A stretch of DNA of 64,000 nucleotides from an uncultured virus (IMG/VR IMGVR_UViG_2061766007_003336) (Duplodnaviria > Heunggongvirae > Uroviricota > Caudoviricetes), in the IMG/VR virus record IMGVR_UViG_2061766007_003336; one strand, written 5' to 3'. The translations under genes and the position numbers were made by a program. A model generated the notes under the pieces. The model did no database searches. It was not told the DNA's origin and saw only the letters and a program-made list of their open reading frames with translations. This document shows, one piece after another, positions 1 through 64,000 of the stretch (positions within the stretch are counted from its first letter, which is position 1; each line of letters starts with the position of its first letter).

Positions 1-114
1 CAGACGGTTCTCGATGCAATGGCAGCTGCAGAAGAAAAGTACCAGAAGGAGAAGGAAGAGCGGGAGCACTGGCAATACCTGGAGCTACAGAAAAAGTACG
101 GAGGCAAACAATGA
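1..114 (+). CDS. 3' end of a hypothetical protein (truncated by window edge)
   Basis: Open frame 1 from base 1 to TGA 112-114 (...EHWQYLELQKKYGGKQ*); stop overlaps the next ATG (ATGA coupling). Confidence 0.7.
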   Translation, partial: QTVLDAMAAAEEKYQKEKEEREHWQYLELQKKYGGKQ

Positions 115-749
115 CGAAGAAAAGACTAGACAGGCAAAAGCTTGCTAAAACACGGTCGGCGTTCCTGACCCGATTCCTGGAAGCCGACGACGCTAAGCAG
201 TACCTTTTGTTCAGCAGATTTATACAGACGTTGTTTATACCTGAAGGCGGGTGGTTCGCGGATACAGGCAGTTTTAAAAACGTCAACGCTACCCTGCTGT
301 CACGTATTATGGAGAAAGTGAACAGACATCCGTGGCTGTGGCAGAAACTGTTCATGGTCGAACCTGACGGGTGTTGCCAGCACAAAAACCAGGACCATGA
401 TCTGAAAGAGGACACAAACTTTACTCCTGATGCCGGGAAGACCAAGGAGGAGGCAGAGCAGATCCGGGAGGAACTTGACAAATCACTCAAAAGTGTAACA
501 GGCGGTACCGGTGGAGCCAAGTCGCTCTACCAGATCAAAACCATAAAGCTGCACGAGTTCCTGAGAGGGCTGCGGACTATCGGGGAGGCACTGAATATGT
601 CAGCTGCGCAGCTTATAGAGCTGGAAGCGGCGATGCTGACATATATCGGGCGTCACTTTCCGGATAACGCCATAAATATTGGAGTAGCGGATAAAGACGT
701 TCCCGAATGGTATCAACGCATGCTGGATAACCTGATGAGAAACGAGTAA
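111..749 (+). CDS. hypothetical phage protein, 212 aa
   Basis: ORF with GGAGG SD; coupled to upstream stop. Confidence 0.8.
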   Translation: MTKKRLDRQKLAKTRSAFLTRFLEADDAKQYLLFSRFIQTLFIPEGGWFADTGSFKNVNATLLSRIMEKVNRHPWLWQKLFMVEPDGCCQHKNQDHDLKEDTNFTPDAGKTKEEAEQIREELDKSLKSVTGGTGGAKSLYQIKTIKLHEFLRGLRTIGEALNMSAAQLIELEAAMLTYIGRHFPDNAINIGVADKDVPEWYQRMLDNLMRNE

Positions 750-828
750 TGGTATTCAAAAACACTAGTGTCTATCGCGCAGATAGCGGAGGACAAAGCA
801 TATTATATAGTTAGTCAAGGAGGAAAAA

Positions 829-1431
829 ATGGAAATAATTGATAAAATCAGTTTGAGACCTGCTGTGGTCGAAAAGGATCAGGATGAAATTTATCTTTTT
901 CTCTCTGATCGGAATGAGATCATCTTACACGACTGTAACAGCGATGAGTGCCTGTTAAGTCCGACAATGCGGAGTGTACCGCTCTGGGTAGGTACCGCTC
1001 AGGGGCCTAACTCATCACTGACGGCATGGATGTATGACGAACACACGCCGGAAAGCTGTCGTATAGCAGGACTGTCGCAGGATTCTGTTAACAGAGTATT
1101 CAAAGACATCGAAAGGGGAATACTGATAGTAAAATACCTTACGGATATCCGGGCGATCGGACAGATATCAAGACTTGTGCTGGATTCAGATGTAACATAC
1201 ATTGACACAACACGGGTAAGAATAGTAACTTCCGTCTGGAAGGACATAAAGCAGAACCTGACGTATGACGCAGCACTTGCCAAAGAACGTGTCGATAAGC
1301 ACAGGAAGGCTAGGATGGAGCAGATAGACAAAGACCTGGCATACTACCGGACTGCGATTAACAAATGTCTTGAAGAAAAGAAACAATTACAGGAGGCCTG
1401 TGAGAAGGTGGAGGGGTTCAATGAAGATTAA
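829..1431 (+). CDS. hypothetical protein with C-terminal coiled coil
   Basis: AGGAGG SD before ATG; 200 aa ORF. Confidence 0.8.
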   Translation: MEIIDKISLRPAVVEKDQDEIYLFLSDRNEIILHDCNSDECLLSPTMRSVPLWVGTAQGPNSSLTAWMYDEHTPESCRIAGLSQDSVNRVFKDIERGILIVKYLTDIRAIGQISRLVLDSDVTYIDTTRVRIVTSVWKDIKQNLTYDAALAKERVDKHRKARMEQIDKDLAYYRTAINKCLEEKKQLQEACEKVEGFNED

Positions 1432-1708
1432 ATCTATGAATGATCGCGTGTTTGTTACCCTGTCAAGTGTCAGACCTTGTCCTAATGACTGCGGCTATCT
1501 TCTCGGAGAAGTGGCTGCATGCCCGAAGCGGAATCTTATTGATATTCTGATCGGAACTCAGGGAATAGAAGTCGGTGACACAGTCATATTTGGAAGGTTA
1601 TGCGGATCGCGTATTGATTTGGAGGACGAAGCATATTATATAGTCCACTCCAAAGACATTACGGGAGTAGTCAAGGAGGCACATAATGAGAGTAAAAATG
1701 AAAAGTGA
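1421..1708 (+). CDS. groES: GroES/Cpn10-like co-chaperonin
   Basis: MKIKSMNDRVFV...GEVAA...IEVGDTVIFGRLCGSRIDLEDEAYYIVHSKDITGVV matches the Cpn10 pattern (P/SxxDRV, vkvGDxVlf, GxxvxxxGeeyxixxexDIlavv); start moved to ATG 1421 after GGAGG. Confidence 0.8.
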   Translation: MKIKSMNDRVFVTLSSVRPCPNDCGYLLGEVAACPKRNLIDILIGTQGIEVGDTVIFGRLCGSRIDLEDEAYYIVHSKDITGVVKEAHNESKNEK

Positions 1709-2195
1709 AAAGGCTGCACGCGAGTGGATGCAGTCAAGGATCAACGACTTTCCGAAGATGTTTCCGGTAGGCGGGATCTATTTTGCAACTGATATGGGGT
1801 TTACCGTATATTTTGACGACATCAGGCTGACATACCGTCTCGACTGGGGTTCACAGATTATCCAGGCGTTCGCATTGCCTGTGATTCGTGAAAACAGGTC
1901 TGTCAGACCGATTGAAAAGTATGAAAGCTTTCAAATGTGCTGCAACCAGCTGTCGGTCCTGAAAAACAGCGGCGAAGTTCTTGACGACACGCTGCTGGAA
2001 GATACGGAAAACCACAAACTGCACGATCAGATATCGCTTCAGGAAATACTGATCCAGCTGCGCATGTGGCTGGACCTCGGCCGCAAGGTTCTAAGCCAGC
2101 TTCCTGACGATGACCAGAAACAAGCAGCTGAGACTGCGTTAAGGAATGCCGGTGTTATGATGGGATTGTCGGAGGAGAAAGAGATAAACTGGTAG
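1686..2195 (+). CDS. hypothetical protein
   Basis: AGGAGG SD; 169 aa ORF in operon. Confidence 0.75.
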   Translation: MRVKMKSEKAAREWMQSRINDFPKMFPVGGIYFATDMGFTVYFDDIRLTYRLDWGSQIIQAFALPVIRENRSVRPIEKYESFQMCCNQLSVLKNSGEVLDDTLLEDTENHKLHDQISLQEILIQLRMWLDLGRKVLSQLPDDDQKQAAETALRNAGVMMGLSEEKEINW

Positions 2196-2231
2196 ATCTC
2201 TTTGATGATTAACGAAAAGGAGGAAAAGATT

Positions 2232-2624
2232 ATGGCTAAAGAACCTACTGCGATACGAATTAAGTTCAGTGATTTTTTGTATAGCAGTAAACCGTCCAAA
2301 GCTCTCAGGCTTACTGAAGATATGAAGGCGAAGTGTCCTTCTTTAAAAGAGTACAACGAACTCTTTATGAGCAGAGAGTTGATGAACTGGTGGGACGCTG
2401 ACCGTTATGCTTATGACAACTTCGCTCAGCTTCCTAATAGGGAGGAACTTAAAGACATTCATAAACTGTTTGATACTGCGATACTCTACGAGTTCCGGTG
2501 CTGGTGGACTAGGGAGGTATATGAGAAACACTCCCGCTTTGCCTATTGCTTTTATCCGGAAAACTACGTGTGTTCCAGTGCCGAAAAGGCTTACGGACAT
2601 GCGGTATTTTGTTTAAGGAGGTAA
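2232..2624 (+). CDS. hypothetical protein
   Basis: AGGAGG SD before ATG 2232 (MAKEPT...). Confidence 0.75.
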   Translation: MAKEPTAIRIKFSDFLYSSKPSKALRLTEDMKAKCPSLKEYNELFMSRELMNWWDADRYAYDNFAQLPNREELKDIHKLFDTAILYEFRCWWTREVYEKHSRFAYCFYPENYVCSSAEKAYGHAVFCLRR

Positions 2625-2625
2625 A

Positions 2626-2823
2626 ATGGTTACCGTAAGTTACATATGCTGCGCCAAGGAAATCTCTACCGAAGGGCCTATATGCACGGAAAAGGGTCAG
2701 AAGATTACTATTAAAGGCATAAAGTATACCGTCGAAGACGTTAAAGAGCGTAGAGTTCCGTGGGGATACCACTTTAACATCTTTTTGGAAGACCCCGATG
2801 AAAAGTACCGGCGTTTGCATTAA
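2626..2823 (+). CDS. small hypothetical protein
   Basis: AGGAGGT SD; 65 aa. Confidence 0.7.
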   Translation: MVTVSYICCAKEISTEGPICTEKGQKITIKGIKYTVEDVKERRVPWGYHFNIFLEDPDEKYRRLH

Positions 2824-2871
2824 AAAAGATTTACAAACAGTTAACTCAAAAATTACTGAAAGGAGGAGAAT

Positions 2872-3468
2872 ATGAAATGCACTAGAAAGTATGAAAAAAT
2901 TCTCGGGTACACTCTCGAGAATCAGGTTATCAAGCTTACCGTTGTAGACGGTGATCTCAGACTGACCATTGTTGCAGATGACGGCCGCTACGATCTTGTA
3001 GAGGACGAGGATTCGAATCCATGGAGCAACGAGATTAAATTCAGTCAGCTTCGGATGCGTATGCCGCACGGAGGGACCGAAGAAGACCAGGAAGGGTATT
3101 TTCTTGCAGGCTTGAGCAGGGAAACGCGCACAAAATTTATCCAGAGCGTAAAGCACTGCAGGTACATGCTGAACGGGGCTTACCGTATCAGCGACAACTG
3201 CGACGACTGTGACTATCTTCCTGGCCCTGTATGCAAGCTCTGGAAGGAACAGCTTGCTCCCGATACGGGCAGACTCATCCGTGAAATGCTCGACTATTTC
3301 GAAAAGTTCATTTCAGAGCACCTTGACAGAGGAGCAGCCCAGAGCTACTGCAATCTGGACCAGGAACTCTATAAAAAAGAACAGGCGGTAGCTAAAATGA
3401 AGGCAAAGAAAGAAGCAGCGTGTGCTGCTGCCGAGCCTGGGAAAAAGACACAGAAGGTTAAAAACTAG
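2872..3468 (+). CDS. hypothetical protein with Cys cluster (CDDC...C)
   Basis: AGGAGG SD; 198 aa; followed by terminator. Confidence 0.8.
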   Translation: MKCTRKYEKILGYTLENQVIKLTVVDGDLRLTIVADDGRYDLVEDEDSNPWSNEIKFSQLRMRMPHGGTEEDQEGYFLAGLSRETRTKFIQSVKHCRYMLNGAYRISDNCDDCDYLPGPVCKLWKEQLAPDTGRLIREMLDYFEKFISEHLDRGAAQSYCNLDQELYKKEQAVAKMKAKKEAACAAAEPGKKTQKVKN

Positions 3469-3490
3469 GGCCCTTAGGGGCCCTTTATTT
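3467..3490 (+). terminator. intrinsic terminator
   Basis: AGGGCCC-TTAG-GGGCCCT hairpin followed by TTATTT. Confidence 0.7.
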
Positions 3491-3504
3491 ATGAGGAGGT
3501 AAAG

Positions 3505-3888
3505 ATGAATACTAACACTATGGAAGTAGAACCTTCAGCGTATACGTGTATGCTGTTGATCTTTTGTCAAATGGTTCTTTCTGGTAAACCTATCATAGAT
3601 AGGACTAAGATAGTTCCGTGGCTGTGGAAATGCAGAGAAGACCCCGAGTTGAGACCGATGTTCGTGGATATATGCTTTCAGAACCATTGGGATTATCTCG
3701 ACTCTCAGGACATAAATGATGCGCTACTGAAGCTTTACACTTATGGAGGTATTATTCACCCAAGTATGAGTGACACTCTTATCTTGAATTTCTCAAAGGA
3801 ACAAGCGGAAGAAATTCTTAACGGGGATGATGTCTCCTCAGAGTGGCGAAGAATGGTCTGCGGTATTGTTGACAAATATCCTGGTTAG
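3505..3888 (+). CDS. hypothetical protein
   Basis: GAGGAGGT SD; 127 aa. Confidence 0.75.
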   Translation: MNTNTMEVEPSAYTCMLLIFCQMVLSGKPIIDRTKIVPWLWKCREDPELRPMFVDICFQNHWDYLDSQDINDALLKLYTYGGIIHPSMSDTLILNFSKEQAEEILNGDDVSSEWRRMVCGIVDKYPG

Positions 3889-3921
3889 AATAACGTCAGG
3901 GGGTTTTATCGTTTTTATTTA

Positions 3922-4344
3922 ATGGAGGAGATTATGACTATGACACCTTGGGAAGTTATTAAAACTAATCTGCCTAAAGTAGACTTTAACGCTTATCACG
4001 AAATTATGCAGTCAGTACGCGAAATCCTAACAAAATATGCTAAAGTTCTTATTCCAAATTCTTTTCCCTTCTGTACCCCGGTACTCAAATCTATAAAAAG
4101 AATTACTGGTCAGAATATGGAGTGTGAGGTTGTTTTTGTTATGGACACTCTTCAGCCAATCGAGTACGCGGTAGATATACATATCCCAATCATTTATCTT
4201 ACGGACGAGGACGCTTTGAAACTCGCTGCCGTCAAGCAGAAAGAAGCAGAGCGTATGCCTCGTACCGAGGTAGACAGAATGAAAGAAACGGATGAATATA
4301 AGGAGTACCGCCGTCTCAAAGAAAAATACCAATGGTTTGACTAA
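3922..4344 (+). CDS. hypothetical protein (paralog of 4520-4852)
   Basis: MTPWEVIKTNLPKVDFNAYHEIMQSVREIL aligns with MTEFEILRQELPKIDMMAYSEARESIQRIL; true start may be a few codons downstream. Confidence 0.75.
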   Translation: MEEIMTMTPWEVIKTNLPKVDFNAYHEIMQSVREILTKYAKVLIPNSFPFCTPVLKSIKRITGQNMECEVVFVMDTLQPIEYAVDIHIPIIYLTDEDALKLAAVKQKEAERMPRTEVDRMKETDEYKEYRRLKEKYQWFD

Positions 4345-4542
4345 TACGAGTCCGTACGGCAGTTAGCTGATATAAACCAGAAACAAGCTGAGACCAAACC
4401 CAGACTTGATACATATACTGTTAAAAACACAGTTGAATATCAGGAGTGTCTTCGTCTTAAGGGAAAGTTTAAGTTGAAACGCAAATATGAGTCTGATTCT
4501 AAGTTTGTAGGAGAGCAAGATGACAGAATTCGAAATACTTAG
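4345..4542 (+). pseudogene. start-less diverged duplicate of the C-terminus of 3922-4344, in frame after its TAA
   Basis: Translates LADINQKQAETKPRLDTYTVKNTVEYQECLRLKGKF vs LAAVKQKEAERMPRTEVDRMKETDEYKEYRRLKEKY. Confidence 0.55.
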
Positions 4543-4852
4543 GCAGGAGCTGCCGAAAATTGATATGATGGCTTATTCAGAAGCCAGGGAGTCTATCCAG
4601 AGAATCCTAAGGCAGTACCGCAGGTTCTTTCTCGGCAAACGTAGCCACCAGGGGATTCTGTTCATAGACAGTATTAACCTTATTCACGATGAATATATCG
4701 AAGTATTCGTGAGCTACTACGGGTCGGACGGCAACGTGCAGTCTACTGAACTGGTAACGTTAGACCGTAAGTTGATTACGGACGAAGAAAGTTTAAAAAC
4801 AGCAGTTAATGAAATGGAGGGGCTTGATGGGACCAGGGATTTACGGCAATGA
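4520..4852 (+). CDS. hypothetical protein (paralog of 3922-4344)
   Basis: AGGAG SD; visible similarity to upstream gene. Confidence 0.75.
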   Translation: MTEFEILRQELPKIDMMAYSEARESIQRILRQYRRFFLGKRSHQGILFIDSINLIHDEYIEVFVSYYGSDGNVQSTELVTLDRKLITDEESLKTAVNEMEGLDGTRDLRQ

Positions 4853-5120
4853 GCCTGTAGAAGTAGATTGCGGTATGGACCGCAACGAAGTAGACGGCCA
4901 TACGGCGTACTTCACAGACGGCTATAGTGACGGGTACGGTGCAGGTTATGACGCGGCAGACAGAGAGGAGGCGTCTAATCCTGAGTGTCCCGATAAAACG
5001 GCTGCCGGGGAATATAAAAAAGGCTGGACAAAAGGCTATAAGGAAGGCTACAGGGACCGGCTGGATGCGGTAGTCGTTCCTATGTCAGACGATGAAGATG
5101 AAGATATGTTTGGAATTTAA
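4827..5120 (+). CDS. hypothetical protein with GY-rich repeats
   Basis: DGYSDGYGAGY and KGWTKGYKEGY motifs; GGAGG before ATG 4827. Confidence 0.7.
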   Translation: MGPGIYGNEPVEVDCGMDRNEVDGHTAYFTDGYSDGYGAGYDAADREEASNPECPDKTAAGEYKKGWTKGYKEGYRDRLDAVVVPMSDDEDEDMFGI

Positions 5121-5130
5121 GGAGGAAAAA

Positions 5131-5346
5131 ATGGATGATTCTACTAGAGTCAAAATAGCGCTTGCATTTATTACGTTATTTGCTTTCACATCAATGCTGT
5201 TCTTTGCGTTTGGAGTATCCCGAGGCACAGAAGTAACAGAAAAAGAGTGCGGGCAGAAGCTTGCTGCTCCTCATAAGATCGAAGTCGTGATAACTGACAA
5301 AACCTGCTCCTGCACGGGAACCAAAACGGAGACTGGGAATGAGTGA
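5131..5346 (+). CDS. small membrane protein
   Basis: AGGAGG SD; hydrophobic segment IALAFITLFAFTSMLFFAFGV. Confidence 0.7.
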   Translation: MDDSTRVKIALAFITLFAFTSMLFFAFGVSRGTEVTEKECGQKLAAPHKIEVVITDKTCSCTGTKTETGNE

Positions 5347-5656
5347 CCAGAAACTTGTACGACTGAATGAAAAATATCACCAGAATATAGTGGAGGATGG
5401 AATGCAATTACAAATCAATCTTGATATTGAGGGTTATGAGCATCTTAAGAATATCTCTCATTATAACTACAATTTTTATAAGCTTAAGTTTGCCCCTTAT
5501 TCCTGCTGGACCGACAATAACGACATTCTTCTTGAGGAATGCCATGAAGAGGAGAATTACTTTTCACTTGCACTAGGTCATTTTAATGAGCAGGGAAAAT
5601 TTACCGAAATGATAATATGGGAGGCAGATAACGGAATTGAATCTCCTGTCCACTAA
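5339..5656 (+). CDS. hypothetical protein
   Basis: ORF overlapping the upstream stop. Confidence 0.65.
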   Translation: MSDQKLVRLNEKYHQNIVEDGMQLQINLDIEGYEHLKNISHYNYNFYKLKFAPYSCWTDNNDILLEECHEEENYFSLALGHFNEQGKFTEMIIWEADNGIESPVH

Positions 5657-5676
5657 AGAAAGTAAAGGAGGAAGGA

Positions 5677-6213
5677 ATGGATTATCGTTTTTATATTTCC
5701 GGCGCGACCAATAATGTCGAACGTGCTATAGTCAGAAAAGAGCTGGAACGTGTGGTAAACAAAGATGACAGCATTACTATTACCTGGTCGGAGTGCTATG
5801 CACCTGCAAAAACACTTCACCCTAAAGTATATGAGATCGCAAAACTCACAGAGCTCTTATCATCTGTGAATTATGTAATTGTAAACTGTGACAGAGATAT
5901 TACAAAAGCTGAATCGGCTGAAAGGAAACTCATAGAATATCTGGAGAAGTTTTTTGAACTGCCTGTCTTAGCTTATAAAGACGGAGCATTGCGGTCTTAC
6001 GACAACCTCAGCGGTGTTGTATTGTGGCTTTCAGCACCCAAAGCACAAGATAGAGTTTTTGAACTTGATAAAGATACCGCAGACGGCCTTGTAAGCAGAT
6101 ACGGGGATAATATGCGCGACGCTACGGAAATGTCGAGGGCTCGTTCAGAAGAATTAAAACAACTTGAAGAAGGAGAACAAAATGGAAAGAAACAGTCTGA
6201 CACAGCTGGTTAA
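5677..6213 (+). CDS. hypothetical protein (possibly a degenerate nucleoside deoxyribosyltransferase-like fold)
   Basis: AGGAGG SD; N-terminal FYISGA and ESAERKLIEYL patterns are only weakly reminiscent. Confidence 0.65.
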   Translation: MDYRFYISGATNNVERAIVRKELERVVNKDDSITITWSECYAPAKTLHPKVYEIAKLTELLSSVNYVIVNCDRDITKAESAERKLIEYLEKFFELPVLAYKDGALRSYDNLSGVVLWLSAPKAQDRVFELDKDTADGLVSRYGDNMRDATEMSRARSEELKQLEEGEQNGKKQSDTAG

Positions 6214-7132
6214 AGAAATCGAGGAAGCTTACTGGGACGCCTCTATTGAGGTCGGTCAGGCCAGGGAATCGGAATGCACGGACATTGCAGAAAGCGCACT
6301 CATGGGTGACGACGACGCGTCTCACGCTATGAGCCGTCTCGACGACAGGATCGAAGATCTGAAGCGTATGGTCAGCGCACCTGATTTTGCGGATGCCAAA
6401 GATTTCGAGCCGAAAAAGGCCTACCTAGAGATAACGGATCCGCTCGAAGACTTCGTGGATGTTCTTGCGGATCAGCTCGGAGCTGAGGCTCCCGGAGACG
6501 GCCTTACCAGAGATCAGGAGAAGACCGTAACTGAGTATTCCGACTATATGGGCACCCTGCGCAGAGACATTGCGGTCAATCTTCGAAACATGATCGCATC
6601 ATGCGTAAGACGTGCTGTAAGGGAATACGAATCATCACTCGTCTCGAAGGCGGAAGCGGAGAGCTTCACGGCAGCCCTGATCGATATGACAGACACAGGC
6701 ACGGCACCGAAATGCCCATGGCCGCGTCTTTTTGAGGCGGTCCAGCTTACAGCTGAGGTGCTGACTTATCTCACGGAAAAATGCGGATACCTGATCCTGA
6801 GGCAATGTGAAGACGACAGTTCCGACTTTGACTACTGGGTAAACGTATTCTATTCCATCCGGAAACCGGATCCAGGGGAGCCGGAAGAGGCCCATCTGTA
6901 TATGTATCAGACTAAGGATTTCACACTGACAAACAAGTGGTGTGAAAACGGAGACGAACAGTATATCAGCGTGAAGGAAATGGCGGTCCACCGCTGTGAT
7001 GAAACCGACTTCGGTCTCATTCTTCGCAGGATAATCTGTATGCCGTCGTACGAGACTGATGTTCCGGAAGAACTCAAAAAGAGAGTTACGGATGTTCTGG
7101 CAGGCATCCCCGATGATTATGTCTGCAAGTAG
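6182..7132 (+). CDS. acidic hypothetical protein
   Basis: AGGAG SD before ATG 6182; long ORF. Confidence 0.8.
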   Translation: MERNSLTQLVKEIEEAYWDASIEVGQARESECTDIAESALMGDDDASHAMSRLDDRIEDLKRMVSAPDFADAKDFEPKKAYLEITDPLEDFVDVLADQLGAEAPGDGLTRDQEKTVTEYSDYMGTLRRDIAVNLRNMIASCVRRAVREYESSLVSKAEAESFTAALIDMTDTGTAPKCPWPRLFEAVQLTAEVLTYLTEKCGYLILRQCEDDSSDFDYWVNVFYSIRKPDPGEPEEAHLYMYQTKDFTLTNKWCENGDEQYISVKEMAVHRCDETDFGLILRRIICMPSYETDVPEELKKRVTDVLAGIPDDYVCK

Positions 7133-7142
7133 GGAGGAAAAA

Positions 7143-7577
7143 ATGAGTAATCTGAGAGACAGCTGGAACGATGTCAAGGCCTCGCTTAAAGGTGTCCTGA
7201 CGCTTCTGAAACAGAATGACCCTGAAGGGTATAAGGAAGCGGTCAGGGAGGTAAGAACTCTCGGGGCGGACCTGCTCAGGGACATCGAGGGATTGAACGA
7301 CTACGACGTTAAGGTCTACGCCTCGGGCATTTTTGATGACAAGCACGTGGTGTTCAAGTCAGTCCCGGGGAGGAATCCCGATGACATCCTCTGGGATACC
7401 ATTCCGATTTACCACGAGAGTAAACCCGCTCCGTTCTTCAAGTGGATGTGGGAGCACAACGCCCGCTTCACATCGAAAGGCGAATTAGTTTTTACTCCTT
7501 ATCCTGAGGAGATTGAAAAGGTTAAAAAGAAAATGGCCAGACTGGCCAAAGAACCATCGTACACGGCGCTGCCGTAG
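7143..7577 (+). CDS. hypothetical protein
   Basis: GGAGG SD before ATG 7143 (MSNLRD...). Confidence 0.75.
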   Translation: MSNLRDSWNDVKASLKGVLTLLKQNDPEGYKEAVREVRTLGADLLRDIEGLNDYDVKVYASGIFDDKHVVFKSVPGRNPDDILWDTIPIYHESKPAPFFKWMWEHNARFTSKGELVFTPYPEEIEKVKKKMARLAKEPSYTALP

Positions 7578-7587
7578 GAGGATGAAA

Positions 7588-7785
7588 ATGCTGAAGTTTA
7601 AACAGTTCTGTATCGAAAACGGCCTCGGCCCCAAAGACTACGAGGCTTACTGCTATTATCTTGACGGATGTAAGGACGGGTTCGCCGAATCACAGGGAAA
7701 AGGGTTTGCGTACGACGCATTCTGCGAGGAGTGTGAAGACTACAAAAAGGAGGCAAAGGAAGAATGGGACACATCGGGTCACTAG
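7588..7785 (+). CDS. small hypothetical protein
   Basis: AGGAGG SD; MLKFKQFCIENG... Confidence 0.65.
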   Translation: MLKFKQFCIENGLGPKDYEAYCYYLDGCKDGFAESQGKGFAYDAFCEECEDYKKEAKEEWDTSGH

Positions 7786-8141
7786 CCGCGGATCTTGAAA
7801 AATGCCCGTTCTGCGGCAACAAAAGAGGTTTGATACTACGATTGAACAAACGGCGGGAATGGGTCATTGCGTGCCCAGACTGTCTTACGGTCATGGTCGA
7901 GCCTTTAGGGCTGCCCCCTAAATTCATCGAGGATCAGCTCATCACGTTCGAGTACTTTCACGCGCACGCTGCTGACATAATGCGCAGCAACTTCATCGGC
8001 CACCCCGAAAGAGCCTTGCTGACGGTACCTGATATCGATCCGCCCGGAGAACAATTTGAAAAGCTGATCGAGGCGGCTAAAAACCGTCTTATAAAAAAAT
8101 GGAACAACAGGTGTATGGAGGATAAACATGGAAATAAATAA
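7764..8141 (+). CDS. Lar-like (restriction alleviation family) Zn-finger protein
   Basis: LEKCPFCG...IACPDC...KKWNNR signature. Confidence 0.7.
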   Translation: MGHIGSLAADLEKCPFCGNKRGLILRLNKRREWVIACPDCLTVMVEPLGLPPKFIEDQLITFEYFHAHAADIMRSNFIGHPERALLTVPDIDPPGEQFEKLIEAAKNRLIKKWNNRCMEDKHGNK

Positions 8142-8766
8142 AACCACTGGTTATGCAACCGACGAAACTACGGGTAAACAAGAGTTGTACAGCGTTGTGT
8201 TTCCGATTGCGTACGACCGAAGATACGGCAGAATCTCTATCGAGTTTTCAGGACTGAGGGACACGACCTGCGCCTCGGTCAATATCCGTCTTGAGCGCGG
8301 GGGCTCGCCGTGGCGGTGGTGGGATCATATGAAAGATATAGAACCATCATTCCCTGAAGGGTGGAAAGATCCAGGGCTGCTCGTCTGGGCCGGTCTTACC
8401 GAGGAGGATCAGGCACTTGTTATGGAACTTCTCGAAGACGCTGACCACGTTATCAGTGAACTCGGCCATAGTGTAGGCAATATGTATAATTTCATAAACA
8501 CAACTACGTTCGGCAGCAAACTCTATCAGCATGGAGGAGCGCCGGTCGTCGATAAAAACGTAGTCTTCGGTATTCGGTCGGCAGGAAAAGAGTTTACCAT
8601 GCAGGTAATAGCGTATCTTGAAAAAATATTTAAGAGGTCTGACAGAAGAAGGGCAAACCGCGTCGTGAACGCCATGACGAAAATACTGGAAGACCGAAGA
8701 AAACAGAAGATCGCGGAACTTGAGAAGCAGATTGAACAGCTTAAAAACGGAATAGAGGAGGATTAA
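8128..8766 (+). CDS. hypothetical protein with C-terminal coiled coil
   Basis: GGAGG SD; 212 aa. Confidence 0.8.
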   Translation: MEINKTTGYATDETTGKQELYSVVFPIAYDRRYGRISIEFSGLRDTTCASVNIRLERGGSPWRWWDHMKDIEPSFPEGWKDPGLLVWAGLTEEDQALVMELLEDADHVISELGHSVGNMYNFINTTTFGSKLYQHGGAPVVDKNVVFGIRSAGKEFTMQVIAYLEKIFKRSDRRRANRVVNAMTKILEDRRKQKIAELEKQIEQLKNGIEED

Positions 8767-9069
8767 ATGATACTTGGATCCGGAACAGTCAGTTACACGT
8801 TAAATGATCCTGACAAGACCGAGCTTATGACCGAGACGCTTTGCGAAAACACGCGGGTACCGTGTAAAGGCGAAAGAGTCGTAGTCCGCACTTACGGCGG
8901 CGACTATCCCAGACTCGAATACAGAGTTGCTGATGTAGTAAATTTCATCGACGTCTACAAAGGCGATGATATCGCCAGGCACCGTTATCAGGTTGTTCTG
9001 GAAAACGTTACACGGCCGGAAAACGAAAAGCCGGCAGGATCGGTAAGTACTGATTACTGGAGCAGATAA
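8767..9069 (+). CDS. hypothetical protein
   Basis: GAGGAGG SD, abuts upstream stop. Confidence 0.7.
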   Translation: MILGSGTVSYTLNDPDKTELMTETLCENTRVPCKGERVVVRTYGGDYPRLEYRVADVVNFIDVYKGDDIARHRYQVVLENVTRPENEKPAGSVSTDYWSR

Positions 9070-9085
9070 CGAAACGGAGAAAAAA

Positions 9086-9337
9086 ATGGACGAAGAAAAA
9101 CGTTTTATCGAAGAAGCGCGGCGTATGCGGACATACGCCCAGAACACGGTGTCTCTGACTCAGGTAACAATCGAAGGGCTTGAGATGAAAAAGACCAGGG
9201 CCGGAGATGCCTTGAAAAAAGAGGCTTTGAACAACCAGATAATGCAGTGGAGACTTCTGTCGGACGGATACCAGAATCTGGCGGAATGTCTGTATGACGT
9301 CGTAAGAATTTATGAAAACATAAAGGAGGAAAAATGA
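9086..9337 (+). CDS. small helical hypothetical protein
   Basis: GGAG SD; coupled to the next gene. Confidence 0.7.
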   Translation: MDEEKRFIEEARRMRTYAQNTVSLTQVTIEGLEMKKTRAGDALKKEALNNQIMQWRLLSDGYQNLAECLYDVVRIYENIKEEK

Positions 9338-9843
9338 CAAAGTACAAAAAAGCACCTGAGAAGGTTGTTCCGCAGGTAACACATGACATACTGTTATCCT
9401 GGGCAGCATTTAAAAGAATGTTCCCGGGGATAGCGGCTGTTCTGATCTACGCAGACGGGTTTCTAAACACAAAGTTGGCTGAAGAACTTATCAGAACTGA
9501 ACTATGGCCGGACAACCCGTCACCAGACCCGGAATTTATCGAGTATATCAGGAAAGGCGGCGAGGTCTGTCAGTTCGGCGAAGCTGACTACTTTAAAACA
9601 CACGCTTTTCCCTGTGTCAGCAGATGGGTGGACGAAATGGTGAAACTCAACGGTATTACAGGTAAACCGCGCGTCAGATATGAGAATCTCGGACTGACCT
9701 GCCCGCAGCTTACCGTTATGTTTACGAAAGGGCTGACCGACCCTGAAATGTCGAAAGCCAGGGAGCTGGACACGACATATTGCGAGATGCGCGACCTGTC
9801 GCCGGAGCAGCAAATACTTGAGGAGGATAAAAATGAATACTAA
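9334..9843 (+). CDS. hypothetical protein
   Basis: AGGAGG SD; ATGA overlap. Confidence 0.75.
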   Translation: MTKYKKAPEKVVPQVTHDILLSWAAFKRMFPGIAAVLIYADGFLNTKLAEELIRTELWPDNPSPDPEFIEYIRKGGEVCQFGEADYFKTHAFPCVSRWVDEMVKLNGITGKPRVRYENLGLTCPQLTVMFTKGLTDPEMSKARELDTTYCEMRDLSPEQQILEEDKNEY

Positions 9844-10429
9844 AGACTTAAATGATCTGGCAGACAGGCTCGAACACACAGTCATCAGAGCAGGTGAAGG
9901 CACTAAAGAAAAGTTTCTCGCCGACATGGCTGCAGCTGCCGCTCTGGCGGACAGGATTATCCCCATCCTGCGGATGGCAGCCATACTCCACAGATATAAT
10001 ATCCAGTTCGGTCAGTACCTGCCCGACTCGTTCCTGTGGTACTTCCGCAATTATGACGCGCACTACGAGTTTGATGATGGCGGTAAATACAAGCTTGGTA
10101 TCGACCGTTATGACATAGGGCGTAACAAATGCCTGCTCTCAATCCGTGCAGGCTACGTCAACCACAGCCTTGTCGAGTTTAAAGCGGCCCCTTGCGGCGA
10201 CGTATGGATCGACCACGACTATAACTGGAAGTACGGTATCCGTCACGACGGAACACCGCTGATCCAGAGACCGAAAAACGGAGGAGACGACCCTCTGATT
10301 ACCGAGCCATGGAATGTTCCTGAGTACAGGAATGCACCAGCACTGTTTCTCAAATACTTCCCTGTATTCGAGAAACACTTTGTAAAATACGTTACAAAAG
10401 TTATTAAAGAAATGGAGAAAGGAAAATGA
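9833..10429 (+). CDS. hypothetical protein (paralog of 49449-50039)
   Basis: AGGAGG SD; shares MAxxLHR, YEF, and FExxFxxYVxxVI motifs with 49449-50039. Confidence 0.75.
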   Translation: MNTKDLNDLADRLEHTVIRAGEGTKEKFLADMAAAAALADRIIPILRMAAILHRYNIQFGQYLPDSFLWYFRNYDAHYEFDDGGKYKLGIDRYDIGRNKCLLSIRAGYVNHSLVEFKAAPCGDVWIDHDYNWKYGIRHDGTPLIQRPKNGGDDPLITEPWNVPEYRNAPALFLKYFPVFEKHFVKYVTKVIKEMEKGK

Positions 10430-11145
10430 CAGAAACTTTAGCAAACAGAGAACTTATTCTTCCGGCGCTGTACTCCTGGCACGACGACGACTTCGTGAAG
10501 GCTGATCTTGAAGAACACTGCAGATTCGTCAGGAGAGCAGCTGAAACCGAACCTGTCCTTACGGAAATGATTTTCACGTCGCCGGCACCGCTGCTGATCA
10601 GGGTAGCGGCATTTGAACACTTTGTAATGTCAGTATACAGGGAAGACGATATCAGTACCTGGATATGTGATTTTGTAGAATCCTGTGAATGCAAAGGTAA
10701 TGGCAGCAGGCTGGTGCACGATTCCTGGCGCGAACAGTGGCTGTGCGACCACAACGGTATCGATCCTGAATGGGAGGAACCGTATCTTGCGGTTACGTTC
10801 GGGGTGTGTGCATCACACTCCGCGACTATCTGCCAGGCAGTAAAGAAAACTGTTGACGAAGCACTGCTCAACCGCGCATCTGAGCATGTGTTTACCGATC
10901 TTATCGTCAGGTATCCCGAATGGATCGATTCCGACAAATGGCCCGTCAAGTCCAGTGACTGGAGTGATCTTGAAGATTTTCTCGGCGAGACATTCGGGAA
11001 TATGGCGCAGGTATTCTATATGCTGCATACGGACCGTATGACCCACTGTACCGGCCGCCAGACAGCGTCGGACAGCATATGGAAAAAAGGATGGCTCAGC
11101 GATGCCTGCAACTTCGTTGACACGGCCAGCGGCGGACCGTGCTGA
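10426..11145 (+). CDS. hypothetical protein
   Basis: 239 aa ORF; ATGA overlap. Confidence 0.75.
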   Translation: MTETLANRELILPALYSWHDDDFVKADLEEHCRFVRRAAETEPVLTEMIFTSPAPLLIRVAAFEHFVMSVYREDDISTWICDFVESCECKGNGSRLVHDSWREQWLCDHNGIDPEWEEPYLAVTFGVCASHSATICQAVKKTVDEALLNRASEHVFTDLIVRYPEWIDSDKWPVKSSDWSDLEDFLGETFGNMAQVFYMLHTDRMTHCTGRQTASDSIWKKGWLSDACNFVDTASGGPC

Positions 11146-11155
11146 GGAGGATCCT

Positions 11156-11581
11156 ATGTCATACATAAACGATGATCCCAAAGACTACAGGAAGGCTGAT
11201 GCCGTCAGGCAGAAGTTCGACAAGGCACTTGAAGACGTTCTCAAGGTGCTGGATGAGATCAAGTACTGCTGCCCAGATGAATACTACACAGACGCAGTAA
11301 CGAAATTCAGGGCTGCGGCCCGCGGTGTACCTCTAGTCCTCGGCAGGCTGGAGCCCTGCCCGCTGTGCGGAAATGAGGTAAAATCTTTCGGTAGCGGCAA
11401 TCATTGGGGCCAGCCCGTAGCGTGGCATGCAGGCTGTGAGCACTGCGGAATCGCTCAGGTTGTTACTGTATATTCAGAGCCGTTCAAGAAGGCTACCGAC
11501 GAGGCTGTAACAGAAGCCCGCCTCAAGGCGGAAGAGAAATGGAATAATCTGGCACGCGGAAAGGGAGCGTCGATTCCGTAA
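11156..11581 (+). CDS. Lar-like Zn-finger protein with N-terminal helical extension
   Basis: LEPCPLCG...AGCEHCG...EKWNN; GAGGAGG SD before ATG 11156. Confidence 0.7.
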   Translation: MSYINDDPKDYRKADAVRQKFDKALEDVLKVLDEIKYCCPDEYYTDAVTKFRAAARGVPLVLGRLEPCPLCGNEVKSFGSGNHWGQPVAWHAGCEHCGIAQVVTVYSEPFKKATDEAVTEARLKAEEKWNNLARGKGASIP

Positions 11582-11605
11582 GCCGGCGGAGGTACAATGC
11601 TTAGT

Positions 11606-11633
11606 AAAGGCCGTTTTCATACGGCCTTTTTTT
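11606..11633 (+). terminator. intrinsic terminator
   Basis: AAAGGCCGT-TTTCAT-ACGGCCTTT plus T run. Confidence 0.8.
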
Positions 11634-11657
11634 CATCAAAACGGCGTGTGTAATTTA

Positions 11658-11674
11658 GATATAAATACTTGAAG
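11658..11674 (+). promoter_or_regulatory. putative phage-specific promoter motif
   Basis: GATATAAATACTTGAAG; similar motifs at 26099, 26762 and 56003 (minus strand), each at the head of a transcription unit. Confidence 0.45.
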
Positions 11675-11723
11675 AAACTCGAAAGAGAGTTTCACTTTAT
11701 TAACTGAGGCGAAGGAGGCCAAA

Positions 11724-12989
11724 ATGAAATTGATGTCTTTAGAAATGAAAAATTTTAAAGGTCTTTGCGGGAAGATTGATTTCCACAAAGACGTTACCGC
11801 TGTAATAGGGTACAGCGCAGCGTCGGGAAAAACGGCGCTTGTAGAAGCTCTGCTCCTTCTGCGGCGTATCATGGCAGGAGTAACCTATGAAAAAAGCTCG
11901 GACCTCGTCGCCGAAGGTACTGAGCTTACCGCAGAATTTGAAACGTCGTGCGGAAAACTCACATACTCCGTGCGGTTTGGTATTGAGGGCGGCTGCAACG
12001 GTAACGTGTGGGGAGACTGCAACGACAAGGAAACGGTTATCCGAAACGAACGGGTAACCATCGGCTCGAAGAAAATCGAAGCTGACGGCAGTGTTTATAT
12101 GGGCTATCCGATCCTTCCTAAAGGAGTAACGAAATGGAAGTTCGGTACCCTGCGTAAAAAGCTGCTGGAACCAGAGTGTGTGAATATGATGGTAGCACAC
12201 CGTAAGGGTGTGTCTTACATACTTTCGCGGTACCTGACTGAGAAAGCTCCGAAAGGCCCGGAATCCGAGGTTCTTTGCCAGGCGGCGTCAGCAATAGCTG
12301 AAGTGCGGAACTTTACGCAAGCCAGGATAGCCCTTGGTAACAGAACTCTCCAGAGCCCGCTGCTCAAGGTTCCCGGCCAGCCGCACTGGAGATTCATCCA
12401 CGCGTCGAATGACGACACACACGGCAGCGTACTGGCCAATGAAGATGTGCTCGGGCTTCAGGAAGAGATTAAGAAAGTCAACCCTATCCTTGAGCATACA
12501 GTAGGAGCCAGCCTGGCTGTAACTTGTGTGCCGTGGGATCCCGCACAGCAGGTCGTTCACGCTATTACGGTGACCTCTAACAGGCATGAAATGCCGTTGG
12601 AAAAGTGTCCGCCAAGCCTAGCTGCCATGGTCAGGCTGGTGTGGTATCTGGTCAGCCCGTTCAAAGGTGAGACTGTCATTATTGACGACCTCGACCTGGG
12701 TCTTCCTGAGGACCTGTTCAGGGACATCACGGCATGTCTCGCCGGCAGGGAGGTCTCGGGTCAGGTTATCTTCACCTGCAGAAGTCTTGCGCCGCTCGAC
12801 CTCTGCGATGAAGGCAGGCTCGACATCAAATCGATTCGGACCACAGGAACGCTGGATCCGGATTCTGCGTTCCACACGCCGTGTTTCTCCTCTGATAGCG
12901 GAACTTCCTTCCGCCTTCAGCACAGAAGGTGGTGGACGGACAACGACGGTAAGGAGCTCAAGGAACTTCTTACCGCCGGAGAAAAATAA
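11724..12989 (+). CDS. AAA_21/ABC-type ATPase-like protein with degenerate motifs
   Basis: N-terminal LxMKNFK strand, Walker A GYSAASGKT, Walker B VIIDDLD, GQVIFTCRS at the H-loop position. Confidence 0.75.
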   Translation: MKLMSLEMKNFKGLCGKIDFHKDVTAVIGYSAASGKTALVEALLLLRRIMAGVTYEKSSDLVAEGTELTAEFETSCGKLTYSVRFGIEGGCNGNVWGDCNDKETVIRNERVTIGSKKIEADGSVYMGYPILPKGVTKWKFGTLRKKLLEPECVNMMVAHRKGVSYILSRYLTEKAPKGPESEVLCQAASAIAEVRNFTQARIALGNRTLQSPLLKVPGQPHWRFIHASNDDTHGSVLANEDVLGLQEEIKKVNPILEHTVGASLAVTCVPWDPAQQVVHAITVTSNRHEMPLEKCPPSLAAMVRLVWYLVSPFKGETVIIDDLDLGLPEDLFRDITACLAGREVSGQVIFTCRSLAPLDLCDEGRLDIKSIRTTGTLDPDSAFHTPCFSSDSGTSFRLQHRRWWTDNDGKELKELLTAGEK

Positions 12990-13050
12990 AAACTATGCCC
13001 CGCAGCCGGGTGGAGCTGCGGGGTAAACTTGTTAACGGAGGAGAAAAAGC

Positions 13051-13356
13051 ATGAAAAAACTCTTGATTAACACAGGCTGTGACCTGAGGAAGGGAATCGA
13101 TGCCCTGGTTCTGGTCACAGACGAGAAGTGTGAAGGGCTTAAGGAACTTAAGTCTTTTGCGCTGGAACGGGGCCTGACCCCACCGGTTTATACCGGAGAA
13201 GGCAGATGGGTATGTCTGCCGATTATGAACATTGGATCTGAGCTCTGCGACGGGATGTTTGTCGAGCTCGCAGCCAGAATCTTTGGCGACAAGAAGCGAA
13301 GAGTTTTGACTGTTGAAGCGGTCCCCGGAGGGGGATCAATACTCGAAATACAATAA
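13051..13356 (+). CDS. hypothetical protein
   Basis: GGAGG SD; 101 aa. Confidence 0.7.
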   Translation: MKKLLINTGCDLRKGIDALVLVTDEKCEGLKELKSFALERGLTPPVYTGEGRWVCLPIMNIGSELCDGMFVELAARIFGDKKRRVLTVEAVPGGGSILEIQ

Positions 13357-13369
13357 AGGAGGATGAAAC

Positions 13370-13651
13370 ATGAAAGTAAAATTTGAAGATCTGGTGGCGT
13401 TAATTGATTGCGCAACCAAAGGCTCGATCGAAATCGTAATCGGCGGATTCAGCGATTACGACGACGTAATTTCGAACTTGGAGACAGGCTTCCATCCTAA
13501 AGCGGATGGTCGCGTTGGTTACGATTTCAGGCGTGACGACGAGTGATTGGAGATTTTCCATGAGGATATGACTGGTCATATTGACCGTCATGCGGTAGTG
13601 GACCTCAGCCACAAGGAATATCTTCGAGTCAAAGTCGCCGTACTGGATTAA
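13370..13651 (+). pseudogene. 93-codon gene interrupted by an in-frame TGA (13544-13546)
   Basis: AGGAGG SD, MKVKFEDL...RRDDE*LEIFHED...VAVLD* fills the space to the terminator; absent from the ORF track. Confidence 0.55.
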
Positions 13652-13660
13652 ACGGCTTAG

Positions 13661-13689
13661 AGAACGGGGGGGTTATGCCCCCTCGTTCT
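13661..13689. terminator. hairpin between convergent genes (probable bidirectional terminator)
   Basis: AGAACGGGGGGG-TTATG-CCCCCTCGTTCT. Confidence 0.6.
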
Positions 13690-13698
13690 TCAGATGAA

Positions 13699-14325
13699 TT
13701 ATTTTCTGGATTTCTTTTTTTTGCCGGATCTTGCTTCTTCCTGAACAGGCTCGTCTTCAGCCGGAACTTCGGGGATGGTTTCTTCTTCCGGTTCAACTGC
13801 TGAGTCAACAGGCTCTTCAGCCGGAGTCTCTACCGTCTCTGCTACCGGTTCAGCCGCGTCCTCAACCGGAGCCGGTGCTTCTCCTGCAGGCTCGGCGGTT
13901 TCCTCAACTGCGGGTTCAGCTGCAGGCTCCGCTGGAACTTCTTCTTTAGCCGGTGCCGGTTCAGCAGGAACTTCTACCATACCTTTTTCAAGGATCATTT
14001 TCGCAAAGTTGAACGCCGGGGTATGAGATACACCTGAGACCATGCAGCCGCACTTGAGCGCCGCTACCCACATCGCAACAGTCTTCTTGTCTATGCCTTT
14101 CGGATCAGACTTCTTAAGGAGCTCGTCGCAGGACAGACGTCTTGATACCAGCGCATATCTGTCAGCGTTGGCTTTAGCCTGGAAAACTTTGAACGCTCCC
14201 TGAGCCATCATTCTGGCAAAATCCCTGAGCTTAAGGAAGCCCGGATTAACGAAAACGGGCGTACCGGGACGGAACTCCGCTCCCGCTACTACGAATGTTC
14301 TTCTTGCATCGTTTACTACGTACAT
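13699..14325 (-). CDS. hypothetical protein with Pro/Ala/Glu-rich low-complexity tail and basic C-terminus
   Basis: GGAGGT SD; PAEPA repeats; ends KKKKSRK. Confidence 0.8.
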   Translation of the reverse strand: MYVVNDARRTFVVAGAEFRPGTPVFVNPGFLKLRDFARMMAQGAFKVFQAKANADRYALVSRRLSCDELLKKSDPKGIDKKTVAMWVAALKCGCMVSGVSHTPAFNFAKMILEKGMVEVPAEPAPAKEEVPAEPAAEPAVEETAEPAGEAPAPVEDAAEPVAETVETPAEEPVDSAVEPEEETIPEVPAEDEPVQEEARSGKKKKSRK

Positions 14326-14348
14326 AGTTATTACCTCCGTAAAAATTA

Positions 14349-16181
14349 TTATTGCTGTTGTACCGCCGCCTCGGCCTCTCTTCTCTGTATGCCTCTGAGC
14401 TCCTCGAGCTTTTTCGCAACTACCGCGTAGAGTACAAAATCTTCCTGAGCCACATCGGAAAGTACCGATCTGACGTATCCGGAATCCTGACCCGAAAGCT
14501 CCTCAGCCATCTGCTCGGCCTCGGTGATGATGTTCTGTTTAGCTATGTGCATATTGCCGCCCTCAACAGTGCTGCTGTCCATCTGTTCACGCTCGACTTC
14601 ATCCTGCTGCATCTTTGCAACCGCCCTGTTGACTTCGATCTTATATCTCTCTTCATCGAGTACGCCTTCCTTCATGTAGCTTCTCCAGAGATCAAGGCTC
14701 GGCATACCGAGATCATTCATCAGCTCGTCCATAGGAAGCTGACCGGTCTGTACGAGCTGCATTCTCTGCTGCAGATTCATGCCCTGGTTAAGCTGACTGA
14801 CCTGTGTCATCCACAGTGTCGGCCTCTCCTCCTTGTCTTTGCTGTTGCAGGCACTGTTGTACTGGACGCTGGTAAGGCACATAATGTTGTTCATAAGTTT
14901 CAGGAACATGCCGTTAAACTCTCCGATTATGTTGTTCCACGCCTCGATCCTTACCGGATCACCCGCGATGCCCGAGCCCCCGCTCAGTGCATCCCCCGAG
15001 AAGCCCAGAGCGCCGAGCACCAGATTGTTGTACGTCATCAGCTCATTGACGCTCATAAATCTTTTTCCGTCACCGAACAGCGGCGTCGTGTCGACAGGCA
15101 TCGGTGAATAGAGCACTCTGGCGATGTCACCCTCCTGATGCTTCTTGATACCGTCAACAATGAAGTCTCTGAACTGACCCTGTGCTATGCCTTCGTAAGC
15201 AGGGTTGGTGTTGTTGACAGGGGAAACGATATAAAGCGGGTCGATCTTTGAAAATGCAAGGCCCTCGTTACCCATCTTGTAAATATCCATCGCTATCGTG
15301 TCAGATACTGATGATATTACCGGAGCTACAGGATCACCGCATGCGCTTATGCCTGCAAATTCTCTCAGCGAGAAGAGCATGTAGTAAGACGGGTCGGGGA
15401 TGTAGACCGTTTCCTTGGACGCATAGGTTACCGCAAGGTTCCACGGAACGTTATACAGATCGAACCAGTCAATCTCGGTATCCATTTTGAGCTTGCCGTG
15501 ATAGTACTTCGGATCGATTACCACACGTGTGCTGCCGGTATCGTTCTTATCGACCGTGAACAGCTTCGGATTTATCAGAGTCAGCCTTCCCGGCTTTGAG
15601 AACTTCCATACCGTCGTCGGTACGCCCTCTATCCTGCTGTTGCACTTCGGGCAGTCGCATCTCAGGCCGTACTGCTTCGGGTGCTGCCTTTTTTCCGAAT
15701 CTGAAAGACGTGACTCTGCCCGGACCTTCTGCGTTCCGTCTTCGTCAAAGTCGGTGTATATAATCTTCATCGGATACTGGTAGCCCGGAGTGTTTACCGG
15801 AAACATCTCGTGGCATTTCGGACATTTCATCGATATGATCTGCTGAGGGAAATATATCAAGCAGGTGTAGTTGTACATGAACACTGACAGCCATGACGCC
15901 TTCAACGCCTTCAGTGCGCCTATCTCCTTGTAGACCCTGCGCACGTTCTCCTTGAGCTTGGGGTCGCTTGATACGATTCTTATAGGAGAAGCGAAGTACG
16001 CCGCTATCATAGACAGCGGACCTGCAAGACCCCCGTGGAAGACCACGGTTCTTGTTATGAAATCTATGAACTCTTCCTTGGAGTCATAAGGAATAATTTT
16101 TGACCTTATGGAATAGGACTTGCAGAGTTTGTCATAGAAGTCGACCGTATAGGAAGGAGTGTAGAATTTTCCACTGGACAT
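14349..16181 (-). CDS. putative portal protein with inserted Zn-ribbon
   Basis: 610 aa; portal-like layout (AAYFASPI, DPVAPVIS...YKMGNE, NLVLGALGFSGDAL, ELMNDLG); two CPKC pairs; morphogenesis context. Function inferred. Confidence 0.5.
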   Translation of the reverse strand: MSSGKFYTPSYTVDFYDKLCKSYSIRSKIIPYDSKEEFIDFITRTVVFHGGLAGPLSMIAAYFASPIRIVSSDPKLKENVRRVYKEIGALKALKASWLSVFMYNYTCLIYFPQQIISMKCPKCHEMFPVNTPGYQYPMKIIYTDFDEDGTQKVRAESRLSDSEKRQHPKQYGLRCDCPKCNSRIEGVPTTVWKFSKPGRLTLINPKLFTVDKNDTGSTRVVIDPKYYHGKLKMDTEIDWFDLYNVPWNLAVTYASKETVYIPDPSYYMLFSLREFAGISACGDPVAPVISSVSDTIAMDIYKMGNEGLAFSKIDPLYIVSPVNNTNPAYEGIAQGQFRDFIVDGIKKHQEGDIARVLYSPMPVDTTPLFGDGKRFMSVNELMTYNNLVLGALGFSGDALSGGSGIAGDPVRIEAWNNIIGEFNGMFLKLMNNIMCLTSVQYNSACNSKDKEERPTLWMTQVSQLNQGMNLQQRMQLVQTGQLPMDELMNDLGMPSLDLWRSYMKEGVLDEERYKIEVNRAVAKMQQDEVEREQMDSSTVEGGNMHIAKQNIITEAEQMAEELSGQDSGYVRSVLSDVAQEDFVLYAVVAKKLEELRGIQRREAEAAVQQQ

Positions 16182-16192
16182 TTATCTTCTCC

Positions 16193-17440
16193 CTAAGAAA
16201 TGTTTACAGTAAAGAACCACGCTTTTTCAGGGTTCGAAAGGTCTATTGAAGGACGTATCGCAACCATCTGGGCCTCGATGGTCTGGAGCAGACTTTTGTC
16301 AGATTCTATAGCCGCTGTGATCGCCTCGATATCAAGCGTCACCTGCGTCATCTGATCATCGACCTTGTCGAGCAGCTTTTTAACGGCGTCCGTCAGTTTG
16401 TCAAGAGACTCTCCTGACGTGTATGTATCCTGGTCCATGGACTGGACCCATTTTATCAGCTTGTAAATACGCTCAAGGTGGGCTTTTAAATCGGAGTCTG
16501 AAGTTTCATCAATATCGTACATCCTGGCAGCGTCGGTTCTGGCGCTGTTGACGTCCTTGAACAGCTGGTATACCGCTGCACCGTCATGGTCCCACGTATC
16601 ATCTTCGGGGTTATAGGTACCGAGATAGAGCTGTTGTATCTCATCATCGGCGATACCCCCTTCAGTGACGGAGAGCTTTGTGATCAGGATGTCTACATCC
16701 GATTTAAACAAGTCACAGTCATTGAGAAATTTTTTCGCACTGTTTTTGTTGTTCTCCACTGCCACCTTATACCCTCCGAGAGTCTCCTGCAGCGTATCGA
16801 GGCTGCTGCGCACCTGGTCCAGATCAGAGTAGCGCTGGGCCGGCGCTCCCGCCGTCACTACAAAACTGTCTGCGGCCTCCTTGATCGACCCTGTCAGTGT
16901 CTGGACCTGCTCGAGCACCGGCTTGTAGATGTTCTTTTTTACCGAAAGCTCGGTCTCCTCGGCGGCGAGTCTGTACTTTACAGCCCTCCACTGCCCTATG
17001 AGCCTGTCGAGAAGACTGTCGGAATAGTCGGGCAGGACCAGACTTTTTTTCGTCTGGCTCAGATCAGAGTAGGAATCGACGTATGCGTTAAGATTATAGT
17101 AGAACTCGGTGAGCTCTGCCAGAATGGCCTTCTGGTCGGAAGCGGGCGTATTGTAATCACTGTACGACGCCGAGAACATATTGGATCTGTATTCGTCCTC
17201 TGACGAGTCGGCCTTCAGGCTCAGGAACTGCTGGACGGTGCATACTCCGGCATAAACCGGCTTCATGGAATCCTGATCCTTCCGGTACACGAAGCAGCAG
17301 TGCGGCGACATGTCTGACACGCTGAGGTCGAACGGATTCGTATCAATAAGTGATAAGGTAAAGGTCAGGGTAAAGCTGCGCCCCGCCGCTTCATTGGTGA
17401 AGGACTGTATGTCCGTATCGAGCCTGACTTTTCCGCCCAT
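16193..17440 (-). CDS. hypothetical protein with long coiled coil (possible virion protein)
   Basis: 415 aa; heptad-rich central and C-terminal regions; co-oriented with portal candidate. Confidence 0.75.
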   Translation of the reverse strand: MGGKVRLDTDIQSFTNEAAGRSFTLTFTLSLIDTNPFDLSVSDMSPHCCFVYRKDQDSMKPVYAGVCTVQQFLSLKADSSEDEYRSNMFSASYSDYNTPASDQKAILAELTEFYYNLNAYVDSYSDLSQTKKSLVLPDYSDSLLDRLIGQWRAVKYRLAAEETELSVKKNIYKPVLEQVQTLTGSIKEAADSFVVTAGAPAQRYSDLDQVRSSLDTLQETLGGYKVAVENNKNSAKKFLNDCDLFKSDVDILITKLSVTEGGIADDEIQQLYLGTYNPEDDTWDHDGAAVYQLFKDVNSARTDAARMYDIDETSDSDLKAHLERIYKLIKWVQSMDQDTYTSGESLDKLTDAVKKLLDKVDDQMTQVTLDIEAITAAIESDKSLLQTIEAQMVAIRPSIDLSNPEKAWFFTVNIS

Positions 17441-17442
17441 GT

Positions 17443-18126
17443 CTAAACCTCCTCTTCGTCCTCTTCGTCGCCCTCATTTCTGACGATAACGTCACCCAGC
17501 TCAGGTATCGGGAACAGCTGTCCCGCTTTTCCGGCAGCGGGTTTTTCATCGTCGGAATTGTACTCGGAAGTGTCTTTATTGGCAAGTTCCTCTCCATTGC
17601 GGACCTCCTCTATGAACTCAGCCAGCATGGCAGTGACTTTAACGCATTCAGGAGTCGGACCTCCCGGTATGCCTGCAGTGAACATTTCCCACGCCCTCTT
17701 TGTTTCCTCAAGCCCTCCGGTATGTGTGATCTTCGGTACCATGTTCTTCTGGCATTCTATGTACTCAGTCATCTTTCTGCATGCGAGTCCGAAATCGTTC
17801 TTTCTGTAGACCAGCATGACATGGTATCCGGTGTTTTTGTAATAAGTGTCCGCGCTCTTCTCCTCGTCGACCGTGAACTGACCTTCCTCCCGTACGATGG
17901 ATACTTCAGGATCGTTGATGATCCCTTCGTACAGAGCTTTGTCTGCGGCTACCGCAAGGTTGGCGAACAATACGCTGGTATACGCATAGTTTCCTATGAT
18001 TGACGCAAGATGCTGCGCATATACCTGTGCAAGTTCGGTAGCGCTTCTCGATGTTCCCGTTCTGTCGGTTTCCCCGGCAGCCATCTTAAGGAAAGACATT
18101 TCACTGAATGCTGTGTTTCCCGACAT
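17443..18126 (-). CDS. hypothetical protein with N-terminal K-x-A motif and acidic tail
   Basis: AGGAGGAGG SD; MSGNTAFSEMSFLKMAAG. Confidence 0.8.
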   Translation of the reverse strand: MSGNTAFSEMSFLKMAAGETDRTGTSRSATELAQVYAQHLASIIGNYAYTSVLFANLAVAADKALYEGIINDPEVSIVREEGQFTVDEEKSADTYYKNTGYHVMLVYRKNDFGLACRKMTEYIECQKNMVPKITHTGGLEETKRAWEMFTAGIPGGPTPECVKVTAMLAEFIEEVRNGEELANKDTSEYNSDDEKPAAGKAGQLFPIPELGDVIVRNEGDEEDEEEV

Positions 18127-18149
18127 TTTATCCTCCTCCTGTCTGTTTA

Positions 18150-18300
18150 CTGACTACTCCCACGACTTCAGTCACGGGGTTCTTGGGGCAAGCATAGTCT
18201 ACTGACTTACTTTATGCCCGCAGAGGGATAGCCCTTCCCTCAAAATATTCTTTGCAGCATTCAAATCTCTGTCAAGAAAAATATTACAGTTAGGGCAGAC
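18150..18300 (-). ncRNA. putative TnpB omega/reRNA scaffold (5' end uncertain)
   Basis: Established TnpB architecture: scaffold overlaps the tnpB 3' end and right end; guide would be the adjacent flank TAAACAGACAGGAGGAGG. Confidence 0.55.
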
Positions 18301-19344
18301 CCAGCTTCTCACCGAAAGGTTTTTCACCTCAGGGTTAATACTTCCGCAGACAGAACATGTTTGGCTGCTAGGGTAAAACCTGTCTATTTCAACTAGAGTT
18401 CCGCACTTATATTTCAGCATGGAGAGAAACGTACTCCAGCCTGCTTCTGAGATTACTCTGGAAAGTTTACGGTTTTTGACCATATTCTTTACAGATAACG
18501 TTTCCGCACAGACCGTGTAGTACTTCTTTGCTAAATAAGTGCTCAATTTATGAAGAAAATCTTTTCTCTGAAAACCTGTTTTCTCATGGAGTTTACAGAC
18601 TTTCTTCATAGTTTTCTTCCAGTTGTTGGACTGTTCTTCCCTTCGTTTTCCGATTTTGTATTTCCGGCTCAGGGAACGCTGCATTACTCTTAAACGTTTA
18701 AGGTTACGGGAGAGATATTTTTGGTTTTCGAATACCTCTCCCTCGCTTGTAACGCAGTAATGCTTTATCCCTAAATCGATACCTATAGTGCTGCCGTTAT
18801 CCGGTGTCTTTTCCTTATTCACACAGTAAACAACAAAAATAAAGAATCTGCCGGTTGGAGTATAACTTACGGTGTAACGCTTTATTTGTTTTACCGGAAT
18901 TGCTTTATTACTTCCCTTGAATATCTTGACTGGTCCGATTTTCGGAAGTTTTACTTTCCAATTCTCAAAATCTACCTGGCACGGAACCGGAATACTAAAA
19001 CTGTCCCCGTTATGTTTTCTGTGAAACTTAGGAAAACCAAAATGACGGTCAGTTTTTCTGTGAACAAGAAAATCTCTCAATGCTTTTTGTTGCTGAAGAA
19101 ATACTTGCTGCAGAGCTTGGGATGGAGCTTCACAAAGAAAAGTGAACTCTTTTTTAAGACAATTAAGGGTGCTATTAAGCTCAGGTACAGACAGGATAAA
19201 CTTCTTTTCTGACTCATACCTGGTTACACTTAGAGCCAGCAGCTTATTCCAAACAAAACGGGTACACCCTAACATACGTTTAAGGATTTCTCTTTGTGTC
19301 GCAGTAGGGGCTATCTCATATTTTATAGCACGGTAGGTTATCAT
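18199..19344 (-). CDS. tnpB: RNA-guided endonuclease TnpB
   Basis: HTH_OrfB N-terminus (GCTRFVWN), RuvC-I GIDLGIK, RuvC-II AETL, Zn finger CSVCG...CPNC, RuvC-III DRDLNAAKNI. Confidence 0.95.
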   Translation of the reverse strand: MITYRAIKYEIAPTATQREILKRMLGCTRFVWNKLLALSVTRYESEKKFILSVPELNSTLNCLKKEFTFLCEAPSQALQQVFLQQQKALRDFLVHRKTDRHFGFPKFHRKHNGDSFSIPVPCQVDFENWKVKLPKIGPVKIFKGSNKAIPVKQIKRYTVSYTPTGRFFIFVVYCVNKEKTPDNGSTIGIDLGIKHYCVTSEGEVFENQKYLSRNLKRLRVMQRSLSRKYKIGKRREEQSNNWKKTMKKVCKLHEKTGFQRKDFLHKLSTYLAKKYYTVCAETLSVKNMVKNRKLSRVISEAGWSTFLSMLKYKCGTLVEIDRFYPSSQTCSVCGSINPEVKNLSVRSWVCPNCNIFLDRDLNAAKNILREGLSLCGHKVSQ

Positions 19345-19476
19345 ATTAACCTCACAAAACTTTTACTATTTTATTGACTTAGATGGGAAGTCAAATTTTA
19401 CTAATCAGATTTAGATTTTTCTTAGCGGCAAGGCTCTCATCCCCCTACTGAAGTAGGGGGTCTTTCCACCTAAGAA

Positions 19477-21171
19477 TCAATAATATTTGTTCTTTGTTGC
19501 AGCTTCATCTTCGCTGTCCCAGAAGTCGCTGATACTGAAACCTTTACTGTCATCGTCATCATCAATGTGGTAATCGGGTTTTCCGGACCGCTCTTCAGGC
19601 ACAGCAGGATCGCGCAGTATTTCCGGAGGCGTTTCACTTGGAACTCCCCTCGACGCTGCCCCGGAGGCCCGTGAACGCGCCGTTGAGGCCTCAAATTCGG
19701 ATTCCAGATCGGCATCCTTCCCTTTTACGTGGTCCCAGTCAGGCTCAGCATCCTCCTGCCCGAGTCCAAGGTCAGGTTCAGGATCGTCATGCGTCCCCGG
19801 CTCAGGCTCCTGAACGGATTCGTCCGATGTTTCAGGTTCAGGAACAGACTTCTCTCCGGTTTCCGTACCGCCGTATCCGTCATTGTAGTCTTCATCATCA
19901 TCTTCATTGTCGCTGTCACTCCGGCCCCATCCCATAGGGTTAATTGCAGCATCTTCCTCAGTATCCGCAGCAGGTTCGTCTGCGCTGTCTTCAGTGTCGT
20001 CTCCCGCTTCAGGGTCAGGTACAGGATAATACCTGCCGTCTCCAGTCTTTCCAGGAGCCTTATCAGTGTAGTCTTCAATTTCAGGATCAGGTACAGGGTA
20101 GTACCTGCCGCCTTCATCAGGCACGATAACTGAGGGTGCTCCGCAGCAGTATATCGCCGTGAACGGAGGTAGATACTCATCGCCTTCAAAACACGGCAGA
20201 AGAGGCGTGCTGAAGGAAGACGAATAATAAGGCTGTGACGTGATAACGCAGAGAACGCCGGAATGTGACCTGCACCTGTCGCAGTCGTCGCACTCCTTAG
20301 CCCCGCACAGGATCTGAGTAATGAGCCCCGGCGTGACGTTTCCTTCAGGAGCCAGAGCCGAAATGATTTCAAGAAGAACGGCTGAAGTCAGGAACAGCGC
20401 AAGATTACGTTTGTCCCCTGCAGTTTCATCAGGTATGGTGAAAATGAGCTCACGCAGACCGCTTATTACAGGAACTGCCGAATTGCTTTCTCCGTAGATG
20501 TCGAGGATCTGACTGTCGAGTACCGTGCTGTCGCCGTAAACGATATCGGAACCGTGTCCTTCAGTAAGAGCTGCTGCTGCGTAATCTGCTGCCGCCTCAA
20601 GCTCTACGATAACAAGTTCCTGAAGCTGGTCCCCGGTAAGATCGAGACCCGCAGTTGATTTGGTCGTCGAGTAACGTCTGTCTATCAGGAAGGACAAGGC
20701 GTTGATAACGGACACTACTGCTTCTGCATGTGCTGCAGTATCATCGAAAGGAGCTAAAGTGCGCTTTTCACCCGGACCCATATTTATCAGAGTCTCGAGG
20801 AGGTAATCAAGAAGCACCTTCTTACCGTCAGACACAGCAGACCCCAGCTGATAATAAATCAGGCGCATAGCGCAGAAAAACAAGGCATGGGTCAAGCCTG
20901 AAATATCGTAGGGAGCACTGAAGGCAGGCCTCATACGATTTGACCTTAAAGTTTTCAGGTAAATGCCGTAGCTGTTGCCTGAAAGAATAAAGGCAAATAA
21001 CGGCTTCAGGAGCTCGTGGTCGAGCTGCCAGCAGCCCTGGGGTACCGGAGCGAAGTAGTCGGGGTAGAGAAAAACGTCTTCAGGATGCGCCCGACAGCCC
21101 CTCTGCGTACCGTTCGCCTCAGCAGTAAGCCCGGCGTTCTTGCCGTTGAAATCATTGCGGTTCATGGTCAT
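19477..21171 (-). CDS. hypothetical protein with highly acidic disordered C-terminal half
   Basis: GGAGG SD before MTMNRNDF; CDDCDRC motif; duplicated GRYYPVPDPE; stop codon supplied by the IS left end. Confidence 0.8.
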   Translation of the reverse strand: MTMNRNDFNGKNAGLTAEANGTQRGCRAHPEDVFLYPDYFAPVPQGCWQLDHELLKPLFAFILSGNSYGIYLKTLRSNRMRPAFSAPYDISGLTHALFFCAMRLIYYQLGSAVSDGKKVLLDYLLETLINMGPGEKRTLAPFDDTAAHAEAVVSVINALSFLIDRRYSTTKSTAGLDLTGDQLQELVIVELEAAADYAAAALTEGHGSDIVYGDSTVLDSQILDIYGESNSAVPVISGLRELIFTIPDETAGDKRNLALFLTSAVLLEIISALAPEGNVTPGLITQILCGAKECDDCDRCRSHSGVLCVITSQPYYSSSFSTPLLPCFEGDEYLPPFTAIYCCGAPSVIVPDEGGRYYPVPDPEIEDYTDKAPGKTGDGRYYPVPDPEAGDDTEDSADEPAADTEEDAAINPMGWGRSDSDNEDDDEDYNDGYGGTETGEKSVPEPETSDESVQEPEPGTHDDPEPDLGLGQEDAEPDWDHVKGKDADLESEFEASTARSRASGAASRGVPSETPPEILRDPAVPEERSGKPDYHIDDDDDSKGFSISDFWDSEDEAATKNKYY

Positions 21172-21239
21172 TTCCTCCGTTGTTGACGAACATGTTCGGA
21201 CTGACCCTATCATGCCGGAAAACAGTGTCAAGAAAACCG

Positions 21240-22620
21240 GGCAAAAAATTTCACGTCCGGTGAACGGGAGGCGGATAAGGCTTGAGGCGGCGGCTCACAA
21301 CACCTGCGCACACGGTAAGGAAATTGCCGCTGTCGTCGACGGAAACGGTCAAAAAATCGAAAAATAGCATCATAGGCGAGTCGATACACTCGAAAGTCAA
21401 ATTTTTTGATTGTGAGTAAAAATTGGCAGCGACAGACGCTATTTTGAGCACAGTCGGGTTTGCAAAATCGAAAAATCAGGCGGATCAAGGGTGTGAAAAA
21501 TGCCGGGAACAAGGCTGATTTTACAGAGAATTTGAAAACGAGATAATTTTGCAATTTACTATCCAAAGATAAAATTAACAAAGTTACTTTTACGTTTGGA
21601 AATTGTTTAACACGGAATGAAAAGTACCCCGAAAAGCAACATATAATGGGCTAAGGAATAAGGTTCGCCGGTGTTGAGGCCGGCTCTGAAGATTTTTCGA
21701 GGTGTTTTTTGATAATTGCTTAATAAAAACAGTGGGTTACAGAAATTTTTCGACCAAAATCGAAAAATGGTCGAAAATCGAAAAAATGCCGATGACAAAA
21801 AGTGTCATCGACTTTTCTCAATGATTTCAGGGAGATGACATTTTCCGATGACAAAAATGACAAAACTTTGTCATCGAAATTTGGCAATGATTTCATAGGG
21901 TTAGATAGGCTAAAGGGCAAAAAATGACAGAAAAGACCTCAAAAGTTTTTATAGAATGTGTATTTTCTCTCTCCCTCTCCCTCTCTTTTATTTTACATTA
22001 TATATTTCTTTAATCTAAATTAGAGTGTTTTTCTCTCCCACAAGTGTATGAAAAAAAAAGGAAAAAATGTACTAAAAGTGTATTTAAGCTATTGGATTTG
22101 TTGCGATTTTTCGATGACAAAATTTTGTCATTTTTGTCATCGCTTTTTCGCAACCTCCTGAAATTATTACACCCACCGATGACAAAACGATGACACAATT
22201 TTTTTTAACCATTTTGTATTACTTTTTATCGTTCTAACTGACAACTAACGGAAATCATTGCCGGTTTATCGCAATGACACTTTATAGGCTAATTACATTA
22301 GTTCAAGGAAACCGGTGGAAAACGCTAGTCTATCTGATAAATTTTGTTAAGCGAATTTACCGACCAATTTAAATATTTGGTCGAAAACTATAGTTTCGGT
22401 TAGGGAAAGCTGACTATTTTTGACCCAAATCTGGTCAAATTTTATTGGTTTGGTCTTCGAACGTATTTTTGGTCGGTTTTTTCCGAGTCGACTAACCCGT
22501 CATATGAGCACTTCATGTTCCTGATAAAAAACAGTCTTACATTTATTATAGGATGACACTACTAACTGCTAGGTGAAACTATACCAACCTCTCGGTAGGC
22601 TGCATCGAATCTGCATTTGA
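21240..22620. other. long AT-rich non-coding region, putative replication origin
   Basis: No credible ORF; repeated CGATGACA/TGTCATCG and AAAATCGAAAAA; AT/pyrimidine-rich core 21950-22080. Confidence 0.6.
21790..22196. repeat. symmetric array of CGATGACA iteron-like repeats with 34-bp inverted repeat arms
   Basis: CGATGACA-AAAAG-TGTCATCG at 21790-21810; 21846-21879 is the reverse complement of 22109-22142 with one mismatch; tandem copies at 22177-22196. Confidence 0.9.
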
Positions 22621-22624
22621 TGTG

Positions 22625-22672
22625 AAAAAAAAGTCCGCAGGAGGTGATTTTGATTTTCATCTCCATGCGGAC
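22625..22672 (-). terminator. intrinsic terminator for the minus-strand cluster
   Basis: GTCCGCA-GGAG...CTCC-ATGCGGAC stem with A run on the left (U tract on minus strand). Confidence 0.65.
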
Positions 22673-22682
22673 CGTTTTTCAG

Positions 22683-23054
22683 TTATTTTTTGTCTTCTGT
22701 GCCTGATTGTCTTTTCTGTTTTTCAGAGTACGTACTTACCGGTATCCTGTCAATCGACTCAGCAGCTGTCTGGGAGACCGTGAAAGCCTCCTGAATGTCG
22801 AAAAGAGTAATCATTTCAACATCTATAGATACCAGGCACGCTTTCTCCTTATTTTTAGGCACTCCGAGAACCGCTAGTTCCTCCAGCCCGGTTACACCCA
22901 CCCAGTAGCTGATTTTCCTGGCATTTTTCAGCGTTACGCATCCTTTACCTGCCTCGTCCGCTACCGGTACACCGTACCACACGCCGTTTTTGGTGTGGAC
23001 AAGGTATTTCCCGGACCGCGTGCGATCCAGTGCTCTTTTCCTAATAATTTCCAT
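22683..23054 (-). CDS. DUF6948-like (Sm-like fold) phage protein
   Basis: YLVHTKNGVWYG...VTLKNARKISYWVGVTGLEELAVLGV pattern; GAGGAGG SD before MEIIRK. Confidence 0.65.
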   Translation of the reverse strand: MEIIRKRALDRTRSGKYLVHTKNGVWYGVPVADEAGKGCVTLKNARKISYWVGVTGLEELAVLGVPKNKEKACLVSIDVEMITLFDIQEAFTVSQTAAESIDRIPVSTYSEKQKRQSGTEDKK

Positions 23055-23592
23055 CGTTATCCTCCTCGTTTTTTGCAATGTGATCTGCAATACGCCCGTA
23101 CTGCATGACAAGACCTGTGATAGTTCTGCCTGCGGATCTTACCTGTTTTTTCCACAGGTTTTCAGCTCTTTTCTTAGTGGACTTCTGAAACAGGATTTCT
23201 ACCATACTTGCAGTTTGCATCTGGAGCTCGTTACCTTTTTTAAGTAAGGCTTTAGCTGTGTCTACTGCAAGCAGTTTTGAGGTGGCATCAGTCTCAAAGT
23301 CTCTGGCGATAGACCATGTTAAAGCCAGTGAATAGCTCATAGCACCTGACGATGAAATCAGCTTAGCCGCCTTGATTTTCTCCTTTTCAGGAAGTCCTGA
23401 CCAGAGCCACTCACCGCTTTCCGTGAATGAGAACTCGTCAATAAGCAGCTCATAGCAGTCAGAGAAGGCTGCTATTATCTCTCCTGAGTCGTACTCCAGA
23501 CGGGTTACCGGAAATCCTGCCTCATTGGTCGTGAACTTAAGGATAAGGAAACCCTTAGGAGTGAGACCAAGATTAAATTCTTTTTTCTTCAT
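23041..23592 (-). CDS. hypothetical protein (paralog of 50036-50452)
   Basis: shares GFP, W..AR and ALLKKGNEL/AILKQANDI motifs. Confidence 0.75.
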   Translation of the reverse strand: MKKKEFNLGLTPKGFLILKFTTNEAGFPVTRLEYDSGEIIAAFSDCYELLIDEFSFTESGEWLWSGLPEKEKIKAAKLISSSGAMSYSLALTWSIARDFETDATSKLLAVDTAKALLKKGNELQMQTASMVEILFQKSTKKRAENLWKKQVRSAGRTITGLVMQYGRIADHIAKNEEDNDGNY

Positions 23593-23595
23593 GGC

Positions 23596-24144
23596 TTACT
23601 CCTCAGGATTTGTTTGTTTCATAAAGCGTACCCTGAGTTCTTGTGCTGCATACAGCGGTATGACGAAATCAGGGTCTTCCCAGAAGTCGTCACCTTCGGC
23701 ATCCCAGCCAACATAGTTTTCAGGCAGGCGGATAGAACCGTGAAGACGCTGGTCGTCAAGCCAGTCGCAGAATACCTTGTCCGAAGGCCTGACAACTTCT
23801 TCCCTTAGGAGTTTGCACCAGGCGACACCTGAGACTTCAGGCACGTGATGGTATTTCATCTGATCTTCGGGACGCCAGTTGTTTACATCAACCGTAAGAA
23901 CATACTCCAGATCTCCGTATTCTTTACCCGGTCCTGCGTCAGGGCAGGCTGTCTGCGTAATAAATTTCTGGAGTGTCACTACAGGGTTTTTACTCTCCTT
24001 TTTGTCATCAACATTCTTACGGAGGAGCCAGAGATCGACAGGGTACCTTTGTTTCAGGACTTCAAACTGTTCGAGGGCTGCAAGCAGCCTTTTCGTTGAA
24101 AGTTTTTCGTTAGTCATGTTTCCCTCCTTAGTCCATGGCTTCAC
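23596..24144 (-). CDS. hypothetical protein, YPVDxxLL family
   Basis: LKQRYPVDLWLL; likely start at MTNEK after GGAGGG. Confidence 0.75.
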   Translation of the reverse strand: MKPWTKEGNMTNEKLSTKRLLAALEQFEVLKQRYPVDLWLLRKNVDDKKESKNPVVTLQKFITQTACPDAGPGKEYGDLEYVLTVDVNNWRPEDQMKYHHVPEVSGVAWCKLLREEVVRPSDKVFCDWLDDQRLHGSIRLPENYVGWDAEGDDFWEDPDFVIPLYAAQELRVRFMKQTNPEE

Positions 24145-24676
24145 GTTCTTGCCTGAGCCGTGTCAGTTCAAGCTCGGCTTTCCGGATTTCTTCGTCCTTA
24201 GCTTTTTTTACCGTATCCGGTGTAACTGACTGTTTACGGGAATCAGCCAGGAGCGGATCGTAGACTGCAAGACGCAGAAGCTTGTCTCTTACGCGGTCGG
24301 ACGCATGTTTTTTGATACGTTCGATTGCAGTTATATCAGCTTCACTGAGTTCGCCGGAGTTTTTTCCCTGTATCAGAGCGTTGTCCAGATTATCAAGAAA
24401 ATTGTTGTGTACTACGGCATAGTGAAAAAGGGCATCCAGGTTTGCCTCGGGAATACCGAGTATTATCGAATAGGAGGGAGCCAAACACCTGACCATTTTA
24501 AGATCAATAGTGTCTGTTACTGTAGGGTTGTACAGGACAAAATCTTTGATCTGGTAATCGTTGAAACATACCTGGCCGGTATTTTTCATTTCCAGAAACA
24601 TTTCACTGCGGCCGTGTTCAGGAATATCCGGACACAGGACTATTTTCATAAGGTTAAGCTTTTTTATCGGTTCCAT
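24128..24676 (-). CDS. hypothetical protein
   Basis: AGGAG SD; 182 aa. Confidence 0.75.
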   Translation of the reverse strand: MEPIKKLNLMKIVLCPDIPEHGRSEMFLEMKNTGQVCFNDYQIKDFVLYNPTVTDTIDLKMVRCLAPSYSIILGIPEANLDALFHYAVVHNNFLDNLDNALIQGKNSGELSEADITAIERIKKHASDRVRDKLLRLAVYDPLLADSRKQSVTPDTVKKAKDEEIRKAELELTRLRQEREAMD

Positions 24677-24685
24677 GTTTAACTC

Positions 24686-25636
24686 CTAGTAAATAATATG
24701 GTTTGTATTCCATGAAAGACTGATCTTTCCGTTTACCAGACATTTAACGGTATGGACACGCCGGCTGGTAAAGTCATTTTCACATATCTGCTCGCTGACT
24801 TTGCTGTCAATATTCCAGTTGACAATAACCGGTGTGGCCGTCGGGATCAGATAGTAGTTTACGAATCCCAGAGCCTCTTCATTATGAATTACTGTAATAT
24901 CGGGAGCGTAGGTTCTGATCAGAAGTGTAAACAGATCTTCATATTCCCAGTCCTCCATAAACATTTTGTCTGCTTCAGGATTATTAACCGGGTTTACGGA
25001 AAAACCGTCTTTCCGTATGATGTTGCTGACCCTGATCTCGTCGCACACGTCGGATATTTTACGGAGAAACGCCGTGAGTTCTGGCAGTGTGTCATGGTTG
25101 CCTTTCCATACATTGGTGTTTATCCGCATTTTCTGTATTCCCGGCGTCGTATCGTGCATAAACTGCCCTCTAATGCTCATAAGATCTTTGTAAGTCAGAA
25201 ACTGTCCGTCTCTGTGATAGGAGATGTTTAGAAAATCTATTCCGGCATTGATCATATCCGTAAGCAGCTGAGGAGACTCCTTAAGCCTGATTCCGTTGGT
25301 GGTTATTCCGACCCTGCGGAGTTTAATGTCGTCTTTCAGAAACCGTATCAGCTCCAGCAGGTCAGGATACAGTGTGGGTTCACCGCCGAGAATGACTGCT
25401 TCCTTGATGCCGAGATCGCCGACTGCTTTTGAGATATTTTTTTCTGCTTCTTCGAGCGGCATATTAAGACTGCCGTCCGTGTTGGAGTTGATGCAGTAAG
25501 GGCATTTCATCTGACAGGCGTTGGTAGTTACTACTGACAGGTACAGGTTGTCAGATACGAAAGCGTCCAGCTTCTCGTTATAAGGGTAGTTGCATTTACG
25601 CAACACTTCCAGTGAATCATTTGCGATCAGTTTCAT
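24686..25636 (-). CDS. radical SAM protein
   Basis: CQMKCPYC (CxxxCxxC), GGEPTL, TTNG, NISYH; GGAGG SD before MKLIAN. Confidence 0.9.
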   Translation of the reverse strand: MKLIANDSLEVLRKCNYPYNEKLDAFVSDNLYLSVVTTNACQMKCPYCINSNTDGSLNMPLEEAEKNISKAVGDLGIKEAVILGGEPTLYPDLLELIRFLKDDIKLRRVGITTNGIRLKESPQLLTDMINAGIDFLNISYHRDGQFLTYKDLMSIRGQFMHDTTPGIQKMRINTNVWKGNHDTLPELTAFLRKISDVCDEIRVSNIIRKDGFSVNPVNNPEADKMFMEDWEYEDLFTLLIRTYAPDITVIHNEEALGFVNYYLIPTATPVIVNWNIDSKVSEQICENDFTSRRVHTVKCLVNGKISLSWNTNHIIY

Positions 25637-26049
25637 TTCTGCCTCCATGCGCATTCTTTTTTAGTACAATCCCGGCATGACGCCCCGGGATTGCTTGCGA
25701 TCTTTCTGATTTCCCGCCACGTCAGGTTTACTACGGCTTTCAATGCGGCTATCCGCATAGCGTGCTGCGTTTTTGAGACAGCGAAGACCGGCGGCTCTTT
25801 GTCGATCATAATTTTTTCTGTAAGGCTTCCTGCCTCACAGATAAGGTCGTCGATACGGTCCAGATCACAATCTGTTAGGTGTCTGCTGCGTCCGTTCTTA
25901 AATGCACTCTGATCAAGCATGTTGACAGTGACTTCACTTCCGTTAAGCTCATTGTCGTCACATCCGAGTTCAAAGAATCCTTTGTCGTTTACCCGGATGT
26001 AGACCGGGTGTTTGGAACCTTTCGGGGTACCGAGAATCAATTTGTTCAT
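25633..26049 (-). CDS. hypothetical protein with C-terminal Cys cluster
   Basis: GGAGGAG SD before MNKLIL; CRDCTKKEC. Confidence 0.7.
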   Translation of the reverse strand: MNKLILGTPKGSKHPVYIRVNDKGFFELGCDDNELNGSEVTVNMLDQSAFKNGRSRHLTDCDLDRIDDLICEAGSLTEKIMIDKEPPVFAVSKTQHAMRIAALKAVVNLTWREIRKIASNPGASCRDCTKKECAWRQK

Positions 26050-26098
26050 GTTCTCCTCCATGAAGAATAAATAATAAAAGATGGGAGCGGACATGCTC

Positions 26099-26115
26099 CT
26101 TCAAATATTTATGAC
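26099..26115 (-). promoter_or_regulatory. putative phage-specific promoter motif
   Basis: GTCATAAATATTTGAAG on minus strand, just after a terminator. Confidence 0.45.
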
Positions 26116-26142
26116 AATTTTTATTGCAGTAAAACCAGAATT

Positions 26143-26198
26143 AAAAAAAATAAAAAAAGAAAATGGAGAGAGGTGAGGGGGGTTTCACCCCCCCCCTT
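26143..26198 (-). terminator. intrinsic terminator
   Basis: GGGGGGG-TTTCA-CCCCCCC hairpin with long A tracts to the left. Confidence 0.55.
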
Positions 26199-26555
26199 CT
26201 AAAAGACAGTGCCCTGGTTTCCCACCAGGCACACTAGGTCATGGCAGGCGTACTTTGACGCCCACACGAGCACGCCGTCCCGTCTAAGGGTGGCTGCCTC
26301 TGAGCACCACCCCCACGGGTCGTCACATCCGCCCTGGATGTTAGTCCAGAAGCGGTCATACTTGATCTTTTTACCCCTCATAATGCTCTGAAGGGCTTTG
26401 GCCTGATCCTTATCAGGCAGGTACTCCTTCAGGTACCCGCTTTCGTGTACCAGCGCTACCGGCTGGCAAATCACGATTTTCTCGTACCTATTAAGGCACG
26501 GGAACGCCTTCATCATTTTTGGAGTTATTATGAACTCCATTTTAATTTTTAACAT
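26199..26555 (-). CDS. hypothetical protein
   Basis: AGGAGGG SD; 118 aa. Confidence 0.7.
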   Translation of the reverse strand: MLKIKMEFIITPKMMKAFPCLNRYEKIVICQPVALVHESGYLKEYLPDKDQAKALQSIMRGKKIKYDRFWTNIQGGCDDPWGWCSEAATLRRDGVLVWASKYACHDLVCLVGNQGTVF

Positions 26556-26574
26556 AATCCCTCCTTTTCAAATA

Positions 26575-26730
26575 CTACCACGGCATCCAGGCATCCGCCT
26601 GGGCCGCTGCCGTGGTTGAATTAAAGTTCTCTGCAGCCGCTGCCACTGCAGCTGCCGCAGCCAAGTGCTCCGGAGTCGGATCCGACTCCGCGAGTCTTTT
26701 CACGAGTTCAATAATCTCTTTTGTAAACAT
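26575..26730 (-). CDS. 51-aa Ala-rich peptide (below ORF track cut-off)
   Basis: GGAGG SD; MFTKEIIELVKRLAESDPTPEHLAAAAAVAAAAENFNSTTAAAQADAWMPW*. Confidence 0.6.
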   Translation of the reverse strand: MFTKEIIELVKRLAESDPTPEHLAAAAAVAAAAENFNSTTAAAQADAWMPW

Positions 26731-26761
26731 AATTTCCTCCAATATAAAAGTTAGTAAACGA

Positions 26762-26778
26762 CTTCAAATTTTTATAAC
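26762..26778 (-). promoter_or_regulatory. putative phage-specific promoter motif
   Basis: GTTATAAAAATTTGAAG on minus strand at the head of the cluster. Confidence 0.45.
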
Positions 26779-26852
26779 GGAGATTTGAAAATATTTTGAC
26801 AGTTTTAACCTAAGCCCACGCTATCGTTAACAGGTATATCTATCTGCGAAAA

Positions 26853-26880
26853 TTGACCTGTCCTCCCTTTGAAGTAGAAT
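26853..26880 (+). promoter_or_regulatory. sigma70-like promoter
   Basis: TTGACC-N16-TAGAAT upstream of 26918. Confidence 0.55.
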
Positions 26881-26917
26881 CACTTCCGGCACTTTTACGC
26901 TTGAATGGAGGAACGCC

Positions 26918-29900
26918 ATGCTGTACAGCCATATAAGATTTATGATTGCCGATGTCGAGATGCCGGTATCGGGACCAATTTACGTATCAGGAGGAATGCT
27001 GCAGACAAGACTTTCATTTATCCTGTCCGGGGACGACAAGAGTCTGTACTACGCATCACCTCTGGCCCGAGTCAAATACGAGCGCGTTCCCGTCAAGCTT
27101 CTGGGGTCAAAACCGCAGGCCAGCGTTGCTGACGATGAAAACGGCGGAATAGGCAATTATATCGTGATCTTTGAAGGTGCTGCTGACATGCAGATAAGTT
27201 TTTCGCAGAGCACACGGCAGCTTGATATAGCCGTTCAAGCTGTACCGCTGTCCGTAAAAGCGCTTGACAGCATCATTTATTCAATGCTTTCAATAGGCTC
27301 AGTCACGTCAAACGTAAATCAGGCTGCAAGAACGGCTTACGAGAAGAAGATCAGTGAGGGTAATGCAGAAAAGGTCGTTGTAACCGCCGGAGGCGGCTCT
27401 CCGCACAGTGCAAACTCGATTCTTTTCCTGAAAAAGCTCGTTACAGGCGGATCGCCGGCCGATATACTCAGACCGACCGACATGATCGAGTATGCCATAA
27501 ATAATATTCTCGGCTATGCAGGGTCAAACGTGCTTAGTGAAGAGAAAATTGTTCCGTTTGTTTCTCCTGACGAGAGTTTTAAATGGCTGGACGGCGGAAA
27601 CGGGGCCGGGTCGCTGCCGGAGTATATTCTGAGCACAATGATCGGAGAGCCTGTAGCGACAGCAGAAGACGGAAGTGTGCTTTTCAAGGAGGGTTCACCA
27701 GGGATACAGTACGGTGTTCTTGCGGATGAGTTCCTGTGCAGGTCAGTAATGGTGCAGCAGAGTATGAGTACTGCTTCCAGCCAGAGCAAATATGCCGGGG
27801 CTTCCGAAGCTCCTGTCCTTACTGATGCTGCTTCCAATGAAGTTACTGACGACGTAGTCCAGTACCTGAAAAAAGACAAATACTGGTTTCCGGCTACAGG
27901 TGTTACGCTTAACGGTGTTCAGACCTCAGTTTCGGAGTTGATAAAAACGTCCAGAACTTCTGTTGCAGAACTCAAAACCTCAGACAAACTCCCGTTATGT
28001 CTTAAAACCATTATTGAAAGGCGTGTTCTTGCGTGTGATGATCTTACCGGACAGGTTTTAAGGACAATACCTGAAGCGTTCGGTCTTTTGAACGGTATGA
28101 TGAAGTGTTTTCTGTCGGTTTTCAGATTTTTTGTTTTCACCGATAATAAAAAATCAGACAGCTGGACACTTTTTGACTTAATTTATACGAACGTGAACGT
28201 TATTTCCAAAACCAACCCGGAAGCAGGATCTTTTGCCGGTGTTTTGCAGCAGCTGCTTGTCTCGGGATTCAACGGAACCAATGTTTCCGGAGGAGATCTG
28301 TGCGGAAGGATGTTCGACGTGTTCCAAGAGACCATCGGAGGCCTGTCAAGCGCCCTGCCAAGTGTCAGCGACTGGAAGCAGTATACAAATTCGGGTATTA
28401 CGACAGCAGAAGCTGACCCGTGGATACTGGCCGCACGCGACCTTACGGCTGCGGCTGTTTCTGAGGCGCTCCAGGTTCTGGAAACAGCTGTTTCCTATCT
28501 TCCTTCAGGGGAGTATCTGGTAGGACCGTGTTATCTGAACCTGTTCAGAGCACCGAAACATAATACCGAATCAGATAAGATTATACCGTCACTTAATACA
28601 ATAGCCGGATGGATGGTAACGTTGTATGACGGCTACAGAAAAAAAGGTCTTCTTGAAACAGACAAAAACACCGCCGAATACCCGGAATCTACCAGGTTCG
28701 ATATTCAGGCTGTACGAAGTATTGCCGGAAGTGCAGCCTACAACAGAGTAGCTGCTCCCGGATTTTTACGGCAGCCCGGAGACAATCCGCCGAAGCGTAA
28801 ATTTGTGTACCCTCACATGGCTGTTGCAGCTTACGATGAGTTTAAGCAGCTGGTCTCTTCGCTTGCGCTGGCAGACACTACCATGAAAGTATCCCTGCGG
28901 AGTCTGCTCGTGGCATTGTACGACAAGCTTAACCTGTCGCTGGCCACACCGTTGAATAAACCGATATGTACTCAGGAAGACAAACAGATTTCATGTGATA
29001 AAGTGGCCGTCGATCCTGCAAGATCTCTGGCTGAGATCCTCATTCTTCCTAATCACGAACTTCAGGTAGTGCCGAAGTGCAATGTTTTTGCGGTAGACAT
29101 GCGCTACGGAGCGCAGCTCCAGTATTCAGAACAGAGCAACCTGTCCCGTCTGCTGGTAAGATATACTCCGCCCGTTGATCTTGTAGGAGGCGACGCTTCT
29201 TCAGTTCCGTCTCAGGTTTTTGCCTTCGACCTGACTGACCCCGGAGCAGACATGCGTCAGGTAAGCCCTTCGACTCTTGAGGAATATAACAATGCAAGAC
29301 GTATTTCCAGAGGATCAGCTTCCTATACTGCAGGCTATACCAATGGGGCTTTATATAACTTAGAACGAACCGAGATCGTAGACGTAAGCCATGATGTAGC
29401 TGCGCTTGCGCAGCTGTGCCGGTCAATGACCGATGTCGGCGATGCTGTGAAAAAACCGGATCTTGCACCAAGAAACACCGCTGCCATTGAGGCAGCTCTT
29501 GATACCACGCAGGCATCTTTTCCTGACACCATCACCATTAAGGCTTATACGCCCAAGACCATCGGGGAACAGCCTAAAGAGGAAAAACTAAGCTACAAAT
29601 TATCAGGAAACACAGCCTCTTATCTGGACGTAGTGTCAGCTTCAAAAAACAGTAAGGTGGAGACTGTGCTGAATACCTACTCGGCAGCAGCCGCTCTGAT
29701 AGTGCTTAATTCTGTTCTAATGACACCGGAGCTCAGGAATCTGAAAACAACAGGCAGTGCTGAAGCTGCGGTCGCCCAGTGGTTTCAAAACCAGCTTATG
29801 GCAGGGCATAAGCAAGAAGGTGTAACCGAGCTGTCTGATATCGAGCTGTCTTTCGCAGCTGTTGCAGGACGTTACGCTGTTGAGTTTTTACGGTCCGGGT

Positions 29901-32900
29901 ATTTTGACGGTAGAACCGCTGCAGCGGACGGTGTGCTGACTTTAAGTAAGTCTGCTTTAAATTTCGTGACAGCACGTACCGCAGGATACGATTTGTTTGA
30001 TTCTGGTGATGAGGGTTCCGCCGAAGCAGTAACTGAAGGCTTCCAGGTGTTTAACCAGTGGTCATCAGGTGTACGGAAAATGCACGACACACGCAAGTCT
30101 CAGGTCGAAGCATTTTTTTCAAGTTCTTTATGGGCGTCTAACTTAGGACAGAAACGGGTGAAAGTTGAGGGAGTTGACGTTGATACAAATAAGGACTGGT
30201 ATATCACCAATGCCGGCAGCCTGCCCGAGCCGTCGCTTGCGTCGAATATCAACGGTGAGCTTATAGCGCTTGCGGAGGCTGGCCCAGAGGTAAACCTACA
30301 GTTTGTCTTTCCGACTAACTTGAACCACGACGATGCCGGAAGCCTTCCCAGCAATACACTTACAGAAGTACTTTTTCCAATTTACACTAAAATATTAAAT
30401 GTTTTACGTAACTTGTCGTATTTATCCCAGTATAAGACTGTAGCAGCGCACCTTAAGGATAAGAAAAAAACTTCAAAGCAGGTAGTGGCCGCTCTGCCTG
30501 ATATTGGGATCCTCGATGACCTAACTGCTTCCTCATATACTTCAGGGGACAGCGGGCAGTTACTCACGTTGAAATGCGAAAAAACAGCGGATGCTTTGGA
30601 AAAGGCTGCTAAATTACACACAGATCTGGCGGCTGGAGATACAGTATCCGCCGATCTTTTAAAAAGCTCACCCGACCTTAAGCCAGCAACTATAAAAATT
30701 GTTCAGCCTGAGGCTGAGTTATTTTTACGCAGGGAAGAGTTTGAGCTTCAAGTCTTAGTTCAAGATTTTTTTAACGGAGATTCTAGTATCTGGCCCTGGA
30801 AGGCTGGTAACGGTCAGATTGTTAAGTCTATCCCTGGGTCCATAGATATTCCGAGGCTTCCAGGCCTGACTCTGTTACTTGAGGGGGCAGCCTGGTTGTT
30901 TTATGCTCCGTATGACGGAGGCAGCGTGTCAGGCGAACAGGGCATGCTGTCAGATCCGTGGTTTTATAGTGTAGAGAAAAACGCTTCTGGCGGCAGACTG
31001 CCGGATACGCTGTTACCTCCGGTATTTCAAATTACGGAATCGACAAGCATCGAGACGGAATCATCTAAAAGTTCATGGTTAAGACTTGATAAAGAAGATT
31101 TTTATTCCGAGGCCAACAAACCGACGCGAGCCTTAGTCGCTTGCGATAGTTTGTTTAAGGATTCAGATACGCCTACGATGTGGTTTACAAGTTCTCATAA
31201 GGCGATACCTTCGAACCCTAAGCTTACAGGAGCTAATTTTTCACGTCTTCCTGTAGTAGCCTGGTACTCAGGCGGAGAGAAAGCATCCGTTCTCTATATG
31301 GATATGCTTACCGGACAGTACATAGATTTCACAGGCAGACACTGGTTTAATCCGGAACTTCCGGAGGAGTTCAAGTCAGTAAGTCTGAACGGTGAGTCCG
31401 AGTGGTGCCCGAAAACAGAGCAGTGGGGAAAATTGTTTGAATTTATGAAGAAGAATAACCCGTTCGATATATTCCCCGGTCTGAAAAATACCCCTGACAG
31501 GGTTGTGTACAAGGTTATTCCTGCAGCGAAAGGGGACCTCACCTTGTGGGAAGCTGCGTTCCAGATTCCCGGAGCCGTAATTGAGTATGAAATAAAGGTT
31601 AGAGAGACAGTAAACCCGCTCTATACAGACCGGTGGCAGGTAATAGACCCGAGACACGATCTTGCACTTGATATTTCGGATGTTTTAAAGACATTCACCA
31701 GAGACGGTAGTGAAGATACCCGGACTGCAACCGCAAAAACCTCAGGCTTCGGAGGCAGCAGCAGGCTTAATGACATCCTGGTGTCCCTATTCGGGTCAGA
31801 GGACGCGGCTAAGATAAAGATCGCACAGACTGAGTGCACTAATATGAGCGACGGCACGGATACCGTAGACGGGAAAACGTTTGCTGTTGCTGCTCCAGGC
31901 AGACTTAAGCTTAATAATTTTGAGGCTATACGGTATGCGGGAAGCAGCAGGTACAACCAGAAAGATTTTCCGCTCAGGCTCCATCTGGGGTGCGATCTGG
32001 CTTCAGGGGCTTCATTGGAACTTAACTGGTACGACAATCCCAGTATCCCTAAATTCGGCTTGTCATTGCCCTGGGATTCCTATGTCATGTACGGAGTTCA
32101 GGCTGAGGATGAAGTCTTGTCAGGCTATGGTTTCTTTGCGGTGGTAGTTCCTGCCGATCAGGCTGACAGCAGCCGCCTTGACGTCGTGCTGATAGCCCAC
32201 ATGAACCCTGCGGCAACACTTCTCGATGATATTTCGGGCACGTTTTCTTCTGGAGGAACAGCCGTTAGTGATCTAGGGAATCCTCTGGGAAAGGAACAGC
32301 TGGCATCGTTGCAGGACCTGATTGATCTTAGCAAAAAATGTGCGGAATACGCCGGACAAACCGGTACGGAAAAAGGGCAGTTTTATTTTTTCAACAGGAC
32401 CAAATACAAAACCCTGCGGAGCAGCACCGATGCTGCCAGCAGAAAGGTGGTCGGGTTTGCAAAGGAATACCTTCCCAAGCTGATCAAGGCCTTCGGGGCA
32501 GGCGGTAGCCTGAGGTTACACCGCTTTTTTCTTAAGGCGGGTACAAAGATCGGTGTAATGGGCGCTTCCGGGGACGGAGCTATGCACTATCACTGCGAGT
32601 ATTATAAGTTGAAACGTACTCCTCTGCCCTGGGCTGGGGAAGACGAGATCAGACGCTGTAAGACAGTGAACAGTCTGGCAGAATCTGTATTTGTGAAGAA
32701 TAAGAATGACCTGCAGGATATCTATAACTATATCATTAAAGCCCATGATGACGCTGTGTTTTACATGAAGACTGATGTAGCGGCAAGGTCATGGGACTTG
32801 GTGCAGAGAGAAGCGGCTCTTGCAGTCCATAAAATGCAGACCAGTTACGGCCTTGAGGACTTCCTGGACGGCGTGTCAGGAACAGCCATGGCTATCTCGG

Positions 32901-33817
32901 GTTCAGATACACTCAAAGTCCCCGACCAGGAACTCGTTGAAAGCGTAGTCCGCATGAAGGCCTACCAGACTATCCTGGCGATGTACAGCATGGCCCAGCC
33001 GGCCCCGGTAGTCCTGCCGTATTATGATCCTTATGTAATGGATGCTGGAATGCCTGCCGCAGTCGTCTACCGGAACGACATTATTCTTACCAGGGTTTCC
33101 GGAATACAGATGATGGTCAACGGACCGATGGTCAACTTTACCGTTAATTTCACTCCGGGAATATCGGTAGCGAAAATGCTGCCTGTCTACCTCAGGGCGA
33201 TGATCAACGCAGGTGCCGTAAAGTCCTCGCTCCTCAGAAGGTCGGTTTTCCCGTTCCACTGCGTGGAGTATTTCAACGAAACCAGCTTTAACCTGAATTA
33301 TATGGCCGGCAACTACCAGCAGATGTTCAACAGGAAGGACTTCGTGTTCGACTGGCGTGATGCGGTAGTGATCGACCTCGGAAACAACATCCATAAAACC
33401 GTCAACGAGATCCTGCCTGATCCTGCGGCTCTGAGTCACGCTTTCAATGTACTCAGCGAGAGGACTCCGGATGACAAGTTCCACATTGACCTGAGCAAGG
33501 CTAAAATGTCAGATGCAAGGTTCCCGATGAACGAGGCGCAGATGATGCTGAAGGCACGTGCCTGGGGCGAGGACAGTCTGTACACGTATACTAAGAGCTG
33601 TACGAAGTACTTCTGCCAGGATCACAGGGCGATGATGAAGTTCTCGTCTGAAAACTCGGGGACATATGAGGCTGAGGCGCTCCGGAATTTAGACGCTACC
33701 TCGTCGAAGATCAAAACGCCGCTGGATATACCGAGAACCTATTACGACTGGCATAATATGTTCAAAAAGCTGCGCACGTCGATCCGTTCCGTCGTGAACT
33801 GGAACGACCGTGACTGA
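26918..33817 (+). CDS. large virion tail/baseplate-hub-like protein with M23 peptidase domain
   Basis: 2299 aa, GGAGG SD; M23 motifs HLGCD, GYGFFAVV, IAHM, KAGTKIGVMGASG, HYHCE. Structural role is inference. Confidence 0.65.
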   Translation: MLYSHIRFMIADVEMPVSGPIYVSGGMLQTRLSFILSGDDKSLYYASPLARVKYERVPVKLLGSKPQASVADDENGGIGNYIVIFEGAADMQISFSQSTRQLDIAVQAVPLSVKALDSIIYSMLSIGSVTSNVNQAARTAYEKKISEGNAEKVVVTAGGGSPHSANSILFLKKLVTGGSPADILRPTDMIEYAINNILGYAGSNVLSEEKIVPFVSPDESFKWLDGGNGAGSLPEYILSTMIGEPVATAEDGSVLFKEGSPGIQYGVLADEFLCRSVMVQQSMSTASSQSKYAGASEAPVLTDAASNEVTDDVVQYLKKDKYWFPATGVTLNGVQTSVSELIKTSRTSVAELKTSDKLPLCLKTIIERRVLACDDLTGQVLRTIPEAFGLLNGMMKCFLSVFRFFVFTDNKKSDSWTLFDLIYTNVNVISKTNPEAGSFAGVLQQLLVSGFNGTNVSGGDLCGRMFDVFQETIGGLSSALPSVSDWKQYTNSGITTAEADPWILAARDLTAAAVSEALQVLETAVSYLPSGEYLVGPCYLNLFRAPKHNTESDKIIPSLNTIAGWMVTLYDGYRKKGLLETDKNTAEYPESTRFDIQAVRSIAGSAAYNRVAAPGFLRQPGDNPPKRKFVYPHMAVAAYDEFKQLVSSLALADTTMKVSLRSLLVALYDKLNLSLATPLNKPICTQEDKQISCDKVAVDPARSLAEILILPNHELQVVPKCNVFAVDMRYGAQLQYSEQSNLSRLLVRYTPPVDLVGGDASSVPSQVFAFDLTDPGADMRQVSPSTLEEYNNARRISRGSASYTAGYTNGALYNLERTEIVDVSHDVAALAQLCRSMTDVGDAVKKPDLAPRNTAAIEAALDTTQASFPDTITIKAYTPKTIGEQPKEEKLSYKLSGNTASYLDVVSASKNSKVETVLNTYSAAAALIVLNSVLMTPELRNLKTTGSAEAAVAQWFQNQLMAGHKQEGVTELSDIELSFAAVAGRYAVEFLRSGYFDGRTAAADGVLTLSKSALNFVTARTAGYDLFDSGDEGSAEAVTEGFQVFNQWSSGVRKMHDTRKSQVEAFFSSSLWASNLGQKRVKVEGVDVDTNKDWYITNAGSLPEPSLASNINGELIALAEAGPEVNLQFVFPTNLNHDDAGSLPSNTLTEVLFPIYTKILNVLRNLSYLSQYKTVAAHLKDKKKTSKQVVAALPDIGILDDLTASSYTSGDSGQLLTLKCEKTADALEKAAKLHTDLAAGDTVSADLLKSSPDLKPATIKIVQPEAELFLRREEFELQVLVQDFFNGDSSIWPWKAGNGQIVKSIPGSIDIPRLPGLTLLLEGAAWLFYAPYDGGSVSGEQGMLSDPWFYSVEKNASGGRLPDTLLPPVFQITESTSIETESSKSSWLRLDKEDFYSEANKPTRALVACDSLFKDSDTPTMWFTSSHKAIPSNPKLTGANFSRLPVVAWYSGGEKASVLYMDMLTGQYIDFTGRHWFNPELPEEFKSVSLNGESEWCPKTEQWGKLFEFMKKNNPFDIFPGLKNTPDRVVYKVIPAAKGDLTLWEAAFQIPGAVIEYEIKVRETVNPLYTDRWQVIDPRHDLALDISDVLKTFTRDGSEDTRTATAKTSGFGGSSRLNDILVSLFGSEDAAKIKIAQTECTNMSDGTDTVDGKTFAVAAPGRLKLNNFEAIRYAGSSRYNQKDFPLRLHLGCDLASGASLELNWYDNPSIPKFGLSLPWDSYVMYGVQAEDEVLSGYGFFAVVVPADQADSSRLDVVLIAHMNPAATLLDDISGTFSSGGTAVSDLGNPLGKEQLASLQDLIDLSKKCAEYAGQTGTEKGQFYFFNRTKYKTLRSSTDAASRKVVGFAKEYLPKLIKAFGAGGSLRLHRFFLKAGTKIGVMGASGDGAMHYHCEYYKLKRTPLPWAGEDEIRRCKTVNSLAESVFVKNKNDLQDIYNYIIKAHDDAVFYMKTDVAARSWDLVQREAALAVHKMQTSYGLEDFLDGVSGTAMAISGSDTLKVPDQELVESVVRMKAYQTILAMYSMAQPAPVVLPYYDPYVMDAGMPAAVVYRNDIILTRVSGIQMMVNGPMVNFTVNFTPGISVAKMLPVYLRAMINAGAVKSSLLRRSVFPFHCVEYFNETSFNLNYMAGNYQQMFNRKDFVFDWRDAVVIDLGNNIHKTVNEILPDPAALSHAFNVLSERTPDDKFHIDLSKAKMSDARFPMNEAQMMLKARAWGEDSLYTYTKSCTKYFCQDHRAMMKFSSENSGTYEAEALRNLDATSSKIKTPLDIPRTYYDWHNMFKKLRTSIRSVVNWNDRD

Positions 33818-33818
33818 A

Positions 33819-33858
33819 CAAAAAAAAGAACAGGCAGGCCCCCGAAGGGGCCGGCCTA
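33819..33858 (-). terminator. terminator between convergent genes
   Basis: GGCCCC-CGAA-GGGGCC hairpin with A run on the left. Confidence 0.65.
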
Positions 33859-33860
33859 GA

Positions 33861-34847
33861 TTACTCTTCGACTACGGCGATGTCGCCGTTGTCGAAGAGG
33901 GTGCGTTCGCTGCAGTCATAGATGCGCTTAACGCGTATCTTGCGGCCGGCGACCTTGACCTTTTCCTCTGCGTCGTTAGCAGAGGTTGCTGCTGCCCCCT
34001 CTGTCGCGGCCTCCCCGTTATCCGTCGTAGGATGGAGAGTATTCTCCAACCCCTCGGGATCGAAGAATATGTTGTTGAGCTCCTTCTTACACCACTCATA
34101 GAGGGAGGGAGGAAGCTCTTCAGGGATTCGATTAAACCGATACTTGGGGTCATTTATAAACCCCTTTAACAACCGGTCCAGAGACAATACGTCCATGTAC
34201 TTAAACCGCTGTTCCAACGCCACTTCCATAGCGTTAAGAACCTCTTGAAGAACTGCCCCATAGCAGTCCTTCAGAATACACACCTCCAAGGGCTCACCCC
34301 TGTGGTAGGGTTCCGTGTAGTACCCCTGTTCTGGGGTACGCAAAAGTGTGTAGCACCCGTCCATATAGGTGCCACATTTCCATAACTTGTTGAACAGCTT
34401 GAAAAACAAGTTGTTCATTTTGTGCGCTCGTGCCATAAGAATAGCACAATTTTGGAGCGCTCTGACCGGCTTCAGCCAGGGCGCCAGGTTCTTCCATGCC
34501 AGCATAAACGCTAGCAGGAAGCCCTCTTCTTCCCTGCTGAATTTCTCCGCCCTAAGCATATTCAGTAGGGTTTGCGCTTTACTGATAATGGAAAGCGCGT
34601 TAAATTTTACTGTCCGGCGGGGACCTTTTGACTCGTCCTCGTCGTACTGCCATGGAGTAATCTCGATGATTCCTCCATCTTTGATGGAGAACCCGAAATC
34701 CGGGTTCTCGAACGGTGCCAAACATTCGATCACCTCATCGGTGATCTTCATTTCTCTCCACCACTCGAGGGCGGTTCGAGTGGCAGTTCTGATCTGGTTG
34801 TCCAAGTTGCCAACAACCAGATTTTTGGTAGGATCCATCGTTTTCAT
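33861..34847 (-). CDS. hypothetical protein (isolated minus-strand gene)
   Basis: AGGAG SD; 328 aa; own terminator. Confidence 0.8.
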   Translation of the reverse strand: MKTMDPTKNLVVGNLDNQIRTATRTALEWWREMKITDEVIECLAPFENPDFGFSIKDGGIIEITPWQYDEDESKGPRRTVKFNALSIISKAQTLLNMLRAEKFSREEEGFLLAFMLAWKNLAPWLKPVRALQNCAILMARAHKMNNLFFKLFNKLWKCGTYMDGCYTLLRTPEQGYYTEPYHRGEPLEVCILKDCYGAVLQEVLNAMEVALEQRFKYMDVLSLDRLLKGFINDPKYRFNRIPEELPPSLYEWCKKELNNIFFDPEGLENTLHPTTDNGEAATEGAAATSANDAEEKVKVAGRKIRVKRIYDCSERTLFDNGDIAVVEE

Positions 34848-34966
34848 GTTTTCTCCTGCCCTTTTTTTAAGCCGCGGTCGACGGCAAAAGTTAATAAACC
34901 ACCCTTTCTTTCTTCTAACGCAAAAACAGAATTATTCTGACGTGCATGACGGCTCTAATTTAATTG

Positions 34967-34995
34967 TTGCTAATTTCTAAAGAAAACTGTATGAT
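34967..34995 (+). promoter_or_regulatory. sigma70-like promoter
   Basis: TTGCTA-N17-TATGAT upstream of 35040. Confidence 0.45.
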
Positions 34996-35039
34996 TCCCG
35001 AGAGTGTTTTTATAACGTGTTTTTTTACGGAGGATAACC

Positions 35040-35825
35040 ATGAGTTACGTTTCACGTGATCTTTTTCTTATGAACATCGATAAACTTGCTGCAAGTGCTC
35101 TCGAAGGTGCTGAAGAGTTCGGCAGAGGCGTAGGTGAGTACTGGGGAAACCAGGCACAGAGTGTTGCCGACAGCATCAGTCAGGGAGCAGCACGCGGTAA
35201 GGCTAAACGCAGCCAGATCAAACAGATGGCTGCAGCCAACAGAGCGGGAAGATCCAGAAACACGGATCCGCTTGGCGGAGAATATGCTGTCAATCTTACC
35301 AACGGTGCAAGAAATGCAGCTAACAAAGGTATCGGCGCAGTAGCTCGCGGTATGGATGCGCTGAACAGCGGTATAACCGGTGGTCTTAACGCGGCAGGCC
35401 GTGGAATAGCTTCCGCAGGACGTGCGGTAAGCGCCTGGGGCGACAGAACCGGACAAAAGATCTCACAGGCACGCAGAGACGTGTCAAATGCGGCTTACGG
35501 CGGACTTAACGCTGCCAGAGAGAGCATAAACAATGCTGCAAACAACATCGCATCGTCATGGAACAGAGGCGCAGACAGAAGAGCAGAAGTTCAGGCTGCA
35601 GCCGATGCCAACAGAGCTGCAAGAGTGACTGACAGAACTCCGCTTGGCGGAACATATGCTGAAGCCATTACTGACGGCGTAAGAAACGCAGGAAGATCTA
35701 TAGGCAACTGGTTCAGCAGTATCGGTGACGCGTGGAACAGAGGTGCCGAGAAACGTAACGCTGCTTTTGGAAAAGGTAAAGGCAAAGGCAACGGTGCAAA
35801 CGGCCAGTACTACGCAGGGCTTTAA
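35040..35825 (+). CDS. DKLA-leader Ala/Gly-rich protein with internal duplication
   Basis: MSYVSRDLFLMNIDKLA; two copies of ANRA...PLGGxYAxxxTxGxRNA. Confidence 0.85.
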   Translation: MSYVSRDLFLMNIDKLAASALEGAEEFGRGVGEYWGNQAQSVADSISQGAARGKAKRSQIKQMAAANRAGRSRNTDPLGGEYAVNLTNGARNAANKGIGAVARGMDALNSGITGGLNAAGRGIASAGRAVSAWGDRTGQKISQARRDVSNAAYGGLNAARESINNAANNIASSWNRGADRRAEVQAAADANRAARVTDRTPLGGTYAEAITDGVRNAGRSIGNWFSSIGDAWNRGAEKRNAAFGKGKGKGNGANGQYYAGL

Positions 35826-35840
35826 TTTCAGGAGGGAGTC

Positions 35841-36536
35841 ATGCCAGCAAGACCTTTGATAGATGATTATACCCGTGCACCAGAGTCCCCTCTGGCATTT
35901 AACTTTGATACGCATCCGATAATAACGCCAAGCATGGAAGCATGGTTGCTGCGGTTAGCCAAGAACCAGCCGCTTTTACGCCCTCCGCGTGAAGGGGTTG
36001 AGAAGAAAATGTTTTATGATTTTGTAAACGGAAAAATCGACGAGCGTAATCCTATTATAGTCGGAGGGGTCAGAGAGCGTAATATTCTTGATAGGAAATT
36101 AGGGGACTATAGGATCCCGGGAACAGACAGAGCCGTGTACGACTTCCTGTCAGAGGGATCAAAAGACGGGTCTGCCGTGGACCAGACGTCCCCTTATAGC
36201 GCAAGAGGCTATCTGGCAAATCAGTCGCTGAGGTCCATCGGCCGCAACGTCAAAAACTACTGGGGTGACGCATACAATACTTATGTAGCCCCTAAAGCGA
36301 AACAGTTTGCTGACACGGCCGGTAACTGGCTGAAGCAGAAAGCGAAGAGCTACGGATCGGATCTCGCGGTTGTCGGCGATGATCTTAAGAGCAGGGCGAA
36401 GAGCCTTTACGGAAACATGAGAGGCACCCTTCGTGACGCCCTTAACGACCTCAGCAGAGCATCAGATAACATTCAGACGGCTGCGGCGTCCAAAAAACCC
36501 GATACAAGCGGCAACAGCAGTCCTGACAGGAGGTAA
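35841..36536 (+). CDS. hypothetical protein in DKxA cluster (amphipathic helical C-terminus)
   Basis: AGGAGGG SD; 231 aa. Confidence 0.8.
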   Translation: MPARPLIDDYTRAPESPLAFNFDTHPIITPSMEAWLLRLAKNQPLLRPPREGVEKKMFYDFVNGKIDERNPIIVGGVRERNILDRKLGDYRIPGTDRAVYDFLSEGSKDGSAVDQTSPYSARGYLANQSLRSIGRNVKNYWGDAYNTYVAPKAKQFADTAGNWLKQKAKSYGSDLAVVGDDLKSRAKSLYGNMRGTLRDALNDLSRASDNIQTAAASKKPDTSGNSSPDRR

Positions 36537-36538
36537 TT

Positions 36539-37489
36539 ATGGAAAATTACGGTGTTTATGGTGATAAACTGGCCGGAGGTATCGGAGGAGCGGTAGGTAC
36601 AGCACTCAACGCTACCGATAAAGCCGTAGCCAAAGGTCTCAAGGCCGCCTTAGGCCGTCAGGCTGCAAAAGCATTCGACAGAATGAAACGCATGCCCGGC
36701 GAGGCGATAGGATGGGCTGCGCGAAAGACCGCTCCGGGACTTATAGTAGGAGCGGCAGGTCTTTATGCTCTCCCCGGTCTGGCGCCGGCACTCATGGGAG
36801 GCAGCAGAGGACAGAACATTAACATTGTGCTCCCTGATAGCATAGCACTTGCGAACAGTAAGCAGGCTGCGGCGGAGCTGCCGTGGCTCAGTACCTCAAG
36901 TAAGGAGGAAAATATGGGTAATATGTATAACAACGGGCAGGAGAGTTCCTATCTCCGCTACGTAAGTCTCGGAACCAAGCTTGGATCAGCAACAGCTCAG
37001 GATTGGCTTGAGGACTATATGTATGACAAGACAGCTTTCAGTATTAAACCTGCTCTTAATGTGTTGAAGCGCGGAGCAGGAAAGATCGGGCAGTTCATCG
37101 CCGACAGCAGAATGCCGGCACTTGCTAACAAGGCTGCCGGCGGGGCCATGATGAAACCCCGACAGACCAGCAAGATTATAAAAGGTATTCACAGCGGTAA
37201 GATAAGATCCGGAGAACTCGAGAGACTGCTCCGGGGTTTCCAGTCAGGAACAATCGATAGCAAGGCTTTGACGGAAGCTATAGGAAACAGTTTTTTCGGA
37301 AACCTGCTCCGCCAGCCCGCAGTTTCTGAAGCGGTAGGAGGCGGTATCGGCGCAGCATCCCAGGGACTTAAGCCCTGGCAGATAGCGACCGCGGCTGCAG
37401 CTGTTCCGGCCGTAGGGTACTTAGGCTATAAGGCTCACCAGGGATTCGGCGGTGACGACAAGCCCAAAGTTGAAGTTAACCATTATTAA
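36539..37489 (+). CDS. DKLA-leader protein with two hydrophobic Gly/Ala modules; internal in-frame start at 36914
   Basis: GDKLAG, SKQA, YDKTA motifs; AAGGAGG-N6-ATG inside the frame. Confidence 0.85.
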   Translation: MENYGVYGDKLAGGIGGAVGTALNATDKAVAKGLKAALGRQAAKAFDRMKRMPGEAIGWAARKTAPGLIVGAAGLYALPGLAPALMGGSRGQNINIVLPDSIALANSKQAAAELPWLSTSSKEENMGNMYNNGQESSYLRYVSLGTKLGSATAQDWLEDYMYDKTAFSIKPALNVLKRGAGKIGQFIADSRMPALANKAAGGAMMKPRQTSKIIKGIHSGKIRSGELERLLRGFQSGTIDSKALTEAIGNSFFGNLLRQPAVSEAVGGGIGAASQGLKPWQIATAAAAVPAVGYLGYKAHQGFGGDDKPKVEVNHY

Positions 37490-37517
37490 GATATGACGAG
37501 GCGAAGTACCGGCCGTG

Positions 37518-37546
37518 TTGACTTATATATGTAAAAATAATAAACT
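37518..37546 (+). promoter_or_regulatory. sigma70-like promoter
   Basis: TTGACT-N17-TAAACT upstream of 37589. Confidence 0.6.
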
Positions 37547-37588
37547 CTGCCGTATATATTCGTTTCTTTAAGCACATGGAGGTTTAGT

Positions 37589-38743
37589 ATGTTGAATTGG
37601 TACGACAAAATCGCCAGCGGCGTAGCTGCGGCGGATGAAGCGGCACAGGCTGCCGTTGCAGAACAGACTGCTGCTGAGAAACTACAGCAGGACATCGATC
37701 TCACTCAGGCGGTAGCTGCTGACGATAGCGTAACCACCGAAGAGAAGGTCGCAATTCTTGAAAACGAAGGCGTTGAGCCTGAGATCATTGAGGCTCTCAT
37801 CGACGCAGAAACTACAGATGCGGTTGCGGCATACTACGGTGTTAACCCGTACTGGCTTGCAGACAAAAAAGCATCCTGGCTTAATATTCTTCCGAATCAG
37901 GCAAGATTCGCTCTTGAAGATCCGGCAACCATGAGCCGTGTAGGAACGGCAGCTATGGGCGCAGGCCTAGGCGGACTCGCAGGTGCAGGCCTCGGTTACC
38001 TCGCCGGTGACGGTATGGGCGCAGCGATCGGCGGTCTTGCAGGCGCAGGACTCGGCGGTCTCGGCGGTTATTACCTGCCCGGTCTGTTCGGACAGGCTAA
38101 CAACGCAGCTGCAAACGCTATGGCTTCAGCAGCTCAGGACAGTCTCGTAAGAGACAGAGCCCTTTACTGGGACGGCATAACTCCAGGAATGTACGATGCA
38201 ATGGAGGCTAACGTGAAAGATATGAATGCAGCCAGGAGAGCAGCGGCAGAACTTCAGCACAAACAGGACGTGCTCAACCAGTACGGCGGTCTTCCGTCGG
38301 ATTCCGATGCTGCTATGGCGGCTCTTTTTGATCCTAATGTTACTTATTCGGACCAGCAGATGCTCGAACAGGCAGCACCCGATAAGACCAATTCATACCG
38401 TCTTGAGGACTCGAAATGGTTCCAGGACAAATGCGCAGGCCTTATCGACGGTGCAAGCCCGTGGGGACCGGTAAGAGAAGCTAAAGAATATCTTGCGGAT
38501 CCGGCTAACGCTGCTCTTGTAAGCAGACTCGGTATGGGCGCAGGCCTCGGCGGACTCGCAGGCGCAGGCCTCGGTTACCTCGCCGGTGACGGTATGGGCG
38601 CAGCGATCGGCGGTCTTGCAGGCGCAGGACTCGGCGGACTCGGTGCTTACTATGCTCCGGAACTGTTCCAGGCATACACTAACAATATTGTGTATCCGGC
38701 CGCGAATGACGTAGCAGCTGCCAACCTTGCAGAACTTTACTAA
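37589..38743 (+). CDS. DKIA-leader glycine-zipper protein (two zipper cassettes)
   Basis: WYDKIAS, ADKKAS, QDKCAG; GAGLGGLAGAGLGYLAGDGMGAAIGGLAGAGLGG twice. Confidence 0.85.
   Translation: MLNWYDKIASGVAAADEAAQAAVAEQTAAEKLQQDIDLTQAVAADDSVTTEEKVAILENEGVEPEIIEALIDAETTDAVAAYYGVNPYWLADKKASWLNILPNQARFALEDPATMSRVGTAAMGAGLGGLAGAGLGYLAGDGMGAAIGGLAGAGLGGLGGYYLPGLFGQANNAAANAMASAAQDSLVRDRALYWDGITPGMYDAMEANVKDMNAARRAAAELQHKQDVLNQYGGLPSDSDAAMAALFDPNVTYSDQQMLEQAAPDKTNSYRLEDSKWFQDKCAGLIDGASPWGPVREAKEYLADPANAALVSRLGMGAGLGGLAGAGLGYLAGDGMGAAIGGLAGAGLGGLGAYYAPELFQAYTNNIVYPAANDVAAANLAELY
37955..38059 (+). repeat. 105-bp glycine-zipper cassette copy 1
   Basis: near-identical to 38534-38638 and 39676-39780. Confidence 0.95.
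38534..38638 (+). repeat. 105-bp glycine-zipper cassette copy 2
   Basis: 3 substitutions vs copy 1 by eye. Confidence 0.95.
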
Positions 38744-38769
38744 CTTACACAATATATTGGAGGTTTAAC

Positions 38770-39855
38770 ATGTTAGATCAGAGATGGTATGACAAAATTG
38801 CCAGCGGCGTTGCTGCCGCAGAAGAAGCTCTTGCCAATGCAGCTGCAGACGAACAGGCTGCTGCTGTCGAGCAGGGTGCCGCAGAAAAACTTCAGCAGGA
38901 CATTGATCTTACTCAGGCGGTAGCTGCTGACGACAGTGTAACCACTGAAGAAAAAGTCGCTATCCTCGAGAACGAAGGCGTCGAGCCTGAGATCATCGAA
39001 GCTCTTATCGAGGCTGAAACGACTGATGCAGTCGCAGCTTACTACGGAATCAATCCGTACTGGCTTGCAGACAAACAGGCAAGCATGAGATATGACAAAA
39101 CGGCTGCGGTTGACCCCGGTCAGATGGCTGTTGATATCGACAACGCTACAGGCGGAAGAATGATGCCTGCAGGAATCGGCGGTGCGGCAGGTATGGGAGC
39201 AGGCGCACTCGGTGCGAAACTCCTTGGCAGAAAATTCCCGGCTCTTAAAGGCAAAGCAGGTCTTGCAGCTCTTGCTGGTGCAGGTCTTGGTGCAGGAATA
39301 GGTGCTTTTTATCCTGAAATCGTCAGAGGAACCGGCGATGCAGCTGTTTACCTTGACAATAACTACATCAGTAAGGTTCCGGGAGCCCTTGAACAGGCAG
39401 GCGACTACATCAACGCACGTCCGATTATCGGGCAGACTGCAAGAGACGCTGCTATCGGCATGGGTGCGGGTGCAGCAGCAGGTGCTGCAGGTGCTAAACT
39501 TCTTGGTAAATCCATGAGGCGTTTCGGCGGTATCGGAGCTCTTCTCGGTGCAGGCATCGGAGCAGCTGTTCCGAATGTTGCGGCATATTACCAGGATCAG
39601 CGCCAGGCAGAAGCGGCTGAGAGAGCTAAACAGCTCGCAGCTGTAGAGAGCGCTAAACGCCAGAGAAGAACTGCTATGGGCGCAGGCCTAGGCGGACTCG
39701 CAGGTGCAGGCTTCGGTTACCTCGCCGGTGACGGTATGGGCGCAGCGATCGGCGGTCTTGCAGGCGCAGGACTCGGCGGTGCCGGCGGCTACTTCGCTAA
39801 AAACATTGATGACTGGGCGAACAAGAACATCAATTTTCCGACAACAGTAGCTTAA
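38770..39855 (+). CDS. DKIA-leader glycine-zipper protein (paralog of 37589-38743; three zipper modules)
   Basis: shared acidic N-domain QQDIDLTQAVAADDSVTTEEKVAILENEGVEPEIIEALI; ADKQAS, YDKTAA. Confidence 0.85.
   Translation: MLDQRWYDKIASGVAAAEEALANAAADEQAAAVEQGAAEKLQQDIDLTQAVAADDSVTTEEKVAILENEGVEPEIIEALIEAETTDAVAAYYGINPYWLADKQASMRYDKTAAVDPGQMAVDIDNATGGRMMPAGIGGAAGMGAGALGAKLLGRKFPALKGKAGLAALAGAGLGAGIGAFYPEIVRGTGDAAVYLDNNYISKVPGALEQAGDYINARPIIGQTARDAAIGMGAGAAAGAAGAKLLGKSMRRFGGIGALLGAGIGAAVPNVAAYYQDQRQAEAAERAKQLAAVESAKRQRRTAMGAGLGGLAGAGFGYLAGDGMGAAIGGLAGAGLGGAGGYFAKNIDDWANKNINFPTTVA
39676..39780 (+). repeat. 105-bp glycine-zipper cassette copy 3
   Basis: 1 substitution vs copy 1 by eye. Confidence 0.95.
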
Positions 39856-39898
39856 TGTGATTTTCAGGGCTCTCTGCTGAAGTGTATGGAGGTAAAGT

Positions 39899-41623
39899 AT
39901 GGTTAATCCGTTTGTTCTTGAAGCCTTGCGTGCACATCAGCTCAGGGCCCTTTATTTATCCAGCCTCATCCAGCCTGACCTGGCAGGTAACACCGCTTAC
40001 CTGAATCCGGAGCTGTATACGATGAGGCTCCTTCCGCCGGTACTGCCTGAACCGTTGTTCCCAGGAGGGCTTCCTCCGCAGGCAGTACAGAGTCCTGAAT
40101 TGTTAGGACTCCAGGGCAATCCTGCCGTATATGTCAGGGGCGGGATCAATCCGGTCTTACCTATCAACAACATAGGAGTAGAACAGATGATGGCTCAGGG
40201 CTACTATCCTGCTCCGGGCAGAATGCTGCCGCCGCAGGTTCTGTATGACAAACAGTCAGCGCTTACCAAAGATGATATACTTCCTTACCTCGTGCCTGCT
40301 GCAGGAGCTACAGGTTTCGGAGCGGTGAGATTCGCCGCTTTACCTAAGGGCAGTCCGATGCGTTTAGGCAAGGCGGTTTTAGCAGCCGGTATCGGAGGCT
40401 TAGCCGGACACGGACTTTATAGTCTTATTAAGCCAGGTGCATCCCTTGCTCCCGATCCTGTTAGAATCCGCAATGCTCAGCTCGGTATCGACTCAGCACT
40501 TACAGGTGCAGGATTGGGAGGTCTTCTGGGCGCCGGACTAGGTTACGTTGCAGGCGGCTCACAGTCCGTGCTTCCATTTGCACTTACCGGTGCGGGCTTA
40601 GGCGGTATAGGCGGGTACAAGTATGCGCAGCACCGCGCATCTGTGCCTGAAAACATTCCGGCAAAGGACGTTCCGTCAGATATTCAGAATGCTGTTACCA
40701 AGCAGTCGGCCTACCGCAGGCCTTATATTCCTTATGCCGCACAGCCGGATAAAGTGGCCAGTCTTCTTTCGATAGCCCGCACTGCTGTCAAAGGTGTGGC
40801 TAGACTGTGGAAACCGGCTGAGCAGCTGGTCAGCAAGTCGAAATATCTTGGCACTTTAGATCGTATGGGAGCCGCAGCACCTACCTCGATCCTGGGTAAA
40901 GCAAAGAATTTCCTGTTCGGCAGAGGCATTGACCGTTTCGAGCGCCAGGCGATCGAGAATACTCTTAAAAACAGCAGTAAAGGTTTGAGTAAAACCCAGG
41001 TCAGAGGGTTCTGGGAGGCTACAGGTAAAGGTAAAGGTCTTGATACAGGGACCGTAGAGGGTATGCTTAACAGATTTAAAAGCGGCAACAGTAAGATCAA
41101 CAAGGCATTTAAGGGCGAACTTGAGACGTGGCGCAACAGCCGCATAGCCCCGGTAAGTGAAGCCGGTCAGGTTGTTGCCAACAGCGGTACTGCAGCTGCC
41201 GAAACCGGAACAATGCTTGCCAACGGCGCGAATAAAACCACAAAGATTCCTGGATACACCGGACCGTACAGCTTTAAGAAGCCGCAGATCGGAGGGTACA
41301 GCTTTGCAGAGCCCAGTAAAGGCAGCAGAATGTTCTTCAAAGGCACTCAGACAGCGCCTGTTTCCGGAGGCCAGGGTACGATGGATACCTTCATGGACCA
41401 GGCTCGTAAAGGCGCCGGTCACTGGTTTACCCACCCCATAGAAAATATTAAGGATATCGGCAGGATGTGGCAGAATGCCGGTAATGTGCCTCACGGCTAT
41501 GCTAAGGCGATCGGACACACAGTCGGAGCTGCAGCCGTCCCGTATGCCACCTACGCTTCCGTAAGCAAGTTTACGGAGCCGAATCACCGCGATAACGGTG
41601 GTTATCAGATCAATCATTTTTAA
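39899..41623 (+). CDS. modular glycine-zipper protein with Pro-rich N-terminus and basic C-terminal module
   Basis: YDKQSA, TKQSA, PDKVAS separate the modules; GAGLGGLLGAGLGYVAGG. Confidence 0.85.
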   Translation: MVNPFVLEALRAHQLRALYLSSLIQPDLAGNTAYLNPELYTMRLLPPVLPEPLFPGGLPPQAVQSPELLGLQGNPAVYVRGGINPVLPINNIGVEQMMAQGYYPAPGRMLPPQVLYDKQSALTKDDILPYLVPAAGATGFGAVRFAALPKGSPMRLGKAVLAAGIGGLAGHGLYSLIKPGASLAPDPVRIRNAQLGIDSALTGAGLGGLLGAGLGYVAGGSQSVLPFALTGAGLGGIGGYKYAQHRASVPENIPAKDVPSDIQNAVTKQSAYRRPYIPYAAQPDKVASLLSIARTAVKGVARLWKPAEQLVSKSKYLGTLDRMGAAAPTSILGKAKNFLFGRGIDRFERQAIENTLKNSSKGLSKTQVRGFWEATGKGKGLDTGTVEGMLNRFKSGNSKINKAFKGELETWRNSRIAPVSEAGQVVANSGTAAAETGTMLANGANKTTKIPGYTGPYSFKKPQIGGYSFAEPSKGSRMFFKGTQTAPVSGGQGTMDTFMDQARKGAGHWFTHPIENIKDIGRMWQNAGNVPHGYAKAIGHTVGAAAVPYATYASVSKFTEPNHRDNGGYQINHF

Positions 41624-41645
41624 TCTTCAAATACGGAGGTAGACT

Positions 41646-42038
41646 ATGAGCCAGGAATCAGCCCGAATTTTTTTAGACAAAATGCAGCAGAAGTTCGGTC
41701 CGGTTATCGACCGGAACATGGCTGACTATGCAGGAGCTGCAGAAACGTATGCGGATGCAATGCGGAATGCCGCAATGCAGGGCGGAGAGAACGCTAAACG
41801 CTTTGCGAAAGATGCGGAAGCATATGGCAGAGCCTGGCTCAACCATACATCGAGCCCTGATCAGCTGCGTATGAACACTGCGATAGGTGCCGGAATAGGC
41901 GGCCTTGCCGGGGCAGGGCTAGGCTATCTGGCAGGCGACGGAGCAGGAGCTCTCATCGGAGGTCTCGGCGGTACTGCACTAGGTGGTTACAGCGGCTACA
42001 ATATTAACAATATCCGGGCAGCGCTCGGCCTGTTATAG
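41646..42038 (+). CDS. glycine-zipper protein
   Basis: MSQESARIFLDK leader; GAGIGGLAGAGLGYLAGDGAGALIGGLGG. Confidence 0.85.
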   Translation: MSQESARIFLDKMQQKFGPVIDRNMADYAGAAETYADAMRNAAMQGGENAKRFAKDAEAYGRAWLNHTSSPDQLRMNTAIGAGIGGLAGAGLGYLAGDGAGALIGGLGGTALGGYSGYNINNIRAALGLL

Positions 42039-42053
42039 ACCTAAGGGTGGATT

Positions 42054-42569
42054 ATGAGCAAAATCTCTCAGGCGTTATTTTTGGATAAAATAGCAGTGAT
42101 TGAAGAAACCCTGCCGTTAATCTCTGCTGTATTACAGGTAAATAACAATGTTAATAACTTTCCAATGCTAGCCGAAATCAAACGCAAACAACTGGTGAAG
42201 TCCGATAAAAGTCTCTCATACGATGAGAGTAAGCGGAGAACGCACGGCGCTGCGTTAGCCGGAGGACTTGGCGGAACTTTTGCCGGAGGGCTTTTGGGCG
42301 CTCCGTTTGGAGTTCCCGGAATAGCTATAGGGAGTCTTGTTGGGAACCTAGCCGGTTCGTTTACCGGGTTGTATGCAGGAGCAGCTGGCAACGGAGCACA
42401 GCATATCTTTCCTACTTTAGGTGGTGCGGCTGCAGGGGCAGGTCTAGGGGCGTTGCTTAGCGAGCAACTTAGTCACGGTGATGATAAAGTTTTCAAGGCT
42501 GGTATAGGCCTTGGGGCAGTAGGCGGAGGCCTTACAGGTTATTTGTTATCAAAACATTTTGCAGAATAG
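42054..42569 (+). CDS. DKIA-leader glycine-zipper protein
   Basis: MSKISQALFLDKIA; four GxxxG-rich helices. Confidence 0.85.
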   Translation: MSKISQALFLDKIAVIEETLPLISAVLQVNNNVNNFPMLAEIKRKQLVKSDKSLSYDESKRRTHGAALAGGLGGTFAGGLLGAPFGVPGIAIGSLVGNLAGSFTGLYAGAAGNGAQHIFPTLGGAAAGAGLGALLSEQLSHGDDKVFKAGIGLGAVGGGLTGYLLSKHFAE

Positions 42570-42580
42570 GAGATCTTACT

Positions 42581-43264
42581 ATGAGCGAAACATCAAGAAA
42601 CATTTTTATGGACATCATTAACGACAAACTTGCAGCGGGACAGATCCCTTCGGCCGGCAGCCCTGCAGGGAATGACTTTCTTGACTCTAAACCGTCAGGC
42701 GCCGGATTAGGCGGTGTTGCCGGATACGGCATGCAAGGTGGACGATCTTTCGACTTTAATAGTGCTGAGTGGCAACGGATGTCTGTGGAAGACAGAGTTA
42801 AAGCTCTTGACCCCCAGGATGATCGTCCTGTTATTCGGCGCAAGCCTGGAGCCTGGAAAAAGCACAAAGGCGGTCCTGCCGTCAACCCGAGAAAAAGAGG
42901 GGGTTCCTGGAGGTCGCCAAAAAGTTGGAATGACTTTTATGAAAGTGATATGCTGCTGGATGATCCGGTCTGGGCAACTGAGACAGATTCACTTGCATCC
43001 TACGCTGGCCCTGATCTTCTGCGGTTTTGTGATAAAACTGCGGAGTCTCAGATTGTAGACGACGAACTCGAGAAAGCCTACCGTATGCGTGACGAGGCCC
43101 TCAGTGAGGCCAAAGTTCCGTTTGCAAGGTATCTGTATAAGTCCTACCCCCAGAGTGCACCTATGGGCAATACCCATAACAAATGGCGTCAGGCACAGAA
43201 CATAATCAACAAAAAGCTCGGTTCGAAGAAGCATTATCTGACTTACGACGAGCTTGGTTACTAG
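42581..43264 (+). CDS. DKLA-leader protein
   Basis: MSETSRNIFMDIINDKLA; internal CDKTA; basic central segment. Confidence 0.8.
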   Translation: MSETSRNIFMDIINDKLAAGQIPSAGSPAGNDFLDSKPSGAGLGGVAGYGMQGGRSFDFNSAEWQRMSVEDRVKALDPQDDRPVIRRKPGAWKKHKGGPAVNPRKRGGSWRSPKSWNDFYESDMLLDDPVWATETDSLASYAGPDLLRFCDKTAESQIVDDELEKAYRMRDEALSEAKVPFARYLYKSYPQSAPMGNTHNKWRQAQNIINKKLGSKKHYLTYDELGY

Positions 43265-43274
43265 GGAGGTTAAC

Positions 43275-43547
43275 ATGAGTCAGGTTTCCGCAGATATTTT
43301 TATGAAAATCGTAACTGACAAACTCGCAGGTAGCACTATCACCGGTACCCTTGATTCTGGCGCAGAGTACGAGATTATCCCGGGTGAAGTACGTAGGATC
43401 GGTCTTGATGAGGGCAAGCCTCGCAGTCGAAGGCTTAGGAAAGCGAGCCCATGGAAACGCGGAGGGATTCTTAGAGGAGAACCTACACTGCGCCAAGGTC
43501 TAAACCATGTTGTACGGAAGGCGTTAGAAAACGGTACTGAGAACTAG
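43275..43547 (+). CDS. small basic DKLA-leader protein
   Basis: GGAGGT SD; MSQVSADIFMKIVTDKLA. Confidence 0.8.
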   Translation: MSQVSADIFMKIVTDKLAGSTITGTLDSGAEYEIIPGEVRRIGLDEGKPRSRRLRKASPWKRGGILRGEPTLRQGLNHVVRKALENGTEN

Positions 43548-43610
43548 ACCATTCGCGTTCACGCTATTGCAAAAAAAAAACAACGTAAGATTTTTCCGTA
43601 ACCGGTAATA

Positions 43611-45299
43611 TTAGAGCATAACATCCCCGGTCATATTGTTAGCCACACAGTATGAAATCCATGCAGCTATCATTGCCATAGCAATATCATTGCTTCTGCT
43701 TTTCTTGAGTACCCATAAAATTGCGCCGGGCTCGAATTTCGATGTGGCGCTTTTCATGCTCATCCAGCTGTCGACAACTTCGTTGAGCTGTTCCGTCGAA
43801 CTGGGAAGTTCAAGGCAGTGATCGAGAATTTTTTTCTTTATGAACCGGGAGATACTGAAATTGCGGTCAACGTCTACGCGGTAGTCCTTATCCTTAGGTT
43901 CAAGCAGCGCCGTAAGCTGGGCAAAGCGTACCGGAAGGACTGTCAGGTTCTGGTTGCGGGGGGCGAACTCTTCCCTCGCGATTTTGAAAATGTTTGAGTT
44001 CGCGTACGCACCTCCCATGAAGTCCGATCCTATGTGGGTTCCGTGCGGCAGCCTTCTAACCTTGGCAAGTACGTCGTCAATAGCCGCCTTGACATCGGGC
44101 AGCGGGTAAAGTTTATGGTACAGCAGACGCTGACGGATACGGTTGCCGTCAATGGTGAACAGATTGAGGGTGAATGCTGTGTGACTCTTACCAACCAGAT
44201 CACCGCCGTTCTGGTCATTGGCCCCGCCTCCCCAGTCGATTCCTACGACAAGTTTCTGGTTCGGAGTGAGTTTCGGCAGGCGCCTGAGGACATCCTCATA
44301 CCCGACAGAACTGTAAGTTAGATTCGAGACCTGGCAGGCGCGTACATCTTCCTCCCTGAGCATTGAACCAGCTGAACCCCTCGGAACACCAAGCTGCTCG
44401 GCGTAGAGCTTATTGTCATCGCGGTTCGGGGCATAAACCTTGTCTACCAGATCCTGATAGCGTATCGGGTTATAGACAACGCCGGGCATCATAAGTTTAT
44501 TGAAATGGATACCGAAAATAGGAGCGCCAGGGTTCATCGGGACGAACTTGCCTTCCCGGATGTCCACCGGCTTGAAACAGTGTGAGCACAGGACCGTTTC
44601 TTTTCCTACCTGACGGAGATCCATCAGTGTCGTGTATTTGTTGCAGTGATGGCATTTAACCACCATTGTGTGCTGTGATGTGGTATCATACAGTTTGCAC
44701 AGGTCATCATCCGGGTCGAGCGGCGTGCCCGTGTTGATGTCGATATGGTAGTCGGAGCTGTCGAGCATAGGATCAAGGACAGGGTTGATCAGATCAAGCA
44801 TCATGCTCTGCGACTCGTCCTTGATAAGCGCGTCAGCCGAGCCGCCGCGGACTCTCTCTACACCAGCTTCGTCGGCAGCATACCCGATTTTCATGGTAGC
44901 GCCGGTAGCGAAAGTCTTGATATGAACGTCGTTAGAGATCGATACCGCCTTCATATCCCTCGTTACGGCTATAGGACTCTTATTGGACAGCAGGAGTCTT
45001 TTCATGTTCGAGTTGACATTAAGGATCTTACCGAATTTGAGTTTGGAGAACTCGTCGGCCTGGTTCTGTGACGGAGCCATGTAAATGATACGGAACATGG
45101 GGATATGGGCCAGTTTCAGACAGTAGATGCAGTTGAAGATCGATTTCCCTACCTGACGTGACGTACGCATGACCATGCGCCTGATGTAAGGCATGTCTAT
45201 CAGCTCACGGTAATGGTAGTCGTTCCAGTTGATGGGTTTGCCGTCATCCAGCACGATCGATTTTTCGAAATAGTCGGATGCCGGCCCCGTATATCTCAT
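43611..45299 (-). CDS. terL: terminase large subunit (gpA-like)
   Basis: Walker A TSRQVGKS, Walker B GGSADALIKDE, motif III TGTP, Zn motif CHHC...CSHC, RNase H-like VGIDWG and C-terminal ND. Confidence 0.9.
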   Translation of the reverse strand: MRYTGPASDYFEKSIVLDDGKPINWNDYHYRELIDMPYIRRMVMRTSRQVGKSIFNCIYCLKLAHIPMFRIIYMAPSQNQADEFSKLKFGKILNVNSNMKRLLLSNKSPIAVTRDMKAVSISNDVHIKTFATGATMKIGYAADEAGVERVRGGSADALIKDESQSMMLDLINPVLDPMLDSSDYHIDINTGTPLDPDDDLCKLYDTTSQHTMVVKCHHCNKYTTLMDLRQVGKETVLCSHCFKPVDIREGKFVPMNPGAPIFGIHFNKLMMPGVVYNPIRYQDLVDKVYAPNRDDNKLYAEQLGVPRGSAGSMLREEDVRACQVSNLTYSSVGYEDVLRRLPKLTPNQKLVVGIDWGGGANDQNGGDLVGKSHTAFTLNLFTIDGNRIRQRLLYHKLYPLPDVKAAIDDVLAKVRRLPHGTHIGSDFMGGAYANSNIFKIAREEFAPRNQNLTVLPVRFAQLTALLEPKDKDYRVDVDRNFSISRFIKKKILDHCLELPSSTEQLNEVVDSWMSMKSATSKFEPGAILWVLKKSRSNDIAMAMIAAWISYCVANNMTGDVML

Positions 45300-45314
45300 G
45301 TGGTGCTCCGATGA

Positions 45315-46922
45315 TTAGTCGGTATAGTTGACGTCCTTGTCGTAGTTGGTTCCGATAACGTCGGACATATAACCGCCGAGACCGCCGATACCGGCTCCGG
45401 CGAGCGTGTATTTGGCGTAGTCGCCAAGATCGAATCCGAGATTGCCGAGTCTGTTGGCTGCCGTAGCGGCTACAAGACCGCCAAGTGCACCGTAGCCTGC
45501 TCCGATACCAGTGTTACGGATCATGTTGCTCTTTACATTGCGTTTGGTCTGGCCGATAAAATCGTTGATAGCCGAGTCACGACCTTTTTCCATGTCGGAT
45601 CTGAGCGCGTTGTGTGTGAGTGCGCCCAGACCGATACCACCGGCTACGTTCTGCGCCGACTGTACCATGGGCTGCGTTACGCTCTGGTTCATGCCTGCGA
45701 AACCGGTTGCCAGGAACGGCGCCGTCAGACCTATACCGATACCGGTCTGAATCGGATGCGTGACCATTTTATTGTAAGCTCTGCCGATAACACTCTGAGG
45801 ATCGTCTATTTCAGGAAGCGCTGCCGCGAGGCCCGCCGCTCCGAGAGCCGTGCCGCCGCCAAGAATAGCGTTGCCTTTAACCGGATTTTCATAGATCCAC
45901 TGTTTGGCAGCTCTGAGATAAGGGTTACCCAGCGCCTTATAAACGGCTTTAGCTTCCTCAACTGTTGTACCGTTAGGGCGAAAACCAGGAGTTCTGTTCA
46001 TAAGATCTGCAATATTATTCCAAACCGGTTTCCCCGATGCGTTGAAGAGGTTCTTTGTCGGGCCCATAAGTGCGGGGTTAACGACCCTCTGCCCGGCTTC
46101 AAAGATATTTTTTACACCGCTTTTAGGTGTTCTCAGTACCGCGTCGTTGATAAGCAGCCTGAGTCCTCTTTCTTTCATGCCTGCAGCAGTTTTGTCCTCC
46201 GCTGGTTCCTCGAAGTCTGCAGAACCGTCTTTTACTTTCTCCAGGAACGCAAGCGCATTGGAAGCTACTGCAAGTTTGGTAGCTTTTTCCATGTCTCCGG
46301 CAGCGATGGCTTTTTCGCCTTCCTTGCGGAGAAGTCTCTGGAAGTGAGTTTCTGAAGGATCGTGTACATAAGATGCAGTTTTTTCAAGGCACCAGTCGAG
46401 GGCCTTGGAAGCGGCAGTGATCACGTCGATTGTACTGTCGGTCTGGAAAGGTGTGACATTTTTCATATTCATGGCTACGCTTGCTCCTAATTTTTTGGGG
46501 TCAGTATAATTTGCATCCGCTACGGATGACTCAAACGAGTTGACGGGGTTTGCTGCAGGGGCGCCCACAGGCCGAGTGCTGGTTGTGCTCACTCCAGGCA
46601 CACTGGTTTCACTGGAGGTTTTCGTCCCCCACCGGTCGTAGACTACACCGTTAAGGTGTCTGAGACGCTGGTCATTATCAGCAGTCAAGGTTGGTGTTAC
46701 TTTACCGGTAGGCTGAGTCGGTGAAGCAGTACCTGTGGCAGACTCAATACTGTTGGTCCAGTCAGACTGTGAATTGTCACCGCCAGAATACAGACCCATG
46801 TTGACGTTATAGCCTTTACCGCTTTTCATCGGCGGTTTGCCTTCGCCGATTGCCGTCAGCGAAGCTGATGACGATGACGGATTGACCGCCAGTTTTGTAA
46901 ATTCAAGATACCTGCTTGTCAT
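45315..46922 (-). CDS. K-x-A motif protein with C-terminal glycine-zipper modules
   Basis: GGAGGT SD; MTSRYLEFTKLA, LEKTAS, EDKTAA; GIGAGYGALGG...AGAGIGGLGG; directly upstream of terL. Confidence 0.85.
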   Translation of the reverse strand: MTSRYLEFTKLAVNPSSSSASLTAIGEGKPPMKSGKGYNVNMGLYSGGDNSQSDWTNSIESATGTASPTQPTGKVTPTLTADNDQRLRHLNGVVYDRWGTKTSSETSVPGVSTTSTRPVGAPAANPVNSFESSVADANYTDPKKLGASVAMNMKNVTPFQTDSTIDVITAASKALDWCLEKTASYVHDPSETHFQRLLRKEGEKAIAAGDMEKATKLAVASNALAFLEKVKDGSADFEEPAEDKTAAGMKERGLRLLINDAVLRTPKSGVKNIFEAGQRVVNPALMGPTKNLFNASGKPVWNNIADLMNRTPGFRPNGTTVEEAKAVYKALGNPYLRAAKQWIYENPVKGNAILGGGTALGAAGLAAALPEIDDPQSVIGRAYNKMVTHPIQTGIGIGLTAPFLATGFAGMNQSVTQPMVQSAQNVAGGIGLGALTHNALRSDMEKGRDSAINDFIGQTKRNVKSNMIRNTGIGAGYGALGGLVAATAANRLGNLGFDLGDYAKYTLAGAGIGGLGGYMSDVIGTNYDKDVNYTD

Positions 46923-47001
46923 TTTTACCTCCGCAAACACAATTACCCGCGTATATTACAACCAAATTACGATGAAGGCAATAATCATGCGGTCAGCACC
47001 G

Positions 47002-47028
47002 AAAAAAAGACCCCGCAGGAGCGGGGCC
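47002..47028 (-). terminator. intrinsic terminator
   Basis: CCCCGC-AGGA-GCGGGG with A7 on the left. Confidence 0.75.
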
Positions 47029-47052
47029 GTGAGACAGATTTCAGAGGTTGAT

Positions 47053-47454
47053 TTATTCGGGTTTGGTTTCAGGGTCTGCTTCAGGTGTGTTTTCTTCAGC
47101 AGGTTCCGCTTTTTCCGCAGCGGCGGATTTGGCTACGGTCGCGTAGTGCTTTTCCGCGGTGGTACAGAAGATTTCGAACAGATGTTCTTTCATTGCATCG
47201 TCAGCATTCATTAACATGTCAGGGAGGTTAGGGCAAAGGCGTTTTAAACCACCACCTATCTCGACGACGTCAAGGACAAATTCTATAAACATGTCTGGAT
47301 TGCCGTGGCGGGCCCACCTGACACTGGCCGCCGGGTACTTCGCCACGATTGTTTCAATTTCGGAAAGGAGTACCTTTCCTGCAATGCTTCTCAGCATTTT
47401 GTCACTACGGTTCCTTGCTTCAGCTTCTGCTGTGCTGATGTCTTTTCCGGCCAT
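47053..47454 (-). CDS. hypothetical protein
   Basis: AGGAGG SD before MAGKDI. Confidence 0.75.
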   Translation of the reverse strand: MAGKDISTAEAEARNRSDKMLRSIAGKVLLSEIETIVAKYPAASVRWARHGNPDMFIEFVLDVVEIGGGLKRLCPNLPDMLMNADDAMKEHLFEIFCTTAEKHYATVAKSAAAEKAEPAEENTPEADPETKPE

Positions 47455-47538
47455 TTTCTCCTCCTTGAAAAAAATAAACACACGGCACGAGGAACTTCCT
47501 GCGTGCCGTGCTTTTCTTAACGGAACCTTTTCTCTTTG

Positions 47539-48132
47539 TCAATTTTTGACTGTGTGTTTCCTTATAATGTCCTGCGGGTCGCCTTCATTTGCAATGAATA
47601 CCCTGAGTTCGGATGCAGAGTCCGTATCGAGAGTGTCGATATCGTAGTAGACCTCCCTATCGTTGATAAGGCCCTGCCAGTCAATACTTTTAGGATCTTC
47701 AACGTGCTCCATCCAGGCACCGAGCATTGCCTGCCTGGTCCAGCACCTTCTGCGGAGGGATCCGCTGTCGTCCTGCCACGTACCAAGGTGATTGTCGCCT
47801 TTATAGTAGTAGTCGCAGCCTGGTTCGACACCCACAGCTGCCATATAAAGGTTTTTGTACCTTGACGCAAGGACTGCGTAAACCTGGTACGGAGTATCCC
47901 ACTTTGTGCAGAAGCGGTACTCGGCTCTTACTTCACCGAACATGTCTTCCGGATACTGTTCAAACTGAACCTCATCCATAGGGTGCCGGATGAGATCGGA
48001 AGGTGTTTTTTCATTTTCCAGGATCTTGTCGACATCAAAAGCCAGCTTGCTGCTGCTGACGTCTTCGATGAACTTTGACACCGCATCAGGACGACCTTTG
48101 ATCGTAAATACGTTTTCGCATATATTAGCCAT
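47539..48132 (-). CDS. DUF1281/Api92-like ferredoxin-fold domain protein
   Basis: MANICENVFTIKG...FCTKWDTP...VEPGCDY pattern. Confidence 0.65.
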   Translation of the reverse strand: MANICENVFTIKGRPDAVSKFIEDVSSSKLAFDVDKILENEKTPSDLIRHPMDEVQFEQYPEDMFGEVRAEYRFCTKWDTPYQVYAVLASRYKNLYMAAVGVEPGCDYYYKGDNHLGTWQDDSGSLRRRCWTRQAMLGAWMEHVEDPKSIDWQGLINDREVYYDIDTLDTDSASELRVFIANEGDPQDIIRKHTVKN

Positions 48133-48646
48133 TTGCCGCCTCCTGTCTGTTGAGCTCATTCAGTTCGGAACGTAAACCTTCAAGTGTTCTTTCGTGTGCA
48201 TATATACGATTCTGAAGGCGTGACCGTCGGGTTGCAGCAGCTGAATGCAGCGTTTTCTTTGCCTTTTCCGGATCATAACGCCCGACGATGTCTTTGATTG
48301 CTTTCCATACATTATCCGACAGTGCAGAAAACAGTTCACGGCATGTTTGTTTCTGCTGCTCTGACAGATGGCAGGAAGATGCCAGCAGATCAGCGTTTAC
48401 GTATTCCTCAGCTACATGATCTACGAGACCGGCAAGATTCCATACGTCTCTTGCACCGAGACCGCAGAGAGGTGCCACACCGCCTACGGTACCGATGTCC
48501 TCTGTCCGCAGGTTCTTAAACCAAGCTGTAGGAGCATAGGTTGTTCCGTGGAGAATTTTGATCTGCCCGTCAACCTGATGCTGCATCCTGATCGGCTGTC
48601 CCTGGTACATACCGAAAACAAGTTCTTCTCTAATGTCATCTTTCAT
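48125..48646 (-). CDS. hypothetical protein (paralog of 51338-51874)
   Basis: LVFGMYQGQPI vs IILGVRAGKPL; SDNVW vs ADTVW; C-terminal coiled coil. Confidence 0.75.
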   Translation of the reverse strand: MKDDIREELVFGMYQGQPIRMQHQVDGQIKILHGTTYAPTAWFKNLRTEDIGTVGGVAPLCGLGARDVWNLAGLVDHVAEEYVNADLLASSCHLSEQQKQTCRELFSALSDNVWKAIKDIVGRYDPEKAKKTLHSAAATRRSRLQNRIYAHERTLEGLRSELNELNRQEAANG

Positions 48647-48659
48647 GGCCTTGCCCTCC

Positions 48660-49034
48660 CTATCTGCAGCAGTCGGGTATGGTGGGGACTTTGTTGTGTG
48701 TCCACCATTCACTGCCGTCGTATTCGGCTCTGGTCCACCATGAGCCGTTATTCATAAAAACAACACCGAACAGTTCCTGTCCGCCGTATCCGTCGTCGTA
48801 TTCGAAATCCAGGGCGCTCAGAAACGTATTAAGATCGTTTTCGGTGTAACCTTCCATAAGGACCGCTATCGGACGTTTGTACTTAGGGTTATCCAGCGCT
48901 GCATTTACCGCTTTACTGTTGACTTTCCCCTTTCCGTCGACAAAACCGTGTTCATCGTGAGGGTCATACGCAACGACCGCACACTTGATGTTCTTTGTTC
49001 CGATTTTGCTGATAAATTCTTTTTTTGCGTTCAT
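48660..49034 (-). CDS. conserved phage hypothetical protein
   Basis: YDDGYGGQEL...GSWWTRAEYDGSEWW, a motif I recognise from phage proteins of unknown function. Confidence 0.75.
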   Translation of the reverse strand: MNAKKEFISKIGTKNIKCAVVAYDPHDEHGFVDGKGKVNSKAVNAALDNPKYKRPIAVLMEGYTENDLNTFLSALDFEYDDGYGGQELFGVVFMNNGSWWTRAEYDGSEWWTHNKVPTIPDCCR

Positions 49035-49486
49035 CTGTCTCCTCCTGTTACAGCAAACGGTGCCACCTCAGCCAGAGGAAGCAGTCGTCTGCAGCTGTTA
49101 ATTGTTTTCCATGTATCTGCCACGTTGTCTATGATCAGACAAGGACAGGACAGAGGCCTGACGCAATAGATGCCGGCCTCTGTGAACTTCCCTTCTTTTT
49201 TCAGAATATATGCCTGCTCCCTTGGCATACAGCGCAGAACATCGGCTATCGTACAGCCCGTCAGTCTGCGGATCTCTTCAGCTACAGCAAGCATATAGGT
49301 TGCCTTGCCGGTATGCTGCGGAACAGGAACAACAACTGTATCCTGTGACACTACACCCGAGCCGGCATACCATCTGCTGAGTGCGAGTACGGCGTCACGG
49401 CTTCCTGCTTTCACGGCGTGGCACAAGTATCTTACATTACTGTAGGGATTAGGTATCAGTGCTTTTGTCACCTGCTTCACCTCCAA
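49031..49486 (-). CDS. ComF-like phosphoribosyltransferase-fold protein
   Basis: VVVPVPQH and PRPP-loop-like LIIDNVADTWKT. Confidence 0.7.
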   Translation of the reverse strand: MEVKQVTKALIPNPYSNVRYLCHAVKAGSRDAVLALSRWYAGSGVVSQDTVVVPVPQHTGKATYMLAVAEEIRRLTGCTIADVLRCMPREQAYILKKEGKFTEAGIYCVRPLSCPCLIIDNVADTWKTINSCRRLLPLAEVAPFAVTGGDR

Positions 49487-50039
49487 GGGTACGGATTACG
49501 GTTTTTACGTATTCGTTGAATTCGTGTTCGAACCTGTCGAATCTGTCCAGCAGCTGACCGACCGCCCTTGAGACACGCTCCGAGGAAGCTATGCTTGGAA
49601 AACTGACCTTTTCGTAATCAGCTACTTCTCTTACTGTATCGTCGGCAGAGATGCCGATTCGTGAGGTGCCTGGTCCGTGTATATCTATCGTCCCGTTTTC
49701 GAAGATGCAGATTTCCGCCCTGCTGTCATTGTTGACCCTGCTGACCAGAGCCATATCGTCAAGGTAGCGGTGTTCAAACCCTATTCCGTGCTTTCCGTTG
49801 ACCTCGAATTCATATTCAGGGTAAGCAGTTACCGGGTAATAATGCGTGAACCTGAACCACAGCGACAGACGCTTACCGTGATGCAGTCCGCGTCTATGGA
49901 GTTCGTTGGCCATTCCGACAAGCACCGTGGCCCTCGGCAGCAGCGCTTTGACTCTTTCGAGCTCAGCGACAGCAGCTTCGTTATATTCGTTTTGCCGCTT
50001 ATCGCAGACATTTTTCAGCTGTTGGTTTAAATCGTTCAT
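49449..50039 (-). CDS. hypothetical protein (paralog of 9833-10429)
   Basis: GGAGG SD before MNDLNQ; shared motifs. Confidence 0.75.
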   Translation of the reverse strand: MNDLNQQLKNVCDKRQNEYNEAAVAELERVKALLPRATVLVGMANELHRRGLHHGKRLSLWFRFTHYYPVTAYPEYEFEVNGKHGIGFEHRYLDDMALVSRVNNDSRAEICIFENGTIDIHGPGTSRIGISADDTVREVADYEKVSFPSIASSERVSRAVGQLLDRFDRFEHEFNEYVKTVIRTLGGEAGDKSTDT

Positions 50040-50452
50040 TTTCCCCCTCCGTATTTGTCTGCAGTGTTTTTGACAGTCATGTCTAGCTGGTTCCATATGT
50101 CGTTAGCCTGCTTGAGAATAGCGTCAGCCGCATTCTGCAAGACCGGATCGTCTGTTTCCCTGGCGGACTGCCATGCGATTTTAAGCTGGGCCAGTACGAC
50201 AGCAGTGCCCTGGATAGTCTCAGCCAGTTTGCGGCGTTCATCAATATCAGCTTCAGCCCACCATTTTACAGGTTCGCATACATCTAATGCCATTGCTGTC
50301 AGATGCCTGGCGATCGACGAGGTGACGATTTGAAAGCCGCGCCCGCGGACGACACTTACGCAAGGAAAGCCGTTTTCCAGGTACAAATACAAAATAGTGG
50401 ATGATTCGTCGCCGTCACCGGCTATCAGGTACGTTTTATATGAGTTTCTCAT
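50036..50452 (-). CDS. hypothetical protein (paralog of 23041-23592)
   Basis: AGGAGG SD before MRNSYK. Confidence 0.75.
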   Translation of the reverse strand: MRNSYKTYLIAGDGDESSTILYLYLENGFPCVSVVRGRGFQIVTSSIARHLTAMALDVCEPVKWWAEADIDERRKLAETIQGTAVVLAQLKIAWQSARETDDPVLQNAADAILKQANDIWNQLDMTVKNTADKYGGGK

Positions 50453-51287
50453 TCTGGCCTCCTTCCAGCAGCTTGTCTGCCAAAGCATTAAGATGATGCA
50501 GAAGTACATCTGCAGTAGTAAGAACACGGTTGTTTTCCGGCAGCGCCGGGATCTTAAGGTATTTTTTGAGTTTGATCAGATCTGCAGCGTACTGTTCTGC
50601 CGTCGGTTTATGCCAAGTGTCGGGCAGGTTATCAGGTTCGATCTGCACACTGTTCCATACAAAGGCGTACTGATCTTTAGTCTCAGGATCCCTGACTACA
50701 AGTCTGTTTACCGTGCTCCATCTTCCGAGTGCGCGGGAAAACTGAGTATAGTCTTCTTTGTTGATCCAGTGTCCGCCGAGATGAGCCCAGATCCAGGTCA
50801 CAGCCGGCATGACTTTGTAAAGATGACTGAACATGGTAAGTTCAAGATCTTCCAGGTGTCCCGGTGCCGTCTGCCGGTTGTCAGATACAAACAGGTCAAG
50901 TATTTCCCTCAGCAGTGACTCGCACTGCGTCTGAAACCCGCAGGGACCGTCGTCATCCGTGCGGTAAAACTGGCATCCGGTATCAACTATGTTTTCTGCC
51001 CCGTTTTTGGAAATCCAGCCGAACATCTGTTCTTTTGTCACTTTTTCAGGAGCCTCAGCTGCCAGAAGATCTCTGAACTCGCCGTCAAATTCCCCGGAGT
51101 CAAGGGCCTGCGTGAGATTTTCATAGCCCTTACTGCCTGGTTCTATCATGCAGGAGACGACATCCAGAATCTCGCTGCTGCAGGCACCTGCGCGGTTCAG
51201 CAGGTAGAAATCTACAGGGTATTGTCTGCAGAGTTTAGCCAGCTGCTTCAGTGCTTTCTTTGTAAGTGTAATCTTTTTCAGTTTCAT
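50436..51287 (-). CDS. hypothetical protein, YPVDFYLL family
   Basis: AGGAGGT SD; LCRQYPVDFYLL. Confidence 0.8.
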   Translation of the reverse strand: MKLKKITLTKKALKQLAKLCRQYPVDFYLLNRAGACSSEILDVVSCMIEPGSKGYENLTQALDSGEFDGEFRDLLAAEAPEKVTKEQMFGWISKNGAENIVDTGCQFYRTDDDGPCGFQTQCESLLREILDLFVSDNRQTAPGHLEDLELTMFSHLYKVMPAVTWIWAHLGGHWINKEDYTQFSRALGRWSTVNRLVVRDPETKDQYAFVWNSVQIEPDNLPDTWHKPTAEQYAADLIKLKKYLKIPALPENNRVLTTADVLLHHLNALADKLLEGGQNEKLI

Positions 51288-51337
51288 TTTACCTCCTTAA
51301 AAATAACCATTGCAAGGGGGCTTACGCCCCCGTGCCG

Positions 51338-51874
51338 TCAGTTACCTTCGAGCTGCTTTTTCCGCTGTATGGCGGCATTCAGTTCTGCCGTCAGCTCGTC
51401 AATATTTTCCTGCTCGTAGCGTATCAGGTCAGCTTTCTGCCGTTTTGCCACCCGCTCTGCGGCTTTTTTGTCAGTACCGTCACAGATTTTTTTAGCCTGA
51501 GCCCAGACCGTATCAGCGATTTTCCGTGCGAGTTTGCGCAGCATCTGGCAGTCCTCGTTCGTAATGCCGTATGATCCGTAGTGTGCACAGACATCCTGAA
51601 GGTCGTCGATCCGCACTGTTCCACCATAAAGAGTACCTGCCAGATCCAGCTGCTGTTTCTGATTGAGACCGGCAAAGATACTGTATTCTTCTCCCGGCAT
51701 AGGGAAGACCGATTCAGGCGAGATGTCTTCGATGGCGTTGAGATCGATGACATCGTGCGGTCTGCCTGTTGTGTTAAGAGCACAGTTGAAGAGCTCTATG
51801 CCTGTGCCGTGTTTTTCGAGATAAAGCGGTTTACCGGCTCTGACTCCAAGAATAATTCTTTCAACCTCAGCCAT
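51338..51874 (-). CDS. hypothetical protein (paralog of 48125-48646)
   Basis: AGGAGG SD before MAEVER. Confidence 0.75.
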   Translation of the reverse strand: MAEVERIILGVRAGKPLYLEKHGTGIELFNCALNTTGRPHDVIDLNAIEDISPESVFPMPGEEYSIFAGLNQKQQLDLAGTLYGGTVRIDDLQDVCAHYGSYGITNEDCQMLRKLARKIADTVWAQAKKICDGTDKKAAERVAKRQKADLIRYEQENIDELTAELNAAIQRKKQLEGN

Positions 51875-53021
51875 GAACCCCTCCTTCCAGAGATTTACGG
51901 AATTCCTCTTCAAGAACGAGCGCAGCCCCTCTGTAAATCAGGACCCAGCTCCTGATGCTGTCTTCACCCCATGGATCTTCGGTATCGAAGCCGTCGGCAA
52001 CAATATACTGGTGACCCTCGCTCCACTTCAGCAGATCATCGCGGTCAGCCGCCCTGTCGCCTGATGCCGTTCTGAGCATGACTAACGGGTCGAATTTCAG
52101 TTTGTAAGGCCCGCTGCCGCATCTGGCTTCGCTGATGTATTCCTGAAGGACGTGGGTAATAGCACCGTTGAGACTAAACTCCTCGAGGTAATTCTCGATC
52201 ACCCTTATTGTATCGATCTTATCGTAGTTATAATGGGAGTTAAAGTCATCAAATCCTTTGAGCAGGAGTCTCGTCTTTGCAGCGTTTTCCCGGCCGATCG
52301 CCATAAGCTGTTCAAGAGCTTTGAGCTGAAGTTCGGTGTCCTCTTTCTCTTCCTCAAGTTCTCTGTCAGGAAGACCGAGCAGGCCCCCGATAACCTCGAT
52401 AAGCTTGGGCTCGATATGCTTAAGGATTTTCTCAAGCTCTTGCCAGCCCTTAACTTTTTTCTGCTTAGCAAGTTCAAGAAGCAGGGTAAGGTAACGTGAC
52501 TGCTGCCCGAGACAGATTTCCTGAGTATCCCAAACGGAATCCGCGTAAGCCTTAACTTCTTCGTCACTGGGTTCAAATTGATATTTATCAGGCATGTTAT
52601 TGAACCTGCTGTACTCTATTACTTCGCCGTATGCCGCAGCAGCTTTACGCATGCCGATCCAACTCTCAAGTGTAACCGGAACAGGTATCCCCTCGCCGGG
52701 CAGCCACCTGCTGATCCTGAGCGTATCTGCTTCAAAGTCCCTGCAGCAGCAGACCGGTTTCACATCAAGTTCAGCTGTAACATCGCTCAGTCCGAAGTGC
52801 AGGATGAGCACTGTTCTCAATTCCGGTGATACAAGGTCCCCGAGGAACAGAGCTTTATGGGATCTTTCTTCTCCGTAGAGCTTTCTGAGTTCATAACCGG
52901 CGTGATACATTCCTGTACCTTTTTTTCTCAAACCTCCTGTTATCATGTCTGCTAATATCGGAAAAGCCTCGGGATAAGCTAAAATTTTCTTGGTTTCAGG
53001 TGTTGTTACTGCAATAGTCAT
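51867..53021 (-). CDS. hypothetical protein, 384 aa
   Basis: AGGAG SD; coupled to neighbours. Confidence 0.8.
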   Translation of the reverse strand: MTIAVTTPETKKILAYPEAFPILADMITGGLRKKGTGMYHAGYELRKLYGEERSHKALFLGDLVSPELRTVLILHFGLSDVTAELDVKPVCCCRDFEADTLRISRWLPGEGIPVPVTLESWIGMRKAAAAYGEVIEYSRFNNMPDKYQFEPSDEEVKAYADSVWDTQEICLGQQSRYLTLLLELAKQKKVKGWQELEKILKHIEPKLIEVIGGLLGLPDRELEEEKEDTELQLKALEQLMAIGRENAAKTRLLLKGFDDFNSHYNYDKIDTIRVIENYLEEFSLNGAITHVLQEYISEARCGSGPYKLKFDPLVMLRTASGDRAADRDDLLKWSEGHQYIVADGFDTEDPWGEDSIRSWVLIYRGAALVLEEEFRKSLEGGVHG

Positions 53022-53317
53022 TGTATGTTCTCCTTTGTTTGGTTAATGATATCTATCCACTGGATTGTAAGCGGACGTCCGTCACACGCACACGCTGTGT
53101 CCATACCGAGTGCCATAAACACAGCAGGGTTTGCTGCAGCGTCCGGCATTGCCGAAAGACACCTGTGCACTGCAAGCAGTTTGAGGGACAGGGGTATTTC
53201 GTCGTTGATTATCTTCTGCAGCACGCTTAGCTGCTCAGGATTCACATCTGCAAGCAGCTTTTTCAGTTGTTTTTCTGCTGCTTGCGTAAGCGGTATTTTG
53301 TTTGAATGGTCAATCAT
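53018..53317 (-). CDS. hypothetical protein
   Basis: AGGAGG SD; IPLTQAAEKQL resembles ITLTKKALKQL of 50436-51287. Confidence 0.7.
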   Translation of the reverse strand: MIDHSNKIPLTQAAEKQLKKLLADVNPEQLSVLQKIINDEIPLSLKLLAVHRCLSAMPDAAANPAVFMALGMDTACACDGRPLTIQWIDIINQTKENIQ

Positions 53318-53795
53318 CGTTTCCTCCTATAAGTTCCAGATAACTAGTTAAAACCCACTGGACGGCGGTATCAACCATGAGTTGCACCCCGTTATGATCA
53401 GGGTCCCCGTCTTTGTCTTTGTCCAGATTTCTAATCTGGTCAAGGATATCCTCGCCGTTATTATCCCATTTTCTGAGCCACGCCGCCATTTCCCTGTCCG
53501 AGATGTGACTTTTGGTGTACAGCTCCAGCTGACGCCTCCAGAAATATTCTTTGTAGTCAGAATACGGATAATATCCGTTTTTGGCTTTAAGAAGCAGCTC
53601 CGCAAGCTCCTTGATCTCAGGGTTCGCCCAGGGTGACATGCAGTCTGTTACGAACATAACAACGTCGAGTATCTGCTGCTCATTAGCATAGCCCTTAAGC
53701 AGCAGGTAGAAATCCACCGGGAATTTCTCGCACAACGCCCTCAGCTGTTGTGCGGCCTTGTCTACAGTTGCCGGAAACGGATATCCTTCAGTCAT
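53310..53795 (-). CDS. hypothetical protein, FPVDFYLL family
   Basis: LCEKFPVDFYLL. Confidence 0.75.
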   Translation of the reverse strand: MTEGYPFPATVDKAAQQLRALCEKFPVDFYLLLKGYANEQQILDVVMFVTDCMSPWANPEIKELAELLLKAKNGYYPYSDYKEYFWRRQLELYTKSHISDREMAAWLRKWDNNGEDILDQIRNLDKDKDGDPDHNGVQLMVDTAVQWVLTSYLELIGGNDD

Positions 53796-54237
53796 TTTTC
53801 CCCTCCGTTGTTAACAAAGTTAAAAATCCTATTGTGGCCAGAAGCTTGCCGTAGTCGTAACTGTTAAGCGACAGCTTCGTGTCTCCCAGCGTGCTTAACA
53901 GTTCCAGAATCCATACCCACTGATCCGGGCGGAGCGGGTTGTTCCGGTCAGTCACCCAGTTTATCAGATCCTGTCTGGACGGGGCTTTATACTGTCTCAG
54001 CAGCTCACTGGCAAAATCATTACAGAAGTCGCCTTCGTATGCAGCTTCCAGAAGATCCCAGTCTTCAGGATCGAAGACAGTAAGGTTGGCACTGTTGTCA
54101 ATCTGGTCGAGAAGCTTAAACACTTCCTGGTTTTTGACACCGGACCTGGCTATTACTGCTGCCGTAACAGGGTGGTGTTCCCACAAAACAGCTGCCATTC
54201 TCTGTTCAGCCGCCTTGATTCTATCTTCTTTACTCAT
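53788..54237 (-). CDS. hypothetical protein (distant PVD-family member)
   Basis: LWEHHPVT...LLEAAYEGDF aligns loosely with 50436-51287 and 53310-53795. Confidence 0.75.
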   Translation of the reverse strand: MSKEDRIKAAEQRMAAVLWEHHPVTAAVIARSGVKNQEVFKLLDQIDNSANLTVFDPEDWDLLEAAYEGDFCNDFASELLRQYKAPSRQDLINWVTDRNNPLRPDQWVWILELLSTLGDTKLSLNSYDYGKLLATIGFLTLLTTEGKND

Positions 54238-54986
54238 TATTTTTTTACCTCCTCTTTTAACTCTTTTAAACTTTGTTCGACTTCGGCGAGCTCTTCTTTA
54301 TCTTTCGTACCCGGATTCGGCAGGTGTCTCAGGTACGTTCTGCGAAGCTCCAGAATATGTCTGATGAACTTTCTATCGTCTTCTTCGGCAAGGAGTTTTT
54401 CATCACCGGTTTTGTGTTTGATGAAGTTGAGCTCCTTGGCATCCCAGTAACCAAGACCTCTCCACGCCAGTTTCTGGTGCAAAGCCTGTTCCCTGATCCG
54501 AAGCGCTTCAGCGACCGACACTGCATTATTATCCAACGTGGCATAGGCATCTTTGATACGCTTGACTTCTTCGTCGAGGAGCGCTTCAAGAGCTGCAACC
54601 GCCTTTTTCTCACCTTCATTTTGTTCCTGGATCAGATCAAGGCAGTTAAGAGCTTCAATCAGCTGCTTTGCATGCTGGACACTTTGCTCGATCCGTTGTG
54701 TATAGCAGTTGGTGCCGCTTCCTTCGAATGCAAGAAGCCCGATAACATCGGCAGCGGTGAGTTCTGTGTCAGGGTTTAGGTGAAACGGCAGCACCCATTC
54801 CCTGCCGTTGTAGAACGTGTTAACAGGCCACGTATGGGTTCCTGGTCCTGGATCATCCGGAATATACATATCTATCGATCTGTCCTGTATCCTGAGAAAG
54901 ACTTCGGAGACAGGAGATCTGTCGGAATTTCCGTGAATAGCCAACCAGTCCAGCCACCAGCCGACTTTCAGTAAAAGTCTTTCCAT
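54237..54986 (-). CDS. hypothetical protein with coiled coil
   Basis: AGGAGG SD; 249 aa. Confidence 0.8.
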   Translation of the reverse strand: MERLLLKVGWWLDWLAIHGNSDRSPVSEVFLRIQDRSIDMYIPDDPGPGTHTWPVNTFYNGREWVLPFHLNPDTELTAADVIGLLAFEGSGTNCYTQRIEQSVQHAKQLIEALNCLDLIQEQNEGEKKAVAALEALLDEEVKRIKDAYATLDNNAVSVAEALRIREQALHQKLAWRGLGYWDAKELNFIKHKTGDEKLLAEEDDRKFIRHILELRRTYLRHLPNPGTKDKEELAEVEQSLKELKEEVKK

Positions 54987-54988
54987 CT

Positions 54989-55606
54989 TTACCCCTCCTT
55001 TTTGAACCAGCGGGCTTCAACCCAGTCGGATTCGATAACGGTTCTGGTCTCAGGATCAAGCTTGAACGGAAGATCCCATCCCGCGGCATCATAGGCCGCG
55101 ATTAAATCGTCTAAACATTCGAATGTCCTGAAACGGCCGTCAGGACAGAAGCCGTAGTACTCGATCGTTTCGGAATGTCCTGAAAATGTGACCTGGACCC
55201 AGCCTTCAGTGAACTGAATAACAGCATCGGTCCAGCCTCCGACCCTGCCAGCGCCACCCCAGGCGCCTGTACCGGTAGCGATGTGCTGCACGGCACTGTT
55301 TTGGAGAATCCGGACGTAGCCTGACTGCTGACGGTTGTATCCGCCGTTGGAAGTCAGCAGTGCACAGACACCCCGATGCTGGGAGTCAGGCACAATCCTC
55401 GGACGGTTTGATTTGGTGAAGCCGATCCCGTAATTCTGAAGCCGTTCGTGTGCCGGCGAACTTTCCGGGTATTTTGTCGGTACAGGGAGAAATGTCTCGT
55501 AGCGGCCTCTGCCCCTCTCCCCAAGGGCAATACCGCGGATGACGATGTCGTCGGAAAGCCTTCGACTTTCGACGTTGAAGCATTTGTTCTGATACAGCAC
55601 TACCAT
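54989..55606 (-). CDS. hypothetical protein
   Basis: AGGAGG SD; Gly-rich IATGTGAWGGAGRVGGW motif. Confidence 0.8.
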   Translation of the reverse strand: MVVLYQNKCFNVESRRLSDDIVIRGIALGERGRGRYETFLPVPTKYPESSPAHERLQNYGIGFTKSNRPRIVPDSQHRGVCALLTSNGGYNRQQSGYVRILQNSAVQHIATGTGAWGGAGRVGGWTDAVIQFTEGWVQVTFSGHSETIEYYGFCPDGRFRTFECLDDLIAAYDAAGWDLPFKLDPETRTVIESDWVEARWFKKEG

Positions 55607-55620
55607 CTTTTTTCCTCCTT

Positions 55621-55959
55621 TTAATTTTCTGGTGTTTGTTCTTCTGGAGCCTGACCGTAACTCTGGTTGAGTCGGTTGCGGGCCATTTCACGTTCGTCAA
55701 GATAGGCGAAAAACGCTCCTTGCCGGATTGCCTTGCCAATGTTGGTCTGATTCTCGTCTTCAAGTTCTTCAGCAGTGAGATAGTGTTCGCTGTCATCGAT
55801 CAGATTGAAGACGTAGAATTTGTTGTCGTCCGCCCTGTTGATGAACTTGCTGCTCCGGCAGCCGTAGTTTAGCTTGACGGTGTAATCGTAACACCCTTGA
55901 TCAACAAGCTCCTCAAGTTGCTTGACGGATGTTACTTTTACCCATTTCGGTTCCTCCAT
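55621..55959 (-). CDS. conserved phage hypothetical protein
   Basis: AGGAG SD; LNYGCRSSK...FNLIDDSE...TNIGKAI. Confidence 0.75.
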   Translation of the reverse strand: MEEPKWVKVTSVKQLEELVDQGCYDYTVKLNYGCRSSKFINRADDNKFYVFNLIDDSEHYLTAEELEDENQTNIGKAIRQGAFFAYLDEREMARNRLNQSYGQAPEEQTPEN

Positions 55960-56002
55960 GTCTGTCTCCTTCTTACTCTGTTAATAAAGCAGGCGAAATG
56001 CC

Positions 56003-56019
56003 TTTCACTTACTTATAAC
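56003..56019 (-). promoter_or_regulatory. putative phage-specific promoter motif
   Basis: GTTATAAGTAAGTGAAA on minus strand, just after a terminator. Confidence 0.45.
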
Positions 56020-56033
56020 GTTTTCAGGAAGCC

Positions 56034-56064
56034 AAAAAAAGCACGGTCCGGCGTGCACCGGACC
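56034..56064 (-). terminator. intrinsic terminator
   Basis: GGTCCGG-CGTGCA-CCGGACC with A7 on the left. Confidence 0.7.
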
Positions 56065-56073
56065 CCGCAGTTC

Positions 56074-56502
56074 TCATCGGATAACTTCTCCCGCTTTTGT
56101 AAGGAGAAAGATATCCGTGAACGCCTTATCATAGCTGATTGTCTTTTTACGGACAGCCAGACTTGTTTTAGCGCTCTCAAGGCCTGAGAAGAACTCCATT
56201 TGCTGGAACCCTACCAGACCAAGGTCATGCTCCACGAGCCTGCAGCATGACTCCTGAAGCTCATACCACCTGTATGGTCTGACTTCAGTGTATATGACCG
56301 CCGCAAGCAGGTTACGCTTTTTGAAGCCTTTGACCTGCTCACGGAAGATTTTTCTCCGGAAGTTGACCGGCTGGTTCACCAGATCTTCCGGAACGAGGTA
56401 GTCCGCCTCTACCCCGAATGTCAGCTGACCGCCCTCGGTCGCGTTTCCTGTTCGCTTGCCAACAGGCGTAAACCGGCGCGGCCGGTAGTGTTTTACTGCC
56501 AT
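56074..56502 (-). CDS. basic hypothetical protein
   Basis: 142 aa ORF followed by terminator. Confidence 0.65.
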   Translation of the reverse strand: MAVKHYRPRRFTPVGKRTGNATEGGQLTFGVEADYLVPEDLVNQPVNFRRKIFREQVKGFKKRNLLAAVIYTEVRPYRWYELQESCCRLVEHDLGLVGFQQMEFFSGLESAKTSLAVRKKTISYDKAFTDIFLLTKAGEVIR

Positions 56503-56720
56503 GGTCCGCCGCCTATTCTTGACGGCTTGCTGAGCTCGGATGGCTTTCCGAGCTCCGATTTACCGAGTTCAGACGGTTCACTCAGCTTTGACGGTGAGCC
56601 GAACTTTGACGGGGCACAGAGTGAGCCCGGTTCCGCGCTCTGATCAAATTTGACGGTGGAATCGCCACCATCAAAAAGTGCATTTACGGCATCAACAATG
56701 ATTTCTAAGATTTTTAACAT
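56493..56720 (-). CDS. small protein with PSKL/PSEL short repeats
   Basis: AGGAGG SD; PSKFGSPSKLSEPSELGKSELGKPSELSKPS. Confidence 0.65.
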   Translation of the reverse strand: MLKILEIIVDAVNALFDGGDSTVKFDQSAEPGSLCAPSKFGSPSKLSEPSELGKSELGKPSELSKPSRIGGGPWQ

Positions 56721-56782
56721 AGTCTCCTCCTAAATAGTTAATAAACCCTTCATAAACTTTTGACAAATTCTGCTCCACAGTT

Positions 56783-56810
56783 TTGACTCTTATTATAAAG
56801 TTGCTACAAT
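56783..56810 (+). promoter_or_regulatory. sigma70-like promoter
   Basis: TTGACT-N16-TACAAT upstream of 56873. Confidence 0.55.
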
Positions 56811-56872
56811 ACCCGGAAAGGTATCTCCGCGCACATGCGCAGGGCAATCTTTTTGATTTGGAGGCTTTTATA

Positions 56873-59800
56873 ATGAGTAACAGTACCAAACTGGCTTTTT
56901 TAACACAGGCGACCGAGGCGTATACTCCGTATCAGGGCACGGGAAGTTATGACGACCTGGTCAGGACAAAAATGGAGAGCCTGGTACGCGAAGCGTACCC
57001 CTGGCTCGGTGATTTTACGCTTGAGGTGGTTAACTCCGACAAAGACAAATCGTATGCGTGTGCCACAGGTACCCTGAGAGGATTTTCTTCCGGATATGCG
57101 GTAGAATTTCCCGTTTTCTATCTTGAAGGCGATATTATGGATATCCCGACGTTCGTTCTTCCTGACAGAGACCTCATGCTCCCGTTTGACGAATCGTTTT
57201 ACAAGGTCATTACTTCCACGTTGAACAACTCTGATGATCTCGGCCTTGTCCGCGAGAGAGAGGATTTGTCAGATGCACTCGTCAGTGCTCTGGCAGACAC
57301 TGACTATCACAATGTCAGCGAAGTCATTAAAATGGGCAGCTTTTCCAGAATAGCCTCCTTTATTCCGAGAAGGGTGCTGCGCTCCTACGCTAAGGTAGCA
57401 TGCAGCAAGTGCCCGGATCTTATAAGGGACTTCTACTCCGCTCTAAAGCTGTCCCAGGCACGCTCCTGCGTTAAAACCGCTGCCGCGTCCGATACCGCCA
57501 AGCTTACGTTCAATAAAGATGACAATGTTCCCATAAAGTCCCTTGTAACACCTGTTTTCCTTTCGGAAGCCGAGGCTAAGGAACTAGACAGTGACGGGAC
57601 GGAAACGAAGCTTATTAAAATCTGTGAAGACTGTTTTGTTCTTCCTGAGGCGAACAATAAAATCAACATGACCAACATGCCGACTGCAGAAGAAGTAGCA
57701 CGCTCCATGGGTCAGGATTTTGAATATCTGTCACCTGGTGAGTGGGCTAAACTTGCTGAACAGGAAATGCACAGCAAGCCGTTTGAGCCGTTCGTAAGCG
57801 TATGCCCGTCTTCTATGAGAGACTACTGGGTAGCTCCCCGAATCGATCCTGACGAGGACTCTGACAACTGGCGCATCCGTTGTGACGACGATTACGTAGC
57901 TGCTATGGATAACGAGCAGGCGCGTAAGATGTACGATCTTTCGAGAAACAATCTCGGCGGTGAGTATGCTACATTTGAGAAAGCCAACCGCAAGCCGTTT
58001 AACGCTTACGATTGTGAGACCTTTGACAGGGCGATGGTGTTCTATTTCCCGAAGCGTACAGAAAAGAGAATGTACCTCGCAGATATTCTCAGCCATCCTC
58101 TTTCTCTGTCCCACGATCTTAACAGTATCATTACGGGAAAAGGCAACTCTTCGATCCCGATCGCTACCGGCACAGGCAAATACGCTTTGGTATCCCTTGC
58201 AGCAGGCAGGGCCTACAATCTGAGGGAAAATCCCGGCAGCAGGTCCGTATCGTCAGGCAAAAACGGTACCACGGTCATCAACTATAAGGTCGGAAACGAT
58301 GTAGTTGTTAAGATTGTAGCCGATTCCAAGAGCGGTTATGTAAAAACTATTACTTATCGCGGGGATTATGCTCCTGAAGGAATGAGTGACTATGACGAGG
58401 ACCAGACCAAGTACGTTACTCTGGAGTTTAACGGTAAGATCAAAACATTTAATCCGTATGAGTTCGCCTGCGAACCAACAAACTATAACGGCTACCTGAC
58501 TCTTAAAGCTCTGGCAGAAGGCAGAAGAGACATTGTCATTGCACCTTACGGCCCGAGAAGCAGTTCAAGTACCTTTACCGGGTTCACGAGAGTCATGTTT
58601 GACGCACGCTATCTTAATAAGGATTTCGTTCTTAACGGACTCGGCAGGAAGGCCAACCTTACGATCGGCCTGCCGTGCACTGTTATTCAGGTCGGAAGAA
58701 ACGGGAAAACCGTTATCAATCTCCCGAAACCTGAAAAGAGCGAAGGTCCGAAGATGATAAAATATATGTATAAGGACCCGGAACAGGCGGTCAACGCTAT
58801 CGCTCACCTCGGTGTGGAGCCGGAAGATCTTGCGAAGGTATATTCCGATATCAAACAGGAAGCAGACCATCTTTCAGCTATCAACTCCAACGGTATGGGG
58901 AGCTTGTCGTATGTACTTACAGCCGCTGAGCCTGGGGCAGAACAGCAGGGCCTTGATACTGATTCTATTCTGCAGCAGGCTGCTGTGCTTCTCAGCAATA
59001 TCCAGCAGACGCAGGAGCAGATGAAATATGACCAGGAGCTTAGAGACCGCGCTCTTGAGACACATATGCAGCTTGTCGATGAGAAACTTCAGAATATAGA
59101 CCAGCTGCAGGAAGTTCTTGAACGCGCTATCGGAGCGGCGGCTGAAGAAGAGGTTCCGGCAGAGGCTGCACCGGTTGAGGAGCCTGCGGCAGAGGAAAGC
59201 GAAGGCGCAATGCCTCCGGAAGTTATCGAGACGCTTGTTTCTGCGGCACTCGATCCGTCAACGGCCGAAGCCAACGACATGGGACCTGAAGAAGTACAGA
59301 TCCTTCAGTCTGCAGCTCAGGGTGATGAGGAGGCAGCCGCACAGGCAGGCCTTACCGGGAAGGACTACGCTCTTTTCCTTCAGCTCTACCATGAGAATGC
59401 AGATCAGAATAATTATGCTGATCAGGCTGAACCTGCGGAAGGCGGGGAAGCGGACCAGCCTGAGGTCAAACAGGAAGACCTCCAGCAGCTTGCCGAGATC
59501 CTCTCTGATCCTAAAGCTGCAAAGCGTGATATGGATCCTGAAATGGTGGACAATCTGCTAAGAGCCGTTCTTGGCGATGAGTCAGCAGCGTCCGCGATCG
59601 GCATCACGGTCGATATTGCCAAACAGGCTGACGAGCTTGCCGACCAGCTTGCTGAGGCCAGAGTCAGGGAAGAAGAAGCGAAAGCTAAAGAAGACAATAT
59701 CAACACCCTTGCCCAGCTCCTCGTAGATCCTGAGGCGGCTAAAAAGGATGTAGGTGAGGATATGATTAACTCACTCATGGCAGCCGTGCAGGGCGACGAA

Positions 59801-61087
59801 GCAGCTGCAGAACAGATAAACATTACAGTTGCGGATGCTCAGGCAGCAGCGTTCAGAGCACAGCAGCAGATGCCCGCAGAGGCTCCTGCTGAAGCGGCAC
59901 CTGCACCCGAGGCAGTGCCTGACCAGGAAATAGCTCCTGCTGAGTCACAGACACAGGAAAGTGCTTCCGTAGAAGAGGCAGGTCAGCCTTCGGTCTCCGA
60001 CGAAGACATTGATACCCTCGCACAGATCATCCTTAATGAAGATGAAGCCCGCAAGCAGATGGGCGACGACATGGTCGACGCACTCGGCAAGGCCGTTGAA
60101 GGTGACGAAGCTGCAGCAGCTAAGATAGGTATCACTGTCGCTGATGCAAAAGCCGCAGCACAGAAAGCTGTAGAGCTCAGCGAAGGCGGTGAGCAGCAGC
60201 AGACGTCAGAAGCAGAAGGCCAGGCAGCAGAGGACCAGTCTGCAGGCAGCACTCTTACCGAGGAGGACAAGCAAGCGATAGCTGATATTCTTGCTGATCC
60301 TGAAGCCGCCAAGCAGAATTACGACCAGGCGGTTGTTGAGCAGATTCTTGCTGCAGCCAACGGGGATGAAGAAGCTGCAAAACAGCTCAATACTACAGTT
60401 GAAGAGATCCAGGCGATAGCTCAGAACGTTCAGCCTGCTCAGGGCGGCGGGGAAGAGCAGCAGCAGGCTCCGCAGACTCCTCAGGAAGCAGAGCAGATGC
60501 TTAGAGATAATTTTGACCATGCACGTCAGCTTGTTGAAGCTTATCTCGATCCGACTAAAGTTGAAGAATACGGTATTTCTGCTGATGAGCTCGGTACCGT
60601 TACTCTTGTTCTCAGATCCCCGGATATTGCAATAAGATCCGGCGTTCCGGGAGAGCAGGTACAGGCAATCTCTGATGCTTACAAAATGATTACCGGAAAA
60701 TCGGTTTACCAGAGCGCTGAACTTGAATTTGAAGGCGGAGCATCGGGCAGCCTTCCGGTGCCTGCACCCCAGCTTTCTTCACTTCAGACCGCGATACCGG
60801 TTAATAAGGCATTCGAAGAATATGCTAAGCCTCTTACCCAGACCTCGGCACTCCTCGATCTGCTTCCGAAGGTGAAAACGGCGAAGTTGTTCTTTAAGAA
60901 TGCAGATGCGTTCAGAGATATGCTCACTACACTCGGAGAGATCCTCATCAATCTTCAGCTTAACGCCGTGCATTACAAGGAATCTCTTGGCGGAGAGAGC
61001 TTTAAGAAGCTCCTTACCAGAGTCCGCAAGATGTATGAGGATTTCGGTACGACAGTGCTTGAAATGTACTCCTTAGATAAAGATTAA
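56873..61087 (+). CDS. large acidic K-x-A motif protein with six helical repeats (putative prohead core/scaffold-like)
   Basis: GGAGG SD before MSNSTKLA; repeats LxxxLxDPxxA...A..GDExAAxxIGITV; function inferred. Confidence 0.75.
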   Translation: MSNSTKLAFLTQATEAYTPYQGTGSYDDLVRTKMESLVREAYPWLGDFTLEVVNSDKDKSYACATGTLRGFSSGYAVEFPVFYLEGDIMDIPTFVLPDRDLMLPFDESFYKVITSTLNNSDDLGLVREREDLSDALVSALADTDYHNVSEVIKMGSFSRIASFIPRRVLRSYAKVACSKCPDLIRDFYSALKLSQARSCVKTAAASDTAKLTFNKDDNVPIKSLVTPVFLSEAEAKELDSDGTETKLIKICEDCFVLPEANNKINMTNMPTAEEVARSMGQDFEYLSPGEWAKLAEQEMHSKPFEPFVSVCPSSMRDYWVAPRIDPDEDSDNWRIRCDDDYVAAMDNEQARKMYDLSRNNLGGEYATFEKANRKPFNAYDCETFDRAMVFYFPKRTEKRMYLADILSHPLSLSHDLNSIITGKGNSSIPIATGTGKYALVSLAAGRAYNLRENPGSRSVSSGKNGTTVINYKVGNDVVVKIVADSKSGYVKTITYRGDYAPEGMSDYDEDQTKYVTLEFNGKIKTFNPYEFACEPTNYNGYLTLKALAEGRRDIVIAPYGPRSSSSTFTGFTRVMFDARYLNKDFVLNGLGRKANLTIGLPCTVIQVGRNGKTVINLPKPEKSEGPKMIKYMYKDPEQAVNAIAHLGVEPEDLAKVYSDIKQEADHLSAINSNGMGSLSYVLTAAEPGAEQQGLDTDSILQQAAVLLSNIQQTQEQMKYDQELRDRALETHMQLVDEKLQNIDQLQEVLERAIGAAAEEEVPAEAAPVEEPAAEESEGAMPPEVIETLVSAALDPSTAEANDMGPEEVQILQSAAQGDEEAAAQAGLTGKDYALFLQLYHENADQNNYADQAEPAEGGEADQPEVKQEDLQQLAEILSDPKAAKRDMDPEMVDNLLRAVLGDESAASAIGITVDIAKQADELADQLAEARVREEEAKAKEDNINTLAQLLVDPEAAKKDVGEDMINSLMAAVQGDEAAAEQINITVADAQAAAFRAQQQMPAEAPAEAAPAPEAVPDQEIAPAESQTQESASVEEAGQPSVSDEDIDTLAQIILNEDEARKQMGDDMVDALGKAVEGDEAAAAKIGITVADAKAAAQKAVELSEGGEQQQTSEAEGQAAEDQSAGSTLTEEDKQAIADILADPEAAKQNYDQAVVEQILAAANGDEEAAKQLNTTVEEIQAIAQNVQPAQGGGEEQQQAPQTPQEAEQMLRDNFDHARQLVEAYLDPTKVEEYGISADELGTVTLVLRSPDIAIRSGVPGEQVQAISDAYKMITGKSVYQSAELEFEGGASGSLPVPAPQLSSLQTAIPVNKAFEEYAKPLTQTSALLDLLPKVKTAKLFFKNADAFRDMLTTLGEILINLQLNAVHYKESLGGESFKKLLTRVRKMYEDFGTTVLEMYSLDKD

Positions 61088-61284
61088 CCAGACAGAATCT
61101 CCTTGTTTTTCCAGAAAAGCCCGAACGGCAGCCTCTGCCTCACCCCAGGAAACAGGGGGAGAGGCTTGAGGCTGTTCTTGTATTAGAGCAGAGTTGTGTT
61201 AAACTAACCTTGTTACGGACGGCAACGCCTCGGCTTCCGCTGCGCACCATGCCGTCCTTCGATATCGATTGAAGGAGAAACTAG

Positions 61285-61890
61285 ATGAACCGAAGAGATC
61301 TTGAAGAAGCCCGGCAGAGGCTTACGGATAAACTTGCTGCAGGAATAGTTAGTCAGGCGCTTACTAATGCAGTACAGACCGGAACAGAGATTCCAGGCAG
61401 GGCAGCTGAAGCCATTGTCAAGGCTCCGTCTATTGCTGGTCAGCTTATGGCCGGCTCTTTGTTTGCTGAGGACGCCGACGATATTTACAGAGCCACCAGA
61501 TCCAAAGAAAAGGCCTATCTCGCTCCCGGAGCAGGAATGCTAGTAGGGTCAATAGGAGGTTCTCTTCTCGGAAGAATGGCATCCAGGGCACTCTCCGGAA
61601 GATCGGCTGTGCCGAATGACGGCTACTTCACCCCTGGAGACTACCTGGGCAGTGCGATAGGCGGCAGTATCGGAGGCGCTATCGGCAGGTATATGATGAC
61701 GCATGCCGGAAACGGCTATGCCCCGATCCTGACAGGAGCTTTGCTCGGGGCCGGTCTTGGCGGATATAAGGGATACACGACGGCAGGTAACGAGCTGAAC
61801 AAAGGCGGAGCGGTGCTGTTTGGCGGAAGCGCAGGAGCTCTGGCCGGCGGTGCAGGCGGATGGCTGTTGCATAAAGCATTCGAAGACTGA
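61285..61890 (+). CDS. DKLA-leader glycine-zipper protein
   Basis: MNRRDLEEARQRLTDKLA; four GxxxG-rich helices. Confidence 0.85.
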   Translation: MNRRDLEEARQRLTDKLAAGIVSQALTNAVQTGTEIPGRAAEAIVKAPSIAGQLMAGSLFAEDADDIYRATRSKEKAYLAPGAGMLVGSIGGSLLGRMASRALSGRSAVPNDGYFTPGDYLGSAIGGSIGGAIGRYMMTHAGNGYAPILTGALLGAGLGGYKGYTTAGNELNKGGAVLFGGSAGALAGGAGGWLLHKAFED

Positions 61891-61899
61891 CGTAGTTTA

Positions 61900-61927
61900 T
61901 TGATTAAATTGTCTCTTAGAGTATTAT
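61900..61927 (+). promoter_or_regulatory. possible sigma70-like promoter
   Basis: TTGATT-N16-TATTAT upstream of 61956. Confidence 0.35.
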
Positions 61928-61955
61928 CTCCTAGAATTTTTTGTTGGAGAGTACC

Positions 61956-62240
61956 ATGCCTACAATTCTGCAAGCAGTGCTTGACAAGCTGGCCGAGTAT
62001 GACCAGGCTGGAAGCCATAACAATAATTACAAAGGACCCGGCAAACGCGGATACTCGGCAGACCACAAAGCTGTTGAGAAATCCATGTCGGCCCTGAAGT
62101 GCTCCCGCTGCGGTTCTACCAAAAACGTTCAGCGTGCGGAAGTTCACGGATCACACGGCAAGCGGCATATAGCGTTATGCAGGTCCTGCCATGCCAAATA
62201 TGATAAGGCTTATGCAAATCTTAACGGAGGGAAAAAATGA
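61956..62240 (+). CDS. small HNH-like Zn-finger protein with DKLA leader
   Basis: MPTILQAVLDKLA; CSRCG...ALCRSCHAKYD. Confidence 0.65.
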   Translation: MPTILQAVLDKLAEYDQAGSHNNNYKGPGKRGYSADHKAVEKSMSALKCSRCGSTKNVQRAEVHGSHGKRHIALCRSCHAKYDKAYANLNGGKK

Positions 62241-63409
62241 AATACACTGACCAGTTCAGCGACATGACTTTAAGAAATATCGGTGACTTGTACGACCAGA
62301 CGACGAGGGACAAGCTTGCAGGGGTCGTTACAATTTCACGTATTCGCAGAAATGCGTTTCATCCCGGAGAGATGATAAGTCAGCTTCTAGGTACGACTGC
62401 ACATGCGTTTCCATCGGACAGCCCCGTAATGGTCCGCATTGTTAAGATTTCTGCACAACCAGCAGGGTCAGCGGAAGACGCCGTGATGGAAGCGTTGATG
62501 AACGCCCACATGAGCGAAGGCAGGGGCATGTTCAAGGAAATCGGATGCTGCCCGGATGATCCTGCGTTCCGCAGTGCACTCGGCAGACAGCTTCCCTGCG
62601 TAATTCCGGAAGAGGGTATGTTCCCGGTGAATAATCCGCTGCAGGCGCTCCTGAGTTTTATTTTCGCTCATGGTCAGAATATGCCTAAGAGACTTATGGA
62701 ACGCTTTGACCAGCCGATGATCAGAATGTTCGGCCCCAAGACTTACCGCAAGATGCAGACAATCGTTGATGAAATGTCTGCTGCACAGCTTACTGATGCA
62801 AGCAATATTATCGAAGCGGTACCGGAACCGGACGACGGTATGCCGAAAGTTCAGTCGTTTCTTCCGAGACTTATTTTTGAGCTTGTAAAGCTCAATCTCT
62901 CCCTCAAAGGTAAACTTGACGAAGTTCTCAGTTATGTAACATCACTTCAGAATGATAAAAAACAGCTCACGACTGCTGACAGAGACATCCAGCGCAGCCT
63001 TATGGACCAGATTACCGAGTTGTCCGGCGGAGAAAGCGAACTTAGGAAAAGGACCGGGGGAAGAACGGCTAAAGATCTTGTTTTCAATACCCAGTTTGGT
63101 AAGGACCAGCCTGAAATCCTTAAAGTCGGTGACTTTTTTATCGACAAGAGCAAACTTGAGACTCTTCCCTATCAGTCAGGCGCAGCTTCATTTTCTTCAT
63201 CCGTAGCCGATGCGATCTATACCAGAGATAAGAAACACATCGATTTCAAAGCCCTTGTCGAGCTGATTGAGCGTCTCAACAAGCTCCTCGAGGATCCCAA
63301 GATCGAGGACGGTGAAAAGAAAGAGATCCAGGACCGTGTGCTGGGCCCGCTGAGACTCTTCCTTGAGCCTGACGGCAGTGTAGTGGATAAGATAGTCGTG
63401 ATGCAGTAG
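62237..63409 (+). CDS. DKLA-leader hypothetical protein, 390 aa
   Basis: TTRDKLAGV at residues ~25-28; GGAGG SD. Confidence 0.8.
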   Translation: MKYTDQFSDMTLRNIGDLYDQTTRDKLAGVVTISRIRRNAFHPGEMISQLLGTTAHAFPSDSPVMVRIVKISAQPAGSAEDAVMEALMNAHMSEGRGMFKEIGCCPDDPAFRSALGRQLPCVIPEEGMFPVNNPLQALLSFIFAHGQNMPKRLMERFDQPMIRMFGPKTYRKMQTIVDEMSAAQLTDASNIIEAVPEPDDGMPKVQSFLPRLIFELVKLNLSLKGKLDEVLSYVTSLQNDKKQLTTADRDIQRSLMDQITELSGGESELRKRTGGRTAKDLVFNTQFGKDQPEILKVGDFFIDKSKLETLPYQSGAASFSSSVADAIYTRDKKHIDFKALVELIERLNKLLEDPKIEDGEKKEIQDRVLGPLRLFLEPDGSVVDKIVVMQ

Positions 63410-63416
63410 GTGACGC

Positions 63417-64000
63417 ATGCTGATGCTGCAACCTCCTTCAAAAAGTCTTTGTGAGGCTCTGGCAAAGGACGCTGGGAACTCACAGTTTCCCATAGAAAAG
63501 ATAGGTTTTCTGCTTTATCAGGAATACAGCTATGACCAGTTGCTAACGCTGGAACCTGAGTTTATTCTCGAAAATATGCTGAAAAACACCAGCATCCACC
63601 AGGAGGAAATAGACTCGAATTTTATCACGAAACTGTATGCTCTGGTGGCGATTCTCAATCAGCCGCTGCTGATCACGCAAAGTCTTATGGCTTTTTACAA
63701 TACGGTGCTAGTATGTAACAACCTGCCGTCGGGGGTAACTGATTTCTCAGAAGTACGACTGCTGCCGTCGAGATACCTGTTCAGGACTTTTCTGGCGGTA
63801 AACGCACTTCTCCCGGACGACATGGACTTTGATCAGATGTACCTGCATCCTAATATTAAGAGTTTTATTTATGACTGCTACAAGGCTGACGACGACATGG
63901 TATTAGACCCGTGTTTTGAGTACCTGCAGGACGAATTTATGGCCCACGAATACACCGAGGCCCAGACAGATCAGTTTCTGCCAGTCGTCGAAACCATCAG
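63417..64000 (+). CDS. 5' part of a hypothetical protein (runs off window)
   Basis: Frame from ATG 63417 (MLMLQPPSKSLCEALAKD...) with AGGTG SD; absent from the ORF track, consistent with no stop inside the window. Confidence 0.7.
   Translation, partial: MLMLQPPSKSLCEALAKDAGNSQFPIEKIGFLLYQEYSYDQLLTLEPEFILENMLKNTSIHQEEIDSNFITKLYALVAILNQPLLITQSLMAFYNTVLVCNNLPSGVTDFSEVRLLPSRYLFRTFLAVNALLPDDMDFDQMYLHPNIKSFIYDCYKADDDMVLDPCFEYLQDEFMAHEYTEAQTDQFLPVVETI

Follow-up and report, generated by a model that had tools for sequence, protein, structure and literature searches.

What do the glycine-rich genes that stand beside the terminase gene of an uncultured phage encode, and what is the meaning of the Lys-x-Ala motif that recurs in their products? 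The window, i.e. the whole stretch of 64,000 nucleotides analysed here, is part of a large tailed phage of about 170 kb that is distant kin of Salmonella phage Arash, Vibrio phage D69 and Bacillus phage G. A preliminary description counted nine consecutive plus-strand genes between 35040 and 43547. The run of genes is real, but it comprises ten ORFs of at least 90 aa. These ten, together with the gene upstream of the large terminase gene (terL) and gene 61285, form the 12-gene set considered below (3494 aa; genes are named by a first coordinate, see Table 1). All of them are largely Gly/Ala-rich, as had been claimed, and the zippers ascribed to many of them were found in 9 of the 12 proteins. 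The motif GxxxGxxxG occurs 15 times in 37589, 12 in 38770, 10 in 42054, 9 in 61285, 8 in 41646, 6 in 39899, twice in 35040 and in 45315 and once in 42581; within this set, the count is zero in 36539, 35841 and 43254.

Table 1. Features of the window to which the text refers.
Coordinates	Strand	Feature	Basis or remark
14349..16181	-	Portal protein, marker of the phage's head module	Match to annotated Arash portal
35040..35825	+	Basic Gly/Ala/Asn-rich protein, 261 aa, leader MSYVSRDLFLMNIDKLAA	No hydrophobic zipper
35841..36536	+	Operon member, 231 aa	Neither tag nor zipper
36539..37489	+	316-aa protein, leader GDKLAG at residue 9	Motif and run scan
37589..38743	+	384-aa precursor, leader YDKIAS	Pfam glycine-zipper families
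38770..39855	+	361-aa paralogue of the 37589 product, leader YDKIAS	Motif and zipper scan
39899..41623	+	574-aa protein, Pro-rich N-terminus	Motif and run scan
41646..42038	+	Minimal unit, 130 aa: leader MSQESARIFLDKMQ, one zipper hairpin	Leader variant without Ala
42054..42569	+	171-aa protein: leader MSKISQALFLDKIAV, three Gly-rich uncharged runs	Motif and run scan
42581..43264	+	227-aa protein: leader MSETSRNIFMDIINDKLAA, internal CDKTAE	Zipper essentially absent
43275..43547	+	90-aa protein, leader MSQVSADIFMKIVTDKLAG, without zipper	Read from ATG 43275
43611..45299	-	Large terminase subunit (terL)	Pfam, PHROG
45315..46922	-	535-aa protein upstream of terL, leader MTSRYLEFTKLAV	Read from ATG 46922
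56873..61087	+	1404-aa tagged protein without zippers, N-terminus MSNSTKLAF	Sequence scan
61285..61890	+	201-aa protein, leader ...RLTDKLAAG, four Gly-rich uncharged runs	Motif and run scan
61956..62240	+	Zinc-ribbon protein, 94 aa, basic (+10), leader MPTILQAVLDKLAE	Sequence scan
62237..63409	+	All-helical protein, 390 aa, tag TTRDKLAG at residues 22-29	Sequence, structure search

Uncharged runs of 15-33 residues, frequently paired with a single Asp between them, are present in 36539, 37589, 38770, 39899, 41646, 42054, 45315 and 61285, and none is found in 35040. The hydrophobicity of the resulting zipper hairpins is only moderate (mean Kyte-Doolittle value about 0.7-1.6). When 14 proteins were scanned with the Pfam zipper families at the curated gathering cut-offs, 37589 alone passed, with both Gly-zipper_YMGG (PF13441; 30.2, cut-off 28.9) and Gly-zipper_Omp (PF13488; 27.4, cut-off 25); 38770 and 41646 matched the two families below cut-off, and the remaining zipper genes among the 14 proteins gave no Pfam match. 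The zipper block and terL are convergently oriented. The terL assignment is based on Pfam GpA_ATPase (26.5 bits, cut-off 25.6) and phrog_675 (1e-29), while the portal protein, which is kept in the related genomes G001 and G002, matches the annotated Arash portal protein (20% identity, 88% coverage, E 3e-10). Zipper-rich genes likewise occupy the position upstream of terL in G001, G002 and L035.

The Lys-x-Ala tag, an aromatic or hydrophobic residue followed by x-(D)-K-x-A and a small residue, is carried by about 13 proteins of the window. It lies 5-30 residues from the N-terminus and, in the glycine-zipper proteins, occurs again between modules. DKx[AS] is found 17 times in the 12-gene set for 1.97 expected (none of 2000 shuffles reaches 17) and 7 times in the other 68 called genes for 9.4 expected, i.e. 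without enrichment. The positional signal is sharper than this overall enrichment: DK[LIVM]A falls within the first 35 residues in 10 of the 80 called genes (0.15 expected; 0 of 300 shuffles), and the wider pattern [DT]K[LIMV]A in 11 of 80 (0.3 expected; 0 of 1000 shuffles). The codons of the tag copies vary synonymously and conservation is therefore at the protein level. The tag is also borne by proteins poor in or devoid of zippers (1404, 390, 227 and 90 aa, and the 94-aa zinc-ribbon protein); one short N-terminal tag is common to several otherwise unrelated proteins, as it is in T4.

The architecture of the precursors can be read from the placement of these sites. In 37589, YDKIAS is followed by an 86-aa acidic domain, ADKKAS, a zipper hairpin, QDKCAG and a second zipper hairpin; in 38770, YDKIAS precedes an acidic domain, the sites ADKQAS and YDKTAA, and three zipper hairpins. 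Internal sites are also present in 36539 (YDKTAF at 163, with two uncharged Gly/Ala runs), in 39899 (YDKQSA at 117 and PDKVAS at 284, with a single zipper hairpin and a basic C-terminal part, +20) and in 45315 (ATKLAV and EDKTAA, the C-terminal half containing four uncharged runs rich in Gly). Every DK-x-A example quoted in the preliminary description was recovered in the window proteins. Its statement that modules begin right after such a motif holds often, but not for every module, many of the window hairpins being not individually flanked by sites: residues 113-361 of 38770 contain no site between the three hairpins, 35841 has no DK-x-A site at all and 41646 carries DKMQ in its place. Other members of the set are of different make-up, 35040 having a charge of +14, many Asn and Arg residues and a two-copy internal repeat (85-nt direct repeat D3), and the 1404-aa protein having acidic repeats in its C-terminal half. 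No fold match was found for the 390-aa protein.

The relative G001 has a terL 59% identical to that of the window. Its zipper block shares a strand with the portal-region genes and follows them about 3 kb downstream; the joints of its zipper proteins are regular, e.g. GYNPY[MFV]DK[IV]AA, and the 1029-aa gene upstream of terL holds 10 sites. Among homologues of 38770 from the window's own lineage, the motif stands at the N-terminus and at the joints in 13 of the 13 fetched. A logo of 68 sites reads W/Y/P, L/Y/W/F, x, D, K, x, A, then A/S/G, with Ala after K-x in 64 and A/S/G next in 52. The L028 homologue of 42581 carries an identical leader, that of 43275 begins at the same Met, and the G002 homologue of the 1404-aa protein begins MSERVAMMKKIAE. 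As judged from sequence comparison, the flavour of the tag tracks lineage, with DK-x-A in the window and one IMG/VR relative and L-K-Y-A in a distant one. Thus, DK[LIVM]A is found at N-termini in 10 of 80 genes of the window, 4 of 100 in G001 and 0 of 213 in G002, and KYA in none of the window or G001 genes versus 13 of 213 in G002 (1.32 expected). The gene upstream of terL in L035 starts with MMSLLKYA, and P0044, a G002-like protein, has LNKYA at its N-terminus and internal joints alike. Its presence at N-termini, at joints and on zipper-less proteins, and its maintenance across relatives, support the view that K-x-A acts as a single recognition signal.

A candidate for the enzyme that would read this signal is present in the relatives. 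The zipper block of G001 includes a 251-aa protein (57621-58376) homologous to G002:124220-124927 (phmmer 3.9e-30). In its family, phrog_18299 'head maturation protease' is matched by 10 of 16 members (best E 2.3e-6), His113 and Ser164 are invariant (16/16), and a tag of its own, DK[LIV]A[AS], lies near residue 30 in 15 of 16 (DKLA in the G001 member). The structural model has low confidence (mean pLDDT 56.4) and its matches are weak. The best 50 Foldseek matches listed against the PDB are all herpesvirus proteases, at E 0.04-1; VIA returned the VZV protease (Z 5.6) and T4 gp21 (5jbl; Z 5.5, 121 residues aligned), tied with MCE domains at Z 5.0-5.5. In BFVD, E values of 2e-9 and 2.3e-8 were obtained (phage G gp19), 'Prohead protease' appearing as an entry name from rank 10 on. 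No protease emerged when PDB sequences were searched with a profile. Taken together, the sequence and model matches make the protein a probable head protease of the gp21/assemblin type that itself carries the tag. In the window, a six-frame hmmsearch found no homologue of it (best E 0.92), and the link between protease and cargo consequently rests on the relatives.

Arash is a distant relative that has been cultured. Its gp222 is a homologue of the candidate protease (27% identity, 7e-9), and its neighbours gp220, gp223 and gp225 have 7, 6 and 5 K-x-A-[ASG] sites, respectively. LVKEAG occupies residues 25-30 of gp226, which is the major capsid protein; K-x-A-[ASG] is absent from the major tail protein. 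According to the available part of the Arash report (PMC10585845), LC-MS of purified virions detected Gp213 and Gp220-226, the virion table giving 100% coverage for Gp221, Gp223 and Gp224. If this coverage is reliable, no part of these three proteins is lost from virions, which is compatible with cut pieces being kept inside but is no sign of cutting.

The tag probably serves a capsid-maturation protease as its signal for packing and cutting, and the tagged proteins therefore look like capsid-carried precursors. My reading, of moderate confidence, is that they are capsid-targeted cargo of the T4 kind, cut after Lys-x-Ala. The K-x-A signal would correspond, in this phage, to the capsid-targeting sequence of T4 and would bring the tagged protein into the prohead core, where the phage's own serine protease of gp21/assemblin fold would cut it, most likely after Ala (P3 = Lys, P1 = Ala). 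Such a cut would take off leaders and acidic pro-domains and divide the longer precursors into fragments of about 70-290 residues, many of them containing a two-helix glycine-zipper hairpin and others being strongly basic. These products would remain with the DNA inside the head and, more speculatively, exit together with it at infection, and the zipper hairpins could conceivably enter the membrane of the host and act there as a conduit or depolarising pore. Type VI effectors such as Tse4 are glycine-zipper, pore-forming proteins delivered by a contractile injection machine. Tse4-type effectors and PF13441/PF13488 proteins share with the present hairpins the paired GxxxGxxxG helices, but here the hairpins are parts of phage head-module precursors and are preceded by a tag of protease type. 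The full form of the idea, namely a phage clade with a head protease cutting after Lys-x-Ala and a capsid full of the released hairpin peptides, injected with the DNA to form a membrane conduit or depolarising pore as a phage counterpart of the pore-forming type VI effectors, I regard as doubtful, if possible.

No cut-after-Lys-x-Ala rule for a head protease was found in the literature searched, which also yielded no characterised system with this architecture, in agreement with the preliminary description. If true, Lys-x-Ala in place of x-x-Glu would define a second specificity class of gp21/assemblin-type phage head proteases, readable from sequence, with which the head cargo of dark-matter phages could be predicted. 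These would be the first phage head polyproteins yielding membrane-type glycine-zipper hairpins, a cargo that bears on how large phages pass DNA over the cytoplasmic membrane, and the portable tag might load foreign proteins into capsids, like the T4 capsid-targeting sequence. The cleavage rule is testable now in the cultured distant relatives Arash, D69 and G.

It is unlikely, in my estimate, that Lys-x-Ala serves for docking or assembly and stays uncut, as a short helix that binds scaffold, portal, the inside of the capsid or a chaperone, with full-length proteins as virion or assembly components. Enrichment, position and lineage flavour would suit a binding motif equally well, as would the full coverage of Gp221, Gp223 and Gp224 in Arash virions (PMC10585845), and the available part of the report on the P1 DarB signal gives no N-terminal processing result for DarB (PMC9024508). 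However, repeats at the joints of unrelated modules, a small residue kept after Ala (52/68 sites) and a tag on the protease itself (15/16) are all features that protease sites typically show. In addition, the format P3-x-P1 is that of the T4 signal. It is also that of A-x-E in SPN3US (PMC10052503). Slightly more unlikely still is that the zipper proteins are membrane proteins of the infected cell (holin-like, superinfection exclusion or prohead anchor) and the aromatic DK-x-A a membrane-interface element. The Pfam glycine-zipper families are, by their names, mostly envelope lipoproteins and membrane proteins, and the motif is preceded by Trp and Tyr, which are frequent at membrane interfaces. 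T4 proheads, moreover, are described as built on the membrane and released after gp21 cleavage (available part of PMC9026906). By contrast, the same tag is found on proteins without a hydrophobic segment and on the protease, the genes belong to head and packaging modules, at least nine such genes are many for lysis or exclusion, and the zipper proteins have neither signal peptide nor lipobox.

Removal of the leaders by a host protease has a precedent in staphylococcal phage 80-alpha: there, host Prp cuts the capsid and scaffold proteins, which mimic the N-terminus of ribosomal protein L27. The leaders are indeed short and N-terminal, with a hydrophobic stretch ahead of a small residue, but the motif is unlike the L27 leader, internal joint sites are foreign to the 80-alpha case, and the tag both tracks phage lineage and is present on the phage's own protease family, so that I judge this very improbable. 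Next to no credence is given to the preliminary description's own alternative of leader-processed secreted toxins, bacteriocin- or microcin-like. The present proteins resemble class II microcins in being Gly/Ala-rich behind a short N-terminal leader; yet the leaders end in A + A/S/G and not in Gly-Gly, the 71 window proteins scanned have no Pfam match to Peptidase_C39, an ABC transporter or an immunity-like protein, the tag is also found on the 390-aa and 1404-aa proteins and on the protease, and the locus is a phage head module. Of the interpretation offered there, K-x-A as one recognition signal is supported by comparison. As little credence as to the toxins is given to the idea that the zipper proteins belong to the tail, whether tape-measure-like or of another kind. 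The Gly-rich part of 37589 weakly matches phrog_167 (tail length tape measure, E 0.0019), but this match is limited to a low-complexity stretch, it is the only one of its kind with no long protein matched over its length, there are ten short genes instead of a single long one, and in Arash the sites are missing from the major tail protein while head-region neighbours have up to 7.

Returning to capsid-targeted, cut cargo as the preferred reading, its logic would, by analogy, be that followed by internal head proteins in T4 and phiKZ/SPN3US. The signal of the T4 prohead protease is L/I-x-E. Here, the conserved signal is not a cut-after-Glu signal like this one or the A-x-E of SPN3US but K-x-A plus a small residue; also unlike T4, sites recur within long precursors, and the cargo, as predicted from sequence, is dominated by glycine-zipper hairpins. 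As in T4, the tag would end in a P3-x-P1 signal, and small basic proteins are among the cargo. The available part of the T4 source (PMC9026906) describes a 10-residue capsid-targeting sequence cut by gp21, N-terminal tags of about 10-30 residues on unrelated internal proteins (IPI-III, Alt, gp67, gp68), as here, and a site near the N-terminus of gp21 itself. The likeness to the herpesvirus assemblins lies in the fold family suggested by the weak matches of the candidate protease, and their substrates differ, since the assemblins act on the scaffold and on themselves and not on an arsenal of cargo. The assemblin consensus places the cut after Ala and before Ser, and Lys at P3 is not part of it. 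In pseudorabies virus, the protease in vivo ends at Ala225, made by release-site cleavage (available part of PMC4498786). The Dar proteins of P1 would resemble the present cargo in that an N-terminal signal, the capsid localisation signal of DarB, suffices for capsid entry, and in that the cargo is ejected (available part of PMC9024508), but they have no motif common to many proteins and no polyprotein joints.

The phiKZ/SPN3US group (proteases gp175/gp245) is likewise one of large phages with many head-internal proteins and N-terminal propeptides. The available part of the SPN3US report (PMC10052503) describes gp245 as cutting after A-x-E, in contrast to K-x-A here, and removing N-terminal propeptides, and gp53 as a precursor cut several times; it reports no glycine-zipper cargo, and no sequence relationship was found between the cargo here and that of phiKZ/SPN3US. 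A further likeness is that virion preparations of Arash were found to contain RNA polymerase, according to the part of the source available, and that G002 encodes a fused beta-beta' RNA polymerase.

The preliminary description noted that modules of the glycine-zipper genes often begin after DK-x-A/S sites, and counting shows these sites to be enriched: the 12 proteins concerned (3494 residues; those of the ten-ORF block, of the gene upstream of terL and of a small gene further downstream) contain 17 DKx[AS] sites as against 1.97 expected, a number reached in 0 of 2000 shuffles, while the other 68 called genes contain 7 against 9.4 expected. A stronger feature than the count, and one not spelled out before, is the position of the motif, which lies 5-30 residues from the start in thirteen window proteins. 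Five of these thirteen have in common the near-identical leader MS-x-x-S-x-x-[IL]-F-[LM]-...-DK-[LI]-A. In 10 of the 80 called genes, DK[LIVM]A lies among the first 35 residues (0.15 expected; 0 of 300 shuffles), and when T is allowed for D the number rises to 11 of the 80 (0.3 expected; 0 of 1000 shuffles). Since the copies of the motif differ by synonymous codons, selection acts on the peptide. Several carriers of this tag are devoid of any zipper, namely the 1404-aa protein, a 390-aa helical protein, a 94-aa zinc-ribbon protein, and a 227-aa and a 90-aa protein at the end of the zipper block; the tag is therefore a general signal and not a part of the zipper.

Relatives of terL in databases are 94% to 34% identical to it and lie on contigs of up to 168,594 bases; terL proteins of 84% identity are found on contigs up to this length. 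A single-sequence scan of IMG/VR returned no close relative, and alignment scans of IMG/VR provided two usable relative contigs only: G001 (64,483 bases; terL 59% identical; CheckV completeness 42%) and G002 (182,989 bases; terL 34% identical; rated 88% complete), whose gene content includes DNA polymerase and ligase. G002 also encodes a 2032-aa fusion of the beta and beta' RNA polymerase subunits. The zipper block of G001 is on the same strand as the portal-region genes and begins about 3 kb downstream. The G001 gene upstream of terL encodes a 1029-aa zipper protein with 10 sites, and the joints in this contig are very regular (e.g. GYNPYMDKIAA and EYPYYNDKTAF). Of 17 database homologues of the protein encoded by gene 38770, 14 were compared; 13 of these are from the window's lineage, and all 13 display the motif N-terminally as well as where the acidic domain joins the zipper modules. 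The logo obtained from 68 sites runs W/Y/P, L/Y/W/F, x, D, K, x, A, A/S/G, with Ala in 64 of the 68 and the small residue after it in 52. The pattern recurs in those of 13 metagenome loci around relatives of terL that are long enough to include neighbours. MS...DKLA leaders are present in loci L024 and L028, in the latter in two of three small genes, the third having a variant without DK-x-A; locus L027 is G001 itself. The window portal begins with ...VDFYDKLCKS, a near-match to the tag in which Cys replaces Ala and which is not kept in the G001 or G002 portals.

G002 uses another flavour of the tag, L-[LVN]-K-Y-A at N-termini and [ML]-L-x-K-x-A-[AG] at internal joints. N-terminal DK[LIVM]A is found in 4 of 100 G001 genes and in 0 of 213 G002 genes; conversely, N-terminal KYA is found in none of the window or G001 genes and in 13 of 213 G002 genes (1.32 expected). 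The G002-type protein P0044 has LNKYA at its start and again at three internal joints, and locus L035 has a zipper gene upstream of terL with MMSLLKYA. The starts of one pair of orthologues read MSNSTKLAF in the window (1404 aa) and MSERVAMMKKIAE in G002 (1212 aa). The core that is constant across lineages is K-x-A followed by a small residue. The N-terminal and internal copies shift together from one lineage to the other, which argues, at the level of sequence, for a single reader of both.

A survey of related phages for a prohead protease, as the preliminary description had suggested, yields a candidate in G001 and in G002. No homologue lies within the 64-kb window, so that the link to a protease is based on the relatives; as the window covers only some 64 kb out of roughly 170 kb, this absence is not surprising. 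The G002 protein, of 235 aa, has a weak match to phrog_18299 ('head maturation protease', 6.7e-6), and its 251-aa homologue (phmmer 3.9e-30) is encoded within the G001 zipper block. In an alignment of 16 family members, His113 and Ser164 are invariant and a Cys/His cluster is seen; DK[LIV]A[AS] occurs near residue 30 in 15 of the 16, and phrog_18299 is matched by ten of them, with a best E of 2.3e-6. AlphaFold gave a poor model (mean pLDDT 56.4); using it, the Foldseek matches to the PDB listed through rank 50 are all herpesvirus proteases, with E-values of 0.04-1. The top VIA matches are the VZV protease (Z 5.6, 108 aligned) and T4 gp21 (5jbl; Z 5.5, 121 aligned), with which MCE domains tie (Z 5.0-5.5). 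Matches in BFVD have E-values of 2e-9 and 2.3e-8 (the latter to Bacillus phage G gp19), the name 'Prohead protease' first appearing at rank 10, and a search of PDB sequences with the family profile returned no protease. Judging from its sequence and model, this protein is probably a head protease of the gp21/assemblin type.

Other candidates were rejected. The 328-aa gene that occupies the position of the G002 protease-like gene has no similarity to it and no PDB sequence match. The tagged 390-aa protein, considered as a protease-scaffold fusion, gave a confident all-helical model (pLDDT 89.8) without matching fold: Foldseek against the PDB returned nothing at E <=0.001, and the best VIA-wide match (Z 5.9) was to one helical sub-domain. 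The 384-aa and 316-aa neighbours of the G002 protease-like gene, considered as capsid or scaffold, have no PDB sequence match. The gene adjoining this protease-like gene encodes a 2306-aa homologue of the window's 2299-aa protein, which has no family match. Neither the 2299-aa nor the 1404-aa protein matched any of 50,697 phage records, and the latter gave nothing in the ESM Atlas.

Salmonella phage Arash and Vibrio phages D69, D181 and D148 come nearest among cultured phages when terL, portal and protease-like protein are compared; for Bacillus phage G, the match is through the protease-like protein only. The protease-like domain is found in Arash gp222 (27% identity, 7e-9), which has TKQAAAA at residues 29-35. 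K-x-A-[ASG] sites number 7 in gp220, 6 in gp223, 5 in gp225, and 2 each in gp221 and gp224; LVKEAG occupies residues 25-30 of gp226, the major capsid protein. Uncharged Gly/Ala runs are present in gp213, gp221 and gp224, none of which has a Pfam match. LC-MS of purified Arash particles detected Gp213 and Gp220-226, with coverages of 86.6% for Gp226 and 100% for Gp221, Gp223 and Gp224, figures that look loose because some proteins reach 100% from 2 peptides (PMC10585845). The detection supports a virion location for proteins of the head region that are rich in K-x-A in this distant relative, and it shows no cut. That the zipper proteins are tail proteins is a reading that I consider barely credible, the Arash major tail protein having no K-x-A-[ASG] site. 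Phage G has fewer tag-like sites: gp19 contains four, the portal gp14 has two close to its N-terminus, and the capsid protein has none.

On the model of T4, the leader would carry the protein into the prohead core, where the protease would then remove it. In T4, a 10-residue capsid-targeting sequence provides the route into the prohead core and is then removed, and gp21 too bears a cleavage site close to its N-terminus (PMC9026906). The SPN3US protease gp245, whose cuts fall after A-x-E, takes off N-terminal propeptides and cleaves gp53 at several places (PMC10052503). Lys at P3 and Ala at P1 would fit the T4/SPN3US format, and a docking tag that is not cut, with which the Arash data are compatible, is unlikely. 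The herpesvirus assemblin consensus has Ala at P1, of which the candidate cut is reminiscent. In vivo, the pseudorabies protease ends at Ala225 as a result of release-site cleavage (PMC4498786). Processing of the leaders by a host protease seems very improbable beside the self-tagged phage candidate. Cuts after every window site would generate 9-28-residue leaders, acidic pro-domains 86 and 93 residues long (charge -15 and -18), and zipper-bearing or basic products of 72-289 residues (charge up to +20). From what the glycine-zipper family is, insertion of these products in a membrane after ejection is plausible. The same zippers could belong to membrane proteins acting within the infected cell, which I regard as unlikely, or to leader-processed secreted toxins, which are most improbable.

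As the preliminary description had stated, no characterised system of glycine-zipper virion cargo was found in the literature searched, nor any paper on a phage head protease that follows a Lys-x-Ala rule or on prohead proteases cutting after alanine. The titles and abstract openings of papers on 'glycine zipper', phage and capsid revealed none on virion cargo, and the Bacillus phage Bc431v3 paper says nothing about cut sites. New for this clade are the reciprocal lineage test of tag flavour, the self-tagged candidate protease gene within a relative's zipper block, and the connection to cultured Arash and its virion proteome.

Nearly all genes of the window, which derives from an uncultured tailed phage, are without a named family in Pfam or PHROGs, terL and the portal being the secure landmarks, and there is no tRNA gene in the window. 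The ORFs of the zipper block are separated by gaps of <=99 bases and are convergent with terL. That these genes encode Gly/Ala-rich zipper modules holds for most of them: 8 of the 12 contain Gly/Ala stretches of 15-33 residues without charge, often in pairs that flank one Asp, and 37589 is above the curated Pfam glycine-zipper cut-offs, two other proteins lying just below. By contrast, 35040 is basic (+14), lacks a hydrophobic run and carries an internal two-copy repeat. Two copies of a 136-nt cassette are 85-90% identical to the reference copy at the DNA level, and the fourth 60%; the first two are far closer to the reference than are the surrounding genes, which suggests recent copying or gene conversion.

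Coordinates of features in the window and in its relatives
Feature	Coordinates	Strand	Evidence or remark
Lar-like restriction-alleviation zinc-ribbon proteins	7764-8141, 11102-11581	+	Lar_restr_allev 28.9 and 26.5 bits, phrog_599
Portal	14349-16181	-	Arash match is annotated portal protein, 20% identity, 88% of query, E 3e-10
TnpB/IS605 OrfB	18199-19344	-	Pfam OrfB_IS605 2.7e-22, Cas12f1-like_TNB 1e-19, HTH_OrfB_IS605 1e-15
Three genes with common N-terminal stretch	23596-24144, 50436-51287, 53310-53795	-	
Radical SAM protein	24686-25654	-	Pfam 2.7e-19; homologues in G001, G002
2299-aa protein	26918-33817	+	
328-aa gene	33861-34847	-	
Zipper block, ten ORFs	35040-43547	+	
136-nt hairpin cassette, four copies	37954-38089, 38533-38668, 39675-39810, 41882-42017		encodes glycine-zipper hairpin
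Large terminase (terL)	43611-45299	-	Pfam GpA_ATPase 26.5 bits vs 25.6; phrog_675 1e-29
Gene upstream of terL	45315-46922		
1404-aa protein	56873-61087	+	
Small zipper gene	61285-61890		
390-aa tagged protein	62237-63409		
G001 zipper block	G001:56750-64483	+	
G001 protease-like gene	G001:57621-58376		
G002 protease-like gene	G002:124220-124927		
RNA polymerase fusion (locus on G002)	L014:2816-8914		Pfam RNA_pol_Rpb2_6 5.3e-48, RNA_pol_Rpb1_2 2e-25

Among language-model look-alikes of the portal, portal clusters stand at 0.93, which is a lead only. The TnpB gene is located between a 227-aa and a 584-aa gene, among the portal neighbours; the G002 TnpB is 32% identical, and the best matches in 185,579 genomes, spread across many phyla, are only 35-45% identical. 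The C-terminal half of the 1404-aa protein is long and acidic, with about 6-8 repeats of about 45 residues of the type DPEAAKxDxGxDMxxxLxxAVxGDExAA, and from its sequence this region looks scaffold-like. Finally, the three minus-strand genes that have the N-terminal stretch ...[YF]PVD[FL][YW]LL... in common look like a small paralogous family.
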